Assembly: GCA_029263335.1 (NCBI GenBank) | Contig: JAJCXS010000263.1 | Span: 6,407 to 70,406 of the forward strand | Source: Acidobacteriota bacterium | Lineage (GTDB): Bacteria > Acidobacteriota > UBA890 > WLXD01 | Direction: 5' to 3' | DNA length: 64,000 nt | In this document: piece by piece, positions 1-64,000 of the stretch | Numbering within the stretch: position 1 is the stretch's first letter | Layout of the letters: each line of letters begins with the position of its first letter | The notes under the pieces: generated by a model | The model's database searches: none | Seen by the model: the letters and a program-made list of their open reading frames with translations, nothing else | Told to the model about the DNA's origin: nothing | Translations under genes and position numbers: made by a program

Positions 1-152
1 GAATGCCCGCACTTCTGCGATCAGGACTTCATACTCTGTATCGCCATGTGCGGAATAGCCATGGGAGATTGCGACGTGGATCCGGGCACGTGCGAGCGGT
101 CCCCGCTGGGCGTATAGCTCGCCGAACGGCCGTTGACGAACCGGAGCTAGGC

Positions 153-761
153 ATGCAAGCGGAACGCACGTCGCGAACCAGTCTCGCTGGTAGATTCCTG
201 ATCGTGAGTTCGATTGTCGTGGTCAGTGCGGTAGTGGTCGCGCTGGTCGACCAGAACCGACAACTCAAGGCCGCTCTCGGGAGTTCAGGATCGCCACAGG
301 CGCCCACGACCATCTCGTACGAGGCCGGTGACGAGCTGCCCAACATAGAGCTGGTGGGAATCACAGAGCCCGAATCGTCCGCTGGGCCACGCCTTCTGCG
401 AGATGTGGTCGGCGGAGCGGGCGTAGCGGCCTTTATGACGACGACCTGCCCGTACTGCGAGGAGGCGATTCCTAACTGGCAGCGGCTTGCGGAGGAAGTT
501 CGCGCGGATGGTTACAGGTTCGTGGCGATATCCCTCAGCATGCCAGATGTAACCGCTAGCTACGTTCGTGAACACGGCATTCGATACCCCGTTTGGGCGA
601 TCAACAGTCGATTTGCCTACGACAAGCTTCAGCTACGAGCGGTCCCGGCAACCCTATTGCTGGGCGAAGGGGCTTCCATCTTGGAGATAATGTACGGCGA
701 GCTACTCGGCGGAGACATTCGCGAACTCCGGGAGCGCCTGCTCGCAGTCGCGCCGAAGTGA
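153..761 (+). CDS. TlpA-like thiol-disulfide oxidoreductase (thioredoxin fold), membrane-anchored
   Basis: The ORF is 3..761; ATG at 153 precedes an N-terminal TM helix (FLIVSSIVVVSAVVVALV). It has a CPYC redox motif (TTTCPYCEEAIPNW). The stop overlaps the GTG start of the next gene (GTGA). The start could also be the ATG at 3. Confidence 0.65.
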   Translation: MQAERTSRTSLAGRFLIVSSIVVVSAVVVALVDQNRQLKAALGSSGSPQAPTTISYEAGDELPNIELVGITEPESSAGPRLLRDVVGGAGVAAFMTTTCPYCEEAIPNWQRLAEEVRADGYRFVAISLSMPDVTASYVREHGIRYPVWAINSRFAYDKLQLRAVPATLLLGEGASILEIMYGELLGGDIRELRERLLAVAPK

Positions 762-1906
762 GCGAGCACAGCGTCCCACTCAGCGACGGGCCGATCGGCG
801 TCAGGGTATTGGCGGCGCTGACATCAACGACCCTCCTGATGGCGGCGTGTGCGACGGGGCCGGAGATCCCGAGACCAGAGCCGCTCACTTATGAGCTGGA
901 ACGAATGTGGTCGGTTGGATGCACAGAATGCGATGGTCCTGCCCAATTCGGACGTCTAATAGACCTAGAGCTTGATCCCAGAGGTACGGTTCTCGCGTTG
1001 GACGCTAGAACTCCCTTCGTCCGTCGCATCACGGCTGATGGGAGCGCCGTTCAGGCCTTCGTTCACGATGGACAAGGCCCCGGAGAGGTCGAGTCCCCGC
1101 GGCTGGCCTTCAACACGGCCACCGGGGGGTTCGGTGTTGTTGAGTACTTTCGTCGGACGTTGCTACTCTACGATAGTAGGGGCGAGTATCTTCGGACAAT
1201 AGCTCTTGAAACTGGCCGAATCGTAACGGCCGACTACGCGCACGCGACATCGACGCTGCACGTCCTTCATGTGCCCATTCTAGAACGCGATGCGCCCTTT
1301 ATCCTGACGGCGGTCGGACTGGCACCGGGGGCCAAACCGGTTCGCGAGTTCTCGCAGTCACGTACTCGCGGAGTGGCGGCGCCAAGTTACTTCGTGTCGT
1401 TCGCGCGGGATTCAAACGGACGGGTGGCAATGGGTTTCGGGGATCGATACGAGATCATCCTCCTTGCCGCGAACGGAACGCCTGCCGGAGAGATACGGCG
1501 GTATCTCCCACGACGGCGGCGCCCAGCAGAGGAGGTCGAGCGACAGAGACGGGCAGTCGCAAGCGTCACCGGCACGTCCGGTCGGAACGTGGAGGTTGAC
1601 CTCTTCTATCGCCACTTCTATTTCGATGCGCTTGACTTCGCGTCGGACGGGAGTTTGTGGGTGCTGAGTGCCCGACGCTACGAGAACGGGACACTGTTTG
1701 ACGTCTTCGACGCAGACGGTCGGCTCTTGGGGTCGGCCGCGATCGATGGTTACGTGAAGCCCACATGTTCGTGTTTCGCTGTGGCCGGTCACCGGCTGGT
1801 GGCTGCAACGACAGGCTCGGACGGAGTTGATCGGGTTAGGGCCTGGCGAATTCCCGATTCACTGCGGTCCCGGACCCCGATCGATGCAGGGGCGAACTCT
1901 GGCTGA
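758..1906 (+). CDS. NHL-repeat 6-bladed beta-propeller lipoprotein (paralog 1)
   Basis: GTG at 758 is in frame with ORF 593..1906 and overlaps the TlpA stop. Lipoprotein-like signal (…TSTTLLMAAC). It has a CxxC (GCTECDG) and NHL-type motifs (GQGPGEVESP). The C-terminus ends VFDADGRLLGS, shared with the paralogs at 11233 and 15784. Confidence 0.55.
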   Translation: MSEHSVPLSDGPIGVRVLAALTSTTLLMAACATGPEIPRPEPLTYELERMWSVGCTECDGPAQFGRLIDLELDPRGTVLALDARTPFVRRITADGSAVQAFVHDGQGPGEVESPRLAFNTATGGFGVVEYFRRTLLLYDSRGEYLRTIALETGRIVTADYAHATSTLHVLHVPILERDAPFILTAVGLAPGAKPVREFSQSRTRGVAAPSYFVSFARDSNGRVAMGFGDRYEIILLAANGTPAGEIRRYLPRRRRPAEEVERQRRAVASVTGTSGRNVEVDLFYRHFYFDALDFASDGSLWVLSARRYENGTLFDVFDADGRLLGSAAIDGYVKPTCSCFAVAGHRLVAATTGSDGVDRVRAWRIPDSLRSRTPIDAGANSG

Positions 1907-2145
1907 GTCCGGCGACTCGCGAGTCGACTTTGGTGATGCGACTAGTATCAGTTGGTCGGTTGGATCTGATGTGCATGGAGCACGTCGAGTTCAGCGGCCG
2001 GTTCGGAGGGCGGGCTACTCGGTTCTTCTGGCACACCGCGTCGACAGCCGTGATGCGCTTCCGCGGTCGGCCGAATCTAGCACTCCGCGTCACCGCCTCA
2101 ACAGCTTTCGCACATGTGGATGCTGCACACCCAAGCGAGGATAGC

Positions 2146-2364
2146 ATGTTCAATATCAAGTACGCCGGATTGTTTATCTATTTCGGAATCGCTCTCGTGG
2201 CACTGTTCAACGCGGCGACCGCGATCAAGACTCGCTCGTGGACCGGATTCGGGCGCGACCTGCAGGGCTATCCCGCCTTGATCGCCGGTGGGGTCTTTCT
2301 ATTGGTGGGTGTGACTGCGCTAGTACAGCTTGGGCGTCTCGTACAGGTGGCGTTCACCGGCTAG
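2146..2364 (+). CDS. small hypothetical membrane protein (2 TM)
   Basis: ATG at 2146 has a GAGG 5 nt upstream. It encodes two hydrophobic helices (GLFIYFGIALVALF; LIAGGVFLLVGVTALV). It ends 7 bp before the IS end. Confidence 0.3.
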   Translation: MFNIKYAGLFIYFGIALVALFNAATAIKTRSWTGFGRDLQGYPALIAGGVFLLVGVTALVQLGRLVQVAFTG

Positions 2365-2535
2365 CTCGTTTGGGGTTACCTCACTTTGGTGGACACCTGA
2401 ACGCTTGGATCCAAGGGGCTGTGCGGATCGCGAAGCGATCTGCATGGTCACGGCAGTTTCCACCACCGTCGCCGGGTCTGATCCATGCCTCCGCTCGTAC
2501 TGGATCGGTGAGATACCGCCGAGCGCGGGGTGGCG

Positions 2536-3318
2536 TCAACGTGGGTTGTAGAAGCCTTCGATGAGCTCGAAGATCGCCATCCGCGCCTCCGCATGGGTGC
2601 GGAACGTGTTGCGCCACAGCAGCTCCGTCTCGAGCGTCGCGAAGAAGCTCTCGGCCATCGCGTTGTCGTGCGCATCGCCGACTGAGCCGATCGAGGGCCC
2701 TACGCCGAGCTGTTTGCATCGCTTCCCGAACTGGATCGAGGTGTACTGCGTTCCCTGGTCGCTGTGGTGGATCACCTGGTCGGGACGACGCTGCCAGATA
2801 GCCATGTTGAGCGCCTCGAGCAGCAACTCTGTGCGCAGGTGGTTGGCCATCGACCAACCCACCACGCGGCGGGAGTAGGCATCCAGAACGATGGCCAGGT
2901 ACAAGAACCCCGCCCAGGTTGAGACATACGTGATGTCCGAGACCCACAGCTGGTTGGCAGCCTCCGCGCGGAAGTTTCGCTTCACGAGATCCGGTACAAC
3001 CCGGGCATCATTGCCACGGCGCGTCGTCCGAGAGCGTCGCCGTCGGCTCACGCCTTCCAGTCGTGCCTGCTTCATCAGCTTCGCCACACGGCGCCGAGAG
3101 ATCCGCACTCCGGCTTCGGCCAGCTCGGCGTGCACGCGCGGAGAACCGTTCGTGACACGGCTCTCGGTGTGGATCGTCTCGATCCGGGCACGCAGGCGCG
3201 CATCTTCGCGCGCCCATGGACTCAGCGGCCGTTGGCGCCACGCGTAGTACCCGCTGGTGGAGATCTCCAGCACGCGGCACATCGTGGCAACCGGGTAGTG
3301 TACCTGGTGCTCGCTCAC
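2536..3318 (-). pseudogene. IS3 OrfB (DDE transposase), C-terminally truncated by nonsense codon
   Basis: A TGA follows …FYNPR where copy 2 reads CGA (R) and continues ~70 aa further. The DDE residues are still present. Confidence 0.5.
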
Positions 3319-3398
3319 GAACTCGAACGCTTCTTGGGCACCGAGTCCGTCTCCTGTGCGAACCAGGCCGCGGCTTTTGCGAGGATTTCTCGCTCTAC

Positions 3399-3626
3399 CT
3401 AGAGCTGACGGTTCTCTCGACGTAGGCGCCGGATTTCCTCGCGCTCCTTGGTGCTCAGCCTCTCAGCTGTGTGCCCATCGTCGCGGTCCGCCTGCTTGAT
3501 CCACTGATGGATCGTCCAGTACGACGGCTCGAACTCCTGAGCCAGTTCGTAGGCGCTGCGGCCGGCTCTCGCCAGCTCGATGATCTGTTGCCGATATTCC
3601 GGCGGATACGGTTTCGTTCTTGCCAT
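3399..3626 (-). pseudogene. IS3 OrfA (HTH), prematurely terminated
   Basis: The start MARTKPYPPEYRQQ has a GGAGG 9 nt upstream. It ends …RRENRQL at TAG where copy 2 reads AAG (K) and continues ~33 aa further. The track ORF 3399..3740 over-extends 5' past the IS end. Confidence 0.5.
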
Positions 3627-3697
3627 GGTGGACATCCTCCACCCCAAGCTCGAGACCGTCCACGTAACCGAGGCAACTCCACCCTTGGAGATGGATT

Positions 3698-3744
3698 GGA
3701 GTTTGACTCGGCTATGTGCAGCTCCGCATAGCCGAGTCAACTCC
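3698..3744. repeat. stem-loop (18-bp arms, 10-nt loop) 17 bp outside the IS right end
   Basis: Arms are GGAGTTTGACTCGGCTATG and CATAGCCGAGTCAACTCC. The arm sequence resembles the IS terminal IR (GGAGTTGCCTCGG…). Confidence 0.5.
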
Positions 3745-3825
3745 AGGGGTTCTCCATGGCTGCACCCTACCAGCGTCTCGGTTGAGCTGATAGGACCCGA
3801 GACAGGAGTTGCAGCCGGGCAGCGC

Positions 3826-4086
3826 CTAGATCGCGAACCGACACGCCTTCACTGTCACATGGTTTGGCGCGCTGTCGTACCATTGCGAGCACGTATCGCC
3901 GCTGGTCGAGCAGCTTTGCGCCGGGCCGCCACACGAGAGGATGTAGCCTGGACAATCTACTTCACAATTACCGCCCTGCGCCTGAGCCGTTGGCGCCGAG
4001 AGGAGCACGAAGCTGCTCGCAACAAGACAAAGACACGCGATCGGTACGTATAGCGCCTCGCGGAAACGGGTGCGTAATCGGTTCAT
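3826..4086 (-). CDS. small cysteine-rich secreted protein (86 aa precursor, ~49 aa mature, 6 Cys)
   Basis: It has a signal peptide (MNRLRTRFREALYVPIACLCLVASSFVLLSAPTAQAQ/G). The mature part is GGNCEVDCPGYILSCGGPAQSCSTSGDTCSQWYDSAPNHVTVKACRFAI. GAGG lies 7 nt upstream of the ATG. It sits between the two IS copies. Confidence 0.45.
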   Translation of the reverse strand: MNRLRTRFREALYVPIACLCLVASSFVLLSAPTAQAQGGNCEVDCPGYILSCGGPAQSCSTSGDTCSQWYDSAPNHVTVKACRFAI

Positions 4087-4139
4087 TTCGGGACCCTCAA
4101 TGTTGGGGCGGGCGTGTCAGTTCACATGATCCCCACCGC

Positions 4140-4176
4140 CTGCCGGGACAATATGGACACCAGGTTAGCCCGGCAG
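4140..4176. promoter_or_regulatory. 8-bp inverted repeat (CTGCCGGG…CCCGGCAG) upstream of the small Cys-rich peptide gene
   Basis: A perfect 8-bp IR with a 21-nt spacer lies ~55-90 bp upstream of the minus-strand start at 4086. Confidence 0.3.
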
Positions 4177-4504
4177 ACAGCGTCGCCGCGCGTCGTCGCG
4201 GAAGAGATTCGCGACACTATTCGACACCCCGCGCAGAAGCCCGCAGTAGCGTCCGCGACGTGGCGCGTGAAGGAGTAGTAGGGGGGCATTGGGAACTCGT
4301 GTGAGACGCGGAGCGTTTTTCACAGTTTCCGCGTTGGGCGGCATGTTTGAAGAAAGATGGCCACTGATCCAGTCTTGGGTGGCACCAGAGGATCTTCTGA
4401 CAAGCATAACGACCACTGACCAAGCCCAAGATGCTCGCTACCAAGTGGGCTCGTAGAGGCTGGCGGAACACGGAGGCCAGCTCCGCGAGGAGTAGCAACT
4501 GGAG

Positions 4505-5503
4505 TTACCTCACTTTGGTGGACACCTGAACGCTTGGAGTTTGGGTACTCGTAGTAGTAGTGAAGTGGGAACTCGTGGGAGCCGCAGGGCGGCTTCCAAG
4601 GGGCTGTGCGGATCGCGCAGCGATCTGCATGGTCACGGCAGTTTCCACGTCCGTGACCGGCTCTGATCCATGCCTCCGTTCGTACTGGATCGGGGAGATG
4701 CCGCCGAGCGCGGAGTGGCGTCGACGTGGGTTGTAGAAGCCTTCGATGAACTCGAAGATCGCCATCCGCGCCTCCGCATGGGTGCGGAACGTGTTGCGCC
4801 ACAGCAGTTCTGTCTCCAACGTTGCGAAGAAGCTCTCGGCCATGGCGTTGTCGTAGGCATCGCCGACGGAGCCCGTCGAGGGACGCACCCCGAGCTGCTT
4901 GCATCGCTTCCCGAACTGGATCGATGTGTATTGCGTTCCCTGATCGGAGTGATGGATTACGTCCCCCGGCTGCCTTTGCCAGATGGCCATGTTGAGCGCC
5001 TCGAGCACCAACTCTGTGCGCAGATGGTTAGCCATCGACCAACCGACCACGCGGCGGGAGTACGCATCCAGAACGATGGCCAGGTACAAGAACCCCGCCC
5101 AGGTTGAGACATAAGTGATGTCCGAGACCCACAGCTGGTTGGCAACCTCCGCGCGGAAGTTCCGTTTCACGAGGTCCGGTACAACCTGGGCATCATTGCC
5201 GCGGCGCGTCGTCCGAGAGCGTCGCCGTCGGCTCACCCCTTCCAGTCGTGCCTGCTTCATCAGCCTTGCCACACGGCGCCGAGAGATCCGCACTCCGCCC
5301 TCGGCCAGCTCGGCGTGCACGCGCGGAGAGCCGTACGTGCCACGGCTCTCGGTGTGGATCGTCTCGATCCGGGCACGCAAGCGCGCATCTTCGCGCGCTC
5401 GTCGGCTCAGCGGCCGTTGGCGCCACGCGTAGTACCCGCTGGTGGAGATCTCCAGCACGCGGCACATCGTGGCAACCGGGTAGTGGACCTGGTGTTCGCT
5501 CAC
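4505..5503 (-). CDS. IS3 OrfB (DDE transposase/integrase), full-length frame
   Basis: 332 aa with the integrase core motifs. In the intact element it would be expressed as an OrfAB fusion by -1 frameshift, but orfA in this copy has a nonsense codon. Confidence 0.55.
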   Translation of the reverse strand: MSEHQVHYPVATMCRVLEISTSGYYAWRQRPLSRRAREDARLRARIETIHTESRGTYGSPRVHAELAEGGVRISRRRVARLMKQARLEGVSRRRRSRTTRRGNDAQVVPDLVKRNFRAEVANQLWVSDITYVSTWAGFLYLAIVLDAYSRRVVGWSMANHLRTELVLEALNMAIWQRQPGDVIHHSDQGTQYTSIQFGKRCKQLGVRPSTGSVGDAYDNAMAESFFATLETELLWRNTFRTHAEARMAIFEFIEGFYNPRRRHSALGGISPIQYERRHGSEPVTDVETAVTMQIAARSAQPLGSRPAAPTSSHFTTTTSTQTPSVQVSTKVR

Positions 5504-5811
5504 GAACTCGAACCCTTCTTGGGCACCGAGTCGGTCTCCTGTGCGAACCAGGCCGCGGCTTTTGCGAGGATCTCTCGCTCGACCTTGAGTTGACGGTTCT
5601 CTCGACGCAGGCGCCGGAGTTCCTCGCGCTCCTTGGTGCTCAGCCCCTCAGCTGTGTGCCCGTCGTCGCGGTCCGCCTGCTTGACCCATTGATGGATCGT
5701 CCAGTACGACGGTTCGAACTCCTGGGACAGTTCGTAGGCGCTGCGGCCGGCCCTCGCCAGCTCGATGATCTGTTGCCGATACTACGGCGGATACGGTTTC
5801 GTTCTTGCCAT
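5501..5811 (-). pseudogene. IS3 OrfA with nonsense codon at codon 10
   Basis: It reads MARTKPYPP then TAG (5782-5784), where copy 1 has GAA (E). Otherwise the frame is full length, ending …KKGSSS*. Confidence 0.5.
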
Positions 5812-5866
5812 GGTGGACATCCTCCACCCCAAGCTCTAGACCGTCCACGTAACTGAGGCAACTCCA

Positions 5867-6553
5867 GCCTATGGCTTTGGCGACCTCGAGGGGGCTGCGG
5901 AGGGGTTCGGCCGCGCGGCCGAGGCAGCGCCGACGGTGGGGGACCCATTCTTTGGGTTGGCGTTGACCTACGAGGCGCTCGGAGAATGGGAGGACGCTGC
6001 GGTTGCCTACGAGTCCGCGCTCTGGTCGCGGCCAGGTTCGCCGGTCTTCCATGCAGGCTTGGGCGCTGCTCTTCAGCACTCCGGAGACACGGCCCGGGCC
6101 GCCTTGCACCTGGTGCGTGCGATCCGAGGGGGGATGTCGGGGGAGCAACTACGCGTAGGGCCGTTGGATGCCGTGGCCTCCACCGAGCAATCCCGGCGGC
6201 TGGCCGGCGTTCCGGTGCTTCACTGGCGGAGACCCAACGTGGCTAGCCTTGAATCGCAGGTAGCAGTTCGTGGAGCGGTTCTCGCCATAGGTCGGTTGCT
6301 GGACACTTCGCCGGAAGTGGTGCTGACGGAATGGCCAATCCAGGGCGTCCGGTCGCTGCACCTGCGCGTTGAATCTGTCGACGGAGCCGGGAATCGTGCC
6401 GAGACGGAACTCGAGCTGTACGACGTGACCGGCAAGCGTGTCGCGACTTGGCCGGTGCAGTTTGATGACCTGCGGGATGCAGATGAGGTGGCGCGTCTGG
6501 CGCGGGACGTGGTGACACGACTCCTTCGGCACGTGTCCGACGGAGAGTTGTGA
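5867..6553 (+). pseudogene. 3' fragment of a vWA-TPR family gene (paralog of 13683..15728), 5' end cut by IS copy 2
   Basis: The frame is open from the IS boundary, with no start. TPR-like repeats and a C-terminal region align with the C-terminus of the 681-aa protein (…DADEVARLARDVV… vs …NLDEVADELEASF…). Confidence 0.5.
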
Positions 6554-6557
6554 TCAA

Positions 6558-7095
6558 TTGTCCACCTTCGGATACCGCGAACGGGTACTGTGCCTGACGA
6601 CGGCTGATCGGGCTCGGCGTCGGTTCTCAGTCCGTTTAACGCCGCGCACCCCTCGAGCCTTCATTCTAGGGCTCTTCTTTGCCGTCACATCTTTCGTGGC
6701 CTGGCCGCAGGAGCGCCAGGGACCATTTCGTTCGACCGCGGGGGCCGTGACCATCGGCGTAGGCGTTGTTGATGGAGACGGCCGACTCGTGGCCGGCCCG
6801 GGCCCTGACAGCTTCTCCGTCCGTGTCGGAGGATCGCTCCGAGAGATCATCGACGTTCGCGAGATCGGCACCCCGCGCACGAGCGACGAGGTGGGGCGGG
6901 ACTTTGTCCTTCTGTTCGACCTCTGGACAGGGTTCCCGCGTCGTGGAAGAACGATCTCGCGACTCGTATCTGGTCACTTTTGCCACGGTTCCCGGCGACT
7001 CCGGGCTGCTGGCTGTCGATGTCCAGGTGAACGGTCCGGGCGTGAGCTTGTCGTGGGCCCCGCTGGAGATCTCAGTCCTGGCCCCGACTCGTTGA
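6558..7095 (+). pseudogene. frameshifted N-terminal fragment of an FRS-module/vWA family gene
   Basis: It begins with a signal-like segment, then QGPFRSTAGAVTIGVGVVDGDGRLVAGPGPDSFSVRVGG (the same module as in 8850..11048 and 13683..15728), then FVLLFDL. The frame breaks after that; a second frame continues to 7095. Confidence 0.4.
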
Positions 7096-7216
7096 CCCAT
7101 CGCAAGATCTTGCTTCGTCGAGCTCGCCCCAGAGCCGTACTAGAACGCGCGTGGACTGCTGTAACTGGCTGATCGGCACGGGCTCTACGTGGGAGTAGCG
7201 TCGCGCACGGCCCCGC

Positions 7217-7738
7217 TCAGTGCTGCTCGGGCGTAAACAGGACCTCGAAACTGTCGATGAGGCGGCCCTCGTCGTCGGAGCCGGCCGTGATCGCCATCAA
7301 CTCGCCAGCGTCCGTCAGGCGGTATGTGATTCGGCGCGGGGAGTCTTGGTCGGGAACGTCGCTGTGGAAGACGGCTTCGCGATCGGATGCACTTAGCAGC
7401 GTGAACTCGAGCGGCCGATCTTCTTCCCAGGTCGAGTAGTCAGGTCGGAAGTGCTTGAAACGCATCACCACGCGCTCCGCCTCCTGGGAGATCATCAAGT
7501 ACTCGACGAGAGAAACCCCATCGTCTTGAACAAGCCGGAAGATGCCCAGCATCGTTCCTCCGGCTGCCGGAGTCCAATGCTCCTCAAAGCTCCCCCCGAG
7601 ACCCTTGCCGTACCAGGAGCCGGCAAGCCAGTCGACGTCGCTGAGAACGGGCGTTGGTGTACCCATGCCGAGGCTGTACGCAGGGCAGGTGAGGAGGGCT
7701 GCAAGGGCGATGATCGCGGTTGCCGTCTTTCCGTACAT
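7217..7738 (-). CDS. secreted hypothetical protein
   Basis: Signal peptide (MYGKTATAIIALAALLTCPAYS). No recognised catalytic motifs. Confidence 0.4.
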   Translation of the reverse strand: MYGKTATAIIALAALLTCPAYSLGMGTPTPVLSDVDWLAGSWYGKGLGGSFEEHWTPAAGGTMLGIFRLVQDDGVSLVEYLMISQEAERVVMRFKHFRPDYSTWEEDRPLEFTLLSASDREAVFHSDVPDQDSPRRITYRLTDAGELMAITAGSDDEGRLIDSFEVLFTPEQH

Positions 7739-7768
7739 GGCCGTCTCCTGAAGGGTCGGCGGCGAGGG

Positions 7769-8152
7769 TCAGCCCTGCTGTGAGAGGTCCTGGTAGAACA
7801 TGAGCTTGTTGCCGTCCAGGTCGTAGAAGGTCGCGAGTCGAACCATGCCCGGAATGGTTAGCGTGTCGCCGTCGAACGCGATGCCGCGTGCCTCGAGCGT
7901 CGTTCGTGCAGCGTCGACGTCGGACACGCCAAAGGTCAGAGTGGCGCCACCTTGTACGGCCGGCTGTTCGACCTGCGAGAGACCGACGCTGACCTTCTCC
8001 ACAGGGGAGCGCAGCTCGCACCAGCCGATATCGTCGACGCGAAAGAGAGGCTCGAAGCCCAGCGTGTCTTTGTACCAGGCGATGGCACGGTCGAGATCGC
8101 TGCACTCGAGGGCGCACGTGAGTCCGCCGTCGAAACTGATGTCGGTGGTCAT
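7769..8152 (-). CDS. VOC-family (glyoxalase/bleomycin-resistance fold) protein
   Basis: Start MTTDISF has AAGGAA upstream. The VOC-like sequence includes LECSDLDRAIAWYKDTLGFEP…FYDLDGNKLMF. Confidence 0.6.
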   Translation of the reverse strand: MTTDISFDGGLTCALECSDLDRAIAWYKDTLGFEPLFRVDDIGWCELRSPVEKVSVGLSQVEQPAVQGGATLTFGVSDVDAARTTLEARGIAFDGDTLTIPGMVRLATFYDLDGNKLMFYQDLSQQG

Positions 8153-8198
8153 GGGTCTGAGTTCCTTTTGGAGAGGTGCGGAGATTTGACGACTGAAA

Positions 8199-8215
8199 GT
8201 ATAGTACCTATACTT
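8199..8215. promoter_or_regulatory. palindrome AGTATAG-TAC-CTATACT in divergent VOC/HxlR intergenic region
   Basis: A perfect 7-bp inverted repeat with a 3-bp spacer lies between the divergent starts. It is a likely operator for the HxlR-type regulator. Confidence 0.4.
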
Positions 8216-8217
8216 GC

Positions 8218-8802
8218 GTGTCAATGATGGCGAACGACCTTCCCCCCACATCTGCCAGCGGCTTACCGATGCTCTTCAAACATCGGTGGACGATCCCCGT
8301 TCTGGCGGCTCTCGATGAGCTCGACGGTGGTGCGAAGTTCGTCACGTTGCAGAGGCGGCTCGGAGTAAGTCGTGACTCACTGCAACGAACGCTGACCACC
8401 CTGGTTGATACGGGACTGGTGGGCCGCAATCCGGGCTACGGACATCCGATGAGGCCCGAATACACGCTGACGACACGGGGATCCCGGCTGGCACCAGCAT
8501 GCGCTGCTCTCCTAGAAGGGCTCCGCGACCTGGGTGTCGAGGACATCGGCCTCAGGAAATGGTCCCTGCCGCTGACCTACTCGCTGGCGCAGGGGTCCGG
8601 ACGCTTCAACCGATTGTGCGACGATCTAGACGTGACCCCTCGGGCCCTGGCGCAGGCACTCAAAGAGCTGCAGCACGCCGGCCTCGTCGAGCGCCTACTG
8701 GTAGAAGACAGCCCGCCGCGGACGGAATACCGTCTCACGGGCAAGGGAAAGCGCCTGACGCCGCTGATATCCGCCTTGGCGCGCGAGTACATCGCGACCT
8801 GA
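8218..8802 (+). CDS. HxlR-family winged-helix transcriptional regulator (tandem duplicated domain)
   Basis: Two HxlR-like wHTH units (…RWTIPVLAALDE…EYTLT…; …RFNRLCDDLDVTPRALAQALKELQHAGLVERLL…EYRLTGKG). It is divergent from the VOC gene. Confidence 0.6.
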   Translation: MSMMANDLPPTSASGLPMLFKHRWTIPVLAALDELDGGAKFVTLQRRLGVSRDSLQRTLTTLVDTGLVGRNPGYGHPMRPEYTLTTRGSRLAPACAALLEGLRDLGVEDIGLRKWSLPLTYSLAQGSGRFNRLCDDLDVTPRALAQALKELQHAGLVERLLVEDSPPRTEYRLTGKGKRLTPLISALAREYIAT

Positions 8803-8849
8803 CTCAACTGTCGCCACCCAAGCGATTCTGCGCGAGAGCACCGAGTCCA

Positions 8850-11048
8850 TCACTGGCCCTGGACCCATACCGGCAGCTCCGCAGTTGCCCGCGTGCCCGC
8901 CACGAGATCGTGGACGGTCATCTGGATCGTGTGGAATGACGAGGTCAGCGTGTGGGGCAGTTCGACGCCTGCTAGCACCTGGATGGCGCCGGTGGCCGGG
9001 TCGCGGTCTTGCTCGATCACCCGTGCGCGTTCTACCGCCACCACGTTGCCCGTGGGGTCGAGTAGTCTGATCTTGACCTCCCAGGTTGGCTGCAGCGTAG
9101 ATGGGTTGAGGGCGAATCCGTGCATCTGGGAGTAGAACTGCACGACGTCTCCCGGGGCCGCCGTGGCGATCGCCGCCGGGGTGAGCTCGAAGTCGCCGAG
9201 CGCGAAGGGGAACGCCACCGGGCCGTCTTTCTTGTGCTCCGGAGGGTTGTCTGGGTCGAAGCCTCGAAGCATGAGACCGGGGTGCTGCCAGTCGATCGCC
9301 ACCGGCCCGTCGATGAATAGCCCTGCACGTGACCGGTGCGGCACGGGCACATCGTCGGTGCGCGCGCTGATCAGGCCGACCTCCGCATCGCGGATAATCG
9401 TGCGCACCTGGTTGAGCCCGGGACCCGACCACATCAGGTTGTAGTAGTGGAAGGGCAGCCCCGCGCTGCTGCTGTTTCGCATTCGCGCGAGATCGAGGAT
9501 CACCTGGCCGTCCGCCAAGTCCATCATCGTGCCCGAGCTGTTTAGCAGGTAGCTGAACATCTCGAGCTCGACCGTGTCATCGTTGCCGGCCCCCGCTAGC
9601 GCTTCGAGTTGTTCCCATGGCACCTCCACGATCACCGCCACTCGGCTGATGTCGTTCTCGCCCGCGAACGGGGTCACGGCGGTCTCGAACGCCAGTGAGC
9701 TATCCACCAACCCCTTGCTGATGAACTCGGCTAGCTGCGCCTGTTGCTGCATGGGCGACATGGTCTCGAACTTGCCCGGCACGGTCAGCCGCGAAGCGGC
9801 CGAGGTCACGACCGCGGCGTCGCGCCGGACGCTAACGTCGATGTCGAAGCTATCCGGGTCCTCGGGGCGGCGGGGTACGGCCAGCACGTAGTAATTGCGG
9901 GCAGCACGCTCGATGTCGCTCAGCCCGCTCACGATCTTGTTGGTGTTCCAGACGACCGAGCCACCGGTCCCATCGGCCCATATCGTCAGCGAGTTTCGTC
10001 CTGACCTGGTCCTTGCGCCCAGGAGCGAGGGCCTGAAGTTCCCCGGGTCACTGCCCCGGTCGCGTCCACCGGCGAGGCCTGACACGTCGATCATATGCAG
10101 CAATGCGTCCGCTTCCCTCAGGTCCCCGACGGCATCGTCGATCGCGTCGCGCACGTCGGCGCTGCCAAAGCGCTCCTCCGACCCAATCGAAGCGAGGCCT
10201 TCGCCAGGGTTCGTCTGGATCCGATTGGAATCGGCCGCTAGCTCATCGAGAGACTTGCCCACGAGCACTCGGTCCTCGAACCCCTCGGTGAAGAACAGCA
10301 CATGCTTGCGCCCGCGGATGACTTGCATCAGTTCGCCTAGCTGTTGGAGCTGGCTCGCGTAGCGAGCGACGAAGTTGGTGTATTGGGCGAACTCGGACCG
10401 TTTCACCATTCCTATGATCTCCTCGATCGCAACATCGGCCTCGGTCTTGCCACCCGAGGCATCGCCCGCCCCGGCCGCCCCCTCCATAAGATCGGCGATG
10501 AAGCCGGCGCGGTCGATGTTGCGAGTGGCCTGGGTCAGTCCGAGCCCGTCGATCGCGGTCCGGATCTGCACGCGGTCGCGCGTCAGGGGCACGATCGTGC
10601 GAACACCTTCGACCACGTTGTAGGTGACGACACTGACGAGGTCCTCGGGCAGCACGCTCTCGTCGAGAAACGCCAACGCGGCCTTGCGCGCCTCGAGAAC
10701 ACCGCGCGGGGAGTTGAACGCGGCATCGAACAGCATGACCCACTGACGCCAGGCCGCCGCGGGCAACGAGGAGTAGGGGAGCGGCCCGCCGTCCCTGGTG
10801 CCCCGGGGCGCGCGATTGACCTCGTAGGCGAGGACAAGCTCCCGCGGCTCACCGTCGACCCGAACCTCGAAGTCCTGAGTCACCAGCCCGGGAACGAACA
10901 GGCCTTCGTCGTCGGCTACGTTCACCTGAAACTGGATCAGTTCCACGTTGCTGCGGAACTGTGGCCGGGGCAGCGACTGTGCCCATCCGACCGTCTTCGG
11001 GAGGCATGCCAGCAACACTAGAACCGTAACTCGCGCGCGCCAGGCCAT
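8850..11048 (-). CDS. exported vWA-domain protein with conserved N-terminal 'FRS' module (resembles the VWFA-related Acidobacterial domain family)
   Basis: Signal peptide (MAWRARVTVLVLLACLPKTVGWAQS). The N-terminal module is PQFRSNVELIQFQVNVADDEGLFVPGLVTQDFEVRVDGEPREL. A vWA core (VMLFDAAFNS…) follows, then a long C-terminal region. Confidence 0.65.
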   Translation of the reverse strand: MAWRARVTVLVLLACLPKTVGWAQSLPRPQFRSNVELIQFQVNVADDEGLFVPGLVTQDFEVRVDGEPRELVLAYEVNRAPRGTRDGGPLPYSSLPAAAWRQWVMLFDAAFNSPRGVLEARKAALAFLDESVLPEDLVSVVTYNVVEGVRTIVPLTRDRVQIRTAIDGLGLTQATRNIDRAGFIADLMEGAAGAGDASGGKTEADVAIEEIIGMVKRSEFAQYTNFVARYASQLQQLGELMQVIRGRKHVLFFTEGFEDRVLVGKSLDELAADSNRIQTNPGEGLASIGSEERFGSADVRDAIDDAVGDLREADALLHMIDVSGLAGGRDRGSDPGNFRPSLLGARTRSGRNSLTIWADGTGGSVVWNTNKIVSGLSDIERAARNYYVLAVPRRPEDPDSFDIDVSVRRDAAVVTSAASRLTVPGKFETMSPMQQQAQLAEFISKGLVDSSLAFETAVTPFAGENDISRVAVIVEVPWEQLEALAGAGNDDTVELEMFSYLLNSSGTMMDLADGQVILDLARMRNSSSAGLPFHYYNLMWSGPGLNQVRTIIRDAEVGLISARTDDVPVPHRSRAGLFIDGPVAIDWQHPGLMLRGFDPDNPPEHKKDGPVAFPFALGDFELTPAAIATAAPGDVVQFYSQMHGFALNPSTLQPTWEVKIRLLDPTGNVVAVERARVIEQDRDPATGAIQVLAGVELPHTLTSSFHTIQMTVHDLVAGTRATAELPVWVQGQ

Positions 11049-11104
11049 GTGCGTTCCGCTCCTCAGGGGACGAGGTGGATCGTATTCGTCGCGAGTGAAC
11101 TCAA

Positions 11105-11130
11105 CAACAGGAACCCGGTGATTCCCTGTT
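11105..11130. promoter_or_regulatory. inverted repeat AACAGG-N14-CCTGTT in divergent promoter region
   Basis: It lies between the divergent vWA gene (8850..11048) and NHL gene (11233..12597). Confidence 0.25.
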
Positions 11131-11232
11131 TTACGGGATGCGCGGCCCCGTGTCGTAGATTTCCTCCTGATGCGGTCTTACTAGGCAGGACGCGGACCGA
11201 GGCTGACGGTCGTCCCTACGCAGGAGGGCGAG

Positions 11233-12597
11233 ATGAGTTCACGAGACAGGTGGGGGGGGCTTTGTCGCGGGCGGCGGCTCGTCCGGATGAACGCACTTGC
11301 CGTTGCCGCCCTGGCAGCCTCGGCATGTTGGGCTCCGGAGTCAGGGACAAGCGTGAGCGGTCCGGGCAGCTGGCGCGGCGAAATCCTGTCGGGCGAGGTG
11401 ACAACCGTACGTACCTTGGATGGTCTCGCCTGGGACGTGCCATACAGCCTTGACCTCTCGTTCAGCCTGGGTGCGGAAGAAGGCGCCGATGGCCCACTCT
11501 TCGGGGCACTGGGCGGGGTGGCCGTTGGTGAATCCAGAATCTACGCCGTCGATAACGAAGCCCAGGTGGTCAGGGTCTACGACCTTGGCGGAAGGTACGT
11601 GGGCGATATCGGCGGACCCGGCGAAGGACCCGGAGAGTTTCGATATCCGAAAGGAGTGGGGCTCACCGCCGATGGACGTCTGCTCGTTCAGGACAATTCA
11701 GCCCGAGAGATCCACGTGTTCGATGCGAGCGGGCAGTTCCTCGAATCGTGGCGCCGGCCGCTCATCACCAAGATCTGGGACGACCGGTTCCTCGTGACTC
11801 CCGAGGGGAAGGCCTTCATCTGGGAACTCCAGAACCCGGGCGAGGCCGACAGTGACGACTGGGCGATGACGCGGTATGGCCAGGACGGGCTCGAGGATCT
11901 GACCATCGCGACGCCCGCCTTTGGAGAGAACGAGGATTATGTGCGCTGGGGGCTCGGATGGGACGCTGGCGCAGCTGCTGAGCCGTTCGCCATGATCCGA
12001 CAGTGGGCGATGACTCCTGATGGAACGCTGGTGGTGGCGCCCGCTGATGAGTACCAGCTGGAAATCCGTCCTCTCGGCGGGGCTGCCTGGCACATAGAGC
12101 GCGCTGTTGATCGTGTCGCTGTGCAGCCAGGGGAGTTCGAATGGGCAGTCCGCAACATCGTTCTCGCGGCGCGCGCGCAAAGCCCGGGATGGGAGTGGAC
12201 CGGCTCGACATCGCCGGATACCAAGCCCTTCGTGAAGAGGGTGTACTGGGGCGGGAGCGGAACGCTCTGGGTTCTTCGCGAGCTGGAGGCTACGAGGGTT
12301 GCGGGCTGTGCGACCGCTTCCGAGGACCTGACCCAACGACTCGAACGACCGTGCTGGAAAGCGAACCAGGTATTCGAGGTCTTCGATGCCGACGGCCGTC
12401 TGGCGACGGTTGTCCCGTACACCGGCAGGATCCACCAGTTCGTGCCCCCGGTGATCTCGGACGACGCGGTCCTGATGGCAGAGGAAGACGCGAACGGGAA
12501 CGCGATCCTGTCGTGGTATCGCCTGGTGCCGGGACCGGGTGATGAGGGTCCCGCTCGGCGTTACGAGCGGCTAGACGGCGGTTCGGGGATCAGGTGA
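11233..12597 (+). CDS. NHL-repeat 6-bladed beta-propeller lipoprotein (paralog 2)
   Basis: AGGAGG lies 5 nt upstream of the ATG. Signal/lipobox (…LAVAALAASAC). NHL motifs (GGPGEGPGEFRYPKGVGLTADGRLLVQDNSAREIHVFD). The C-terminus carries a …RPCW…VFDADGRL motif. Confidence 0.6.
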   Translation: MSSRDRWGGLCRGRRLVRMNALAVAALAASACWAPESGTSVSGPGSWRGEILSGEVTTVRTLDGLAWDVPYSLDLSFSLGAEEGADGPLFGALGGVAVGESRIYAVDNEAQVVRVYDLGGRYVGDIGGPGEGPGEFRYPKGVGLTADGRLLVQDNSAREIHVFDASGQFLESWRRPLITKIWDDRFLVTPEGKAFIWELQNPGEADSDDWAMTRYGQDGLEDLTIATPAFGENEDYVRWGLGWDAGAAAEPFAMIRQWAMTPDGTLVVAPADEYQLEIRPLGGAAWHIERAVDRVAVQPGEFEWAVRNIVLAARAQSPGWEWTGSTSPDTKPFVKRVYWGGSGTLWVLRELEATRVAGCATASEDLTQRLERPCWKANQVFEVFDADGRLATVVPYTGRIHQFVPPVISDDAVLMAEEDANGNAILSWYRLVPGPGDEGPARRYERLDGGSGIR

Positions 12598-13257
12598 CGG
12601 CCGTCGGGCTGCCGCACTCGTCAGGTGGAGCATGCGGACGAGGCCGGCGAACACCCACGAGCCGACGATGCTCTGGACGAGAACGAGTGCCACATAAACG
12701 TACGCTGGCGCCGACGGTGCCCCGGGACTTTGGAGCGCAGCGTAGAGAGCCACGCACGAGATCGTGACCGAGCTGACGAGCAGGTAGGCAGGGTAGATGT
12801 CGCGCAGCTCCCATCCAAGGCCTCGCCGGCGGAGGATCACTGGCCCGAAGGCCATCATCGCCAGCAGCGGGAGCGTCTGTAAGTGGCCGTTCGTGGTGAG
12901 CTTGGCAACGATGATTATGGCGAGCCCGCCAGCCAAGCCGAGGGCGCATTCTGCGCGGAGGAGAGTCTTCTTTGTCGAGTCCATTGGTAGCTCCGAGTTG
13001 AGTGAGCCGCAAGCATCGCGCCAGGTTGCCCCCTCCCGCGCGGCGCGATGCTGGGCGCGTAGAAGGTCGAGGTCGCCCAGCTCTAGCTTGGCGACCTTTC
13101 TCGCGTTGTCCGGGGCCATTCCCGCGGCACGCTTGTCAGCGGTCAGTTCCCGGAGGTGCGTTCGCAGTTCCGCTTCGAAGTCGCGGTCAAGCTGCACGCG
13201 GTTGAGCCGGCACCATATCTGATGGCCCAGGCGTCGAAAGGCCAGCCAGCTCATCAC
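12571..13257 (-). CDS. PadR-associated membrane protein (permease-prefix-like N-terminal domain + 4 TM, no FtsX domain)
   Basis: The N-terminus (LAFRRLGHQIW…DFEAELRTHLRELTADKRAAGMAPDNARKVAKLELGD) resembles the prefix region of Acidobacterial PadR-linked permeases. Four TM helices follow. It overlaps the PadR gene by 4 bp. Confidence 0.5.
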   Translation of the reverse strand: MMSWLAFRRLGHQIWCRLNRVQLDRDFEAELRTHLRELTADKRAAGMAPDNARKVAKLELGDLDLLRAQHRAAREGATWRDACGSLNSELPMDSTKKTLLRAECALGLAGGLAIIIVAKLTTNGHLQTLPLLAMMAFGPVILRRRGLGWELRDIYPAYLLVSSVTISCVALYAALQSPGAPSAPAYVYVALVLVQSIVGSWVFAGLVRMLHLTSAAARRPSPDPRTAV

Positions 13258-13592
13258 TGACTTCCAGCCGGGACGAGCGCTGTTTGCATGATCGCCGCAA
13301 GGCGCTGCCAGGCATCTGTCTCGCGTGCCAACTGCCTGCTTCCCGGGCCAGTGATCAGGTAGAACTTAGCGCGGCGATTGTTGTCGGAAAGCCCCCACTC
13401 GGAACGAATCCAGCCATTCTGTTGGAGGCGCACGAGCGAGGCGTACACGGTGCCGGGGTTTAGCGAGAGCTGATGGGAACTCATCTCCTCCAGCAGCTTC
13501 CCAATGCCATATCCGTGCATGCGGCCCTGTGCTGCCAGCGTCTGCAGTACGAGGAGATCGAGGGTGCCGGGCAGTAGGTCGAGCTTGTCCAT
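13254..13592 (-). CDS. PadR-family transcriptional regulator
   Basis: MHGYGIGKLLEE…LNPGTVYASLVRLQQNGWIRSEWG…NNRRAKFYLITGPG is a canonical PadR wHTH. Confidence 0.8.
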   Translation of the reverse strand: MDKLDLLPGTLDLLVLQTLAAQGRMHGYGIGKLLEEMSSHQLSLNPGTVYASLVRLQQNGWIRSEWGLSDNNRRAKFYLITGPGSRQLARETDAWQRLAAIMQTALVPAGSQ

Positions 13593-13682
13593 AGCGCCTC
13601 CATTGGTTGGGCCAAAGGTACAGCTACGACCTCTCTTTGGTCAAGCCAAAGATAGGGGATACGGAAATCTGCTGATCCGGGT

Positions 13683-15728
13683 CTATTCGGGACGCTGGTG
13701 GATCCCTCGCACGGCCTCTTCGATCGTGCGGAACGACGCTTCCAGCTCGTCTGCGACCTCGTCGAGGTTCTGGGTGTCGTGTATTCGAAATGAAGTGGTC
13801 GCCCACTCGCGGCCCACGGGATCTTCCACGACCAGCTGTCCTTGAACGGCGATCCAGGGGCCGTTCGCGCTCGCTTCGGTGATTCGTATCCTCAGCAGGA
13901 GGTCACTGGACTCCAGTGCCCAACCGGTCTGCATGACATCTGACCTCTCGGCGAGGTTTACAACCGCGGCCGTCAATCGAGGTGATGCGAGCATCGCGAT
14001 GAGGCCCCCGGACGTTTCGGCTTGGACGGCGATCCGCGGGTTAACCGGTGGCTTCGTCAGGTCGACCGGACGGGCCGCTACGAGCTGCAGCTTCTCGATG
14101 AGTTCCGCGACTTCCGAACCTCGGTAGTGAGCGCTCAGGGCGCGTTCCCAGGCGACCTCGAAGTTCCCCACTTCGAATTGCGCGTGAGCGACTCGAGCAT
14201 TCAGATCGGGAAGCCACGGGGCATGTTTGCGGGCCTCCTCGAACGCCGGGAGACTCTCCTCGTGGCGGTACAAGCCAGCGAGAGCGAGAGCCCGGCCGTA
14301 GTGCGTGAGCCCAAGCGCCGGTCCTAGCGATACCGCTGTGCCGAACCGCTGTAGCGCCCGCTCGGTCTCTCCTTCCGCCAGTTCTCGAAAACCACGCAGG
14401 GCGACATCCATCGCCGCGCCTTCTGACTTGCCCTGACCTGTCACGAGATCCGCTACGGTCAGAACCTCCACGTCGTTGCGATCGACACGGACCTCGATTT
14501 CCGATTCCTGGATGAGAGCAGTTGCGTTCTCAGGGTCGGTGGTTGGCACGAAGCCGAGGACGTAATGCCCACGCAGCGCCTGCCCTAGACGTTCCATACC
14601 TTGAATAGCGGTGCGTTGTCCTCGTAGTTGCGTCTGGACGTACTTTCCGGTGTGCCTCTCGAACCTGCCCTTGATGGCCCGAAGGACGATTCCGCCCGTG
14701 TACTTGGCCAGGGTCTGGAGCGGGCCCACGTACGCGTCGTTTGCGTTCGCCAACCGCTGTCTCGTGCGGACGCTCGCGGTGGCGCGAGGCTGCATGGGAC
14801 CTACGGCGAGTGCGAAGACCGGGATGCCGCTGCCCCAGGCGCTTAGCAGCACGTCCTCCAGGCGTGCCTGGCTCGCGGTGTCTCGCTCGTCGGTCACCAT
14901 CACCACGGCGCGGCGGACTTCTTCGCCTTGCTGTTGCGGTCGGGTAACTACGCAGCTGCCCTGCGCGGGCATCGACGGCGTGATTCGGGCCGCGGGCGAC
15001 CGAAAGCGCATCAGCTGGGCGAAGTCTAGCGGCGAGGTGATTGTCACCGATGCGCCCGATCGTGCTCTCAGGGCCGTGAATGCAGCGATAAGGGAGTCGT
15101 ATGCAGCCTCACTCGGTCCGACCTGGGGTATCTGGTCGATCGTGTTCCTGAGTTGTGGATCTGAAGGATGCCCCCAAATGCCCTGGGCCACGCGCTCACG
15201 GAATGGGAGAAGGAGCACGCAACTCGATGGGTGAAGTTCGTCCAGAAGCGTATGGAAGACATCCCGTGACGACCATTTCATCATGCTCCCGCTGGCATCC
15301 ATGGCAATGGCCACTTCGAGGGGTCCGTTCTCAGGACCGAAGAACACCGACAAGGGGCGTTCTTGACCGTCCTGCAGAACGACGAAGTCCGACGGGTCCA
15401 GGTCCGTAACCGGACCGCCGTCCCTCGCGAACACCGCCACTTGAAGGCGGACGATCTCCGCTGTGGAGCGGAACGTCGGCCGATCCTGCATCCCCTGCGC
15501 AGTGGTGCTGTGCAGAAGAAGGGCCGCGGCAAGCAGACACGTCCTGTGCCGCTGGCGCTGCCCTGCGCGGGGGCGCCCCGCTTTCATGGGGGATGGGGTC
15601 TCGTCGGCGAGTCCCCAGACGACGAAACCACTGGCGACGCTCAGAAGCGACACGATGGCCGTGATGGCCCAGTTGGATAACAACGGCCGGCCACTAGTCT
15701 CGTCTGCCGCCGGCTCCCTACCGTTCAC
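13683..15728 (-). CDS. membrane-anchored FRS-module/vWA/TPR protein (paralog of 8850..11048)
   Basis: It has an N-terminal TM/signal, then the module DRPTFRSTAEIVRLQVAVFARDGGPVTDLDPSDFVVLQDGQERPLSVF. It has vWA (VAIAMDASGSMM), TPR-like repeats and a C-terminal domain. It is co-directional with the NHL gene 55 bp upstream. Confidence 0.65.
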   Translation of the reverse strand: MNGREPAADETSGRPLLSNWAITAIVSLLSVASGFVVWGLADETPSPMKAGRPRAGQRQRHRTCLLAAALLLHSTTAQGMQDRPTFRSTAEIVRLQVAVFARDGGPVTDLDPSDFVVLQDGQERPLSVFFGPENGPLEVAIAMDASGSMMKWSSRDVFHTLLDELHPSSCVLLLPFRERVAQGIWGHPSDPQLRNTIDQIPQVGPSEAAYDSLIAAFTALRARSGASVTITSPLDFAQLMRFRSPAARITPSMPAQGSCVVTRPQQQGEEVRRAVVMVTDERDTASQARLEDVLLSAWGSGIPVFALAVGPMQPRATASVRTRQRLANANDAYVGPLQTLAKYTGGIVLRAIKGRFERHTGKYVQTQLRGQRTAIQGMERLGQALRGHYVLGFVPTTDPENATALIQESEIEVRVDRNDVEVLTVADLVTGQGKSEGAAMDVALRGFRELAEGETERALQRFGTAVSLGPALGLTHYGRALALAGLYRHEESLPAFEEARKHAPWLPDLNARVAHAQFEVGNFEVAWERALSAHYRGSEVAELIEKLQLVAARPVDLTKPPVNPRIAVQAETSGGLIAMLASPRLTAAVVNLAERSDVMQTGWALESSDLLLRIRITEASANGPWIAVQGQLVVEDPVGREWATTSFRIHDTQNLDEVADELEASFRTIEEAVRGIHQRPE

Positions 15729-15783
15729 CAGATTACTCAGTTTGCGCGAAGGACCCTCCCACGGCGAGAAGCCGCGGCCATCC

Positions 15784-17142
15784 TCAGTCGGGGACGATCA
15801 AGCGATACAGCTGTAGAAACGAGTTGCCGTCGCGCCCTTTCATGTGAATGAGCACGAGGTCCCGGCGAACTACCGGATGCGGGATCAGCTGTGCGCCGAC
15901 GGGCAGGGCCACGGTTCCAACGTACGTTCCGTCCACGCGGAAAGCGTCCATAGAGTACGTATCTTCCCAACACGGCGACTCCCTGAATTCGTCCACCGTG
16001 TCCGCCGCATCGTTGCAGGCCGACCAACGCTTTCCCCTGCCAGCTCGAATCACCCAGAAACGACCGCGATCGTCCGCAGCGATACCGGCGAAGAAGGGCT
16101 TGCGCAATGGGAACGCGTCCCTGTTCGGTAGCCAACCCGACGCTGCAGTCCCCCGTTTGATCGCCGCCGCGACCCTTCCGCGATGCCAGTTGCCCTCGCC
16201 GAAGGCGATGGCCGATGCCTGTCCGCGAAGTTCAAGGTGGGCGCTTTGCAGCGTCCCGCCGTAGTGCAGGTCGATCAGCGGATCGTTCGCGATCCCGATC
16301 GCGATGCTGCCTGAGGGCGCCACCGCCCAGTGGGCCCGTGGGAAGAACGGCGCATCTATTAGGACCGTGTGTCGTTCGTTTAGCTGCAACTCGACGCGCG
16401 TCGCCTCGAAGCCGAGATGCGGTACGGCGCGTGTCTGTAGCTCTCCTCGCAAGTCGCCAGCGTAGGTGACGATAGACCACTTGTTCTGGTACGGACCTGG
16501 CCCTAGTCGTTCCATGACCGCTGGCAGCAAGACCGACCCGTCGGCAGCTACCACGAAAGCTACGTTGTCGACCGCCGTCGACCTCGTATCGGTCCGCGTC
16601 GATTCCAGGTGCGCTCCATTGGCGTCGAATTCGAGAAAGGACATCCGATCGCGGACCCAGACGTGACCCGCCGAGTCGGTCGTGATCACTCTTGGCGCCC
16701 CGTACTCCCCGGGCCCTTCTCCCTGACGTCCGACGAGGCCTGCATGAGTACCCCGAAAGTCAAAAGCATGGACGACCTGGTTGGCCGCAGCACCGTCAAG
16801 GGCATAGATACGGGTTGGGCCGACCGACATACTCTTCACGCTATTGAAGAAGTACTCTGGCCGGTTCTCCCCAGGCCCACCGATTGTTGCGATCAACTCC
16901 AGAGCGGCACGGGCACCCCACTCCGAGTCAGCCATTGAGCTGCCCGCCGCTACGTCTCCCCAGTCGCCGGCAACGCCGTCTTCCGGAGAGCCGTAGTCCT
17001 CGCGCCCCGCGAGCAAGGAGCCGACCGGCTCCGACTCGTCAGCACACGAGGCCATCAGCAAACTAGCAACCAGCAGAAGCCCGGCGAAGCGTTGCGAATC
17101 CAAACCACAAGTTGCGACTCCTCGCCAGACTTGATTTGACAA
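15784..17142 (-). CDS. NHL-repeat 6-bladed beta-propeller lipoprotein (paralog 3)
   Basis: Lipobox (LLVASLLMASC). NHL motifs (GGPGENRPEYFFNSV…; GRQGEGPGEYGAPRVITTDSAGHVWVRD). C-terminal …SPCW…FRVDGTYVGTV as in paralog 2. Confidence 0.6.
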   Translation of the reverse strand: MSNQVWRGVATCGLDSQRFAGLLLVASLLMASCADESEPVGSLLAGREDYGSPEDGVAGDWGDVAAGSSMADSEWGARAALELIATIGGPGENRPEYFFNSVKSMSVGPTRIYALDGAAANQVVHAFDFRGTHAGLVGRQGEGPGEYGAPRVITTDSAGHVWVRDRMSFLEFDANGAHLESTRTDTRSTAVDNVAFVVAADGSVLLPAVMERLGPGPYQNKWSIVTYAGDLRGELQTRAVPHLGFEATRVELQLNERHTVLIDAPFFPRAHWAVAPSGSIAIGIANDPLIDLHYGGTLQSAHLELRGQASAIAFGEGNWHRGRVAAAIKRGTAASGWLPNRDAFPLRKPFFAGIAADDRGRFWVIRAGRGKRWSACNDAADTVDEFRESPCWEDTYSMDAFRVDGTYVGTVALPVGAQLIPHPVVRRDLVLIHMKGRDGNSFLQLYRLIVPD

Positions 17143-17348
17143 TGGAGTTGTCTCACAGATCAGGGGGGTGATTTGGAGCGATGTCCGCGGGCGCCACTGG
17201 CCTGCGTCGTCATAAACAGCGGGAGCGGTGTGTTTACGAGATTCGGACGCCGTCTGACCGTGGCGACAGGTGCCCTATCGTCCAATAACGGCTCAATAAT
17301 GATTAGATGATTGTGAAAGGGACTGTAAACAGTCAAAATTGATCTGTT

Positions 17349-17702
17349 GTGAAGAACCAACGTGGCACGGATAAGGTCGTTCTCGAGGACTTGGGAACCC
17401 GGATAGCCCGGCATCGCCTCAATCGCGACTGGACGCAGCGACGGCTGGGCGACGAAGCCGGCGTGTCGTTGCCGACCGTTTCGCGGCTCGAGCGGGGCGA
17501 GTCGACGAGTTTGGTGAACCTCGTCCGTGTGTTGCGCGCGCTAGGTCTGCTGGACAATGTCGCCGATCTGGTTCCGGACATTCCTTTGAGTCCAGTGCAG
17601 CAACTTCGCAGCAGCCGGCCGACGAAGCAGCGTGCGTCGCGGCGACGGCAACCCGACAAGGTCACTCGGCCGCGCCCCTGGCAATGGGGTGACTCACAAT
17701 GA
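17349..17702 (+). CDS. hipB: HipB-like XRE-family HTH antitoxin
   Basis: HTH_XRE (…RLGDEAGVSLPTVSRLERGE…). Its stop overlaps the hipA start (ATGA). It is preceded by an AT-rich region. Confidence 0.6.
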   Translation: MKNQRGTDKVVLEDLGTRIARHRLNRDWTQRRLGDEAGVSLPTVSRLERGESTSLVNLVRVLRALGLLDNVADLVPDIPLSPVQQLRSSRPTKQRASRRRQPDKVTRPRPWQWGDSQ

Positions 17703-18991
17703 CGCTGGCCGAGGTGCGGCTCTGGGGCCGGACGATTGGCGCTGTTTCTTGGGTCCCGGCGCAGAAGCTGGCGTTCTTCGAGTACACGCCTGAGTTCCGC
17801 GACAGTACGGTTGAGGTCGCGCCGTTGATGATGCCGTTGGGAGGTCAGATCCACTCGTTCCCCGGACTGGCCCACGAGACATTCCGGGGCCTGCCGGGGA
17901 TGTTGTCGGACTCGCTTCCCGATCGTTTTGGCAACGCGCTCATCGACGCCTGGCTCGCGCGTCAAGGTAGGGCGAACGACTTCAACCCGGTCGAACGGCT
18001 CTGCTACACCGGGGCGCGCGGCATCGGGGCGCTGGAGTTCCGACCTGCCATTGGTCCGGACCCGAATGACGGAGACGGGCTGGAAGTGGGACGCCTGGTC
18101 GAACTCGCCGCGATGGTGATCTCAGAACGCCGCGGCGTGGATCGTCGGCTCGATGAGGACGGCCTGGCGGAGATCCTGGGCGTGGGCACTTCCGCCGGTG
18201 GCGCGCGCGCCAAAGCCGTGGTGGGGTGGAACCCCGAGACCAACGAGGTGCGGTCCGGCCAGCTTGATCTGCCCGAGGGGTTCGCCCATTGGATCCTCAA
18301 GTTCGACGGGGTCAGGGGTAACCGCGATCGTGAGCTCGATGATCCTGCAGGCTACGGGCTCATCGAGTACGCGTACTCCCACATGGCACGCGCCGCCGGC
18401 ATCGCAATGAGCGAGTGCCGCATTCTCGAGGACGGCCCGCGCCGTCACTTCATGACGCGACGATTCGATCGCACCGACACCGGCGACAAGCTACACATGC
18501 AGTCATTGGGAGCGGTGGCGCACTTTGACTACAACCAGCCGGGGGCGGCCTCCTACGAGCAGGCGTTCGAGGTGCTGGCGCGGTTGGAGACGCCAGCTGT
18601 CGCGCGCGAGCAGTTGTTCCGGCGCATGGTGTTCAACATCGTGGCGCGCAATCAAGACGACCACGTGAAGAACACCGCCTTCCTGATGGACCGGGCAGGG
18701 AACTGGACACTGTCGCCTGCCTACGATGTGGTCTACAGCTACAACCCGACGGGCGCATTCACATCGCGCCACCAGATGAGCGTCAACGGCAAGCGCGATG
18801 GGTTCACGGTGTCCGACCTGGTGACGGTCGGCAAGCGGGCCCTGCTGAAGCGTGGCCAGGCCCAAGCGATCCTCGATGAGGTGATTGCGGTGGTCACGCG
18901 GTGGCCCGAATTCGCGGCCACCGCCAAGGTCGCCGAAGAGCACGTTCGCGCCGTAGCCGCCGCGCATCGACTGCGATGGCTCGACGCCTGA
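17699..18991 (+). CDS. hipA: HipA-family type II toxin (Ser/Thr kinase)
   Basis: HipA N- and C-terminal domains, with catalytic motif …NQDDHVKNTAFLMD…SPAYDVV. 430 aa. Confidence 0.8.
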   Translation: MTLAEVRLWGRTIGAVSWVPAQKLAFFEYTPEFRDSTVEVAPLMMPLGGQIHSFPGLAHETFRGLPGMLSDSLPDRFGNALIDAWLARQGRANDFNPVERLCYTGARGIGALEFRPAIGPDPNDGDGLEVGRLVELAAMVISERRGVDRRLDEDGLAEILGVGTSAGGARAKAVVGWNPETNEVRSGQLDLPEGFAHWILKFDGVRGNRDRELDDPAGYGLIEYAYSHMARAAGIAMSECRILEDGPRRHFMTRRFDRTDTGDKLHMQSLGAVAHFDYNQPGAASYEQAFEVLARLETPAVAREQLFRRMVFNIVARNQDDHVKNTAFLMDRAGNWTLSPAYDVVYSYNPTGAFTSRHQMSVNGKRDGFTVSDLVTVGKRALLKRGQAQAILDEVIAVVTRWPEFAATAKVAEEHVRAVAAAHRLRWLDA

Positions 18992-19052
18992 TCTCCAAGC
19001 ATGGAGGGGAGGTCGTGGCCGGACGGGCGGTGATGGCCTTCAGGACCGTGAG

Positions 19053-19439
19053 CTACAGCAGGTACAAGTCGAGTCCCACCGCCTCGGCGGCCGTCGCCAT
19101 CTGACGATCGTAGGTGGCCACCTCAATCTGCTCGCCGTGGTCGCGCAAGAAGAGCGCCGAAGCGAGGTGCAGGGCATCGAGGGTTCTGACGGGTTCGGGG
19201 AAAGGGTGACGGGCGCGTTCGAGAACCGTCGGATCAAGTTCCAGCCAGGCGAACCGCGCGAGCATCTGTCGGGCGTAGTCGCCGTGCGAGCGACCGAGGC
19301 TGCGTGCGTGCAGCCTGCTCCACATCTCGTACTCGAGGAGGCGACTGGTGACCAGATCGGCCTCCCAGAGATCATCGGGCGGCCTGCGGTCCTCGGCTAG
19401 CAAATGAGCAAGGGCGACGGAGGTGTCGACGTAAATCAC
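19053..19439 (-). CDS. vapC: PIN-domain toxin VapC
   Basis: MIYVDTSV… with conserved acidic residues (D5, D in TLDALHLASA, D in ATYDRQ). 4-bp overlap with the upstream antitoxin. Confidence 0.75.
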   Translation of the reverse strand: MIYVDTSVALAHLLAEDRRPPDDLWEADLVTSRLLEYEMWSRLHARSLGRSHGDYARQMLARFAWLELDPTVLERARHPFPEPVRTLDALHLASALFLRDHGEQIEVATYDRQMATAAEAVGLDLYLL

Positions 19440-19720
19440 CGCTGGGCGCGGTCTTCAGACAGCTCGGTGAGAAGCTCGTCGATGGGGGCAACGGGCGCCG
19501 ATGGCGGCGGCGCGCCAGGCCCGGTCGCAGGCGCCGTGACGATGCCGCGTTCCACCAAGTCCCTGAGCACGAGCGAGCGGCCCTCCTGCCCAAGGGCGTG
19601 GACCCCCTGGCGCAGCACCTCAGAGCGGGATACGCCGCGCTCGTTCGCAACGCGGTCGAGTTCGGCGCGCTCCTTGGCAGTGAGATAGGTCTGGATGGGT
19701 TCTCGAACGGTTCGTTCCAT
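19436..19720 (-). CDS. vapB: VapB antitoxin (ribbon-helix-helix/CopG-like)
   Basis: TYLTAKERAELDRVANERGVSRSEVLRQGV is an RHH motif. Confidence 0.65.
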   Translation of the reverse strand: MERTVREPIQTYLTAKERAELDRVANERGVSRSEVLRQGVHALGQEGRSLVLRDLVERGIVTAPATGPGAPPPSAPVAPIDELLTELSEDRAQR

Positions 19721-19721
19721 G

Positions 19722-19733
19722 CGGTAAATTTAC
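19722..19733. promoter_or_regulatory. perfect palindrome GGTAAATTTACC immediately upstream of vapB start
   Basis: A 12-bp palindrome 2 bp upstream of the vapB ATG. It is a candidate VapB/VapBC autoregulatory operator. Confidence 0.4.
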
Positions 19734-19769
19734 CACGCAGAAATCCAAATTCATAACGCCAAATGCGCC

Positions 19770-20879
19770 TTAGATCTCATCGAGTTCCTGCGCCAAGTGG
19801 ACGAGGCGGCGTGGGTCGAGGTTGTCTCCGCTCAGCACGACGGCGATCTCGTCGCCAACATGTGGTGCGAGTCTCCCCGAGAGCAGGGCGCCGATGCCGA
19901 CGGCGCCACCGCCTTCCAGTACCTGCCGCTCGTGAAGCAGCGCCCAGACCATGGCCTCGGCGATCTCCTCCTCAGATAGCAGGACGATTTCGTCAATGAG
20001 GTCGCGGCAGAGAGCGAACGTGTAGCGATTGGGCTCGGGGAGGCCACCCTGGAGGGCGTCGGCCAGGCTCGGCTCCTCCTCGACCTCGACGATTCCGCCG
20101 GCGCGGATGCTGTCGTGCATCGCCGGCCCGAGCTGTTGGGACACGCCGATCAGCCGGATGTTCGGCCGCAGCGCTCGCGCGGCTACGCCGATGCCACTGA
20201 TCAACCCGCCGCCACTGAGTGGCACGATCAGGGTGTCAACGCTCGGGGCCTGCTCCAGAATCTCGAGCGCGATCGTTCCTTGTCCGGCGATCACGCTCGC
20301 TTCGTCGAACGGCGAGATGAAACTCAGGCCTCGCTCGGCGGCGAGGTGTAGCGCCCGCTCGGTGGCGACGTCCTGGTCCGGCCCCGCAATCACGACTTCG
20401 GCTCCGCGCCGCCGAATTCCGTCGACCTTGGCCTGCGGTACCTGCTCGCTCACACAGATCACCGACGGGATTCCCAGTTGGCCTGCGACGTACGCGAGCG
20501 CCTGGCCGTGATTGCCGCTCGACATCGTGATCACACCACGCTGGCGTGCGTCTTCGGGAAGGCTCAGCACGGCATTGGCGGCGCCACGGAGCTTGAAGGC
20601 ACCGGTAGGTTGAGCCGTTTCCAGTTTCAGCCGTACCGGGCAGCCGACAAGATCGGACAGGGCGTAGGCGGGCTTGAGGGGGGTCTCAACGGCCAATCCG
20701 CGAATGCGCTCCTGGGCGGCGCGAATGTCGTCGAGGCTAATCGGTGTCGCAGGCGGGCTTGGAGGGCGCAACAGGGAGGCCTCGTCTTCTGGGGCCAGCT
20801 CACGCCGGCATCGTTGGCGTCGTCGCGGTCTTCTCGATCGAGCGGGTAACCAACCGGATTCTGCTGGATCGTAGTACAT
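19770..20879 (-). CDS. PLP-dependent threonine/serine dehydratase-like enzyme
   Basis: PLP-lysine region (…VETPLKPAYALSDLVGCPVRLKLETAQPTGAFKLRGAAN…; SSGNHGQALA). The start is uncertain (MYYD at 20879 vs ATG at 20930). The N-terminus has an unusual basic/Pro-rich extension. Confidence 0.65.
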   Translation of the reverse strand: MYYDPAESGWLPARSRRPRRRQRCRRELAPEDEASLLRPPSPPATPISLDDIRAAQERIRGLAVETPLKPAYALSDLVGCPVRLKLETAQPTGAFKLRGAANAVLSLPEDARQRGVITMSSGNHGQALAYVAGQLGIPSVICVSEQVPQAKVDGIRRRGAEVVIAGPDQDVATERALHLAAERGLSFISPFDEASVIAGQGTIALEILEQAPSVDTLIVPLSGGGLISGIGVAARALRPNIRLIGVSQQLGPAMHDSIRAGGIVEVEEEPSLADALQGGLPEPNRYTFALCRDLIDEIVLLSEEEIAEAMVWALLHERQVLEGGGAVGIGALLSGRLAPHVGDEIAVVLSGDNLDPRRLVHLAQELDEI

Positions 20880-20941
20880 GAAGATCCTGATATTGCCGCG
20901 CTGCGCGACGCGGCGCTGCACTGCTATCAACGGGAGCGATC

Positions 20942-21460
20942 ATGAAGATGGGAAGCGAGACCGTGAGCCCGTGGCGAAGGCGACTGCGCTGGGCGGCAGC
21001 CGGCCTGCTCACGCTGGTAGGGCTCCTGCTGATCGGTGCGGTGTTCGGCTCGCCGACGCTCCCGCCCGGGGCTCCGCCGTTGGCGGCTCTCGTGCCGGTC
21101 GATAAGGATGCAGCGGGCCTCGCGCTGAGCGGCTACGATCCCGTTGCCTATCATCAGGAGGGTGCGGCTCGGCTCGGCTCGGCGGATGTCTCGTACCGGT
21201 GGAACGGTGCCACCTGGCTCTTCGCGAGCGACGCAAACCGACAGATGTTCGTTTCCGACCCGGTTCGTTATGGTCCGTTGTTCGGCGGCCACTGCGCCTT
21301 CGCTGCCAGCATGGGGAAGGTCGTTCCATCCGATCCCGAGGTATGGAGCATCGTCGACGGCCGCCTCTTCCTCAACGCGGATATCGTTGCGCGAGGACTC
21401 TTTCGCGCCGTTCCCGGTGCCGGGCGGCGAGCCTTCGAGAACTGGCCCGGCGCCAACTAG
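20942..21460 (+). CDS. exported YHS-like domain protein
   Basis: Signal/TM, then …GYDPVAYHQEGAARLG…YRWNGATWLFASDANRQMFVSDPVRYGPLFGGHCA…, which resembles tandem YHS-type motifs. Confidence 0.4.
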   Translation: MKMGSETVSPWRRRLRWAAAGLLTLVGLLLIGAVFGSPTLPPGAPPLAALVPVDKDAAGLALSGYDPVAYHQEGAARLGSADVSYRWNGATWLFASDANRQMFVSDPVRYGPLFGGHCAFAASMGKVVPSDPEVWSIVDGRLFLNADIVARGLFRAVPGAGRRAFENWPGAN

Positions 21461-22194
21461 CCTCCAGGCATCGTCAGGGTGCCGGTGATCGCGGCGAGCA
21501 CCAGCCACGGCTCGATGATGAGATTGATGGCGGCGTGGAGGATCAACGGCGGCAGCAGGCGCCGTCCTGAGAGGACATAGACGACGCCCAGGACCAGCCC
21601 GAGAACGGTCGTGCCTGCCATGGCGAAGAGGCCCGCGCGCCATTCTCCCGAGAGCAGCCCCCAACCGGCGTGGGCCAACCCGAACATGGCAGCGGTGAGG
21701 ATGACTCTCGGAACGATCTTCCAGCCGCCCCATGCGAGCAGGCTCATGAGCAGGCCGCGAAAGATGATCTCTTCAGCCGCTCCTGCTCCAGGTCCGGCCA
21801 GTAGGGAGCCGAGGATGTTGAAGCCGCTCAGCTCCAAAACCTCGATGCCCTCGGGCGCCTGGATGATCAGAGGTAGCGCCCACACCATCCACATCACACC
21901 AGCCGCGATCCATCCGGCGCGTCGCGCCCGCTCAGCCAGCGGATGCTCAAACGGCGGCAGGCCGTATCTCCGGAAGACGATCAGCGCGACGGCGATGACG
22001 CTCCCCTCAGCAATGAGGGCGCCGGCGATTTTCACGAGGGCAAGACTCCGATCGGGGGCGCCGGCCAGGAGCGCGGCTTCGAAGGAAGCCAGCAGCTGCA
22101 GCGTGAGTACGAGTAGCACCGTGAGGCCGATAGCCCCTGCGGCAGTGCGGGCCCGCCGCCTCGGCCCAACGGTGTTCGTGGCGAATGTAGTCAT
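21457..22194 (-). CDS. CPBP-family intramembrane metalloprotease (CAAX protease-like)
   Basis: Multi-TM protein with EEIIFRGLL, FGLAHAG and HAAINLI motifs. Confidence 0.65.
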   Translation of the reverse strand: MTTFATNTVGPRRRARTAAGAIGLTVLLVLTLQLLASFEAALLAGAPDRSLALVKIAGALIAEGSVIAVALIVFRRYGLPPFEHPLAERARRAGWIAAGVMWMVWALPLIIQAPEGIEVLELSGFNILGSLLAGPGAGAAEEIIFRGLLMSLLAWGGWKIVPRVILTAAMFGLAHAGWGLLSGEWRAGLFAMAGTTVLGLVLGVVYVLSGRRLLPPLILHAAINLIIEPWLVLAAITGTLTMPGG

Positions 22195-22446
22195 GTGCCG
22201 TACTCCCTGTGCGATCGTCGCTCGAGCCATCGATCGCAGTGTGACGCCTCACGTAGCGTGAGGGTCACGGGCGGCTACTCGCAGCGACGGAAAGTCCGTG
22301 ATCGCCTGGTGGAGACCTGTGATAATGCCTGCGCGGTCGCCGCTTTCGCGCGGCTCGCCGGAACTCATGCGGCCTGGAACAGACCCGAGCACAGTCGGAG
22401 TACGGCGCGGACCGCGCTGCTTCGCTGCCAACACGGTGGAAACAGA

Positions 22447-23868
22447 ATGAGATCAAGTGCGCGCACCTTCGTCGTCCGGTCGTTGGTCCCTGGGGCCCTG
22501 ATGGTTGTCGTCGCGGTGCTCGTGTCGGCCTGTGGCGGTGGCGGCGCCGCGAGCATGGACGATGAGGCGGTGACTTCGGGCTCATGGGCGGAGGCGACCG
22601 CGGCGATGGCCGACGGGCGCTTCGACGAGGCGGCGCGGTACTTCGAGCAACGAGTCGAACTCGGCCCCGACCGATTCTTGATTTCGTACAACCTGGGGCT
22701 GGCGCTGCACGGCGCGGGCCGTTACTCGGAGGCACTGCAGGCTCATTTTGTGGCGGCGGCTTATAGCCAGAACCGCGGTGCCGCGCTGTTCAACGCGGCC
22801 CGTACCTTCGCGCAAATGGGCGACGGTGAGCGTGCTCTGCGCTGGTTGGATCTTGCCGTCGCCAGCGGCTTTGACGATCAGGATGGTGCGCGCAACGAGT
22901 CGGACCTGGCCGCGCTCCACGACGATCCACGCTTCGTTCGCATCCTGGCCACCATTCCCGTCGTTGGCGGTCGAGGCATGCCCGCGGACCACCCGGCCTA
23001 TCGCTCACCCTGGCATGCGAGTTCCGAGCGCATCGAGGTTCGAACGCTGGGTGGCCCGATTCCGGGCCGCACCGGCGGATTGGCATTGGCGCCGAACGGC
23101 GACCTGGTCGCGGGCGATTTCGCCAGCACGGTCCATCGAGTGTCGCCCGAGGGGGCGCGCGAAACGCTGCTTGTGGATGTCGAGGGAGCCTCGGGCAACG
23201 TCTTCGATCGGGAAGGCAATCTCTACCAGGCACACTTCAGCGGCAACACACTGACGGTCACCACGCCCGGGGGCGAAACGCGGACGCTCATCGGCGAAGG
23301 CCTTGCGGGTCCGGTAGGGGTCGTGTTCGACAGCGCTGGCGCGCTCTATGCCGCCAACTGTGACGGCCAGTTCATTTCGAAGTGGACACCCGGGGGAGAG
23401 AACGAGAGGTTCTCGTCGGGGCCGTTGTACTACTGCCCCAACGCCCTCGCGGTGGACGATGAAGACAACCTGTACGTGGCCAATTTTCACGATGGCGTGA
23501 TCGTGAAGGTGACCCCCGATGGTGAGGCCACATTCCTGGCCAACATTCCTGGCGGGGGCGCCAGCTATATCGTCTACCTGGACGGAGTTCTCTACGTCAA
23601 CGGCAACAAGTCGCTTCGGGTCTATCGTCTGACCTTGGACGGCGAGTTGTCCGTGATCGCCGGAACGGGCGAGCGCGGTGGAACCGACGGACCTGCGCGG
23701 CAGGCCACCTTCGCCAAGCCCAACGGCCTCGCCGTGAGCCCCACAGGTGCTTGCCTGTACGTCAACGACAACCGTGGAGACTGGCGCGATGGTGCCAACG
23801 AGGAGGGGCTCCTCCAGGAGAGCACGATCCGCGTCATTCATCTCGACCCGGATCGCGCCTGCCAGTGA
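22447..23868 (+). CDS. lipoprotein with N-terminal TPR region fused to a 6-bladed (NHL/SMP-30-like) beta-propeller
   Basis: GGTGGA lies upstream of the ATG at 22447. Lipobox (AVLVSAC). TPR-like segment (YNLGLALHGAGRYSEALQAHF…). Propeller repeats (GPVGVVFDSAGALYAANCDGQ…; NALAVDDEDNLYVANFHDG…). Confidence 0.55.
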   Translation: MRSSARTFVVRSLVPGALMVVVAVLVSACGGGGAASMDDEAVTSGSWAEATAAMADGRFDEAARYFEQRVELGPDRFLISYNLGLALHGAGRYSEALQAHFVAAAYSQNRGAALFNAARTFAQMGDGERALRWLDLAVASGFDDQDGARNESDLAALHDDPRFVRILATIPVVGGRGMPADHPAYRSPWHASSERIEVRTLGGPIPGRTGGLALAPNGDLVAGDFASTVHRVSPEGARETLLVDVEGASGNVFDREGNLYQAHFSGNTLTVTTPGGETRTLIGEGLAGPVGVVFDSAGALYAANCDGQFISKWTPGGENERFSSGPLYYCPNALAVDDEDNLYVANFHDGVIVKVTPDGEATFLANIPGGGASYIVYLDGVLYVNGNKSLRVYRLTLDGELSVIAGTGERGGTDGPARQATFAKPNGLAVSPTGACLYVNDNRGDWRDGANEEGLLQESTIRVIHLDPDRACQ

Positions 23869-23926
23869 CACGCTCGGGGCGGCGTCCGCCGAACGCTACT
23901 CCGCCGATCGCGGGCGGGATCAGCGA

Positions 23927-24709
23927 TTAGGTGTCGCCGATTGTAGCCAGTATCCAAGCACGGAATTCCGACACGCGGGTGTAGTACTCGTAGGCGCCAT
24001 ACAGCCCCTCGGTTCTCGCGCCGCGACGATCCTGGTGGGAGCTTACGCCGACGATGTAGGCCTGGCCATCCTCGAACAGTAGCGCGGGGCCGCCGCTGTC
24101 ACCGGGGCCGCTGATTCCCTCCAGGGGAAGGGCGCCCGGCGAGTCGGGTGCGTCGAAGGTGAAACGAAGATAGCCGGGCTTGCTGCCGTCCGCACGGTTC
24201 TGCGCCGCGCGAAGTCTGGGCGCCTTGTCGATGGCTCCGTCGACCATGCCGGTGTCTCCGGTACCCGCCCAGCCCGTACCCAGGAAAACGATCTGCTTGC
24301 CGACCTCGTCGGACTCGCCGTAGAGTCGCGCGGGTTCGATGTCTGGCACGGCCCGATCGAGCTCCAATAGCGCAATGTCGTTGAGCACGGCACGGTCGAT
24401 CTCGAACTCGGGATGAATCACCCTGCGCTTGATTGCATAGTCGATCCCGTTGACGGTCACGTGGCGACCGACCCGTACGGTACGCGCGACGTGGGCCGCG
24501 GTGAGAATCCAGGCACGTCGAATGAAGGTGCCGCAGCCACCGCCGACGGCCGCGAATGAGCCCCCGGATTCTCGCGCCAATTCCAGGTATCTGGCCCGGT
24601 CCACATCGTGGCGCATCACGATCGGAGAGGCGGATTCGAGCAATAACAGCCCGACGAGGAGTGGCGTGGCGGACAGGTGCATGGTCGCGGTGGTCTGAGG
24701 GAGTGTCAT
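23927..24709 (-). CDS. trypsin-like (S1) serine protease, secreted
   Basis: Signal peptide; catalytic motifs LTAAHV and GDSGGP. Confidence 0.7.
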   Translation of the reverse strand: MTLPQTTATMHLSATPLLVGLLLLESASPIVMRHDVDRARYLELARESGGSFAAVGGGCGTFIRRAWILTAAHVARTVRVGRHVTVNGIDYAIKRRVIHPEFEIDRAVLNDIALLELDRAVPDIEPARLYGESDEVGKQIVFLGTGWAGTGDTGMVDGAIDKAPRLRAAQNRADGSKPGYLRFTFDAPDSPGALPLEGISGPGDSGGPALLFEDGQAYIVGVSSHQDRRGARTEGLYGAYEYYTRVSEFRAWILATIGDT

Positions 24710-24749
24710 CCAGGTCAGCAGCCAGCGTACCTGTCGTGCCCGGTGCGAT

Positions 24750-27524
24750 CTAGGACGGGCGGCGGCGACTCTGCCCTGCTTCCTGTTCGCCGGCTTCGTC
24801 CGTTTCTTCGTCGGGTTCGGCCGGCGGTTCCCAGAATCCCGGGGTACCGGTCGCTCCCGCGGCGCGCTCGCCGTGCAACAGCGTCGCGTTGAAGAGCGCG
24901 CGGAAGGTGCCGAAGGGCTGGCCGCGCCATTGCGGCCTGAAGCCGAAGAGAATCACCTGACCGTCGCCGTGCTTCACGTCGAGAGCGGCGGCGTATCCGT
25001 GGAGGTGTTCTTCACCCAGCAGGAAGCCGGACATCAGCGGTGAGCCCGAGTCCTGATACTTGGCCAGGGCGGCGCCCTCGAAACCCTCGGTGGTGGTGAA
25101 CACCGGGCTGTTGGTTACCGTGATGTTGGCGCGCTCAGGCATACCCGCCATCACCGGATGGCGCGTGTCGACCTGGACCTGCATGATCGAGCCGCTGGAG
25201 AAGAACTCGGTACGTTCGAGATCGCCCACCGCGTTGCGCACCGGCAGGCTCAGCTCCTCGATGGCAAACAAGCTACTGCTGTCGAGGCATACCAGCGTGC
25301 CGCCGTCGCGCACGAACGCATCGAGCGCCCGCACACCCTCGCGACCGATGCCGCCGGCGTAGCGGGGCGGTACGGTTCCGATGGCGGCGCCTTCGAGAAT
25401 CTGCCTGCCGCGCATGTCGGCCAGCACGATGACGTCGTAACGGTCGCGCAGGTTCCCGGCGCGCACGTCGGCGTTGTACAGACTGCGGAAGTTGAAATCG
25501 AACATCTCGAGCAGCCACCGCGTCCAGCCCTCATCCATGCTGGTAGACCACGGCCGGTAAAGGCCAACGCGGGCCTGCTCGATCGGCGCGCCGGTGGCAT
25601 TGGTGCGCTCGGCCTGCAGCGCCAGTTCCGCCACCAGCCGCTCGGCCGCGGCATTGTCGAGACCGCTAATCAGATAGCGGCCATCGTCGGCAACGCTGAC
25701 GCGGGCTCCCGCGGCCCAGGCCTGATTGATCGCTCGAAAGGCATTGTTCTGTGTCGGGTCGACCGCCAGTGCAGAACCGTTGCCGGTAACTCGGCCAGAC
25801 GGCGGTTTGATCCCTGCGGCAATGGCGTTGGTGTCGAAGCCGACGCCGGGTGCGCTATCGAACAGGGAGGTGTCGGGCTCGACGCCGGCTCCATCCACCG
25901 TCTCCCACGGCGTGGGGTCGATTCGTACGGGCTCGAGCGCCTCGCGCACCGCGTCCGGCAACGGTGAGCCGGCTGCCACGGTGCGCACGCCGAACTGATA
26001 GGGCAGCGTCCACCCGGCGTGGTCGTAGGGCAGATCCGGCGGTCCGTCGGGATATTGGCGGAGGTCGGGGTACTGCTGTATCGACAGCATCGACTGGGCG
26101 AAGTTGGCGCTGGCCTGGTCCATCGGGATGACCCACGTGCCGGCAGGGAAATCCTGCTGCTCCACGGTGGTGTCGGCGGTGAGCCGGTAGACCTCGATGT
26201 TCTGGTAGGCGATACGACGCAGCATCTCGACGGCAGCGACGGGGTCACGCTGATCCTGTGGAATGAAGTACGCATAGGGCGGCCCCTCGCGGAAGGCCTG
26301 GATGACATCGCGGGCTGCCTGGTAGCGGTTGTAGAGGATGTCTTCTCTGTACTTCGCGGCGACGTCCAGGGTCGAGGTCGAGGTCGCCAGCATGTAATCG
26401 ACCGAGTCGCGCAGTCGCCACCAGCCCCCGCGCCAAAGGCTTGCATGCAGCGTTCCAGGTTGCAGCGCGCGGTCGCTCTGGGGGAAGTCACGTACGGTGT
26501 AGAAACGCGGCGTCGGCGAACCGTGGATGCCGGTCTCGCTGAACATGATCACGATGTTGTGGAAGAAGTTGATGAAGTCGATGTAGCCGGGATACCAGGC
26601 GTCGAAGACTTCGCCCTTGTGCTCGGCGCCGGGCAGGCCACGCTCGTCGAGCGCTGCTGCGGCTGCCGTACCCATCAGATTGACCATCCGGTTCATCAAC
26701 GGGTGGATGTTCGGGTAGATCGGCTCGCCATAGGGAGGCAACCAGATCGTGGCCGGCATGCGCGCCGTCTGATGATGGCTGTACAGGACCTGCGGTTCCC
26801 AGTGGCGGTTGGTGCGCACCGCGACGCGCGACTCGATCATGTTGAGGCCGTAGCCGTCGCGATTGTTGTCGTGCCCGATGTACTTCTGGTACAGCTGCGG
26901 CAGTCGTGAGGTCTCGTAGGGCGTGCCTACATTCGCCCCGTACCACTCCGCCACCATGTTCTGGCCGTCGGGGTTGATCGACGGCCACAACACCAGAATG
27001 ACCTCGTCGAGAATGGCCCGACCTTCGTCGCCCTCTTTCTCGGTGACGATGTCGTAGGCGAGCTGGATGGTGTGTTGCGCATGAGCCGTTTCGGTGGCGT
27101 GCAGTCCGCCGTCGATGGCAACGATCGCCTTGCCGGTGCGGGCTAGCTGGTGGGCCTCGTCCTCGGTCATCCCGTCGGGGTGAGCCAGCCGCTGTGAGAT
27201 CTGGCGATACTCCTCCACCCGCGCGAGGTTCTCGGGCGACGAGATCAGCGCGATGTACCAATCTCGTCCTTCGGAGGTACGCCCCACCTGCCGTAGTTCG
27301 ACCCGGTCGGATGCTGCCGCCAGCGCCTTGAAGTACTCGATGGACTGATCGTACGAAGCCAGCTTGAAGTCGTCGCCGACGCGAAAGCCGAGCACGGACT
27401 CGGGGGTCGGGACTCCGGTCGTAGCGTCCTGGGGCAGGGCGCCGACGGCAGCCGGTAGCAGGGCAGCGCTGACCACTGCCGCGGCCACGAATCGCGAAAC
27501 TACGTGTACGGTTACCAAGCGCAT
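24750..27524 (-). CDS. large secreted M14-family zinc carboxypeptidase (924 aa)
   Basis: Signal peptide; M14 zinc-binding region (…IDGGLHATETAHAQH…LWPSINPDGQ…). Confidence 0.7.
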   Translation of the reverse strand: MRLVTVHVVSRFVAAAVVSAALLPAAVGALPQDATTGVPTPESVLGFRVGDDFKLASYDQSIEYFKALAAASDRVELRQVGRTSEGRDWYIALISSPENLARVEEYRQISQRLAHPDGMTEDEAHQLARTGKAIVAIDGGLHATETAHAQHTIQLAYDIVTEKEGDEGRAILDEVILVLWPSINPDGQNMVAEWYGANVGTPYETSRLPQLYQKYIGHDNNRDGYGLNMIESRVAVRTNRHWEPQVLYSHHQTARMPATIWLPPYGEPIYPNIHPLMNRMVNLMGTAAAAALDERGLPGAEHKGEVFDAWYPGYIDFINFFHNIVIMFSETGIHGSPTPRFYTVRDFPQSDRALQPGTLHASLWRGGWWRLRDSVDYMLATSTSTLDVAAKYREDILYNRYQAARDVIQAFREGPPYAYFIPQDQRDPVAAVEMLRRIAYQNIEVYRLTADTTVEQQDFPAGTWVIPMDQASANFAQSMLSIQQYPDLRQYPDGPPDLPYDHAGWTLPYQFGVRTVAAGSPLPDAVREALEPVRIDPTPWETVDGAGVEPDTSLFDSAPGVGFDTNAIAAGIKPPSGRVTGNGSALAVDPTQNNAFRAINQAWAAGARVSVADDGRYLISGLDNAAAERLVAELALQAERTNATGAPIEQARVGLYRPWSTSMDEGWTRWLLEMFDFNFRSLYNADVRAGNLRDRYDVIVLADMRGRQILEGAAIGTVPPRYAGGIGREGVRALDAFVRDGGTLVCLDSSSLFAIEELSLPVRNAVGDLERTEFFSSGSIMQVQVDTRHPVMAGMPERANITVTNSPVFTTTEGFEGAALAKYQDSGSPLMSGFLLGEEHLHGYAAALDVKHGDGQVILFGFRPQWRGQPFGTFRALFNATLLHGERAAGATGTPGFWEPPAEPDEETDEAGEQEAGQSRRRPS

Positions 27525-27634
27525 GCCATCGCCTCGTTGAAGCTAGAGTTGTGCCGATCCGGGGCTGATTGTCGGTTACGGCGACTACAAAGTGAAGCTG
27601 GCACCCGCGCGTGAACCCAGGCACAGGAGGGACC

Positions 27635-28606
27635 ATGTGGGATTTTGACATCGGCGAAGCGATGGGAGCGATGGCCAAGACTGCGCCGTTTCTGATCCTG
27701 AGGCTGGTCGTCTATCTTGGGATCGCGATCGGTTATGTCGTCGCCACGGGCGTGGGAGCTGGCCTTGGCGCGGCCTTCGGCCTACTCGGCGGTATCGCTG
27801 GAGGCGGCGCCTTTTGGGGTGGCATCGCGGGCTTCGGGCTCACCAGCGCTGTCCTGTATTGGGCGCGAGAGTATTTGCTCTATTTGGTGAAGGCCGGCCA
27901 CATCGCCGTGCTCGTTGAACTCCACGACGGCAACGAGCTTCCGGCGGGCAGGGGGCAGATCGACTACGCCCAGGGCGTCGTGCGCGAGCGCTTTGTCGAA
28001 GCCTCGGTTCTGTTTGGCCTCGACCGCCTGATCCGCCTGGTGGTGCGCGCTATCAACCGCCTGTTGTTCACGGTAGCGAACTTCATTCCCATCCCGTTTC
28101 TGCGCAGCCTGGCCTCGCTTGCCACCAAGGTAATCAACCTGTCGCTCGTGTACACCGACGAGTTGATCCTCGCGTACAACATGCGCATACGCTCGACCAA
28201 TCCGTGGGCCTCGAGCCAGGATGCTCTGATTCTCTACGCGCAGAACTACCGGCAGATACTCAAGAACGCTTTGTTCCTGCTGTTCATCATGTGGGGCATC
28301 ACGTTCGTGGTGTTCGCGGTCTTTCTGGCGCCCGCAGCGGCGCTGGCGGCGTTTCTGCCCGGCCAGGTCGGCACAATCGGCGTCCTGGTGGCGCTCGTCT
28401 TTGCCTACGCCGTCAAGGCCGCCCTGCTCGAGCCCTTCGCGGTGGCGGCCATGATGCAGGTCTACTTCAGGGCCATCGAAGGCCAGGTGCCGGACGCCGA
28501 GTGGGACGAGCGCCTATCGAAGGCATCCGGGAAGTTCCGGCAGATCAAAGATCAGGCGGCGGGTTGGGGAGGTAGGGGAGCCTCGGCGCCGACCGGTGTC
28601 TCCTAG
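27635..28606 (+). CDS. hypothetical multi-pass membrane protein
   Basis: AGGAGG lies 5 nt upstream of the ATG. It has Gly-rich N-terminal TM helices, a cytoplasmic region and further TMs. No recognised family. Confidence 0.45.
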   Translation: MWDFDIGEAMGAMAKTAPFLILRLVVYLGIAIGYVVATGVGAGLGAAFGLLGGIAGGGAFWGGIAGFGLTSAVLYWAREYLLYLVKAGHIAVLVELHDGNELPAGRGQIDYAQGVVRERFVEASVLFGLDRLIRLVVRAINRLLFTVANFIPIPFLRSLASLATKVINLSLVYTDELILAYNMRIRSTNPWASSQDALILYAQNYRQILKNALFLLFIMWGITFVVFAVFLAPAAALAAFLPGQVGTIGVLVALVFAYAVKAALLEPFAVAAMMQVYFRAIEGQVPDAEWDERLSKASGKFRQIKDQAAGWGGRGASAPTGVS

Positions 28607-28644
28607 GATTCGGCCAACGGGAGGGTGCACAGTGGGGATGGCCA

Positions 28645-29640
28645 TTGGAGGATAGGCCCTTGAAGAGAAGACACGGTGGCGCCCATCGGGCGCGGACGAT
28701 CATCGCTTTCCTGGGGATTCTGATCGCGGCGACGGTGCCGACGTCTCCGGCCGCGCGCGCCAGCTCGACCGCCGGACAACAACTCGACGATCTGCTCGGC
28801 ACCCTCGCGCGTGTGAGCGAACTGTACGGAGACTCCGCGCTGAACTTCACCTGCGTCGAGCGCATCACGCAGACACGGTTTCGGAGTCTTGACCGGATCG
28901 GCGAGCGGTCGAGCCACGCCTTCGACTACTTCTACGTGTTCAATACGGCCGAGGAGGCCGCCGCCAGCGATGGTGCGATTCGGGCCGGGTTACGGGATTA
29001 CCGTACCGAGCCCGGGGTCGCCCTCGATGGCGAGGCCGGCCGGGTTAACCCCTCGGACCTGGGTCTTGCGCACCTGTCGCGAGCCTACTCCTGGATCTTC
29101 GTTTTTGGTGCCGACGCGAGTTCGAGCTATGTCTTCATTCAGGAGCCCGACGGGCGCGCCCAGGGAAAGCCAGCCCACGTCGTCGGGTTCGAGCCGCGGC
29201 AGCCGATTCGTATGGGCCTGAACGACTGGTCGGGGCGGGCCTGGATCGACAAGGAAACCACGCAGCTGCTGCGGGTCGAAGCCGTGACCTCAGCGGAGTA
29301 TCTGGCGTCCGCCGGAGGGCGAGCGGCGAACCGGACCGAGGGCGGACTGAACGTCAGCACGGCCAGCGATCTATACGGCATGACCCATGCCGAGGTGGAC
29401 TTCGGCGAGGAAAAGAACGGTCTGCGGTTCCCGAGCCGGGCGATGCTCACGGGTACGCTGATACGACTCGACGCATCGGACCCTGGCACCTATCGCGAGG
29501 CAACACGCCAGATCCTGGATCGGGGCATCAAAATGAACCGAACGTTTCGGGTTGAGCAGACCTATCGCGACTACAGGTTCTTCAGCGTTCGCACCGAGGC
29601 GGAGGTCCAACGGCGTCTGCGTGACCAAGGGCCACTGTAG
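28645..29640 (+). CDS. secreted hypothetical protein
   Basis: N-terminal signal/anchor (RTIIAFLGILIAATVPTSPAARA). No recognised motif. Confidence 0.4.
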   Translation: MEDRPLKRRHGGAHRARTIIAFLGILIAATVPTSPAARASSTAGQQLDDLLGTLARVSELYGDSALNFTCVERITQTRFRSLDRIGERSSHAFDYFYVFNTAEEAAASDGAIRAGLRDYRTEPGVALDGEAGRVNPSDLGLAHLSRAYSWIFVFGADASSSYVFIQEPDGRAQGKPAHVVGFEPRQPIRMGLNDWSGRAWIDKETTQLLRVEAVTSAEYLASAGGRAANRTEGGLNVSTASDLYGMTHAEVDFGEEKNGLRFPSRAMLTGTLIRLDASDPGTYREATRQILDRGIKMNRTFRVEQTYRDYRFFSVRTEAEVQRRLRDQGPL

Positions 29641-29729
29641 GCCCGGCCGACGTGTAGGGTTGAGGCCGGCACGGCGGATGCACGGAGTACTGAGGCAACC
29701 TGGAACACCGATAGCCAGCGAGCGGGACT

Positions 29730-32060
29730 TTGACACTAACGATCGGCGGACTGTTCGCGCTGCTGGTCGTCATGGTCTACCTGTTTCTCACTGAGAAACT
29801 GCCGGTCGACCTGACGGCCTTTCTGGGGCTCGTCGTCCTGATCTTCGCGGGGTACGTGACTCCCGACGAGGCGTTTCAGGGCTTCTCGTCACCGGCGGTG
29901 ATGACGATGCTTTCGGTCTTCATCGTCGGGGCCGCGCTGCTCGAGACGGGCGTGGCCGACATCATCGGTGGACAGATTCACCGGCTCGTCGGGGACAGCG
30001 AAGCTCGTCTTCTGATTACGCTGATGCTCGTTGCCGGCGTCCTGTCGGCATTCATGAACAACATCGCCGCAGTTGCGGTGCTGATGCCGGCGGTGGCGTC
30101 GCTGGCCCCGCGGGTTGGCCTGTCGCCGTCGCGACTCTTCATGCCGCTGGCCTTCGGTGCCATCTTGGGCGGCACGACGACGCTGGTGGGCACGCCGCCC
30201 AATATCGTGGCCGCGCAGATGATGAGCGACCGCGGCCTGGAGCCCTTTCAGCTATTCGACTTTACGCCGATCGGCCTGGCCATCATGGCGCTGGGCACCC
30301 TCTACATGCTGACCGTCGGCAAACGGCTGCTGCCGGCCGGCACAATTCGTGGGCCCGCCTCTGGCGGTGGCAAGGGACTGGCCGAGATCTATCAGCTGCA
30401 GGACCGACTCTTCTCGCTGCGCCTGCCCGAGGACGCTACCTTGGGCGGACGGACGCTGGCGGAAACTCGTCTCGGCAACGCGCTCGGTTTCAAGGTGCTT
30501 TCGATTCAGCGCGGCAGCGAGCACTTCGTCGCCGAGGGGAGCTCCCAACTTCAGGGTGGCGACGTGCTGGTGGTCGACGGCGATGCGGCGAAGGTGCGGG
30601 AGTTCCTCGGTATGGAGCGGCTCGATGTTCGCCGCATGGAGGTGGACTCGGTCCCGGGTCTGTCGCCGGGCGTCGACGGAGTGCGCATTCGCGTGGCCTC
30701 AGGGGCCGCGATTGCCGGCAATACGCTGCGCGAGCTGGCGTTCCGCAATCGTTTCGGCGTGGTCGTGCTGGGCATCTACCATCGTGGCCAGCTGTTCAGC
30801 GAACATCTGGCGGAGCAGACGCTGAGGGTGGGGGACGAGGTCCTCGCGGTCGGCCGCACCGAGGACCTGGAGCGCTTTGCCGCCGAGCCTGGCTCGGAAC
30901 TCGTTGACCGTGGCCTGATGGCACTGGCGGAGCTCCAGGAGCGTCTGTCCGTGATCCGGGTGCCGGACGGGTCGTCGCTGATTGGCGGGACGATTCAGGG
31001 GAGTCGCCTCGGCGATGTCGTTGGCCTGACCGTCGCCGGCATCGTGCGCGGCGACCAGACGCTCCTCGCGTTGGCGCCCGACGAGACGATTCAGCAGGGT
31101 GATTGTCTGCTGGTGGCGGCCGACCCCACCGTGGTCCAGAGCCTCGGCAGCGCCGCCGAGGTCGAGTTCGGCGATGTCGTTGGCGAGGAATCGCTGGAGG
31201 CCGATGAGACCTCCATGGTGGAAGTCGCGGTGGCGCCGCGCTCGGCGGCCGAGGGTCGCACGCTGTATGAACTCGAGTTCACTCACCGCTACGGTTTGCT
31301 GGCCTTGGCGTTGTGGCGCGGAGGACACCCCGTGCACGCCGACCTGGCCCATGTTGCTTTGCGGTTTGGCGACGCATTGCTGTTGCGCGGCCCGCAGGAG
31401 CGAATACGCAAGCTGGCCTCCGACGCCGACTTCGTGGTGCTCTCCGACACCGATCAGGCGCAGCGACGAACGGGTAAAGCGCCGTTCGCCGTCGGCGCCC
31501 TGGTGCTGATGGTCCTGCTGGTGGCGACCGGTGTGCAGCCCATTCACGTGGCCGCCTTCACCGCGGCATCGCTGAGCCTCCTCGCCGGGGCTCTGACCAT
31601 GAAGGAGGCGTATCGTGTGATCGAATGGCGCGCGATCTTCCTGGTTGCGGCCGTGCTGCCGGTCGGGTTTGCGATGGAACGTTCGGGGGCGGCCGGCTTC
31701 CTGGCCGATACCGTCGCTTCAACGGCGGGCTCAGCGGGCCCGTACGCGGTGCTGGCCGCGCTGATCGTCCTCGCCAGCCTCCTCAGTCAGGGCCTCGATG
31801 GCGCTCCCGCGGTGGTGCTGCTGGCACCGGTGGTGTTCGAAATGGCCGAGCTGCTGCAACTCAGTCCGTATCCGCTGATGATGGGCGTGAGTCTGGCGGC
31901 GTCGGCGGCCTTCATGACACCGTTCAGTCACAAAGCCAACCTGCTGGTGATGGGCGCTGGAGGCTACAGCTCGCGCGACTATCTCAGGGTCGGGACCCCC
32001 CTGACACTGCTGATTCTGGCCATGCTCGTCTTGCTCGTTCCGGTCTTCTTTCCCTTCTAG
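29730..32060 (+). CDS. SLC13/DASS-family anion permease with internal TrkA-C regulatory domains
   Basis: Permease halves (…AVLMPAV…FMTPFSHKANLLVMGAGGYS…) flank TrkA-C-like soluble repeats. Confidence 0.7.
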   Translation: MTLTIGGLFALLVVMVYLFLTEKLPVDLTAFLGLVVLIFAGYVTPDEAFQGFSSPAVMTMLSVFIVGAALLETGVADIIGGQIHRLVGDSEARLLITLMLVAGVLSAFMNNIAAVAVLMPAVASLAPRVGLSPSRLFMPLAFGAILGGTTTLVGTPPNIVAAQMMSDRGLEPFQLFDFTPIGLAIMALGTLYMLTVGKRLLPAGTIRGPASGGGKGLAEIYQLQDRLFSLRLPEDATLGGRTLAETRLGNALGFKVLSIQRGSEHFVAEGSSQLQGGDVLVVDGDAAKVREFLGMERLDVRRMEVDSVPGLSPGVDGVRIRVASGAAIAGNTLRELAFRNRFGVVVLGIYHRGQLFSEHLAEQTLRVGDEVLAVGRTEDLERFAAEPGSELVDRGLMALAELQERLSVIRVPDGSSLIGGTIQGSRLGDVVGLTVAGIVRGDQTLLALAPDETIQQGDCLLVAADPTVVQSLGSAAEVEFGDVVGEESLEADETSMVEVAVAPRSAAEGRTLYELEFTHRYGLLALALWRGGHPVHADLAHVALRFGDALLLRGPQERIRKLASDADFVVLSDTDQAQRRTGKAPFAVGALVLMVLLVATGVQPIHVAAFTAASLSLLAGALTMKEAYRVIEWRAIFLVAAVLPVGFAMERSGAAGFLADTVASTAGSAGPYAVLAALIVLASLLSQGLDGAPAVVLLAPVVFEMAELLQLSPYPLMMGVSLAASAAFMTPFSHKANLLVMGAGGYSSRDYLRVGTPLTLLILAMLVLLVPVFFPF

Positions 32061-32222
32061 AGGGGGCGCTGCCGGGGGGAACTCTTGCACCGGATCAAGA
32101 GGTGATTCACGTCCAGCCGCGGCCGCTGCTACCATGCACCGTGGGCCGGCGCGTGGAGTCTCCGTCCGAAGGCCCGCCCAGCCGCGCCGCCAACGTGTCT
32201 TATAACGCCGAGTAGCCAACCG

Positions 32223-32969
32223 ATGAGCTTCCGCGATGACCTCGAACGTCTCGTACGGTTGCAGGCCGCCGAACTCGAGGTCCGCGACCTACAGGCAGAT
32301 CTCGATGGCCTCCCGGCCGCCCGCGAGGCGTGCCAGGGGCGTGTGCGCGCCGCCGAGGATGCCGTACAGGGCGCCGAGGATGATCGCGACGAGTCGAACA
32401 AGGAGCATCGTCGGCTCGAAGGTAAGTTGCAGGAAGCCGAGGCGCAGATCGACAAGTACCGCGAGCACGAGATGCAGGTCAAGACCAACCAGCAGCTCTG
32501 GGCGCTGCAGGACGAGATCAAGACCGTCCAGGATCGTATCGGCAGAACCGAGGAGGCGATCCTCGAACAGCTCGAGGCCGCCGACACCTTGACCGCGGCG
32601 ATCGGACAGCGCAACGAGGAACTGGTGGCGGCGAAGGCGGAGACCGCGGTCGAGACCACCGAGATCGATGTCCATGAGAAAGAACTGGCGGGCCAGCTCG
32701 AACACGGTCGTGGAGAGGTGCAGCAGCTGCGCGGAGAAATCGCGCCGGACCATCTGGGTCTATACGAGCGCATCGCGGCGGTTCGCGGTGGCGTTGCAAT
32801 TGCCGAGGGCATCGAGGGCAGATGCAACGCCTGCAACGTCCGGCTGCGACCGCAGATCTGGGTGCAGGTGCTCAATGTTGGGGAACCGCAGCAGTGCGAC
32901 GCCTGCAAACGTATTGTTTTCTGTCGCGACACACTGACGCTTCCGTCATCGGTGAGCGTCGACAGCTAG
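32223..32969 (+). CDS. zinc-ribbon coiled-coil protein (COG1579/DUF164-like)
   Basis: A long coiled coil, then a C-terminal C4 ribbon (CNACNVRL…CDACKRIV). Confidence 0.7.
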   Translation: MSFRDDLERLVRLQAAELEVRDLQADLDGLPAAREACQGRVRAAEDAVQGAEDDRDESNKEHRRLEGKLQEAEAQIDKYREHEMQVKTNQQLWALQDEIKTVQDRIGRTEEAILEQLEAADTLTAAIGQRNEELVAAKAETAVETTEIDVHEKELAGQLEHGRGEVQQLRGEIAPDHLGLYERIAAVRGGVAIAEGIEGRCNACNVRLRPQIWVQVLNVGEPQQCDACKRIVFCRDTLTLPSSVSVDS

Positions 32970-33697
32970 GCCAGGGCGATCCCGCTTGTCATTCGTCCGG
33001 CTGCCTCGCCGTCGCGACGGTACGAATGGAATCTCTCGGCCTCGGTGAACGTGCAGCGGTTTGCCAGCCAAATCGCAGCGTCGGGCAGGCCGCAGCTGCG
33101 CAGCTGAAGCGCTGCTGCTCGCCCGAGGTCACACAGCCACGCTGACGGGTTGCCTTGCGCATCGCGCTCCGCCACGCGGAACAGATCCTCGGGCAGCCCG
33201 GTGGCGCGAAAAGCGTTGAACACCTCGGAGCCCACTCGGTATATGGATGGTCCCACACAGGGCCCGATGGCGGCGCGGCAGCGACCAGGCCGGGCGTCGA
33301 ACCTCTCCACCATCGCGTTCACCGTGGTGCCGATCACGTCTGCCGCGATGCCGCGCCAGCCCGCATGGGCCGCACCCACCACGGCTCCGACGGGATCGTG
33401 GATGAGCACTGGCACACAGTCGGCCGTTGCCACCGCGATGCTGATGCCGGGTCGTGCTGTTACCAGCGCGTCACCGGCCGGACGATCGTCGACGGAAGCG
33501 GCGGTATAGCTATCGATCACCGTGTCCGCGCCGATGATGTGAACCTCTTTGCCGTGTACTTGCCGCAGACGGAGCACGGGGTCGGGCAATGCCGAGGTCA
33601 GATGAGAGTGTTTGGTCTCAAAGGCATGTGGGGTGCCAAGCCCGCGCCATTGCAGCAGGGCGTCATGCATTGGCCGAAGGGGCCGCGACAGGGGCAT
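32966..33697 (-). CDS. pgeF: peptidoglycan editing factor PgeF (YfiH/laccase-domain protein)
   Basis: …TADCVPVLIHDPVGAVVGAAHAGWRG… is characteristic of the YfiH family. Confidence 0.75.
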   Translation of the reverse strand: MPLSRPLRPMHDALLQWRGLGTPHAFETKHSHLTSALPDPVLRLRQVHGKEVHIIGADTVIDSYTAASVDDRPAGDALVTARPGISIAVATADCVPVLIHDPVGAVVGAAHAGWRGIAADVIGTTVNAMVERFDARPGRCRAAIGPCVGPSIYRVGSEVFNAFRATGLPEDLFRVAERDAQGNPSAWLCDLGRAAALQLRSCGLPDAAIWLANRCTFTEAERFHSYRRDGEAAGRMTSGIALA

Positions 33698-35339
33698 CGG
33701 CGATCACGCTGGCCCGATTCCACTGATTGGTGAGGGCCGGGGTCCCCGGGCCCACGCGCAGGTGACTCCAGGGGCAGGGCTCCAGGGGATCGCGCTCGCG
33801 CAGGAATTCCTCGAGCGGTGGCCCGCCGCGGTCGCTCCAATCGCGTAGCGCCGCGCTCCAGTCATCGTTCTCGACCCAGATCTCGAGCAAGTCGGCCACG
33901 CGCCGGTCGCCGCGTGACATCACCGCCTGAATCTCGGCCGTGCGTGGGGGCATGGCATCGAGCACGAGATTGGGAATCGCGGCGACTCGTTTGCGCAGCC
34001 AACGAAGCCGCCGACGGTATTCTCTGGCGCTCAGCTGCGGAGCCCACTGAAAGGGCGTGCCGGGTTTGGGGATCAGGCAGTTGATCGACAGCGTGACGGT
34101 ACCGATTCGCCCACGCTGGCGACCCTCCTCGATCATGATCTCGCGCATGCTCTGGCCGAGATCGATGATGGCTTCGAGGTCTTCCTCGGTCTCGCCCGGC
34201 AGGCCAACGATGAAGTAGTTCTTCAGATTCACCGCTCCGGCGCGGAAGATGAGGCGCACCTTGTCGAGAATCTCCTCGTTGGTGATCTTCTTCATCACCA
34301 CCTGCCGCATACGATCGCTACCCGCCTCCGGTGCGATGGTGATGGTCTCCTGGCCAGACTCCACCACGGCCCTCAGTAGTGACTCGCGCAAGGTGGAGAT
34401 GATCAGACTGGGGCTGAATACCTTGAATCCGGCGGCGCGCAGGCGCAGGGCAATCTGCTCGATATCGGGGTGGTCCAGCAGTGCCGTGGCAACCAGGCCG
34501 ATGCGATCGGTGTGTTCGCGCCACGGCATGGTGGCTTGCAGCACGTCGTCGGCGGTGTGTACGCGGAACGGCAGGATTGAGTAGCCGACCCAGCAGTACC
34601 GACAACCCTTCGTGCAGCCGCGTGCCACCTCTGCCGTGATGCGGTCGCCGAACTCGGTGTCGGGCGTCCGTATGGCGGTCACGGCCACGCGCTCGACCCC
34701 TTGCAGCGACGCGCGCACCTTGGTGACGGAACTGGGCGCCGCCGCGATGGGAGTCAGCGCGGCAAATCGCTCGGTACCGGTACCGCTGGCAGCAGCGTAG
34801 CTGTCCTGGTAGAGAGCAGGCACGTAGAAACCTGGCCTTGTCGCCAGGCGGTGGAGCACGTCCTGGCGGGAATCGGCCGCGAAGCAATCGTCGACGAGCG
34901 GCTGCACCAAGTCCTCACCTTCGCCGACGCAACAGACATCAAGAAACGGCGCCACCGGCTCCGGGTTGATCGATACGGCAGCTCCGCCCATCAGCACGAG
35001 CGGCTCGTGCTGTGTGCGGGCCGCGGCGCGGCGCGCCATCCCGGCCAGATCGAGCATGGCGAGCAGGTTGCGATAGTCGTTCTCGAACGAGGCGGAGAAC
35101 GCCAGGAGGTCGAAGTCGGCGACCGGTTGTTGACTCTCCAGCGCGAACAGGCGCGTGCCGGTGCGTCGGTGCTGTTCCAGGTCCGCCGGATCGGGAAGAA
35201 ACACGCGTTCGCAGCGCACGCCCGGAAGGCTGTTGAACAGTCGGTACATCGTGTGGATACCGAGATTGCTCATACCCACGCCATACGTGTTGGGGTAGGC
35301 GAGGGCCACGCGCAGCCGCGCATCCGCTCCCGGATGCAC
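33663..35339 (-). CDS. B12-binding-domain radical SAM protein (TIGR03960-like)
   Basis: Radical SAM Cx3Cx2C (CTKGCRYC). N-terminal B12-binding-like region. Located immediately downstream of ftsZ. Confidence 0.65.
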   Translation of the reverse strand: MHPGADARLRVALAYPNTYGVGMSNLGIHTMYRLFNSLPGVRCERVFLPDPADLEQHRRTGTRLFALESQQPVADFDLLAFSASFENDYRNLLAMLDLAGMARRAAARTQHEPLVLMGGAAVSINPEPVAPFLDVCCVGEGEDLVQPLVDDCFAADSRQDVLHRLATRPGFYVPALYQDSYAAASGTGTERFAALTPIAAAPSSVTKVRASLQGVERVAVTAIRTPDTEFGDRITAEVARGCTKGCRYCWVGYSILPFRVHTADDVLQATMPWREHTDRIGLVATALLDHPDIEQIALRLRAAGFKVFSPSLIISTLRESLLRAVVESGQETITIAPEAGSDRMRQVVMKKITNEEILDKVRLIFRAGAVNLKNYFIVGLPGETEEDLEAIIDLGQSMREIMIEEGRQRGRIGTVTLSINCLIPKPGTPFQWAPQLSAREYRRRLRWLRKRVAAIPNLVLDAMPPRTAEIQAVMSRGDRRVADLLEIWVENDDWSAALRDWSDRGGPPLEEFLRERDPLEPCPWSHLRVGPGTPALTNQWNRASVIADAPVAAPSANA

Positions 35340-35386
35340 GTGGGCCGTCTCTCGCGCCAGCCGAGCCCGAGCTTTGTCGTGGAGCG

Positions 35387-36631
35387 TCAGTCTCGCTGTT
35401 GGCGCAGGAATGCTGGCACCTCGAGGTCGTCCTCTTCGAGGTCGACGTTGGCGAAGCCAGATTCAGCGCCGGAGGTCGCCGGGTCGGCGCCGGTCTCCGT
35501 GAGGAGCGGGTCGTGGCCTGAGGGCGCTCCGTACCCCGGGGCGATGCTAGCGCGCTGCGACAGGACGGAGTCGCGCATGGTCGGGTAGGGCTCGAATCCG
35601 GTGGCGATGACGGTGATCTTCACCTTGCCCTCCAGAGCCTCGTCGATGACCGCGCCGAACAAGATGTTGGCGTCCTCGTCGGCTGCGCTCTGGACGATCG
35701 CGGCGGCCTCGTTCACCTCGTGGAGTGTCATGCCCGGACCACCGGAGATGTTGATCAGCACACCGCGCGCCCCCTCGATGGTTGTGTCCTCGAGCAGTGG
35801 CGAGTGGATCGCCGAGTGCGCAGCTTCGGCTGCCCGGTCGTCGCCATCGCGCAGTGCGGTGCCCATGATCGCCATGCCCATGCCGGACATGACGGTGCGC
35901 ACGTCGGCGAAGTCGAGGTTGATCAGGCCCGGTACGAGAATGAGATCGGCGATGCCCTGGACACCCTGGTGCAGCACCTGGTCGGCGTGCTTGAAGGCAT
36001 CGATCAGCGGCGTCTCGGCCGGGACCGTCGCCAACAGGCGATCGTTGGGTACGGCAATCAGCGTGTCGACGGACTCCTGCAGTTCCTTCAGCCCCAGGTC
36101 CGCCTGCATCATGCGGCGCCGGCCCTCGAAGGTAAACGGCTTGGTCATGACGGCAACCGTCAGCGCGCCCAGTTCGTTGGCGAGCCTGGCGATCACGGGG
36201 GCCGACCCCGTTGCCGTGCCGCCGCCGAGTCCGCCGGTCACGAACACCATGTCCGCCCCTTCGAGCACCTCGACAATGCGATCGGTGTCTTCGAGTGCCG
36301 CCTGGCGACCGATCTCCGGATTGGCACCCGCGCCGAGACCGCGAGTGAGGTTGGCTCCGAGCTGGAGTTTTACGGGCGCAGTATTGGATTCGAGCGCCTG
36401 AAGGTCGGTGTTGGCGGCGATGAACTCGACCCCGTTGAGGCCGGCCATCATCATGCGCGTAATCGCGTTGCCGCCACCGCCCCCGACGCCGACGACCTTG
36501 ATGTTCGCCGTGTGGCGCAGCTCGTCAATGCCGTCGAGGAGATCGTCTATCGGCAGCGAGTCGGACTCATTCGCTCCCAAGGTGAGTCGCGGCGCGTCTG
36601 CCCCGAGATCCGGTTGCCGGTCGTCACTCAT
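35387..36631 (-). CDS. ftsZ: cell division GTPase FtsZ
   Basis: Tubulin signature GGGTGTG. 414 aa. Confidence 0.9.
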
Positions 36632-36682
36632 GCCATTTCCTCCTGCACCCCTGTTAGCGCCGGACTGGCCGACGTACCACCC

Positions 36683-37921
36683 TCAGAAGAGATCCCCAAA
36701 CCATCGCGCGAAGCGACCCCGGACCCGACGAGCAAACGTCGGATCCTTCAGCTCGAAACGCGACTGTTCCCCACTATTCCTGTGACCGTAGAGCGCTAGC
36801 CCCACCGCCGTCGAATAAACCGGCCCCGATACAACATCCGCAAGCCCGGTTACGCCGCTCGGTACGCCCACTCGTACCGGCAACCCGAACCTCTGCTCAG
36901 CGGCCTCTGCGAGACCTTCGAGCAGTGCGCCACCCCCGGTCAGGACGATACCAGCATGTAGCTCGTCCGCGAATCCGGCGCGACGCAGCTCGTCACGTAC
37001 CAAGTCCAACATCTCCACAGCCCTAGGCCTAAGAATCTCACAAAGTTGGCGCCGAGGCACTAGCGTCGGTGCTCTTCCTCCGATGCCGGCGACTTCGATT
37101 GTCTGATCGGAGGGGACCAGTTCCGACAGAACGGCGCCATAACGCAGCTTGATCCGCTCGGCATCGGGCAAGGGTGTCTTGAGCACGACCGACAGATCGT
37201 TGGTGAAGTTCTCGCCGCCTATGGGAAAGACGGCGGTGTGGTTGACGGTGCCGCCCTGGTAGCAGACTAGGTCGCTGGTGCCACCACCAATGTCCAGCAG
37301 AGCGACGCCGAGTTCGCGCTCATCATGCGAGAGCGCCGCCTCGTTGGAGGCGAGCGACTCGAGCACCACGGCCTGTACCTCGATGCCACCCTTGTTGGCA
37401 CAGGTGACGAGATTCTGGAGGGCCGACACCGAGGCGACCACCAGGTGGAGATTCACTTCGAGTCGCATGGCCGACATGCCAACCGGGTCGACGATGTTCT
37501 CCTGGCCGTCGACCAGGAACTGCTGCGGTAGCAGGTGTACGGCCTCGCGGTCGGCGGGGAGGTCGAGGTCACTCGCGGCGTCGATCACGCGGCGAACGTC
37601 TTCTTCGCTGATCTCGCGCGAGCGCCCTTCGAGGGTGATGGCACCGCGGCTGTTGATTCCACGGATGTGAGTGCCCGTTGCCGAGATCCAGGCGCGGTCG
37701 ACGCTGACGCCGGCCATCAACTCGGCTTCTTCGACTGCGGTCTTGACCGCGGCGACGGTGCTTTCGATGTCCACCACGACGCCCTTTTTCTGGCCCGTCG
37801 AGGGTGCCAGCCCGGCGCCGAGGATCTGCAGGTCCCCGTCGTCGTGAGCCTCGGCGATCACCGCACACACCTTCGTTGTGCCGATGTCCAGGCCTACGAT
37901 GTACCGTTCCAGTCGAGCCAA
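36683..37921 (-). CDS. ftsA: cell division protein FtsA
   Basis: Actin-like ATPase (IVGLDIGTTKVCAV…). Start assigned to the TTG at 37919-37921, which has AGGAG 5 nt upstream. The track ORF extends 5' with no internal ATG. Confidence 0.8.
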   Translation of the reverse strand: MARLERYIVGLDIGTTKVCAVIAEAHDDGDLQILGAGLAPSTGQKKGVVVDIESTVAAVKTAVEEAELMAGVSVDRAWISATGTHIRGINSRGAITLEGRSREISEEDVRRVIDAASDLDLPADREAVHLLPQQFLVDGQENIVDPVGMSAMRLEVNLHLVVASVSALQNLVTCANKGGIEVQAVVLESLASNEAALSHDERELGVALLDIGGGTSDLVCYQGGTVNHTAVFPIGGENFTNDLSVVLKTPLPDAERIKLRYGAVLSELVPSDQTIEVAGIGGRAPTLVPRRQLCEILRPRAVEMLDLVRDELRRAGFADELHAGIVLTGGGALLEGLAEAAEQRFGLPVRVGVPSGVTGLADVVSGPVYSTAVGLALYGHRNSGEQSRFELKDPTFARRVRGRFARWFGDLF

Positions 37922-37923
37922 GC

Positions 37924-38760
37924 CTACTCCTGTGAATCGTCCGTGCTGTCGGCCGCGTTGACCACCACCATGTTTCCGTAGCGCAGGTCGATGAGCGAGC
38001 GGGGTTCGGGAGGTTCGACCCTCAGGATAGACACCATACCTGCCAATTTGGCGTCGAGGCGGCTCGCATCCCCGAAGATAATCTCCCAGTGGGGAGTGTC
38101 GAGGACGGCGACGACACCGCGTGGCTCCAGCCTGACGTGGTCCAGCCTTCGGTACAGGGCCAGATCCGCCTGCGGCAACCATTCGAGGATAGCCGCGGCG
38201 TTGTCGAATCTCGTGGCTACGTCACCCTGGAGTCGGCGGTCTTTCCCGACCTCGAAGGCTCCGGCCACGCGCACCACTGGCAGGCCCATGGTCGGACTCT
38301 CGGCCCCGAGGACCACGCCACCGCGCGATACGGCTCGCGACACGTTTCCAGCTTCGACGCGCGCGAAGGCAGCGCGCACCTGTACCGAAACACGGATGGT
38401 GTCGGGCAGCACGCGACGAACCGTCGTCGCATGCACCGCCGGGATGCTCCGTACCTGGCGCTGTACCCAGTCCATCTCGAGGGTGAGCAGGTTGGCGCCA
38501 AGAGCCGGCTGCAGCACGCTTTCAACCGCCAGCTGCACATCTGGCGGCACCTCGTCGACGCGCAAGTGGCGCACGCGGAACGTCTCGTTGCGCTGCACAT
38601 ACTCGTTGCCGAGCCAACCGATGACGCCGCCCACGGCTATGCCGAGAGAAATCAGCGAGAGCTGCAGAAAGACTGCCAGGTTGCTCCGGCGCCGCAGTGC
38701 GGGGCGGTTGCGCACGCGGCGCATGAATTGAGGTGGGCGGCCGCGCCCCGGGTTCACCAT
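37924..38760 (-). CDS. ftsQ: cell division protein FtsQ/DivIB
   Basis: Single TM plus POTRA. Position between murB and ftsA. Confidence 0.7.
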   Translation of the reverse strand: MVNPGRGRPPQFMRRVRNRPALRRRSNLAVFLQLSLISLGIAVGGVIGWLGNEYVQRNETFRVRHLRVDEVPPDVQLAVESVLQPALGANLLTLEMDWVQRQVRSIPAVHATTVRRVLPDTIRVSVQVRAAFARVEAGNVSRAVSRGGVVLGAESPTMGLPVVRVAGAFEVGKDRRLQGDVATRFDNAAAILEWLPQADLALYRRLDHVRLEPRGVVAVLDTPHWEIIFGDASRLDAKLAGMVSILRVEPPEPRSLIDLRYGNMVVVNAADSTDDSQE

Positions 38761-39701
38761 CGGCGAACCTCCGGCTGCAGGTCGATGCCCTCCGTCCGGC
38801 GCGCGGCGGCGACCAACTGGTCGATTAAGCCTTCGACATCCTCGCAGGTGGCACCACGATCGTTGACGATAAAGTTCGCGTGCTGCTCCGAGACCACCGC
38901 CCCGCCTACGCGCATGCCCTTGCAGCCGGCCGCGTCGAGAACGGCCCCGGCAGCCCTGCCCTCCGGGTTGCGGAAGACGCAGCCGGAGTTGCGCGCGCCG
39001 ACCGGCTGTTTGTCGCGCTTGCGCGTCTGCAGCTCTTCATAGCTCGTGCGCAGCGCCAGCGGATCGCCTTCCTGAACTCGGACGGCAACCGCGACCACGA
39101 ACCAGGGGGAAATCACAGAGCGTGGCATGGCCAGCGAGCGGTACTCCCAGCCGAGGTCGGCTGTCGCCACTCGATGGAGCTGGCCGCGACCATCGACGAC
39201 ATCGAGGTATTCGGTGCAGGAGGCCATGTCGCCGCCCCAGCAGCCGGCGTTGCCAGCGGCGGCCCCGCCGAGGGTGCCGGGTAGCCCAGCAGCCCAGACC
39301 AGGCCGTCGAGTCCCGCTGCGACCGTCTTGTGCAGCGCGCGCGCCGTCGGCAGCCCGGCGGCGAACACGGCGCGATCGCGCTCGAACCTGGTTTCGAGAG
39401 TCATGCGGGTCGTGTTGATAACAGGCTCGGCCACTCCCGCATCGCCAACGAGAAGGTTCGTGCCGCCCCCGAGGATCCGGCAGCACAGCGCCCGCTGTCC
39501 CGCCCATTGCGCCAGATCGACGACCTGCTCGGGACGCTCGGGAAACAACATCAACGGGCACGGACCCCCGACCCCGAAGGAGGTGTGACGCCGCAGGGGC
39601 TCCAGGTGACGACTCGCGACGCCGATCGTCTCGGCCATGCGCTCCAGATCCGCCAGTGCCGCGGATGTCCAGCGCTCTGTCGTGTGGTCGGCCGTTGTCA
39701 C
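38754..39701 (-). CDS. murB: UDP-N-acetylenolpyruvoylglucosamine reductase
   Basis: FAD-binding MurB motifs (GGGTNLLV…). Confidence 0.8.
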   Translation of the reverse strand: MTTADHTTERWTSAALADLERMAETIGVASRHLEPLRRHTSFGVGGPCPLMLFPERPEQVVDLAQWAGQRALCCRILGGGTNLLVGDAGVAEPVINTTRMTLETRFERDRAVFAAGLPTARALHKTVAAGLDGLVWAAGLPGTLGGAAAGNAGCWGGDMASCTEYLDVVDGRGQLHRVATADLGWEYRSLAMPRSVISPWFVVAVAVRVQEGDPLALRTSYEELQTRKRDKQPVGARNSGCVFRNPEGRAAGAVLDAAGCKGMRVGGAVVSEQHANFIVNDRGATCEDVEGLIDQLVAAARRTEGIDLQPEVRRW

Positions 39702-39707
39702 GATCGG

Positions 39708-41123
39708 TCAGTCCTGAGAGGTGCTCGTCGAGTTGGGATCGGGCGTGGTTTCTTCGCCGAGCCAGGCGCCGAGCTGATGAGAGATCTTCCATACATCGCC
39801 GGCGCCGAGGGTCATCACCAGGTCCGCCGCCTGCACACGTTCCTTGAGATGTTCCAGCAGAGCTGCAGGATCGTCGGCGAAGTGCACGTTCTTGTGGCCG
39901 TGCTCGCGTACCGCCGCAGCGAGATCCTCTCCGGTTACGCCCGGGATGGGCGCTTCGCTGGCAGCGTAGATCGGGAGTACGTAGACCTCGTCTGCGTCGT
40001 AGAAGGCGCGGCCGAAGTCGTCGCGAAGTAGCTGCGATCGCGAGTACCGGTGCGGTTGAAAGACGACAATGCGGCGACGGTCCGGGAACGCTTCGCCGGC
40101 AGCGCCCAGGACGGCGCGGATTTCAGTCGGGTGGTGCGCGTAGTCATCGACAACCAGCACGTCGCGGGCGTCCTGAATACGCTGGAAGCGTCGGGCCGTG
40201 CCGGCGTAGGACGCGAGCGCGTCGGCGATGGTCTCGAACGGCAAGTCGAGATCGAGGCCGACAGCCACACAGGCGAGCGCGTTGAGGGCGTTGTGCCGGC
40301 CCAGCACCTGCAAGCGGAACGTGCCGAGCTCCTTGTCGCCGGCGTAGCAGAGAACCTCGGTCCCGTCGTCGTCGACCCGGATGTCTGCGGCCCGAATATC
40401 CGCCTGCGGATTCTCGCCATAGGTGACGAGCCGGCGCGTGACGCGCGGCATGACCTCCTGAACCTCGGGGTCGTCGAGACAGACCACGCCGGTGCCGTAG
40501 AAGGGCACCTTGTTCAGAAACTCCACAAACGCGTCGCGCAGTTCGTCGAAATCGCGGTAGTGATCGAGATGTTCGAGGTCGATGTTGGTGACGACTGCGA
40601 TGGTTGGCGACAGGCGCAGGAAGGAACCGTCGCTCTCGTCGGCCTCCGCCACCATGAACTCGCCGCGGCCAAGGCGCGCATTGGTGCCCCAGGCCTCCAG
40701 CTTGCCTCCGATAACGACCGTCGGGTCGAGACCGGCAGCTTCGAACACGGTGGCCATCATCGAGGTCGTGGTGGTCTTGCCGTGCGATCCCGCCAGCAGG
40801 ATGCCGTGTCGCATCCGCATCAACTCGGCCAGCATTTCGGCGCGCGGGATGACCGAGATACCCGCCTGGTGAGCGGCAACAACCTCGGGGTTGTCGCGGT
40901 TGACCGCCGAGGAGGTGATCACCACATCGGCGCCCGCAACGTTCTCCTCGGCGTGGCCGATGGTTACGACCCCACCGAGACCTTCGAGTCTCTCGGTTAC
41001 CGGCGACGCCTTCAGATCCGAGCCCGACACCTCATAATCCAGATTCAGCAGGAGCTCGGCGATGCCGCTCATGCCGATGCCTCCGATGCCGACAAAGTGG
41101 AGTCGGCGCACTCGTTGCAGCAT
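39708..41123 (-). CDS. murC: UDP-N-acetylmuramate--L-alanine ligase
   Basis: Mur ligase motifs (HFVGIGGIGMSG…GSHGKTTTT). Confidence 0.85.
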   Translation of the reverse strand: MLQRVRRLHFVGIGGIGMSGIAELLLNLDYEVSGSDLKASPVTERLEGLGGVVTIGHAEENVAGADVVITSSAVNRDNPEVVAAHQAGISVIPRAEMLAELMRMRHGILLAGSHGKTTTTSMMATVFEAAGLDPTVVIGGKLEAWGTNARLGRGEFMVAEADESDGSFLRLSPTIAVVTNIDLEHLDHYRDFDELRDAFVEFLNKVPFYGTGVVCLDDPEVQEVMPRVTRRLVTYGENPQADIRAADIRVDDDGTEVLCYAGDKELGTFRLQVLGRHNALNALACVAVGLDLDLPFETIADALASYAGTARRFQRIQDARDVLVVDDYAHHPTEIRAVLGAAGEAFPDRRRIVVFQPHRYSRSQLLRDDFGRAFYDADEVYVLPIYAASEAPIPGVTGEDLAAAVREHGHKNVHFADDPAALLEHLKERVQAADLVMTLGAGDVWKISHQLGAWLGEETTPDPNSTSTSQD

Positions 41124-42317
41124 TCAGATCACCTCGCTCGCTCTGGCCGGGTCGTTTTGGGTCGGGACGGCCGTGTCGTTTGGGGTTGTTGGTGCGGCGG
41201 CGGCGTCAACGCCGCGACCAACCAGAGAAAGGGCCAGATCAGCAACCGCGGCAGCTGCACCCGGACGGCCCGCGTCCGCGGCTGCCTTGCCCATGCGATC
41301 GCGCTTGTCCAGATCGCCGGCGATCTCGATGATCGCTGCCGCCAGCGGAGTGCCGTTCATCTCCTCCTCAACGAGCACCGCGGCACCGACGCGTTCCAGC
41401 GCCCGCGCGTTGTCGTGCTGGTGCTGGCCCGCGGCCGCCGGGAAGGGGACCAGGATCGACGGTAGGCCGCAGTACGCGATCTCGGCGCAGGTCGTTGCTC
41501 CGGCGCGTGAACAAACCAGGTCGGCCCGGGCATACGCCTCGCCCATGGAATTGATGAACGGCGCCACCGTTGCTGGAATCCCGTACTTGCTCCAGGCTTC
41601 CCGCAGATGCTCCAGGTCACACTTGCCGGTCTGATGGGTCACGGTAAGGGCTACGTCGGCCTCGGCGAGCTGCGGAATGGCCAGCTCCAGCATGGAGTTC
41701 AGCCCGCGCGCGCCCTGGCTGCCGCCCAGAATCAGCAGGTGCGTCGCCTTGCGCGCGCGTAACGAAGCGCGCTCCGCCGGCAGTGCCGCCCGGATGGGGT
41801 TGCCGGTGACCACAGCCTTGGCGCCGAGTCGGGCAACGGTCTCGGCGAAGGAAACGGCCACAGCGCGGGCGAGAGGGCGCAGCATCCGTGTGGTCAGACC
41901 CGGCATGGCGTTCTGCTCCAGTACCAGAAGGGGAATGCCAGACAGCCAGCTGGCGAGTCCTGTGGGACCGCAGACGTAGCCTCCCGTGGCGATAACGATG
42001 TCGGCGCCGAAGCTTTGGAGATGACGTCGAGCGCGCAGAACAGCGCTCGGGAGCTGGGCGGCGGTGCGGAGCTTGCCCAGCAGTCCACGGCCCATGAGCG
42101 GCTGCACGGACACCTCGACGACCGGGTAGGGCACGATGCCGCGAAGCTGGCGTTCATTGGTTCGTGGCGAGCCAATCACGAGGAATTCGCAGGGAGTCTT
42201 CGCCTCAAGGGCCTCGGCGGTGGCCAGCGCAGGCATCAGGTGCCCGCCCGTGCCCCCGGCGGCCAGTGCCACGCGCAGGGGCCGAGCAGCGGCGGAAGAG
42301 TGGTGTCGTGAACTCAT
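41124..42317 (-). CDS. murG: undecaprenyldiphospho-muramoylpentapeptide beta-N-acetylglucosaminyltransferase
   Basis: LAAGGTGGHLMPALA. Start at ATG 42317 (MSSRHH…), overlapping the ftsW stop by 4 bp. The track ORF is 5' over-extended. Confidence 0.8.
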   Translation of the reverse strand: MSSRHHSSAAARPLRVALAAGGTGGHLMPALATAEALEAKTPCEFLVIGSPRTNERQLRGIVPYPVVEVSVQPLMGRGLLGKLRTAAQLPSAVLRARRHLQSFGADIVIATGGYVCGPTGLASWLSGIPLLVLEQNAMPGLTTRMLRPLARAVAVSFAETVARLGAKAVVTGNPIRAALPAERASLRARKATHLLILGGSQGARGLNSMLELAIPQLAEADVALTVTHQTGKCDLEHLREAWSKYGIPATVAPFINSMGEAYARADLVCSRAGATTCAEIAYCGLPSILVPFPAAAGQHQHDNARALERVGAAVLVEEEMNGTPLAAAIIEIAGDLDKRDRMGKAAADAGRPGAAAAVADLALSLVGRGVDAAAAPTTPNDTAVPTQNDPARASEVI

Positions 42318-43444
42318 GTGTGGGCGTGCTGCGAGATGTTCAGGAGGATGCCGACGGCGATGCAGCTGGCCAGCATCGAGGAGCCACCGTAGCTGATCAT
42401 CGGCAAGGGGATGCCGGTCGTAGGCAGGAGGTTGACCACGATGCTCATGTTGATCAGGGCTTGCACGACCAGAAAACACGTCAGACCCATGCCCAGGTAG
42501 AAACCGAAGCGGTCGGGAGCTCGCAGCGAGGCTCGCACGCCGCGCCAGAGCAACACGACAAACAGGGCAACAACAACAACCGCACCCACCAGGCCGAACT
42601 CCTCGGCCATCACCGCGTAGATGAAATCGGTGTACGGATCCGGGAGGAAGCCGGTCTTCTGCTGGCCGGCCGCGAAGCCGACGCCCGTGAGCCCGCCCGA
42701 CCCGACTGCCGTTAACGACTGCACCGTCTGATAGCCCGATCCACGGTGATTACCCCAGGGGTCGAGAAACGCGATGATGCGTTGCGACTGGTAGCCGGAG
42801 CGGAGAATCTGAGTCGTCGCCGCGATCACGGCGATGGCGCCGATGTTGGCGACGTATTTCCATGACAGGCCGCCCACCCACAGCATGGCTCCGGCGATGG
42901 CGCTGATCATGCACGCCGTGCCCAGATCGGGTTCGACGGCGACCAACAGCACGATGGTCCCCACCACCAGCAGGATCGGAAGAATGCCCCGGCGGAATTC
43001 ATTGAGTCGGTCGTCCTTGCGCGCCAGAAACGAGGCTAGGAACACGATCACGGCCAGCTTGGCGAATTCCGAGGGCTGCGCGTTGAACACGCCGAGCGAG
43101 ATCCAGCGCTGGGACCCGCGCGAGGCTGGCAACAACAGGACGAGAACGAGGGCGCCGATGATTCCCAGAACGGCGACCGCCACGTAGACCGGCTTCTGGT
43201 ACTGGCGGTAGTCGATCAGCATGGCCGCCAGCAGCAGGGCCAGACCCAGGGCCATAGCGATGCCCTGGCGGCTGACGAAGTGCAGATCGTGGCTGTAGTC
43301 CCGCTGCGAGATCGCGAACGAAGCCGAATACACCATCACCAGACCAATGGCCATGAGGGTAGAGACTGCCAAGAAGAGATACCTGTCCACTGCAAGCCAG
43401 CGACTCGCCATGCTGTCTTCCCCGGTGTCAGTCAGTTGCCGCAC
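42314..43444 (-). CDS. ftsW: peptidoglycan glycosyltransferase FtsW (SEDS family)
   Basis: 10-TM SEDS protein, in the canonical position. Confidence 0.8.
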   Translation of the reverse strand: MRQLTDTGEDSMASRWLAVDRYLFLAVSTLMAIGLVMVYSASFAISQRDYSHDLHFVSRQGIAMALGLALLLAAMLIDYRQYQKPVYVAVAVLGIIGALVLVLLLPASRGSQRWISLGVFNAQPSEFAKLAVIVFLASFLARKDDRLNEFRRGILPILLVVGTIVLLVAVEPDLGTACMISAIAGAMLWVGGLSWKYVANIGAIAVIAATTQILRSGYQSQRIIAFLDPWGNHRGSGYQTVQSLTAVGSGGLTGVGFAAGQQKTGFLPDPYTDFIYAVMAEEFGLVGAVVVVALFVVLLWRGVRASLRAPDRFGFYLGMGLTCFLVVQALINMSIVVNLLPTTGIPLPMISYGGSSMLASCIAVGILLNISQHAHT

Positions 43445-44807
43445 GGGCGGCGATCAGAGTCCTGAAGTGTCGGCCTCGTTGCTCGAAATCATCGTATTGG
43501 TCAAAACTGGTACAGGCCGGCGCCAATAACAGCACGTCGCCTGGCGCGGCTGCTCGCAGCGCCGCATCGACGGCGGCTTCGAGCGTCCCGCATTCATCCA
43601 GCTCCACCTGACCACCAAGCGACGATGCGATGCGCGCGGTGGCCTCGCCCACGAGCAGGACGCGTCGAACCTTGGAGCTAAGGTGTGGCAGTAGGGCGTC
43701 GAAGTCGGAATCCTTGTCGCGCCCTCCCAGGATGAGCCAAATGGGCGCATCAACACCGGACAGGGCCGCCGCCGTGGCGCCGACGTTCGTTGCCTTGGAG
43801 TCGTTCACGCAACGCACGCCATCGACGGTGCCGCATGGCTCCATCCGGTGAGGCAGCCCGCGAAACGCACTGAGCGCCTTGGCGGCATCGCTGGTGCTCG
43901 CCCCGGCCAGGCATGCAATCGCCGTAGCCGCCGCGGCGTTGAGATGGTTGTGCCGTCCCAACACCTGCAGATCGTTGGTGTCCAGAACGTTCGTGCTCCG
44001 GGCTTCGGGACCGCGCCAGCGAAGCGTCTCGCCTTCCAGCCAGGCGGCGGGTCCGGTGTTGGTGGCCGAAGTTCCGAACGGCACGAGTCTGGGGCCGGTG
44101 GGGAGATGATCCGCCAGGTAGGTGTCGTCGCTGCCGTAAACGAGCCAGTCTGCGTCGGTGCAATTGACGCAGATGCGGAGTTTGGCGGCGGCGTAGGCGT
44201 CCAGCGTCTGGTGCCGGTCGAGGTGGTCGGCGCTGATGTTCAGAATCGCGCTCCAGCGCGGGCGGAAGCTGCCGATGGCCTCCGTTTGAAAGGACGAAAG
44301 CTCGAGCACGTAACGCTCGGGCGCGACATCGCCCCGCAGCGCGGCGGCAACGACGCTCGACCAGGGTCGGCCGATGTTGCCGCACACCGGGGCCTCGAAC
44401 TCGGCCTTTTGCAGGATCGCGCCCACCATGGCGGTCACGGTGCTCTTGCCGTTGGAGCCTGTGATGGCAACGCAAGGTGCTGTGGCGAACTCCGCTGCGA
44501 GTTCTATCTCGGATATGACTGGGAGTCCTCTCGCGCGCGCGGTCGCGAGCGGCGGTGCCTGCGGCGGGATACCGGGGGAGGCCACGACGGCGTCGGCCTG
44601 GTCCCACAGTGCGGCCGGATGCCCACCTAGCGCGAGCTCGGCTCCCAGATCGGCGACGCGGGAAAGGTCGGTGGCAAGCTCGCTCGCCGGGTGGCTGTCG
44701 GTGAGGGTCACCCGGGCGCCGAGGTGCAGGAGCAGCTCGGCGGCGGCCGCGCCACTACGGCCGGCACCGACCACCGCGACATGCCGCTGCTTCCAGGGAG
44801 AAGTCAT
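43428..44807 (-). CDS. murD: UDP-N-acetylmuramoylalanine--D-glutamate ligase
   Basis: MTSPWKQRHVAVVGAGRSG… Start ATG at 44805-44807 overlaps the mraY stop (ATGA). The 731-aa track ORF is an artefactual 5' extension through mraY. Confidence 0.8.
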   Translation of the reverse strand: MTSPWKQRHVAVVGAGRSGAAAAELLLHLGARVTLTDSHPASELATDLSRVADLGAELALGGHPAALWDQADAVVASPGIPPQAPPLATARARGLPVISEIELAAEFATAPCVAITGSNGKSTVTAMVGAILQKAEFEAPVCGNIGRPWSSVVAAALRGDVAPERYVLELSSFQTEAIGSFRPRWSAILNISADHLDRHQTLDAYAAAKLRICVNCTDADWLVYGSDDTYLADHLPTGPRLVPFGTSATNTGPAAWLEGETLRWRGPEARSTNVLDTNDLQVLGRHNHLNAAAATAIACLAGASTSDAAKALSAFRGLPHRMEPCGTVDGVRCVNDSKATNVGATAAALSGVDAPIWLILGGRDKDSDFDALLPHLSSKVRRVLLVGEATARIASSLGGQVELDECGTLEAAVDAALRAAAPGDVLLLAPACTSFDQYDDFEQRGRHFRTLIAARAATD

Positions 44808-45889
44808 CTTAGTTTGAGCGTGGCCAGAGACAACATGGCGAAAAGCATGGCGAGAATCCAGAACCGCACGATGACCTTGGACTCGCTCCAGCCGGCCAGC
44901 TCGAAGTGATGATGCAAGGGCGCCATACGAAATACGCGCTTGCCTCGGGTTCGAAAACTGCCCACCTGAACGATCACGGAGAGCGCCTCGAGGCAAAACA
45001 CTCCCCCCACCAGGATCAGCACGATCTCCTGCTTGATCAGCAACGCGATCAGCCCAACCGCGGCGCCTAGCGCCAAGGAGCCGGTGTCCCCCATGAACAC
45101 CTGTGCCGGATGACAGTTGTACCAGAGAAAGCCGAGGCAGGCGCCGACAATCGCGCCCGCAAAGATGGTTATTTCGGCGATTCCCGGCACGAAGATGATG
45201 TCCAGGTAGTCGGCAATCACGGCATGGCCCGCGACGTAGGCGAACGCGGTGTACGCGATGGCGGAAATCATCACGCAGCCCGTCGCCAGCCCATCGAGGC
45301 CGTCGGTCAGGTTCACGGCGTTGGATGCAGCGACGAGAACCAGCGCGGCGAACGGCACGTACAGGGCATTCAGGTGGGGGCTGACGTTCTTGAATAGCGG
45401 CAGCGACAGCTGGGTGGTGAAGACACCGATGGAGGCAAGCCACCACAGGACTCCGCCAACCGCGAGGGAGAGCGCGATCTGTGCCAGGAACTTCGAGCGC
45501 GCCGACAGGCCGCGGCGGCGCGAATGCACCGTGCCCATGTAGTCGTCGAGGAAACCCAGCGCGGCGAAACCGGCCGTGCCGGCCAGAGCCAACCAGATGA
45601 AGACGTTGGTGGGATCGGCCCACAGGATGGTCGAGACGAGAATCGCCGTGATGATCAGAACTCCGCCCATGGTCGGCGTGCCCTGTTTGGCGGCGTGGCT
45701 GGCGGGCCCCTCGGAACGAATCTGCTCACCGATTTGCGCGGCGCGCAGGCGAGCAATCACCACCGGACCAAGAAGCAGGGTCAGCGCCAGCGCCGTCGAG
45801 GCGCTCATCGCGGTTCGGAAGGTCAGGTAGCGGAATACGTTCAGGGGCGACCACGCGTCGGCCAGCGAAACGAGCAGTTCATAGAGCAT
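44804..45889 (-). CDS. mraY: phospho-N-acetylmuramoyl-pentapeptide transferase
   Basis: MraY motifs (…DDYMG…NAVNLTDGLDGLA…). Confidence 0.9.
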   Translation of the reverse strand: MLYELLVSLADAWSPLNVFRYLTFRTAMSASTALALTLLLGPVVIARLRAAQIGEQIRSEGPASHAAKQGTPTMGGVLIITAILVSTILWADPTNVFIWLALAGTAGFAALGFLDDYMGTVHSRRRGLSARSKFLAQIALSLAVGGVLWWLASIGVFTTQLSLPLFKNVSPHLNALYVPFAALVLVAASNAVNLTDGLDGLATGCVMISAIAYTAFAYVAGHAVIADYLDIIFVPGIAEITIFAGAIVGACLGFLWYNCHPAQVFMGDTGSLALGAAVGLIALLIKQEIVLILVGGVFCLEALSVIVQVGSFRTRGKRVFRMAPLHHHFELAGWSESKVIVRFWILAMLFAMLSLATLKLR

Positions 45890-45892
45890 TGG

Positions 45893-47311
45893 CTAGTCCG
45901 TCCCGGTCGCGGCGTCGAGAAGGGCTTGGGTGACGCGTTCCATACGAATCCCTCGTGAGCCCTTGATCAGTACAGTGTCGCCCGGACGGGCGATGTCTCG
46001 GATGACGTCGGCGGCTTCGTGCGACGTCCCAAACGTGTGGATTGCGGCCTCTTTCATGCCGCCGGCGGTAGCGCCGAGAGCTATGTCGCGGGCCAGAGGG
46101 CCCACCGTGACCAGAGTGTCAATGCCCACTGCCGCGGCGTGCAGGCCGACCTCGCGGTGGGCTTCCTCGGCCCAGGCGCCGAGTTCGAGCATGTCTCCCG
46201 CGGCGAGGATGCGCCTGCCGGCGGTGATGCTGCCGGCAAGCGTATCGATGGCGCTCAGCATCGCCGCGGGCGAGGCGTTGTAACTATCGTCGATCACGGC
46301 GATGCCGTCGCCGGTGCGTCGCATCTGCCCGCGCATCGTCGGCAGCGCCAGGCCACTCGTCCGCTCCGCTACGGTCTGCGCTTCGATTCCGACCGCGTGA
46401 GCGACCGCGGCGGCGGCCAGGAAATTCGACAGCGAATGCTCGCCCGCCAGTGGCAGTTGCGCCGGGACCGGATCGGCGCCGGGAAGGCCAAGCGTGAAGC
46501 GCCAGCCGCCCTCGATAGCTTCGGCGTCGGATGCCTGAATGTCCGCCTTCGGCCCGGTCCCGAAACGCAGCACGCGAGCCACGCGATCATCGAACTCGTC
46601 GCCGATGGCGGCTGTCCAGGCGTTGTCTGCGTTGACGATCAGCGTGCCATCGCTGCGCAACGCCTCGGCCAGTTCGCGCTTGGCCGCGGCAACGCCAGCG
46701 ACATTATCGAAGTTCTCCATGTGTACGGGTGCCACATTGGTGATGACCGCGATCTGTGGTTGGGCGAGGGCCGCGAGCAGTCGGATCTCGCCAGGGCCGC
46801 TCATGCCCAACTCGGCCACCATCCACTGGTGGTCGGGCTCGAGTCCCAACAGCGACAGCGGCAATCCCCAGTGATTGTTGAAGTTGCCGGGGGTGGCGAG
46901 AGTGGCGGCGCTGTCTCGCAGCAGGCCATACGTGAGCGCCTTCGTGGTGGTCTTCCCGACGCTGCCGGTGATTGCCACCACTAGCGGGTCGATGGTCTGG
47001 CGCACATGAGCGGAGAACGCCTGCAGGGCAGCAGTCGTATCGTCGACCAGGATGATCGCAGCGCTGGTGAGATTCTCCAGATGAGGGAGGGCTTCGGGTC
47101 GCTGAATGACGACCACGCTGGCCCCGGCCGCGATGGCTTGAGGCAGGTAGCGGTGCCCGTCGTCCCGTGGTCCGACGATGGCGAAGAAGCACACCTCCGG
47201 GCCAACCTGGCGCGAGTCGATGACCACGCGGCAGCAGCGCTTGTCGCCGTCGCCGTCGACGAGCTTGCCGTTGAGAATCGCCGTGAGTTCGGTACCTGTG
47301 GTGGCGATCAT
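45893..47311 (-). CDS. murF: UDP-MurNAc-tripeptide--D-Ala-D-Ala ligase
   Basis: Mur ligase (ITGSVGKTTTK). Confidence 0.8.
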   Translation of the reverse strand: MIATTGTELTAILNGKLVDGDGDKRCCRVVIDSRQVGPEVCFFAIVGPRDDGHRYLPQAIAAGASVVVIQRPEALPHLENLTSAAIILVDDTTAALQAFSAHVRQTIDPLVVAITGSVGKTTTKALTYGLLRDSAATLATPGNFNNHWGLPLSLLGLEPDHQWMVAELGMSGPGEIRLLAALAQPQIAVITNVAPVHMENFDNVAGVAAAKRELAEALRSDGTLIVNADNAWTAAIGDEFDDRVARVLRFGTGPKADIQASDAEAIEGGWRFTLGLPGADPVPAQLPLAGEHSLSNFLAAAAVAHAVGIEAQTVAERTSGLALPTMRGQMRRTGDGIAVIDDSYNASPAAMLSAIDTLAGSITAGRRILAAGDMLELGAWAEEAHREVGLHAAAVGIDTLVTVGPLARDIALGATAGGMKEAAIHTFGTSHEAADVIRDIARPGDTVLIKGSRGIRMERVTQALLDAATGTD

Positions 47312-48798
47312 GATGGCGCTGTCACCTGGTGGAGCGATTGTGTCGCCACGCGCACGTCGTCGAAGGGCACGGTGTGGTCGGCGAAGATCTGGACGGTTTC
47401 GTGTCCCTTGCCGGCGATGAGGACGCAGTCGCCGGGTTCGGCACTGCGTATTGCCTGGCGAATGGCGCGTGCTCGATCCAGTTCGATTCGGACGTGGGCC
47501 ATGTCGGCCTCCGCTATGCCGTCCACGATGGCGTCGACGATGGCCTGCGGCGACTCGCCGCGCGGATTGTCCGAGGTGGCGATCGCGAGATCGGCGCCGG
47601 CCGCGACGACCTTACCCATCATCGGCCGCTTGCCGCGATGGCGGTCGCCACCACAGCCGAAGACGACGATCACGCGGCCCGCATCGACGATGCTTCTGGC
47701 CGCCTCGAGGGCCGCCGCAAGAGCGCCTGGCGTGTGGGCGAAGTCGACGAGCACGGAAAACGCCTGGCCTTCATCCACCAGCTGCAGGCGGCCTGGTTCC
47801 CCGGCGAACTCGCCCGCAACCTCGACAACGCGGCCCGCCGAGACGCCGAGCTCGAGCGCGGTGACCGCCGCCGCGGCCAGGTTTTCGGCGTTGGCTCGGC
47901 CGAACAGTGGGGTGGCCATGGTCACCGGTCCGGTCGGCGTTGCCAGAGCCAGCCGAGAGCCGCGCGGCGACGATTCGAAGGCTGTGATGCGATACGCAGC
48001 ATCGGCGTCGCCCTCCCAGCAATAGCCTACGGCGCGCCCCGACGTGCGCGCTGCGAGCTGCGCGCCGCGCGGGTCGGACAGGTTGATAATGGCGGGCGCG
48101 TCGCCCGCGAGGCCTTCGAAGAGGGTGGCCTTGGCGTCGAAGTAGTCCTGCATGTCGGCGTGAAAGTCGAGATGGTCCGGCGACAGGTTGGTGTAGGTTG
48201 CCGACGCGAATCGCGTCTCTGCGGTGCGGTAGAGACGCTGGGCATGTGACGAAACCTCGATGACCACGTCTTCGCAGCCAGCTTCGAGCATTTCGCCGAG
48301 CGCTGCCTGTAGCTCCAGCGCTTCCGGAGTTGTGCGCGGCGTCGGGGCGGAGCGGCCCGCGATGCTCACCTGGGTGGTGCTCCATCGCCCGCTGGGGTGA
48401 GGCCCCTCGAGCATGGCTTCCAGCAGGGCCGTCACCGTGGTCTTGCCGTTGGTTCCGGTGACCGCAGCGACGCGCAGCCGGTGGCTGGGGTTGCCGTACC
48501 AGGCGGCAGCAAGGGTTGCCAGGGTGCGACGGGCGGATACGACCTTGACGGTGGTGAGTACGCCACAGGCCTCTGGCAACAGGTCTGTTTCCGACAGTAC
48601 GGCGACGGCGCCGCGGCTGACAGCCTCGGGCACGAAGTCCAGGCCGTCGTAAACGAAACCCGGGACCGCGACGAAGACGAAGCCCGGTTCGACACGCCGC
48701 GAATCGTAGGCGACGCCCGTTACCGCCACGCCGACATCGCCGGCGACGGTGTACTCGGCTTTGCCGAGTAGTTCGCTCAGCGCTCGTGAGTTCTCCAT
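47308..48798 (-). CDS. murE: UDP-MurNAc-L-Ala-D-Glu--2,6-diaminopimelate ligase
   Basis: Mur ligase (VTGTNGKTTVT). It overlaps murF by 4 bp. Confidence 0.8.
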   Translation of the reverse strand: MENSRALSELLGKAEYTVAGDVGVAVTGVAYDSRRVEPGFVFVAVPGFVYDGLDFVPEAVSRGAVAVLSETDLLPEACGVLTTVKVVSARRTLATLAAAWYGNPSHRLRVAAVTGTNGKTTVTALLEAMLEGPHPSGRWSTTQVSIAGRSAPTPRTTPEALELQAALGEMLEAGCEDVVIEVSSHAQRLYRTAETRFASATYTNLSPDHLDFHADMQDYFDAKATLFEGLAGDAPAIINLSDPRGAQLAARTSGRAVGYCWEGDADAAYRITAFESSPRGSRLALATPTGPVTMATPLFGRANAENLAAAAVTALELGVSAGRVVEVAGEFAGEPGRLQLVDEGQAFSVLVDFAHTPGALAAALEAARSIVDAGRVIVVFGCGGDRHRGKRPMMGKVVAAGADLAIATSDNPRGESPQAIVDAIVDGIAEADMAHVRIELDRARAIRQAIRSAEPGDCVLIAGKGHETVQIFADHTVPFDDVRVATQSLHQVTAPS

Positions 48799-48920
48799 TG
48801 GACCTTTCTACAGTGCGTGCCGCCGTCGCGCGAGCGCAGGCGGAGCCAGAGCATCCATGAGAGCGGTCCTACCAGGACCGCTCGCCGCACGCTCACACTC
48901 GAGTTCCCTGCTAGCCGTTG

Positions 48921-50810
48921 CTAGGGCAGGGGAGATATCTGCTGTGGTGCTGTTCCCAGCCCGTCAGCGACCACGGTCGACGGTGCACTTGCGGCGTCAG
49001 GCGCGAGGCGCAGAATCCGGATTGCCGCTTCAGCAATCGCATGAAAGACGGGCCCGGCCGCCGCACGCCCACCGTGTCCGCCGCGCGAGCCCTTCTGCGG
49101 CTCGTCGATGGCCACGAAGATCACCACGCGCGGATCGCTCACCGGCAAAAACCCACCGAACCCGGCCACGAAGCCGCCGTACTTTCCCGCGTCATTATCG
49201 TACTTCTGCGCCGTTGAGGTTTTGCCGGCCACGCGGTAGCCCGGGATCCTGCCGGTGCTGCCGGTGCCGTCGTCCACGACCGCTTCCATCATCAGGGCGA
49301 CACGCTCGGCGATGCGCGGATCGAGGACTCGATGGCGGACGAGAGAACTGCCCACAGGGGTGCCATCAAAAAGCAGGCGGTCGGTTCGCGTAGCTCCGGA
49401 GCGGTCGCGGACCTCCTGAATGATTCGCGGACGCATGAGCTTGCCGCCATTGGCGATGGCCGCGAGCGCCGCCGTTACCTGCAGCGGAGTGGCGCTGATC
49501 TCCTGGCCGAACGCGATCGTCGGTTGCGTGCGGCGGGACCATGCCGGCGTGCCGGGCCGTGCCAGGTAGCCGCCCACTTCGCCCGGCAGTCCGATCTGGG
49601 TCGGGGTAGTGAAACCGAAGTCGAGCAGCCACTGGCGGTGCTGCGTCGGTTCCATGCGAACGGCGACCTTGGCCGTGCCGACGTTGCTCGAGTGCATCAA
49701 CACTTCGCGTACCGTCAGATGCTGGTAGCCGAGCTTCCAGTCGCGAATGACACCACCGGGGACGGCGAGAAGGCCGCCCTGGCAGTCGATTAGTTCGTCC
49801 TCGGTGACCAATCCTTCATGCAGGGCGGCCGCAACCGTGACCACCTTGAGCACCGAACCCGGCTCGATCGCGTGGGCAACCGCTCGATTGGTCTGGTTGT
49901 CGCGAAAGTTGTCGTGGTCGTTGTCGTTGAGGTCGAAGGTCGGGTAGTTCGCGATGGTAAGGATGTTGCCGGTCACCGGATCCATCGCCACCGCGACACC
50001 GCCCAGGGCCTCACTGTTCGTCACCGCCTCGCGGAGGGATTCCTCGGCGACGTACTGCAGGCCCCAGTCGATCGTGAGCACGACATCATCACCCCGGGTC
50101 GGGTTGTTCATGATCGCGCCGCGGCTGCCAAGCACATTGCGGAATCCGTCCCGAACCGCGTAGTGCGTGCCCTGTTCCCCAGCGATCCAGCGCTCGTAGG
50201 CGCGCTCGACGCCGAAGAGCCCCTCGTTCTCCATGTTCACGGCGCCGATCATCTGCGCCCCGAGGCTCTTGTGCGGATAGAAGCGCTTCGATTCCTTGTG
50301 ATAGTTGATCCCGGCGAGCTCGTGCTCGTCCACCAGGGCGCGCACCGCCATAGTCATCTCGGGGGGGGCCTTGCGCCGCAGGTAGGCGAAGGTGTCGCCC
50401 TGCAGGCGTTTGCGCAGTTCGGCGTTACCCATTTCCAGCGCGGGCGCCAGAATCGCGGCTACGCGATCGGGGTCGTCGATCTCGCCGCGCTGCGCGTAGA
50501 TCGAATCGAGTTCAATGCTGGTGGCTAGCCGCTCGCCTCCGCGCGCGAAAATATCGCCGCGCAGCCCAGCCTGGACAAGCGCCATGGTGCGATTCTGTCG
50601 CGCGCGCTCGACCAGCCGGTCGTGCTCGTAAACCTGGAGCTGTACCAGGCGTCCCACCACAACAGCTCCCCACAGCGAGATCGCGGCGAGCGCAACCAGG
50701 GCGCGGGTTCGTTGGATGCTCCGGGCGGGATTTCGGCGAAGCCTACCGATTACCATCGACGAGCTCCGACGCCAACAGCACGCGCTCGCCAAAGTCGGAT
50801 TCGGGCGCAA
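48921..50810 (-). CDS. ftsI: penicillin-binding protein (FtsI-type transpeptidase)
   Basis: PBP dimerisation plus transpeptidase motifs (…SVLKVVT…, SSN, KTG). The true start may be the internal Met at ~50756. Confidence 0.8.
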   Translation of the reverse strand: MRPNPTLASACCWRRSSSMVIGRLRRNPARSIQRTRALVALAAISLWGAVVVGRLVQLQVYEHDRLVERARQNRTMALVQAGLRGDIFARGGERLATSIELDSIYAQRGEIDDPDRVAAILAPALEMGNAELRKRLQGDTFAYLRRKAPPEMTMAVRALVDEHELAGINYHKESKRFYPHKSLGAQMIGAVNMENEGLFGVERAYERWIAGEQGTHYAVRDGFRNVLGSRGAIMNNPTRGDDVVLTIDWGLQYVAEESLREAVTNSEALGGVAVAMDPVTGNILTIANYPTFDLNDNDHDNFRDNQTNRAVAHAIEPGSVLKVVTVAAALHEGLVTEDELIDCQGGLLAVPGGVIRDWKLGYQHLTVREVLMHSSNVGTAKVAVRMEPTQHRQWLLDFGFTTPTQIGLPGEVGGYLARPGTPAWSRRTQPTIAFGQEISATPLQVTAALAAIANGGKLMRPRIIQEVRDRSGATRTDRLLFDGTPVGSSLVRHRVLDPRIAERVALMMEAVVDDGTGSTGRIPGYRVAGKTSTAQKYDNDAGKYGGFVAGFGGFLPVSDPRVVIFVAIDEPQKGSRGGHGGRAAAGPVFHAIAEAAIRILRLAPDAASAPSTVVADGLGTAPQQISPLP

Positions 50811-51171
50811 GCACCGCCGGCTGAGTGTCGGAAGCTGATAGTCCTGCCAGGCGCTGCGCGCGTTCGGTTAGGCTACGCGGTTCGAGCAAACGCTGTAGAT
50901 CGAGCTCGATGAACTCGCGCTCTTGTTGAATCGCGAGAAGTTCTGATTCGAGGTCGCCGACCCGTTGGCTAGCCTCGAGGCTGTCGGCGCGCTGGGCGGC
51001 GTAGAAGAACGCAGGAACCAGGAGAAGTAGGATGGCCCCAAGAACCTGGGCCAGGTCGGTGAACCGGTGCGGGTCGGTAGCCTTGGTCAAGGGCCGATTC
51101 GCGATCCGGGACACGAGCTGCTCTCCGTATGTTCGAGGGCGACCGGGAAAGGCGGGGGTCTGTGGCTCCAT
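50743..51171 (-). CDS. ftsL: FtsL-like cell division protein
   Basis: Short bitopic protein with TM (LGAILLLLVPAFFYAA) plus coiled coil. Position between rsmH and ftsI. Confidence 0.5.
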   Translation of the reverse strand: MEPQTPAFPGRPRTYGEQLVSRIANRPLTKATDPHRFTDLAQVLGAILLLLVPAFFYAAQRADSLEASQRVGDLESELLAIQQEREFIELDLQRLLEPRSLTERAQRLAGLSASDTQPAVLAPESDFGERVLLASELVDGNR

Positions 51172-51285
51172 GAGCCTTGGGGCGAAAGCTAGCCAGGGTT
51201 GTAAAGGGAGGCATTTCTTACAACGCATGGGTTACTAGCTGGCCATGGAGCCACAGATCCCTGTCCTTCTCGGTGCGGTCCTCCT

Positions 51286-52236
51286 TCAGATCTTCTCGAG
51301 CACGCGGAGCTTGGCGCTCCGTGCGCGGGGATTGGCCGCCACCTCGGCCTCGTCGGCCTGCAGTGGCTTAGAACTCAACAGCTTCACTTCGGCGCGCTTG
51401 TCGCAGACGCAGGTCGGGATCTCGGGCGGACACTCGCAGTTCGAGGCGAGGTAGCGGAAAGCCCGTTTCACGGCGCGATCTTCGAGCGAGTGGAACGCGA
51501 TGATTGCCAGACGACCACCAGGCGCGAGCTGGCGCGCAGTGGCGATGGCGAACTCTTCGATGCCGTCGAGTTCGCGATTGACGGCGATGCGCAATGCCTG
51601 GAAGGTCCGGGTAGCGGGATGGATGCGGCGCGGACCCCGCTGCGGGATGGCCTGCTCGACGAGGTGGGCGAGTTCGCCGGTCGAGGTGATCGGGCCGCTC
51701 TCGCGGGCCACCACGATGGCTCGGGCAATGCGTCCCGCGTGCGGATCCTCACCGTAGTCCCTGATCAGCGCGCGCAGTTCGCCGGCGTCGAGGCGGTTGA
51801 CTAGTTCGGCCGCCGTTCGCCGTTCACGCCGGTCCATGCGCATATCGAGCGGGCCTTCGAGGCGAAACGAGAAGCCGCGGTCGGGATCGTCCAGTTGTAG
51901 CGACGAGACGCCCATGTCCACGAGTACCGCCGAGAGGGGAGCCCATCCGCGGCGCTCGCTCAGCTCGGGCAGGGCCCGGTAGTCGGAGTGGCATAGCTCG
52001 TAGCGGCCGGCCCACCGGGCCAGCTTCAGGTCGGCCAACTCGAGAGCCGCGTCATCGCGGTCCAGACCGACAAGGCGAATATCGGCTCGCTGCGCGAGAA
52101 TTGCGTCGGCGTGGCCGCCGAGGCCGACCGTGGCGTCGACGAACAGGCCGGCCGGGGCGGTTGCGAGGTGCTCCACCACCGTATCGAGCAGCACGGGGCG
52201 GTGTAGATCGTCCGGATTGCGGTGCTGGCGTGCCAT
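51286..52236 (-). CDS. rsmH: 16S rRNA (cytosine1402-N4)-methyltransferase
   Basis: HRPVLLDTVVEHL…DATVGLGGH… Start at MARQHRN. Confidence 0.8.
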   Translation of the reverse strand: MARQHRNPDDLHRPVLLDTVVEHLATAPAGLFVDATVGLGGHADAILAQRADIRLVGLDRDDAALELADLKLARWAGRYELCHSDYRALPELSERRGWAPLSAVLVDMGVSSLQLDDPDRGFSFRLEGPLDMRMDRRERRTAAELVNRLDAGELRALIRDYGEDPHAGRIARAIVVARESGPITSTGELAHLVEQAIPQRGPRRIHPATRTFQALRIAVNRELDGIEEFAIATARQLAPGGRLAIIAFHSLEDRAVKRAFRYLASNCECPPEIPTCVCDKRAEVKLLSSKPLQADEAEVAANPRARSAKLRVLEKI

Positions 52237-52306
52237 CAGGAAATCTCCTTGGCCGACCGGCTGCTGCGTTGCCAGACTCACCGGAATGCTGCGCCCGAGG
52301 ACCATG

Positions 52307-52747
52307 TCAGATACCCATGTCGGCGAGGACCTGCAGGTCGTCCTCGGTCAGCGGCGCGTCGCTCAGACGGCCGCGGAAGATGTCGTGGTTCCACACTTCG
52401 AGGTGCGTCAGCTGACCCATCACCACGACCTCGCCGTCGATGTGGGCGCTCTCGCGCAAGAGCTGGGGCACCAGGAGACGGCCCTGGCGGTCCATCGAAC
52501 CGGCGCCACCGAAGTAGTTCACGCGCGACATGAGTCTCTGGCGCGACGGGTTCATCGACGGGATCCTCTGGAGGCGCTCTTCCATGCGGCTCCACTCAGG
52601 CATCGGGTAGACAAGCACGTTGTCGCCCGTGAAGCTGGTAAGGAAGAGGTCATCACCGTACGTCTCGCGGATGAGGTTCCTGAAGGCGGTAGGAACCTTG
52701 ATTCGGGACTTGGCGTCGACAGTCGCCTGATGATTTCCCCTGAGCAT
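52307..52747 (-). CDS. mraZ: division/cell wall cluster transcriptional regulator MraZ
   Basis: Tandem SpoVT/AbrB-like halves (MLRGNHQATVDAKSRIKVPTAFR…). Confidence 0.8.
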   Translation of the reverse strand: MLRGNHQATVDAKSRIKVPTAFRNLIRETYGDDLFLTSFTGDNVLVYPMPEWSRMEERLQRIPSMNPSRQRLMSRVNYFGGAGSMDRQGRLLVPQLLRESAHIDGEVVVMGQLTHLEVWNHDIFRGRLSDAPLTEDDLQVLADMGI

Positions 52748-52808
52748 CGCTGTTGCGACTCCAAATCAAGGTTTCTACCGCTTTTCAGGTCCGAGTTACC
52801 ACCATCGC

Positions 52809-52827
52809 CCACTTTGGACCACTTGGC
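52809..52827. promoter_or_regulatory. candidate MraZ boxes (direct repeats AAGTGG spaced 10 bp on minus strand)
   Basis: Minus-strand sequence GCCAAGTGGTCCAAAGTGGG lies ~60-80 bp upstream of the mraZ start. MraZ is known to bind GTGG-type direct repeats at its own promoter. Confidence 0.4.
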
Positions 52828-52955
52828 GGACTATAAGGACCCCCGGGAGGAGTGTCAAGTGGGGGCGCGATTCCGTCGGAAAAAGCTGTTTCTGACGACG
52901 AGGGCGCGGTCCTGCGCAGAGTCAGTCAGTTTTCGACAACGGGAGGGGTCGGGTG

Positions 52956-53780
52956 CTAGCGGTAAGCCCCGAGACGCCGAATTCGCTCTTCCATCGGAGG
53001 ATGCGTCGAGAATAGCCCCATCAGGCCGCCAGAGAACGGCTTGACGATGAACATGTGGGCAGTGGTCGGTGAAGCGTTCGTGGGCCTACGGCGTGCAGAG
53101 GATTCGAGCTTTTGCAGCGCGCTCATCAGTCCCTGCGGGTGTCCGACCATCGCCGCACCCGTGGCGTCGGCCTTGTACTCCCGGGTTCTGGAGACGGCCA
53201 TCTGGATCACCATCGCCGCCAATGGCGCGACGATCATCATGGCCAGGGCCGACAACCCGCCTCCATCGCGGTCCCGGCTACCTCCGAACATGGCCGAATA
53301 TCCGATGATGCGGGCCAGCATGGTGACGGCGCCAGCCATTGTTGCCGCCAACGACGAGATGAGGATGTCGCGGTTCTTGATGTGCGCCAGCTCATGGGCC
53401 ACGACGCCCTCGAGCTCCTGTTCGTCCATCATGCCTAGCAGGCCGCTGGTTACGGCGACCGCCGCATGGCTGGGGTTACGACCTGTCGCGAAGGCGTTGG
53501 CACCGTCGTCCGGCAGGACATAGAGCGCGGGTTTCGGCAGGCCGGCGCGGCTCGTCAGCCGTTCGACGATCTCGTGCAGACGCGGGTACTGCGCCGGGTC
53601 GGCAGGTTGAGCCCGATACATCCGCAGGACGATCTTGTCGGAGAACCAGTAGCTGCCGAAATTGAACACCGCGGCGAACACCAGCGCAATGAATAGTCCC
53701 TGGTTGCCGAAGGACGAGCCGATGGCCAAAAACAGGCCCGTCATTGCCCCCAGCAGCAGGGTCGTCTTGAATCCGTTCAT
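52956..53780 (-). CDS. htpX: M48 zinc metalloprotease HtpX
   Basis: HELAHIKNRD plus TM helices. Confidence 0.8.
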   Translation of the reverse strand: MNGFKTTLLLGAMTGLFLAIGSSFGNQGLFIALVFAAVFNFGSYWFSDKIVLRMYRAQPADPAQYPRLHEIVERLTSRAGLPKPALYVLPDDGANAFATGRNPSHAAVAVTSGLLGMMDEQELEGVVAHELAHIKNRDILISSLAATMAGAVTMLARIIGYSAMFGGSRDRDGGGLSALAMMIVAPLAAMVIQMAVSRTREYKADATGAAMVGHPQGLMSALQKLESSARRRPTNASPTTAHMFIVKPFSGGLMGLFSTHPPMEERIRRLGAYR

Positions 53781-53891
53781 CTCTTGAGTGTAGCCTGCCG
53801 CGCAGGCGGCGTCCTGTCCGGTGCCAGGGCGCTCCGCGGCCCGGACGCCGGCCGGGCTGGTTGCCGACAGAGGCGACCGCCAGGCGGGCTG

Positions 53892-54578
53892 CTACGGCAG
53901 CGCGGCGGCGAGGGCCGCCGCAAATACGGCAGCGAATCCTCCGGCGCCGAGCACCAATCCGGGCCGGCCGCGGAAGACAAAGTCGGACACGGCCGCGCCT
54001 AGCGCAGCACCCACAACGGCCAGGGCGGGCTCGCCGGGACCGAGCAAACCGAAACCCACGGCGGCGGCGGACAAGGTGATCGCCAGCGATAGCCCGGCGA
54101 CGACCCCGGGCCCGTTGATGCCGGCCCTGACGGCGGGTCGCAAGGTCAGCATGCGCAGTTTCGCACCCGACCAGCGGCTGCTGCCCGCCCTGCCTGCCCA
54201 GGCGCACGCAGCGCCGGCCAGTCCGCCTGCCAGCCCCGCGTTCCAGTAGGCGGGCGTACTAGCGGCGAAGGCTCCCCATACCACCACCACGCTGGCAGCG
54301 GTCAATGCGACCACGTCGCGCATCCGCAGACGGTGGTTGGGCAATAGCAGACGTCCGGCGCAGGCTGTTAGCGCGACCTGGGTCGTCACCAGCATCGTGG
54401 CGGGCCAGCGTGCAGCCAGGAAGACGAGCGCCAGCACCATCGCGCAGGTTAACGCTGCCCGTTTTCGCAGGAGTCCGATGAGCCACAGCAGCCCGCCGGT
54501 GGCGAGTCCGAATAGTGCCGCTGGCAGGACGCGGGTGATGAGCAGATCAACCATCGAGATTCTGCTCTTCCCGAACAC
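53892..54578 (-). CDS. hypothetical polytopic membrane protein
   Basis: Several hydrophobic helices; no recognised motif. Confidence 0.35.
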   Translation of the reverse strand: MFGKSRISMVDLLITRVLPAALFGLATGGLLWLIGLLRKRAALTCAMVLALVFLAARWPATMLVTTQVALTACAGRLLLPNHRLRMRDVVALTAASVVVVWGAFAASTPAYWNAGLAGGLAGAACAWAGRAGSSRWSGAKLRMLTLRPAVRAGINGPGVVAGLSLAITLSAAAVGFGLLGPGEPALAVVGAALGAAVSDFVFRGRPGLVLGAGGFAAVFAAALAAALP

Positions 54579-55515
54579 GCTGTCGCCACCATTCCAAGGT
54601 GTCCGCCAGGGTACGGGCGAATGGTATCTGCGGCTGCCATCCCAGCTCCGCGGCCGCCAGCGCGTTGCTGCCAGCGAATCGAGGCATGTCGGAAGGACGC
54701 AGGCGTTGCAGATCGGCCTCGACCTCGATGGCCACCGTGGCCGCGTCGAGGAAGGTGGTCAGGACGTGCTGGACCGCCACTGCCTGGCCGCTGCAAAGAT
54801 TGTAAGCGGCGCCGCGGGTGCCGCGGTCGGCCGTGCTGATCAAGCCCTCCACCAGGTCGCGGACATCGGTGAAGTCGCGCTCCGCCGCGAGATTGCCGAC
54901 TCGGATGCGTGGTTCGGCGAGCCCGGCTTCGATGCGAGCGATCTGGCAGGCGAAATCGGCGGTGACGAAGCCGAGTCCCTGACCCGGGCCGCTGAAGTTG
55001 AAAGGGCGGGCGATGACCAGGTCGATATCGTGCGAACCGCAGAACTCGGTGGCCAGGATTTCGGCACACGCCTTACTCGCCGCGTAGGGGCTACGCGGAC
55101 TGCGCGCGTGGTCCTCGGCAACCGGCAGGTCGGCGGCGTCGACGTGTCCATACACCAGGCCGCTCGAGACCAGCACGACGCGCGCCGATGGCGCCGCCGC
55201 CGCTACCGCTTCGAGACAGGCCCCAGTGCCGAGAGTATTGACCTCGTAGACCTTGCGCCGTTGATTCCATGCGTCACCAACCGCGGCCAGCCCCGCCAGG
55301 TGGTAAACCACTTCCGGGGGGTGCGCCGCCATGACTTCGGCCAAACGGTCGGTGTCGCCGATGTCGCCGTAGTCGCTGACGGCATGGAACTCCACGTTGC
55401 CTTCCGCGCTCAGCGTGAAACCGCGTACATCGGTGGCACGGCTGCGCAGGGTGCGCGCGAGGTGCTGGCCGGCGAAGCCTCCGATCCCCGTAATCAGGGC
55501 GCGCGAGTTACCGAT
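54547..55515 (-). CDS. NAD-dependent epimerase/dehydratase family protein (start codon not evident)
   Basis: The frame is open from the TGA at ~55580. Rossmann motif ALITGIGGFAGQHLA is encoded at 55460-55505 and the catalytic YxxxK at SPYAASK. The first ATG/GTG/TTG in frame is the GTG at 55395, downstream of the NAD-binding motif. Confidence 0.5.
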   Translation of the reverse strand: MGNSRALITGIGGFAGQHLARTLRSRATDVRGFTLSAEGNVEFHAVSDYGDIGDTDRLAEVMAAHPPEVVYHLAGLAAVGDAWNQRRKVYEVNTLGTGACLEAVAAAAPSARVVLVSSGLVYGHVDAADLPVAEDHARSPRSPYAASKACAEILATEFCGSHDIDLVIARPFNFSGPGQGLGFVTADFACQIARIEAGLAEPRIRVGNLAAERDFTDVRDLVEGLISTADRGTRGAAYNLCSGQAVAVQHVLTTFLDAATVAIEVEADLQRLRPSDMPRFAGSNALAAAELGWQPQIPFARTLADTLEWWRQRVREEQNLDG

Positions 55516-55543
55516 GGGGGTCTCCCCGCTGAACCATCGAGGA

Positions 55544-57826
55544 TCAGCGACGATTGTTGTCGAATCCGAGTGATCCGACCTGAGCCAGGTTCAAAAGAAC
55601 GGCGAATTGGGTCTCGGCTCGGTCGGCGAAGTTGAGCCGCCTGACGTCCACACCGATGGAGCAACACTGGAGGTTCCACTCCAGCGATGCCGTGGAACTC
55701 CGTACCGTGTTCTGGAACACGTCCAGCTGGATCCCGGCGCCGGCGGTCAGGACATGGTCGAACAGGTCCGTCCTGGCGTTGGCGTTGACTGTGTTCTGGG
55801 TCTCCTCGACGACCACGAGGGTCAGATCGTCCGGGTCGAGGAAATCACGCACGCCGCGGAACCAGGTCAGATCCAGGCGGCTGTAGTCGGATCGCGCGCT
55901 GATACTCACACGGAAGCTGGCCGGCTTGAAATCCGGCGTGAAGCGCATGTTGCCGTCGAGCTGAAGCCTGTCGGTCGGCGTGATTCGCGACGAGATGAAC
56001 CAGGGTAGGCGAACACGCGGCGCCCCGGCCGCCTCCAGCACCTTGTTGCCCGGGTCGAGATCGTAGTTGCGGCCGAAGGTGAATTCGGCGATCTGCGACA
56101 CCATGCGCTCGTCGGCATTTCGGGTCGGGTAGCGCTTGCCGAACAGGCGCGTGGTGATTTCGGCCGTGAGCTCCTGTCGGTCGCCGCCCTGCGAGTCGAT
56201 CTCGTCGAAACGGATCACCCGATTACTGCCGTCGAAATCCAACGTGCGAATGCGCCGGTAGGTCAGTCGCGGCTGAATCAGATGTTTCATGCGCGGCGAG
56301 TACTCGCTGCCCGGATTGTCGAAGATCTTGAAGATCGACGGTCCCACCATCTCGACGCCGGTCTCGTAGAAGTTACGGAATACCGACTTGGCTTCGAATT
56401 CGTCGGTCTTGGCCAGCTCTCGCTGGCTCCACCAGGTGGATCGCCAGCGGAAGAAGGGGCTGAACGTGAGCCACGGGATCTGGGTGAGCTGTACCGATAC
56501 CTCGGGGAACGCGTCGAGGCGACTGTAACTGCCGCCTTCCTCGAAGGCCTCACCCTTGACCTCGAACCGCGACAGCTTCTGCAATCGCGCGGCGGAGGAC
56601 TGCATGCTGACGTAAAGCGGCCCGGCAGCCTGCGTACTACGCAGGCTGTAGCGTGCCATCGGCAGTTTGCGACCGACAGTCGAGTTGGTGTTCGAGTTGA
56701 ATCGCTCCGTGCTGTTGGCGACGACCGAGATGGTGCTGGCGCCCCAGCTCTTGGTGACCTCGCCGTTGATGTAGGAGCTACGCTGCAGGAAGCGGTTCAC
56801 ATCGTCCTGGAAATCGCGCGCGAACTGGGTGCTGCTGATGAAATCGGCGCCGAGCCGAATTACGAACTCTCCGGGCAGCGTCTGGTTGTGCTCGCCCGAC
56901 AGCGCGAAGCCGCTCTCGAAGGAACGCAGGCCCTCAGCCTGTTCTTCGGGGGTGCGCTCTCTGCCCGGGAAATAGTAGGCCTTCAGATTGCCGTTGGCGC
57001 TGTCGGCCAGGGTGTGTCGGAATTCGCCGCCAAAGCCGCTCCCGGCCTGAGCGAAGTGCTCGTACGTCAGGGTCAGATCGGCGGTGCGGCTGATAGCCCA
57101 GAAGAAAGCCTCGGAGAACATGAAGCCCCGGCGACTGGAACTGCCGATGGTGGGGATCATGAGCCCCGTTTGCCGTCGCTGATCCTGCAGCGGCCAGTAG
57201 ATCCATGGCAAACCGAAGACCGGCAACCCCTTCACCCGCAGGTGCGGCCACGACATCTTCATGTAGCTGCCCGGCTTGAACGTGGTCTTGCCGGAACGGA
57301 AATCCCAGATCGCGTTGGTCTGGTTACAGGGGGTGAACACGCCCCCTTCGGCCTCGAACTTGCCGGGCTCGATCTGCCGCAGCACACGGGCGCGGATGTA
57401 GAAAGGGCCGGGCGCGACGCCGATCGCGTCGTTCATTTCGAGCGTTGCGTCATCAATGTCACCGCGCATTGAGGACCCGTTCAACAGCAGGCCGCCCTGC
57501 TCGAACGAGACGTTGCCCGTGGCCTCGAAGCTGCCCTCGTCCATGTTGACGCTGATCTCATCGGCCAGCAGACGCAGGCCGCGACCGGAGTGCGAAATGT
57601 CGACATCGCCCACCATGTGCCAGAGGGCGCCCTCTACACGAATGGAGTCGTAGACGACCTCGAGGTCGTCGGCGAGCGAAGTGATGTTGGCGGCACGACC
57701 CGTCTCCTGGGCTGTCGCCGACGGCGCCACGACCCATGCTCCGATCAGACCGACGGCAGCCAACACACTCAGGCGGCGCGAACCGCAACAAGCAGCTGTG
57801 CGCAAGACTATGCCCCTGTGATGCAC
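55544..57826 (-). CDS. lptD: LPS-assembly outer-membrane protein LptD (OstA family)
   Basis: Signal peptide, N-terminal OstA-like region, large C-terminal beta-barrel. 760 aa. Confidence 0.7.
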   Translation of the reverse strand: MHHRGIVLRTAACCGSRRLSVLAAVGLIGAWVVAPSATAQETGRAANITSLADDLEVVYDSIRVEGALWHMVGDVDISHSGRGLRLLADEISVNMDEGSFEATGNVSFEQGGLLLNGSSMRGDIDDATLEMNDAIGVAPGPFYIRARVLRQIEPGKFEAEGGVFTPCNQTNAIWDFRSGKTTFKPGSYMKMSWPHLRVKGLPVFGLPWIYWPLQDQRRQTGLMIPTIGSSSRRGFMFSEAFFWAISRTADLTLTYEHFAQAGSGFGGEFRHTLADSANGNLKAYYFPGRERTPEEQAEGLRSFESGFALSGEHNQTLPGEFVIRLGADFISSTQFARDFQDDVNRFLQRSSYINGEVTKSWGASTISVVANSTERFNSNTNSTVGRKLPMARYSLRSTQAAGPLYVSMQSSAARLQKLSRFEVKGEAFEEGGSYSRLDAFPEVSVQLTQIPWLTFSPFFRWRSTWWSQRELAKTDEFEAKSVFRNFYETGVEMVGPSIFKIFDNPGSEYSPRMKHLIQPRLTYRRIRTLDFDGSNRVIRFDEIDSQGGDRQELTAEITTRLFGKRYPTRNADERMVSQIAEFTFGRNYDLDPGNKVLEAAGAPRVRLPWFISSRITPTDRLQLDGNMRFTPDFKPASFRVSISARSDYSRLDLTWFRGVRDFLDPDDLTLVVVEETQNTVNANARTDLFDHVLTAGAGIQLDVFQNTVRSSTASLEWNLQCCSIGVDVRRLNFADRAETQFAVLLNLAQVGSLGFDNNRR

Positions 57827-57843
57827 TTTGGGGGGTGAGTCGT

Positions 57844-57882
57844 CCAGGCTTCGGTTTCTCCCCCCCGGCGAACGAAGCCTGG
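57844..57882. terminator. stem-loop (10-bp arms CCAGGCTTCG/CGAAGCCTGG, 19-nt C-rich loop) between folC and lptD
   Basis: A perfect inverted repeat downstream of folC and upstream of lptD. No U-tract follows, so its role is uncertain. Confidence 0.3.
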
Positions 57883-57973
57883 CCCATTGTATGGGTTAAC
57901 GGGGTGCGCGTGCAGTAGCGTCACCCTGTCGCGGTTCGACGGGAGGGGGATGGCCCCGGGTCTGACCGTGGCT

Positions 57974-59191
57974 CTAGCCGCCAGCCTGCAGGAGCGGCCT
58001 CAGGTGGCCGAGCAGATAGAGCGAGCCAGTGAGGCAAATCGCGTCACCTTCTGCGGCGAGATCGTAGGCGGCGGCCAACGCTGCCTCCGGGTTGTCGACT
58101 GCCTGGCGGGTCTGACCGTCGGCGCTCGGTACGAGCGCCAGCAGCTCGGCCGGTTCGGCGCTGCGAACCGAGGGCACCCGCGTCGTCGTGATGGTGTCGG
58201 CGCACGGGAAAAGGTGTTCGGCGATGCCGTCGGCGTCCTTGTCATGCAGTACACCGATGACCAGGTGCAGGCGGTCGAAGCGCTTTCGATCGCGTAGTGC
58301 ATTGAGGTGGCGGGCGAGCACGGCGGCCGCGGCCGGGTTGTGGGCACCGTCCAGCAAGGCGGAGGGGCGCCCCTCGATCCACTCGCAGCGCCCCGGCAGC
58401 GACGCGCGGCGAAGTCCCGCCCAGATGGCGTCGGAGCTGATTCGCAGGCGCCGCCGATCGAGGGCCTCGGCAGCCAACACCGCACAGCGGGCGTTATCGA
58501 GCTGATGGCGCCCCGGCAAAGGGATCTCCAGGCCGCCGTAGTTGCGCAAGCGCCCCATGAGGTCGACGGCGTGGTCGTCACGCTCGTTGAGCGGGTACCG
58601 GGTGCTGTCGATCACGGTGATTCCGCGTTCGCGCGCGAGTTCCCGGATCGCGGACATGACGGCCGGCTCCTGCGGCGCGACCACCGCGATGCCTCCCGGC
58701 GGGACGACGGCGAACTTCTCGCCTGCGATGGTGCGGATGTCGTCGCCGAGCCAGTCGGTATGTTCGAGAGAGATCGGGGTAATCACCGCCACGCGGGGCG
58801 CGGTCACGTTGGTGGCGTCCAGCCGGCCGCCGAGCCCCACCTCGAGCACCGCCACATCGGCGCGCGCCTCCGCGAAGTAGCGGAACGCGACGGCGGTGAG
58901 CGTTTCGAAGTAGCTCAGGTGTTCGTGAAGTAGCCCACTGTCGACCATCACCTGTGTCGCGGTCAGGACCGCGTCCAGGTGGGATTCGAGGCCGGTACGG
59001 GAGATCGGGTGCCCGTCGATCGTGAAGCGTTCTTCGAGGTCGACAAGGTGAGGGGAGGTGTAGGCGCCCACTCGCAGCCCGGCGGCACGAGCGATCGATG
59101 CGAGCATGGCGACCGTCGATCCCTTGCCGTTGGAACCGGCGACGATGGCGGTCGGGTACGCGAGCTGCGGATTGCCCATCTGCTCGAGCAC
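57974..59191 (-). CDS. folC: bifunctional folylpolyglutamate synthase/dihydrofolate synthase
   Basis: Mur-ligase fold (…LLEQMGNPQLAYPTAIVAGSNGKGST…). Start is a GTG; no upstream ATG/GTG/TTG in frame. Confidence 0.75.
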   Translation of the reverse strand: MLEQMGNPQLAYPTAIVAGSNGKGSTVAMLASIARAAGLRVGAYTSPHLVDLEERFTIDGHPISRTGLESHLDAVLTATQVMVDSGLLHEHLSYFETLTAVAFRYFAEARADVAVLEVGLGGRLDATNVTAPRVAVITPISLEHTDWLGDDIRTIAGEKFAVVPPGGIAVVAPQEPAVMSAIRELARERGITVIDSTRYPLNERDDHAVDLMGRLRNYGGLEIPLPGRHQLDNARCAVLAAEALDRRRLRISSDAIWAGLRRASLPGRCEWIEGRPSALLDGAHNPAAAAVLARHLNALRDRKRFDRLHLVIGVLHDKDADGIAEHLFPCADTITTTRVPSVRSAEPAELLALVPSADGQTRQAVDNPEAALAAAYDLAAEGDAICLTGSLYLLGHLRPLLQAGG

Positions 59192-59268
59192 GGCCCGGAT
59201 TCTGTCGAGCCCGGGTCGAATGGCATCCGGCCCGAGTTGTTGCAGCCGTTCGCGTGGCGGCGGGGTAG

Positions 59269-60165
59269 TCAGGATGTCGCCTGTTCGGCCGCGGCCGTGA
59301 CGGCTGCGACACTCGCCGCAGTCTTGCCGGTGAGGTGCCGCAGGGTGGTGGCCAGCGTAGCCTTGAGTTCGCTCCGCGGCACGACCATATCGAGCATTCC
59401 GTGTTCGAGCAGAAACTCGCTACGCTGGAACCCCTCGGGCAGCTTTTCGCGGATCGTCTGTTCGATCACCCGCGGTCCGGCAAAGCCGATCAGTGCCCGC
59501 GGTTCGGCGACGTTCACGTCGCCGAGCATCGCGTACGAGGCCGTCACGCCCCCGGTCGTGGGGTCGGTAAGTACCGAGATGAACGGAATCCCCGCGGCCC
59601 GCAGTCGGCCCAGAGCAGCGGAGATTTTGGCCATCTGCATGAGCGACTGCGCACCTTCCTGCATGCGCGCCCCGCCGGAACACGAGACCACGATCAATGG
59701 CACCCGGCGCTCGGTTGCCCGCTCCGCGGCGCGAGCGATCTTCTCGCCAACGACGGATCCCATCGAGCCACCCATGAAGGAGTACTCCATGACGGCCATG
59801 ACGACCTCGAGGTCGTGCAGCCTGGCGTCGGCGGTGATGACGGCATCCTTGAGACCGGTCCGCTCCTGGTACTGGGCGAGTCGCTCCGTGTAGCGCTTTT
59901 GATCGCGAAACTGGAGTCGATCCACCGGGGCCAGTTCGGCACCGAACTCCGTCCACGTGCCGTTGTCGCAGAGCGACGCCAGCCGTTCGTTTGCGGATAT
60001 GCGAAAGTGATAGCCGCACTTCGGACAGACGCTTGCGTTCCGCAGGATCTCCTTGCGGTAGACGATCTCCCTACAGTTGTTGCACTTGGTCCATAGGCCC
60101 GCTGTGTCGAGTTCGCGGTCACCCACGGGCCGCTTGGCGCGACGTTGCTTACGAAACCAGGACAT
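59269..60165 (-). CDS. accD: acetyl-CoA carboxylase carboxyltransferase beta subunit
   Basis: N-terminal Zn ribbon (CNNC…CPKC) plus a carboxyltransferase domain. Conserved accD-folC adjacency. Confidence 0.85.
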   Translation of the reverse strand: MSWFRKQRRAKRPVGDRELDTAGLWTKCNNCREIVYRKEILRNASVCPKCGYHFRISANERLASLCDNGTWTEFGAELAPVDRLQFRDQKRYTERLAQYQERTGLKDAVITADARLHDLEVVMAVMEYSFMGGSMGSVVGEKIARAAERATERRVPLIVVSCSGGARMQEGAQSLMQMAKISAALGRLRAAGIPFISVLTDPTTGGVTASYAMLGDVNVAEPRALIGFAGPRVIEQTIREKLPEGFQRSEFLLEHGMLDMVVPRSELKATLATTLRHLTGKTAASVAAVTAAAEQATS

Positions 60166-60299
60166 ACCGAAGTGAGGCTGAAGGGAAGATGGGGGGTCGG
60201 CGATGCAAGGCCGAAACCGCAGTGGGAGAGCAGAGATCGTACTTAGCGTTCCAGAATGGCGTCAACCAACGCCGTGACGGCCGACTGGAGACGAGGTCC

Positions 60300-61346
60300 A
60301 TGATCCAACCGATTGTCTTCCGTGACAACACCCTGAGGTTACTCGATCAGCGACGGTTACCTGCCCGCGAGGAGTGGTTGGAGCTTACCGACCCGCAGCA
60401 GGTGATCGATGCCATCCGTGATCTGGTGGTGCGCGGCGCACCGGCGATCGGTGTCACAGCTGCCTACGGGCTTGTTCTGGGCGCCGGTCGGCTGCGGGAG
60501 AGTCGCCCTGAATTCGACCAGGACTTCGCCGCGCTGTGCGACCGCATGACCGTCGCCAGGCCGACGGCGGTGAACCTCGCCTGGGCCGTGCGGCGCATGC
60601 AGGCGGTGGTGGCGGAACACCCGGAGGCCGCGGTGTTGGCTCTGCGCGCGGCGCTGCTCGACGAAGCGTGTGCGATGCAGGTCGCGGATGTCGAAGCCAA
60701 CCGGGCGCTCGGGCACCACGGCGCGACATTGTTGAGCGACGGCGCCACGGTGCTGACCCACTGCAATGCCGGGGCGTTGGCGACCGCCGGTTATGGCACT
60801 GCTCTTGGCGTGGTGCGGGCTGCCGTCGAGCTGGGCAAGTCGATTCGGGTGATTGCCGACGAGACGCGCCCCTACCTGCAGGGGGCGCGGTTGACCGCCT
60901 GGGAGCTACAGCGTGATGACATCCCGTGCACGGTGATCACCGACAGCATGTCGGGGCACCTGATGCAGCGGGGTGCAGTGGACGCCGTGGTCGTGGGTGC
61001 CGACCGCATCGCTGCAAATGGCGATGTCGCCAACAAGATCGGCACCTACATGGTGGCGGTGCTGGCACGCGAGAACGGGATTCCGTTCTACGTGGCAGCG
61101 CCGACCAGCACCATCGACCTCGAGTTGGCGACCGGAGCCGAGATTCCGATCGAGGAGCGCGACGGCGAGGAGGTCCTGGTGATAGGCGATCAGCGCATGG
61201 CCCCGGAAGGTGTGCCGGCCGCGTATCCCGCCTTCGACATCACGCCTGCGCATCTGGTGGACGCGATCATTACCGAGACGGGTGTCGCCAGGGGCCCCTA
61301 CGACACGTCGCTGCGCGCTTGCTGCACGGCGACCGAGGGCGGCTAA
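60300..61346 (+). CDS. mtnA: S-methyl-5-thioribose-1-phosphate isomerase (eIF-2B alpha/beta/delta-like)
   Basis: ATG at 60300 with GGAG upstream. Motifs GAPAIGVTAAYGL, CNAGALAT, ADRIAANGDVANKIGTY. The track ORF is 5' over-extended. Confidence 0.7.
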   Translation: MIQPIVFRDNTLRLLDQRRLPAREEWLELTDPQQVIDAIRDLVVRGAPAIGVTAAYGLVLGAGRLRESRPEFDQDFAALCDRMTVARPTAVNLAWAVRRMQAVVAEHPEAAVLALRAALLDEACAMQVADVEANRALGHHGATLLSDGATVLTHCNAGALATAGYGTALGVVRAAVELGKSIRVIADETRPYLQGARLTAWELQRDDIPCTVITDSMSGHLMQRGAVDAVVVGADRIAANGDVANKIGTYMVAVLARENGIPFYVAAPTSTIDLELATGAEIPIEERDGEEVLVIGDQRMAPEGVPAAYPAFDITPAHLVDAIITETGVARGPYDTSLRACCTATEGG

Positions 61347-61349
61347 CAG

Positions 61350-62366
61350 GTGATCGTCCTCGGGATCGAGACGTCGTGCGACGATACCGGCGTTGCGGTG
61401 GTTCGGGATGGCCACGAGATTCTCGCCAATCTCGTCTCGAGCCAGCCTGAACACGCCCGCTTCGGCGGCGTGGTCCCCGAAATCGCCGCCCGCAAACACG
61501 TCGAGGTGTTGCCGGCGATGTTGCAAGCGGCGCTCGAGCGCGCGCAGGTAGATCTCGACGACCTGGATGGCGTGGCGGTGACACGTGGTCCCGGCCTCAT
61601 CGGCGCGTTGCTGGCGGGGTGGTGCTTTGGTCGTGGTCTGGCGCAGGCTCGCGGGCTGCCGTACGTCGGCGTGCATCACCTGGCGGCCCACGTGCACGGT
61701 GCGCTGATGCCCGCTCTGGCGGCGGCAGAAGCGGTGCGGTATCCGCTTACCGCGCTGGTCGTGTCCGGCGGGCACACGGCTCTGTACCGGGTAACTGCGG
61801 CCGATACGTTCGTGCCGCTGGGGCAGACGCGCGACGACGCTGCGGGGGAAGCATTCGACAAGGTGGCCAAGCTACTGGAGCTGGGCTATCCGGGCGGGCC
61901 GATCATCGATCGGCTGGCGACCCAGGGGAATGCCGACGCCTGGCAGCTGCCGCGTTCCGACCTGGGCCTCGACTTTACATTCTCCGGCCTCAAGGCGGCC
62001 GTTCGCCGGCTGGCGATCGAGCAGAAGATCGACCCGGGCAACGCCAGCGACGGGCGCATTCGCGACATCGCGGCTGCGTTTCAGGCAGCCGTGATCGACA
62101 TGCTCGCGGCCACCACCGAGAGGGCCCTGGAGGAGTTCTCCAGCGAGGGGGTCGTGCTGTGCGGTGGTGTGGCAGCCAACCGCGCCTTGAGGGCCCGCTT
62201 CGCCGCCCTGGCCCAACGCCGAGCGCTGCCGCTGTACGTCTCGCCGCCACCGCTGGCGACCGACAACGGAGCCATGATCGCGGGTGCGGGGCATCGTCGC
62301 ATCAGTTTGGGGGACTTCGATCCCCTGGAGCTCGCCGCGCGCTCTACCTGGCCGCTCGGTAGCTAA
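61350..62366 (+). CDS. tsaD: tRNA N6-adenosine threonylcarbamoyltransferase
   Basis: MIVLGIETSCDDTGVAVV…VGVHHLAAH… (Kae1/TsaD). Confidence 0.85.
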   Translation: MIVLGIETSCDDTGVAVVRDGHEILANLVSSQPEHARFGGVVPEIAARKHVEVLPAMLQAALERAQVDLDDLDGVAVTRGPGLIGALLAGWCFGRGLAQARGLPYVGVHHLAAHVHGALMPALAAAEAVRYPLTALVVSGGHTALYRVTAADTFVPLGQTRDDAAGEAFDKVAKLLELGYPGGPIIDRLATQGNADAWQLPRSDLGLDFTFSGLKAAVRRLAIEQKIDPGNASDGRIRDIAAAFQAAVIDMLAATTERALEEFSSEGVVLCGGVAANRALRARFAALAQRRALPLYVSPPPLATDNGAMIAGAGHRRISLGDFDPLELAARSTWPLGS

Positions 62367-62461
62367 CCGGTGGTCACCAGTTGCCACGCTAGCGGTACGC
62401 TGAGCAGAGGTTCGCATACCCGCTGGTACAATGAGACATTGTCGTTCGCCCCTGCCAGGCC

Positions 62462-63121
62462 GTGAATCCGATGCACAAGTCCACACTGCGCGAGTACGTC
62501 GAGTCGATTCTCATCGCGGCGATTCTCGCGTTGTTCATTCGGACCTTCGTCTTTCAGGCCTTCAAGATTCCGACCGGCTCGATGGAGCCGAATCTGCTCG
62601 TTGGCGACCACATCGTCGTGAACAAGTTCATGTTTGGCGCCGGCGGTGATGACAGCTGGCTGGTACCGATGCGTCCGATCGAGCGCGGCGACGTAGTGGT
62701 CTTTCGCGCGCCCGAGCAGCCCGACGAAGACTTCATCAAGCGTGTCGTGGCGGTGGGGGGCGACAAGATCGAGATTGCCGACGGTGTGGTGCGAGTCAAT
62801 GACGAAGTCGTTGACGAGCCCTATGCCCACCATTCGTCGAGCTTTGGCAGCCGGCGCAACTATGGGCCCTTCCATGTGCCCGACGGACACTATTTCTGCC
62901 TGGGCGACAACCGCGACAATAGTCGCGACTCGAGATATTGGGGAACGGTGCCGCGGCACCTGGTCAAGGGGCGTGCGGTGATGGTGTACTGGTCGTACGA
63001 CGTTCCGTCGTTCAGCCACTACGGTGGCTCGATGGCGCAGGGCTGGGCCGACTTCGCCAGGTCGTTGCCGGCCTACTTGACCGAAACAAGGTGGGCTCGA
63101 ACCTTCACGATGATTCGCTGA
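62462..63121 (+). CDS. lepB: signal peptidase I
   Basis: N-terminal TM, catalytic Ser region (IPTGSMEPNL) and Lys region (KRVVAVGGD). Confidence 0.8.
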   Translation: MNPMHKSTLREYVESILIAAILALFIRTFVFQAFKIPTGSMEPNLLVGDHIVVNKFMFGAGGDDSWLVPMRPIERGDVVVFRAPEQPDEDFIKRVVAVGGDKIEIADGVVRVNDEVVDEPYAHHSSSFGSRRNYGPFHVPDGHYFCLGDNRDNSRDSRYWGTVPRHLVKGRAVMVYWSYDVPSFSHYGGSMAQGWADFARSLPAYLTETRWARTFTMIR

Positions 63122-63137
63122 CGATGTTGGGGGCCAG

Positions 63138-63551
63138 ATGAGAAGGAACAAGTTCGGGCGCGAAGACAGCACGTCGACGGGATGGCGCGGCGACAGCGGC
63201 AAGACGAATGTCGGTGCCCTCCTGGCGATTCTGGTGCTGGTAGGCGGCGTTTACCTGGGCATGAAGTTCGTGCCGACGCGCGCCTCCGCGTACCGCTTTG
63301 ATGACACCGTTCGTGAACAGGTCGTCTATGCGGGTGCGCGGCGTCGCAAGATGGGGGACGAGGAGGTCATGCGCAACCTGATGATGCGCGCCGAAGAACT
63401 CGGTCTGCCGATCAGCAAGCGCAACGTCCGGATTACGCGCCGCTCCAAGACCATTCGCATCCAGGTCGCGTATAGGGTCCCGATCGAGCTGCCGTTCGAC
63501 AACACCTACGAGTGGACGTTCATCTCCGACCACGAGGGGCCTTCGTTCTGA
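63138..63551 (+). CDS. hypothetical membrane-anchored protein
   Basis: Single N-terminal TM (ALLAILVLVGGVYLGM), then a ~95-aa soluble domain. Confidence 0.4.
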   Translation: MRRNKFGREDSTSTGWRGDSGKTNVGALLAILVLVGGVYLGMKFVPTRASAYRFDDTVREQVVYAGARRRKMGDEEVMRNLMMRAEELGLPISKRNVRITRRSKTIRIQVAYRVPIELPFDNTYEWTFISDHEGPSF

Positions 63552-63573
63552 GGCGCCGAAGCACCACAGGCTG

Positions 63574-63867
63574 CTAGAGACGGGCGGCGACGTCGAACAG
63601 CGAACGCACCAGGAAGCCCCGCAGGAAGACGATTACCAGCAGCAGGATCATTGGCGACAGGTCGAGGCCGCTGTAGATCCCTACGCGCCTCCGGATCGGT
63701 CGCAGGACGGGCTCGGTGGTCTGATAGAGGAGTTGCACGATCGGGTTGTGTGGGTCGGCGCTGACCCACGACAGGATGATGCGCGCGAAGATCAGCAGCG
63801 TGTACAGCCCCAACGCCATGTCGAGGATGGTGGCTGTGGTGGCGATAAGATTGCTCAGGACGAACAT
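63574..63867 (-). CDS. yggT: YggT-family membrane protein
   Basis: Two-TM YggT/Ycf19-like sequence (…LLIFARIILSWV…). Confidence 0.65.
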   Translation of the reverse strand: MFVLSNLIATTATILDMALGLYTLLIFARIILSWVSADPHNPIVQLLYQTTEPVLRPIRRRVGIYSGLDLSPMILLLVIVFLRGFLVRSLFDVAARL

Positions 63868-63930
63868 CGTGGGCCTACTTTCTCATAGCGGCCCCGTCTT
63901 GCGGGGCACGGTTCAAACTTCCAAGTTGGG

Positions 63931-64000
63931 CTACTGCCGCTGAACTCTGGGTCCGAAGATCGTGGTGCCGACACGAACGATGGTGGCACCCTCCTCGATA
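63931..64000 (-). CDS. C-terminal end of a YggS-family PLP-binding protein (partial, runs off window)
   Basis: The reverse-strand translation …IEEGATIVRVGTTIFGPRVQRQ* matches the conserved YggS C-terminus. It is adjacent to yggT, as is common. Confidence 0.4.
   Translation of the reverse strand, partial: IEEGATIVRVGTTIFGPRVQRQ

Follow-up and report, generated by a model that had tools for sequence, protein, structure and literature searches.

The locus described here raises the question whether two families of exported proteins, the NHL-type propeller lipoproteins and the VWA proteins, are encoded side by side as parts of one dedicated envelope system. It lies in a window of 64,000 nucleotides, the whole stretch of DNA that was analysed, from a genome of Acidobacteriota type, and has been reproduced in an independent Logan assembly. 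The initial annotation had read the repeated pairing of the two families as functional coupling in an undescribed system. The two families have many members, are uncharacterised and typify abundant soil phyla; if they were true partners, a first functional handle on them would be gained. The adjacency of VWA and propeller genes was confirmed, as were the positions of all open reading frames (Table 1). On balance, however, the locus probably represents binding-type envelope paralog families which have been co-amplified in one variable island rather than a dedicated system.

Table 1. Features of the propeller/VWA locus and its surroundings, with positions in the window.
Feature	Position	Strand	Evidence
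TlpA/ResA-like thiol-disulfide oxidoreductase, membrane-anchored, CPYC motif	3..761	+	PF00578 AhpC-TSA 33.9 bits; ResA subfamily E=2.4e-9
NHL1, distant propeller lipoprotein family member	758..1906	+	lipobox LMAAC; BLASTP to NHL2 E=5e-6
IS3-family copy 1, rve + HTH_21 transposase	2371..3462	-	Pfam; right boundary approximate
IS3-family copy 2	4500..5781	-	Pfam; abuts truncated VWA2-like fragment; right boundary approximate
3' fragment of VWA2-like gene (TPR + C-terminal region)	5936..6553	+	VWA2-family HMM positions 387-603, E=1.5e-11; TPR matches
5' fragment of VWA1-like gene (N-terminal module + VWA piece)	6558..7172	+	tblastn, VWA1 HMM
VWA1, exported TIGR03436 protein	8850..11048	-	124.2 bits, cut-off 81.25
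NHL2, six-bladed NHL/DUF5128 propeller lipoprotein	11233..12597	+	PF17170 34.7 bits (cut-off 22.9)
Membrane protein, permease prefix domain 1	12571..13257	-	NF038403 42.5 bits (cut-off 30)
PadR regulator, acidobacterial paralog family	13254..13592	-	TIGR03433 114.7 bits (cut-off 101.8); PF03551
VWA2, exported VWA-TPR protein	13683..15728	-	TIGR03436 68.5 bits, below cut-off; weak TPR_19 + TPR_2
NHL3, NHL2 paralog	15784..17142	-	PF17170 23.1 bits (cut-off 22.9)
TPR + classical NHL propeller fusion	22195..23868	+	Pfam TPR_16/TPR_19 + NHL/SGL/TEN_NHL matches

The membership in TIGR03436 which had been proposed for the VWA proteins holds fully for VWA1, where residues 29-410 match model positions 1-311 of 324. 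VWA2 matches with residues 84-422 (model positions 1-315, E=7e-19) but stays under the cut-off and belongs to a related, divergent subfamily. A Rossmann-like VWA fold was found, and the conserved N-terminal FRS module noted earlier was borne out by alignment of VWA1 with VWA2 (37% over 54 amino acids, E=3e-5). In VWA1 a signal peptide is followed by the N-terminal beta module, the VWA fold and tandem Ig-like beta-sandwiches. TPR-like regions had been claimed for the family as a whole, but the C-terminal 280 amino acids of VWA1 were modelled as beta-sandwich domains with TPR absent, and the claim survives for VWA2 only, in the form of weak matches. The MIDAS of VWA1 is degenerate (DAAFNS; D108-A-A-F-N), both serines of the DxSxS pattern being replaced, and F107 and D108 are invariant across the VWA1 family. 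VWA2 and its relatives carry the canonical DxSxS as DASGS, with D144 and S146 invariant. The true start of VWA2 is probably M48 (base 15587), to which an alignment with the homologs P0014-16 points. A start at this position would give the protein a cleavable signal peptide and would place it 196 bp from NHL3, which lies upstream in the same direction, and not 55 bp as annotated before.

Among the propellers, NHL2 and NHL3 are clear paralogs (28% over 395 amino acids, E=3e-34), and the six-bladed propeller fold was found for the PF17170/NHL family to which they belong. NHL2 and VWA1 point away from each other, with 184 bp between them. NHL1 had been counted as a third paralog but proved to be a distant relative only: a search with PF17170 gave no match at the gathering threshold, a custom propeller HMM scored 57-63 bits, and the gene shows low codon-position GC contrast. 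Of 13 aligned family members, 12 retain the cysteine at the end of the hydrophobic signal segment, and a lipobox-like motif is present in 26 of the 31 single-domain representatives; these predicted lipoproteins were called by sequence inspection rather than by a dedicated predictor. A C-terminal motif PCW...VFDADGRL, thought to be common to the three paralogs, fell apart on comparison, PCW occurring only in NHL2 and NHL3 and VFDADGRL only in NHL1 and NHL2. A Cys...PCW pair is conserved in NHL2, NHL3 and most of their relatives.

All these genes lie in a variable accessory island which extends over the opening 17 kb of the window and contains a pair of IS3 copies; just outside it, at 17.7-19.4 kb, are toxin-antitoxin genes, with HipA and PIN as the toxins. 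Its hallmarks, seen at 1-7 kb, are the IS3 copies, VWA pseudogene fragments and a low codon-position GC contrast. The direct repeats D1 and D4 are common to IS3 copies 1 and 2 (91-97%), and the end sequence of copy 2 is also found in the relative L005. Three propeller genes and four VWA genes or fragments are packed into these 17 kb of the 64-kb window, HMM scans of the remainder yielding none, and such clustering of both families is non-random. The degraded VWA remnants of the initial annotation are indeed present at 5.8-7.2 kb but derive from two genes: the VWA2-like 3' fragment was probably truncated by an IS insertion, and the VWA1-like 5' fragment is frameshifted or deleted, with a tblastn match to amino acids 6-115 of VWA1 at 6654-6941 and matches to the VWA1 HMM at positions 21-113 (E=2.3e-8) and, in another frame, 354-432. 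No relevant match to the PADLOC anti-phage defence models was obtained for any of eight proteins. The single-polypeptide TPR-propeller gene, formerly taken as weak support for a TPR-propeller interaction, was confirmed by Pfam but belongs to another NHL subfamily and is not detected by the propeller-family HMM.

The gene-neighbourhood census, which had been set beforehand as the refuting test, covered about 160 related loci, 79 of the VWA1 family from Acidobacteriota genomes (1.42 Mb) and 80 propeller loci from metagenomes. A propeller was present within 10 kb in only one of the 79 VWA1-family loci (L027, the one propeller against 157 VWA reading frames), and a VWA gene near two of the 80 propeller loci with their 136 propeller reading frames (adjacent in L151, 1.8 kb away in L139), so that about 98% of the loci of either family have no partner within reach. 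VWA genes mainly neighbour other VWA paralogs in tandem arrays, and propellers mainly neighbour their own kind, forming arrays of as many as eight with an alternating A/B pattern. Immediate neighbours of propeller arrays included a VWA gene in 1/89 cases; for VWA arrays the automated tally gave 0/167 propellers, which becomes about 1/168 after hand addition of the AT-rich L027 that it had missed. The other family thus occupies about 1% of array flanks. Given the assumed per-genome copy numbers, the outcome of the broad census agrees with chance, and the co-localisation across genomes beyond chance that would mark a conserved two-gene system was not found at family level.

More specific comparisons gave the same picture. 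Full-length, highly conserved VWA1 orthologs of 43-49% identity (L008, L009, L016, L023, L170) have no propeller neighbour, no VWA gene was found near those propellers that are most closely related to the sporadically paired ones, and no proteins fusing the two families were detected. The propeller locus L096 and the VWA1-like P0037 are probably on one contig of 1,311,091 nt, and there is no VWA gene within 10 kb of this propeller locus. For the window itself, random gene order with both families taken as concentrated in the island yields the observed adjacency at p ~0.11-0.14; its recurrence inside the window is therefore not independent evidence.

The pairing nevertheless recurs outside the window, in the close relatives L003 and L005-L007. 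In L005-L007 a VWA1 ortholog of 79% identity is followed after 155 bp by an intact propeller gene and preceded by a propeller pseudogene, the flanks showing no synteny to the window; in L003 the order is propeller-propeller-VWA2-like, the last gene following an A-B propeller pair. Partner subtypes are swapped, VWA1 being accompanied by an A-type propeller in the window and by a B-type in L005. Propeller and VWA genes are also immediate, co-directional neighbours in two distant low-GC lineages, with a gap of 39 bp in L027 and of 104 bp in L151, where the VWA neighbour scores 169 bits with TIGR03436. By a rough estimate, about three of five independent co-occurrences are adjacent, where placement at random within 10 kb would give about 12% (p ~0.01-0.02). 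In another clade, one of the Thermoanaerobaculia, BNR/Sortilin-type propeller genes stand directly upstream of VWA arrays, which hints at a broader propeller-VWA theme. These BNR arrangements, the adjacency in L027 and L151, and the unsyntenic recurrence in L003 and L005-L007, which neutral hitch-hiking does not obviously predict, count against co-amplification.

Confined as the pairing is to near relatives and to isolated cases elsewhere, it points to two expanded families sharing an island rather than to a conserved envelope system. The swapped partner subtypes, the unpaired orthologs and the lack of fusions were counted in favour of this reading. Lineage-expanded families of exported envelope proteins, namely secreted TIGR03436 VWA proteins, DUF5128/NHL six-bladed lipoproteins and the PadR/permease-prefix pair, would have undergone amplification and shuffling next to one another in the island, each diversifying through local duplication into paralog arrays. 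The adjacency of VWA and propeller genes would then result from co-amplification and rearrangement, with no obligate two-component machine and presumably no physical coupling of the products. As far as architecture can suggest, VWA1, with its beta module, its tandem Ig-like domains and a VWA fold presumably lacking a functional MIDAS, may be an adhesin- or matrix-like binder; VWA2, with intact MIDAS and TPR, may be a BatB-like, metal-dependent binder and scaffold; and the propellers may serve as lipid-anchored binding platforms.

A possible alternative is a facultative, lineage-specific partnership, met with sporadically in other lineages too, in which the NHL lipoprotein would dock, anchor or present the secreted VWA protein at the membrane, any propeller subtype would serve, and contact with the VWA domain would be made by the face of the propeller, by analogy with the integrin head or PilY1. 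The two pairings in the window, their repetition in relatives without shared flanks, the immediate adjacency in the low-GC lineages and the BNR-type arrangement fit such a partnership, as do the predicted export of all partners and the intact MIDAS of VWA2. We hold it to be doubtful in view of the rarity of partners in the census, the conservation of VWA1 orthologs with no propeller beside them, the unpaired relatives of paired propellers, the exchange of subtypes, the missing fusions and the lost MIDAS serines of VWA1. Still less likely is a wider version, in which exported propellers and TIGR03436 VWA proteins of Acidobacteriota-type bacteria would make up a modular apparatus for surface binding whose parts can be mixed and matched. 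One propeller and one VWA subunit would pair as an integrin-head analogue, with adjacency of the genes only sometimes kept, and the propeller part would be an NHL/DUF5128 lipoprotein in this lineage and of the BNR/Sortilin type in a Thermoanaerobaculia clade.

The propellers might also work with other neighbours, the VWA genes being bystanders: either with a TlpA-like redoxin as a periplasmic redox pair, in the manner of the thioredoxin-like/NHL fusions discussed below, or with a PadR/ADOP-permease module. The redoxin stop codon overlaps the GTG start of NHL1 at 758 (GTGA), which upholds the translational coupling described earlier, and the conserved Cys...PCW pair would suit a redox partner; yet the redoxin query had no match in loci L001-L167. 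The PadR gene and the prefix-protein gene, which resembles a truncated ADOP permease, overlap by 4 bp and abut NHL2, and ADOP permeases occur in 10/80 propeller loci, in the order PadR-ADOP-propeller-propeller in L090 and ADOP-propeller in L002. ADOP, however, is itself a highly expanded family and an immediate neighbour in only 2/89 array flanks, and the prefix-protein gene converges on the 3' end of NHL2 and is not co-transcribed with it. This explanation is accordingly judged quite improbable. Pure coincidence in this one assembly, with no shared history, would agree with the census rate of about 1% and the within-island permutation but is very improbable, as the independent contigs of L003 and L005-L007 repeat the adjacency, the Logan assembly reproduces the locus and the 17-kb clustering is not random.

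Co-amplification is therefore the reading retained. The census indicates that where paralog families have expanded within a lineage, their adjacency says little about function. What the analysis yields is structural models of the VWA and propeller families, the finding that the VWA1 clade has lost the MIDAS motif, and the alternating A/B propeller arrays, together with the BNR-propeller/VWA synteny block, which may be a better target.

Among known families, TIGR03436 (acidobact_VWFA) is matched end to end by both VWA proteins, which begin with signal peptide, FRS beta module and VWA fold and, like the family, occur as multi-copy tandem paralogs in Acidobacteriota. The VWA1 subfamily differs in lacking the DxSxS serines and in about 280 additional amino acids of C-terminal Ig-like domains, VWA2 in its TPR repeats and a C-terminal domain. 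A full-text literature search for the TIGR03436 accession returned nothing, and no function is described for this family or for DUF5128 (PF17170). With the latter NHL2 and NHL3 share scores above the Pfam cut-off and a lipoprotein signal, but the window subfamily is set apart by a length of 407-470 amino acids, a helical insert and the Cys...PCW loop. The propeller profile matches NHL domains of the Brat and TRIM71 type (E=1e-57) and the DUF5128 protein BF0058 of Bacteroides fragilis (4raa, E=6e-7); the similarity to the eukaryotic NHL domains, which bind RNA or protein in the cytosol, is limited to the fold.

In the Bat operon, MoxR AAA+ ATPase, DUF58, BatA, BatC and BatD genes stand beside a VWA-TPR gene. 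An aerotolerance-type operon of this kind (BatA-E/MoxR) was rejected, as Pfam scans of candidate reading frames at 1-27 kb revealed no MoxR ATPase, DUF58, BatA, BatC or BatD, and the FRS module and C-terminal domains are not features of the Bacteroides protein BatB. The profile also detects the NHL parts of the thioredoxin-like/NHL fusions NHLRC2 and SOQ1 in the PDB, a weak match which recalls the redoxin gene coupled to NHL1, although the parts are separate genes here and only one of three propellers has a redoxin beside it. In the alpha-propeller/beta-I head of integrins and in PilY1, ligands at the cell surface are bound jointly by a beta-propeller and a VWA-type domain; the two folds are carried by separate genes in the window and share generic folds only with these proteins, so that the comparison is one of analogy.

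The open reading frames of the initial annotation are all present in the sequence (see table). Of the two exported VWA-domain proteins, VWA1 matched NCBIfam TIGR03436 over residues 29-410 with 124.2 bits in a profile search (cut-off 81.25 bits), and VWA2 matched the profile from end to end with 68.5 bits, so that the suggested membership holds for VWA1 and falls below threshold for VWA2. The N-terminal module proposed to be common to both does align (37% over 54 aa) and is the only part with detectable pairwise similarity. An AlphaFold2 model of VWA1 built from 29 homologs (pLDDT 81.5) runs from a signal peptide through a short N-terminal beta module and a VWA fold with helical inserts to about 280 residues of beta-sandwich domains. 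Its top local Foldseek matches were adhesin and matrix-protein domains of the tandem Ig-like/FnIII-like kind (PrgB, RbmA, AgI/II C-terminal domains). A TPR-like region had been described behind the VWA domain; none was found in VWA1, and VWA2 has weak Pfam TPR matches at residues 475-524. The MIDAS, the DxSxS metal-binding motif of VWA domains, is kept as a canonical DASGS in VWA2 and retained as DxSxS in its family, whereas VWA1 reads D108-A-A-F-N. Throughout the VWA1 orthologous family (29 sequences; VWA1 residues 104-113) the motif is replaced by FDAxFNS, with F107 and D108 invariant, and metal dependence probably differs between the VWA1 and VWA2 subfamilies. Judged by architecture, VWA1 would be a binder of the adhesin or matrix type that lacks a functional MIDAS, and VWA2 a BatB-like, MIDAS-competent VWA-TPR scaffold. 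Homolog alignment places the start of VWA2 at M48 (base 15587), which gives the protein a normal signal peptide and a gap of 196 bp to NHL3 in place of the 55 bp reported earlier.

The three propeller lipoproteins had been regarded as paralogs. NHL2 and NHL3 clearly are (28% over 395 aa, E=3e-34) and both pass PF17170/DUF5128; NHL1 is a distant relative only (E=5e-6). Run against the PDB, the family profile matched NHL domains (E=1e-57). Family members share a conserved Cys where the signal peptide ends, and their architecture suggests lipid-anchored binding platforms. Nor is the subfamily uncommon: a search found 12,178 representatives at E<=1e-30, mostly multi-NHL giant proteins, and among the best 150 there are 31 single-domain proteins of 407-470 aa, 24 of them with the PCW motif. 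In the NHL2-like A subclade a Cys...PCW loop is present; the B subclade, absent from the window, is without it and includes the propeller of the related locus L005 (22% identity to NHL2 in the family alignment). In L003, L087, and L169, A and B propellers follow each other in turn within tandem arrays whose stop and start codons overlap; they might form heteromeric propellers. This A/B pairing is more regular than the VWA pairing in the window's lineage.

Recurrence of propeller-VWA pairs inside the window had been taken as an argument for functional coupling. By itself it is no more than expected by chance, as shuffling the 13 non-IS island genes placed all three propellers beside a VWA gene in 14% of cases, and permuting the 9 genes at 7.2-17.1 kb reproduced both intact pairs in 11%. 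What departs from randomness is the concentration of both families in a single 17-kb stretch; family profile searches detected no further member of either in the remaining 47 kb of the window. Nor was a conserved co-localisation found in neighbourhood censuses. A search with the VWA1 family alignment, in which each GTDB species was represented by one genome, gave 79 loci (1.42 Mb), all from Acidobacteriota or Thermoanaerobaculia MAGs, with 157 VWA ORFs but one family propeller, directly downstream with a 39-bp gap in L027 (GC 37%). Searching JGI metagenomes with the propeller alignment gave 80 loci (0.62 Mb, 136 propeller ORFs), two of which contain a VWA gene: L151 (GC 32%), in which a propeller is followed by two VWA genes (gaps 104 and 123 bp), and L139, where the VWA gene lies 1.8 kb from the propeller. 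The 89 immediate neighbours of propeller arrays comprised one VWA gene, two ADOP permeases, and 86 others. VWA arrays had no propeller among 167 neighbours in the automated tally, which overlooked the AT-rich gene of L027, or about 1 in 168 with this gene added by hand. Clustering of neighbours, filtered by codon-position GC against long antisense ORFs, showed VWA genes to lie mainly beside other VWA paralogs, and tandem arrays of propellers reach eight copies. Taking assumed plausible copy numbers, an adjacency of 1% is plausibly at or only slightly above chance. VWA1 orthologs of 43-49% identity (L008, L009, L016, L023, and L170) have no propeller neighbour. By nearest-neighbour BLAST, the closest kin of the L027 propeller (L113, 53% identical; L156, 50%) and of the L151 propeller (L130, 40%) stand in loci without VWA, and the propeller locus L096, probably on the same contig as the VWA1-like protein P0037, has no VWA gene within 10 kb. 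In a Rosetta-stone test with both family HMMs, no VWA-propeller fusion turned up in 166 propeller ORFs and 252 VWA ORFs, nor in the 150 highest-scoring propeller representatives drawn from 1.84 billion proteins. The candidate envelope system proposed earlier, for which conserved co-localisation is the defining test, is therefore not upheld.

Positions of features in the window and in related loci
Sequence	Position (nt)	Strand	Feature
Window	1-7200		Codon-position GC contrast below rest of window
Window	3-761		TlpA/ResA-like redoxin, CPYC motif
Window	758-1906	+	NHL1
Window	roughly 2.4-3.5 kb (2371-3462)		IS3-family copy 1
Window	roughly 4.5-5.8 kb (4500-5781)		IS3-family copy 2
Window	near 5.8-7.2 kb		VWA remnants
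Window	8850-11048	-	VWA1
Window	11233-12597	+	NHL2
Window	12571-13592		PadR and truncated-ADOP-like prefix-domain protein
Window	13683-15728	-	VWA2
Window	15784-17142	-	NHL3
Window	17343-19729		Toxin-antitoxin flank: HipA and PIN (17.7-19.4 kb), each with small upstream ORF
Window	21457-22230		CAAX/Rce1-like protease
Window	23927-27524		Past TPR-NHL fusion gene: exported trypsin-like serine protease, 924-aa M14 carboxypeptidase-domain protein
L002	7055-11248		ADOP permease beside propeller
L003	24-2506		A-B-VWA
L005	7439-7497		IS terminal sequence
L032	6073-12094		BNR propeller/VWA
L050	3016-12082		BNR propeller/VWA
L052	7587-12100		BNR propeller/VWA
L070	7523-12097		BNR propeller/VWA
L086	7607-12112		BNR propeller/VWA
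L087	89-5470		A-B-A-B
L090	414-5744		PadR-ADOP-propeller-propeller
L168	2179-2824		MazE-PIN pair between VWA2-like and convergent VWA1-like gene
L169	2-2840		B-A-B

The reading we consider most likely, with moderate confidence, is a variable island where families of exported binding proteins, expanded in the lineage, would have been co-amplified and shuffled. The two IS3-family copies are about 91% identical and point the same way; their terminal sequence also lies, at 95-97% identity, just downstream of the L005 propeller. The degraded VWA remnants noted behind them are present and belong to two genes, a VWA2-like 3' part and a VWA1-like 5' part. NHL1 and the redoxin do not reach the GC3 threshold, and the weak GC contrast of this end of the window is consistent with a segment that is degraded or was acquired recently. 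In the NHL2-VWA2 interval, an acidobacterial-type PadR (TIGR03433) and a permease prefix domain 1 membrane protein overlap by 4 bp; the pair converges on NHL2, overlapping it by 27 bp. None of 8 proteins had a relevant defence-system match in PADLOC, promoter and terminator scans were no better than on shuffled sequence, no tRNA or Rfam features were detected, and look-ups of the exact products for proteins P0014, P0013, and P0019 returned no record. The families present (TIGR03433, TIGR03436, perm_prefix_1) suggest an organism of Acidobacteriota type.

A facultative propeller-VWA partnership within the window's lineage is unlikely by comparison, though close relatives repeat the pairing. L005-L007 carry a VWA1 ortholog (79% amino acid identity) with a propeller pseudogene upstream and an intact propeller 155 bp downstream; the 83% nucleotide identity to the window is limited to the VWA1 gene, and the flanks are non-syntenic. 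In L003 two propellers, one with 45% to NHL2, are followed by a VWA2-like gene (29% over 546 aa). By sequence, the VWA partner is not a fixed propeller type. L004 and L168 have VWA2-like genes (about 41-43% identity) and no propeller, VWA is missing beside the three propellers of L001, and in L002 a propeller lies beside an ADOP permease with a VWA-TPR gene 5.8 kb off. Three of five independent co-occurrences are immediate neighbours, which exceeds random placement within 10 kb; a rough binomial estimate gives p about 0.01-0.02, so that a facultative operonic link may exist.

BNR-type propellers are a second kind of propeller beside VWA arrays. One or two BNR/Sortilin-type genes (about 360-390 aa) stand directly upstream of one to three co-directional TIGR03436 VWA genes in a Thermoanaerobaculia/Acidobacteriota clade with VWA orthologs 64-81% identical; next in line in both L050 and L070 is a gene for 2-oxoglutarate dehydrogenase. 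That propellers and VWA proteins form a modular surface apparatus, which in that other clade also uses BNR-type propellers, appears quite improbable.

A functional link between the propellers and redoxin or PadR/ADOP modules is very doubtful. The translational coupling reported for redoxin and NHL1 was confirmed, the redoxin stop overlapping the GTG start (GTGA); the propellers have a conserved Cys pair, their profile matched Trx-NHL fusion proteins, and ADOP permeases occur in 10 of the 80 propeller loci. A redoxin query found no redoxin beside propellers in any related locus checked. The coupling recalls the Trx-like-NHL fusions NHLRC2 and SOQ1, both matched in the PDB by the propeller profile. 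Pure coincidence, finally, is hardly credible.

Taken together, the observation is partly confirmed and its interpretation partly supported: the family assignments stand, and coupling is local only. TIGR03436 and PF17170 are catalogued yet uncharacterised families; a full-text literature search retrieved no paper naming TIGR03436 or DUF5128, and broader searches nothing on VWA-propeller pairing. The VWA and propeller genes of the window are new members of these known families. The TPR-propeller fusion gene, cited as weak support for a TPR-propeller link, was discarded, as it belongs to a different NHL subfamily and its TPRs resemble those of VWA2 only in a generic way (20 bits). A Bat operon was rejected as well, since MoxR, DUF58, and BatA/C/D are absent in Pfam scans of candidate ORFs at 1-27 kb; the likeness of VWA2 to that system is confined to VWA-TPR layout and fold, and integrin heads and PilY1 are analogies, not homologs.
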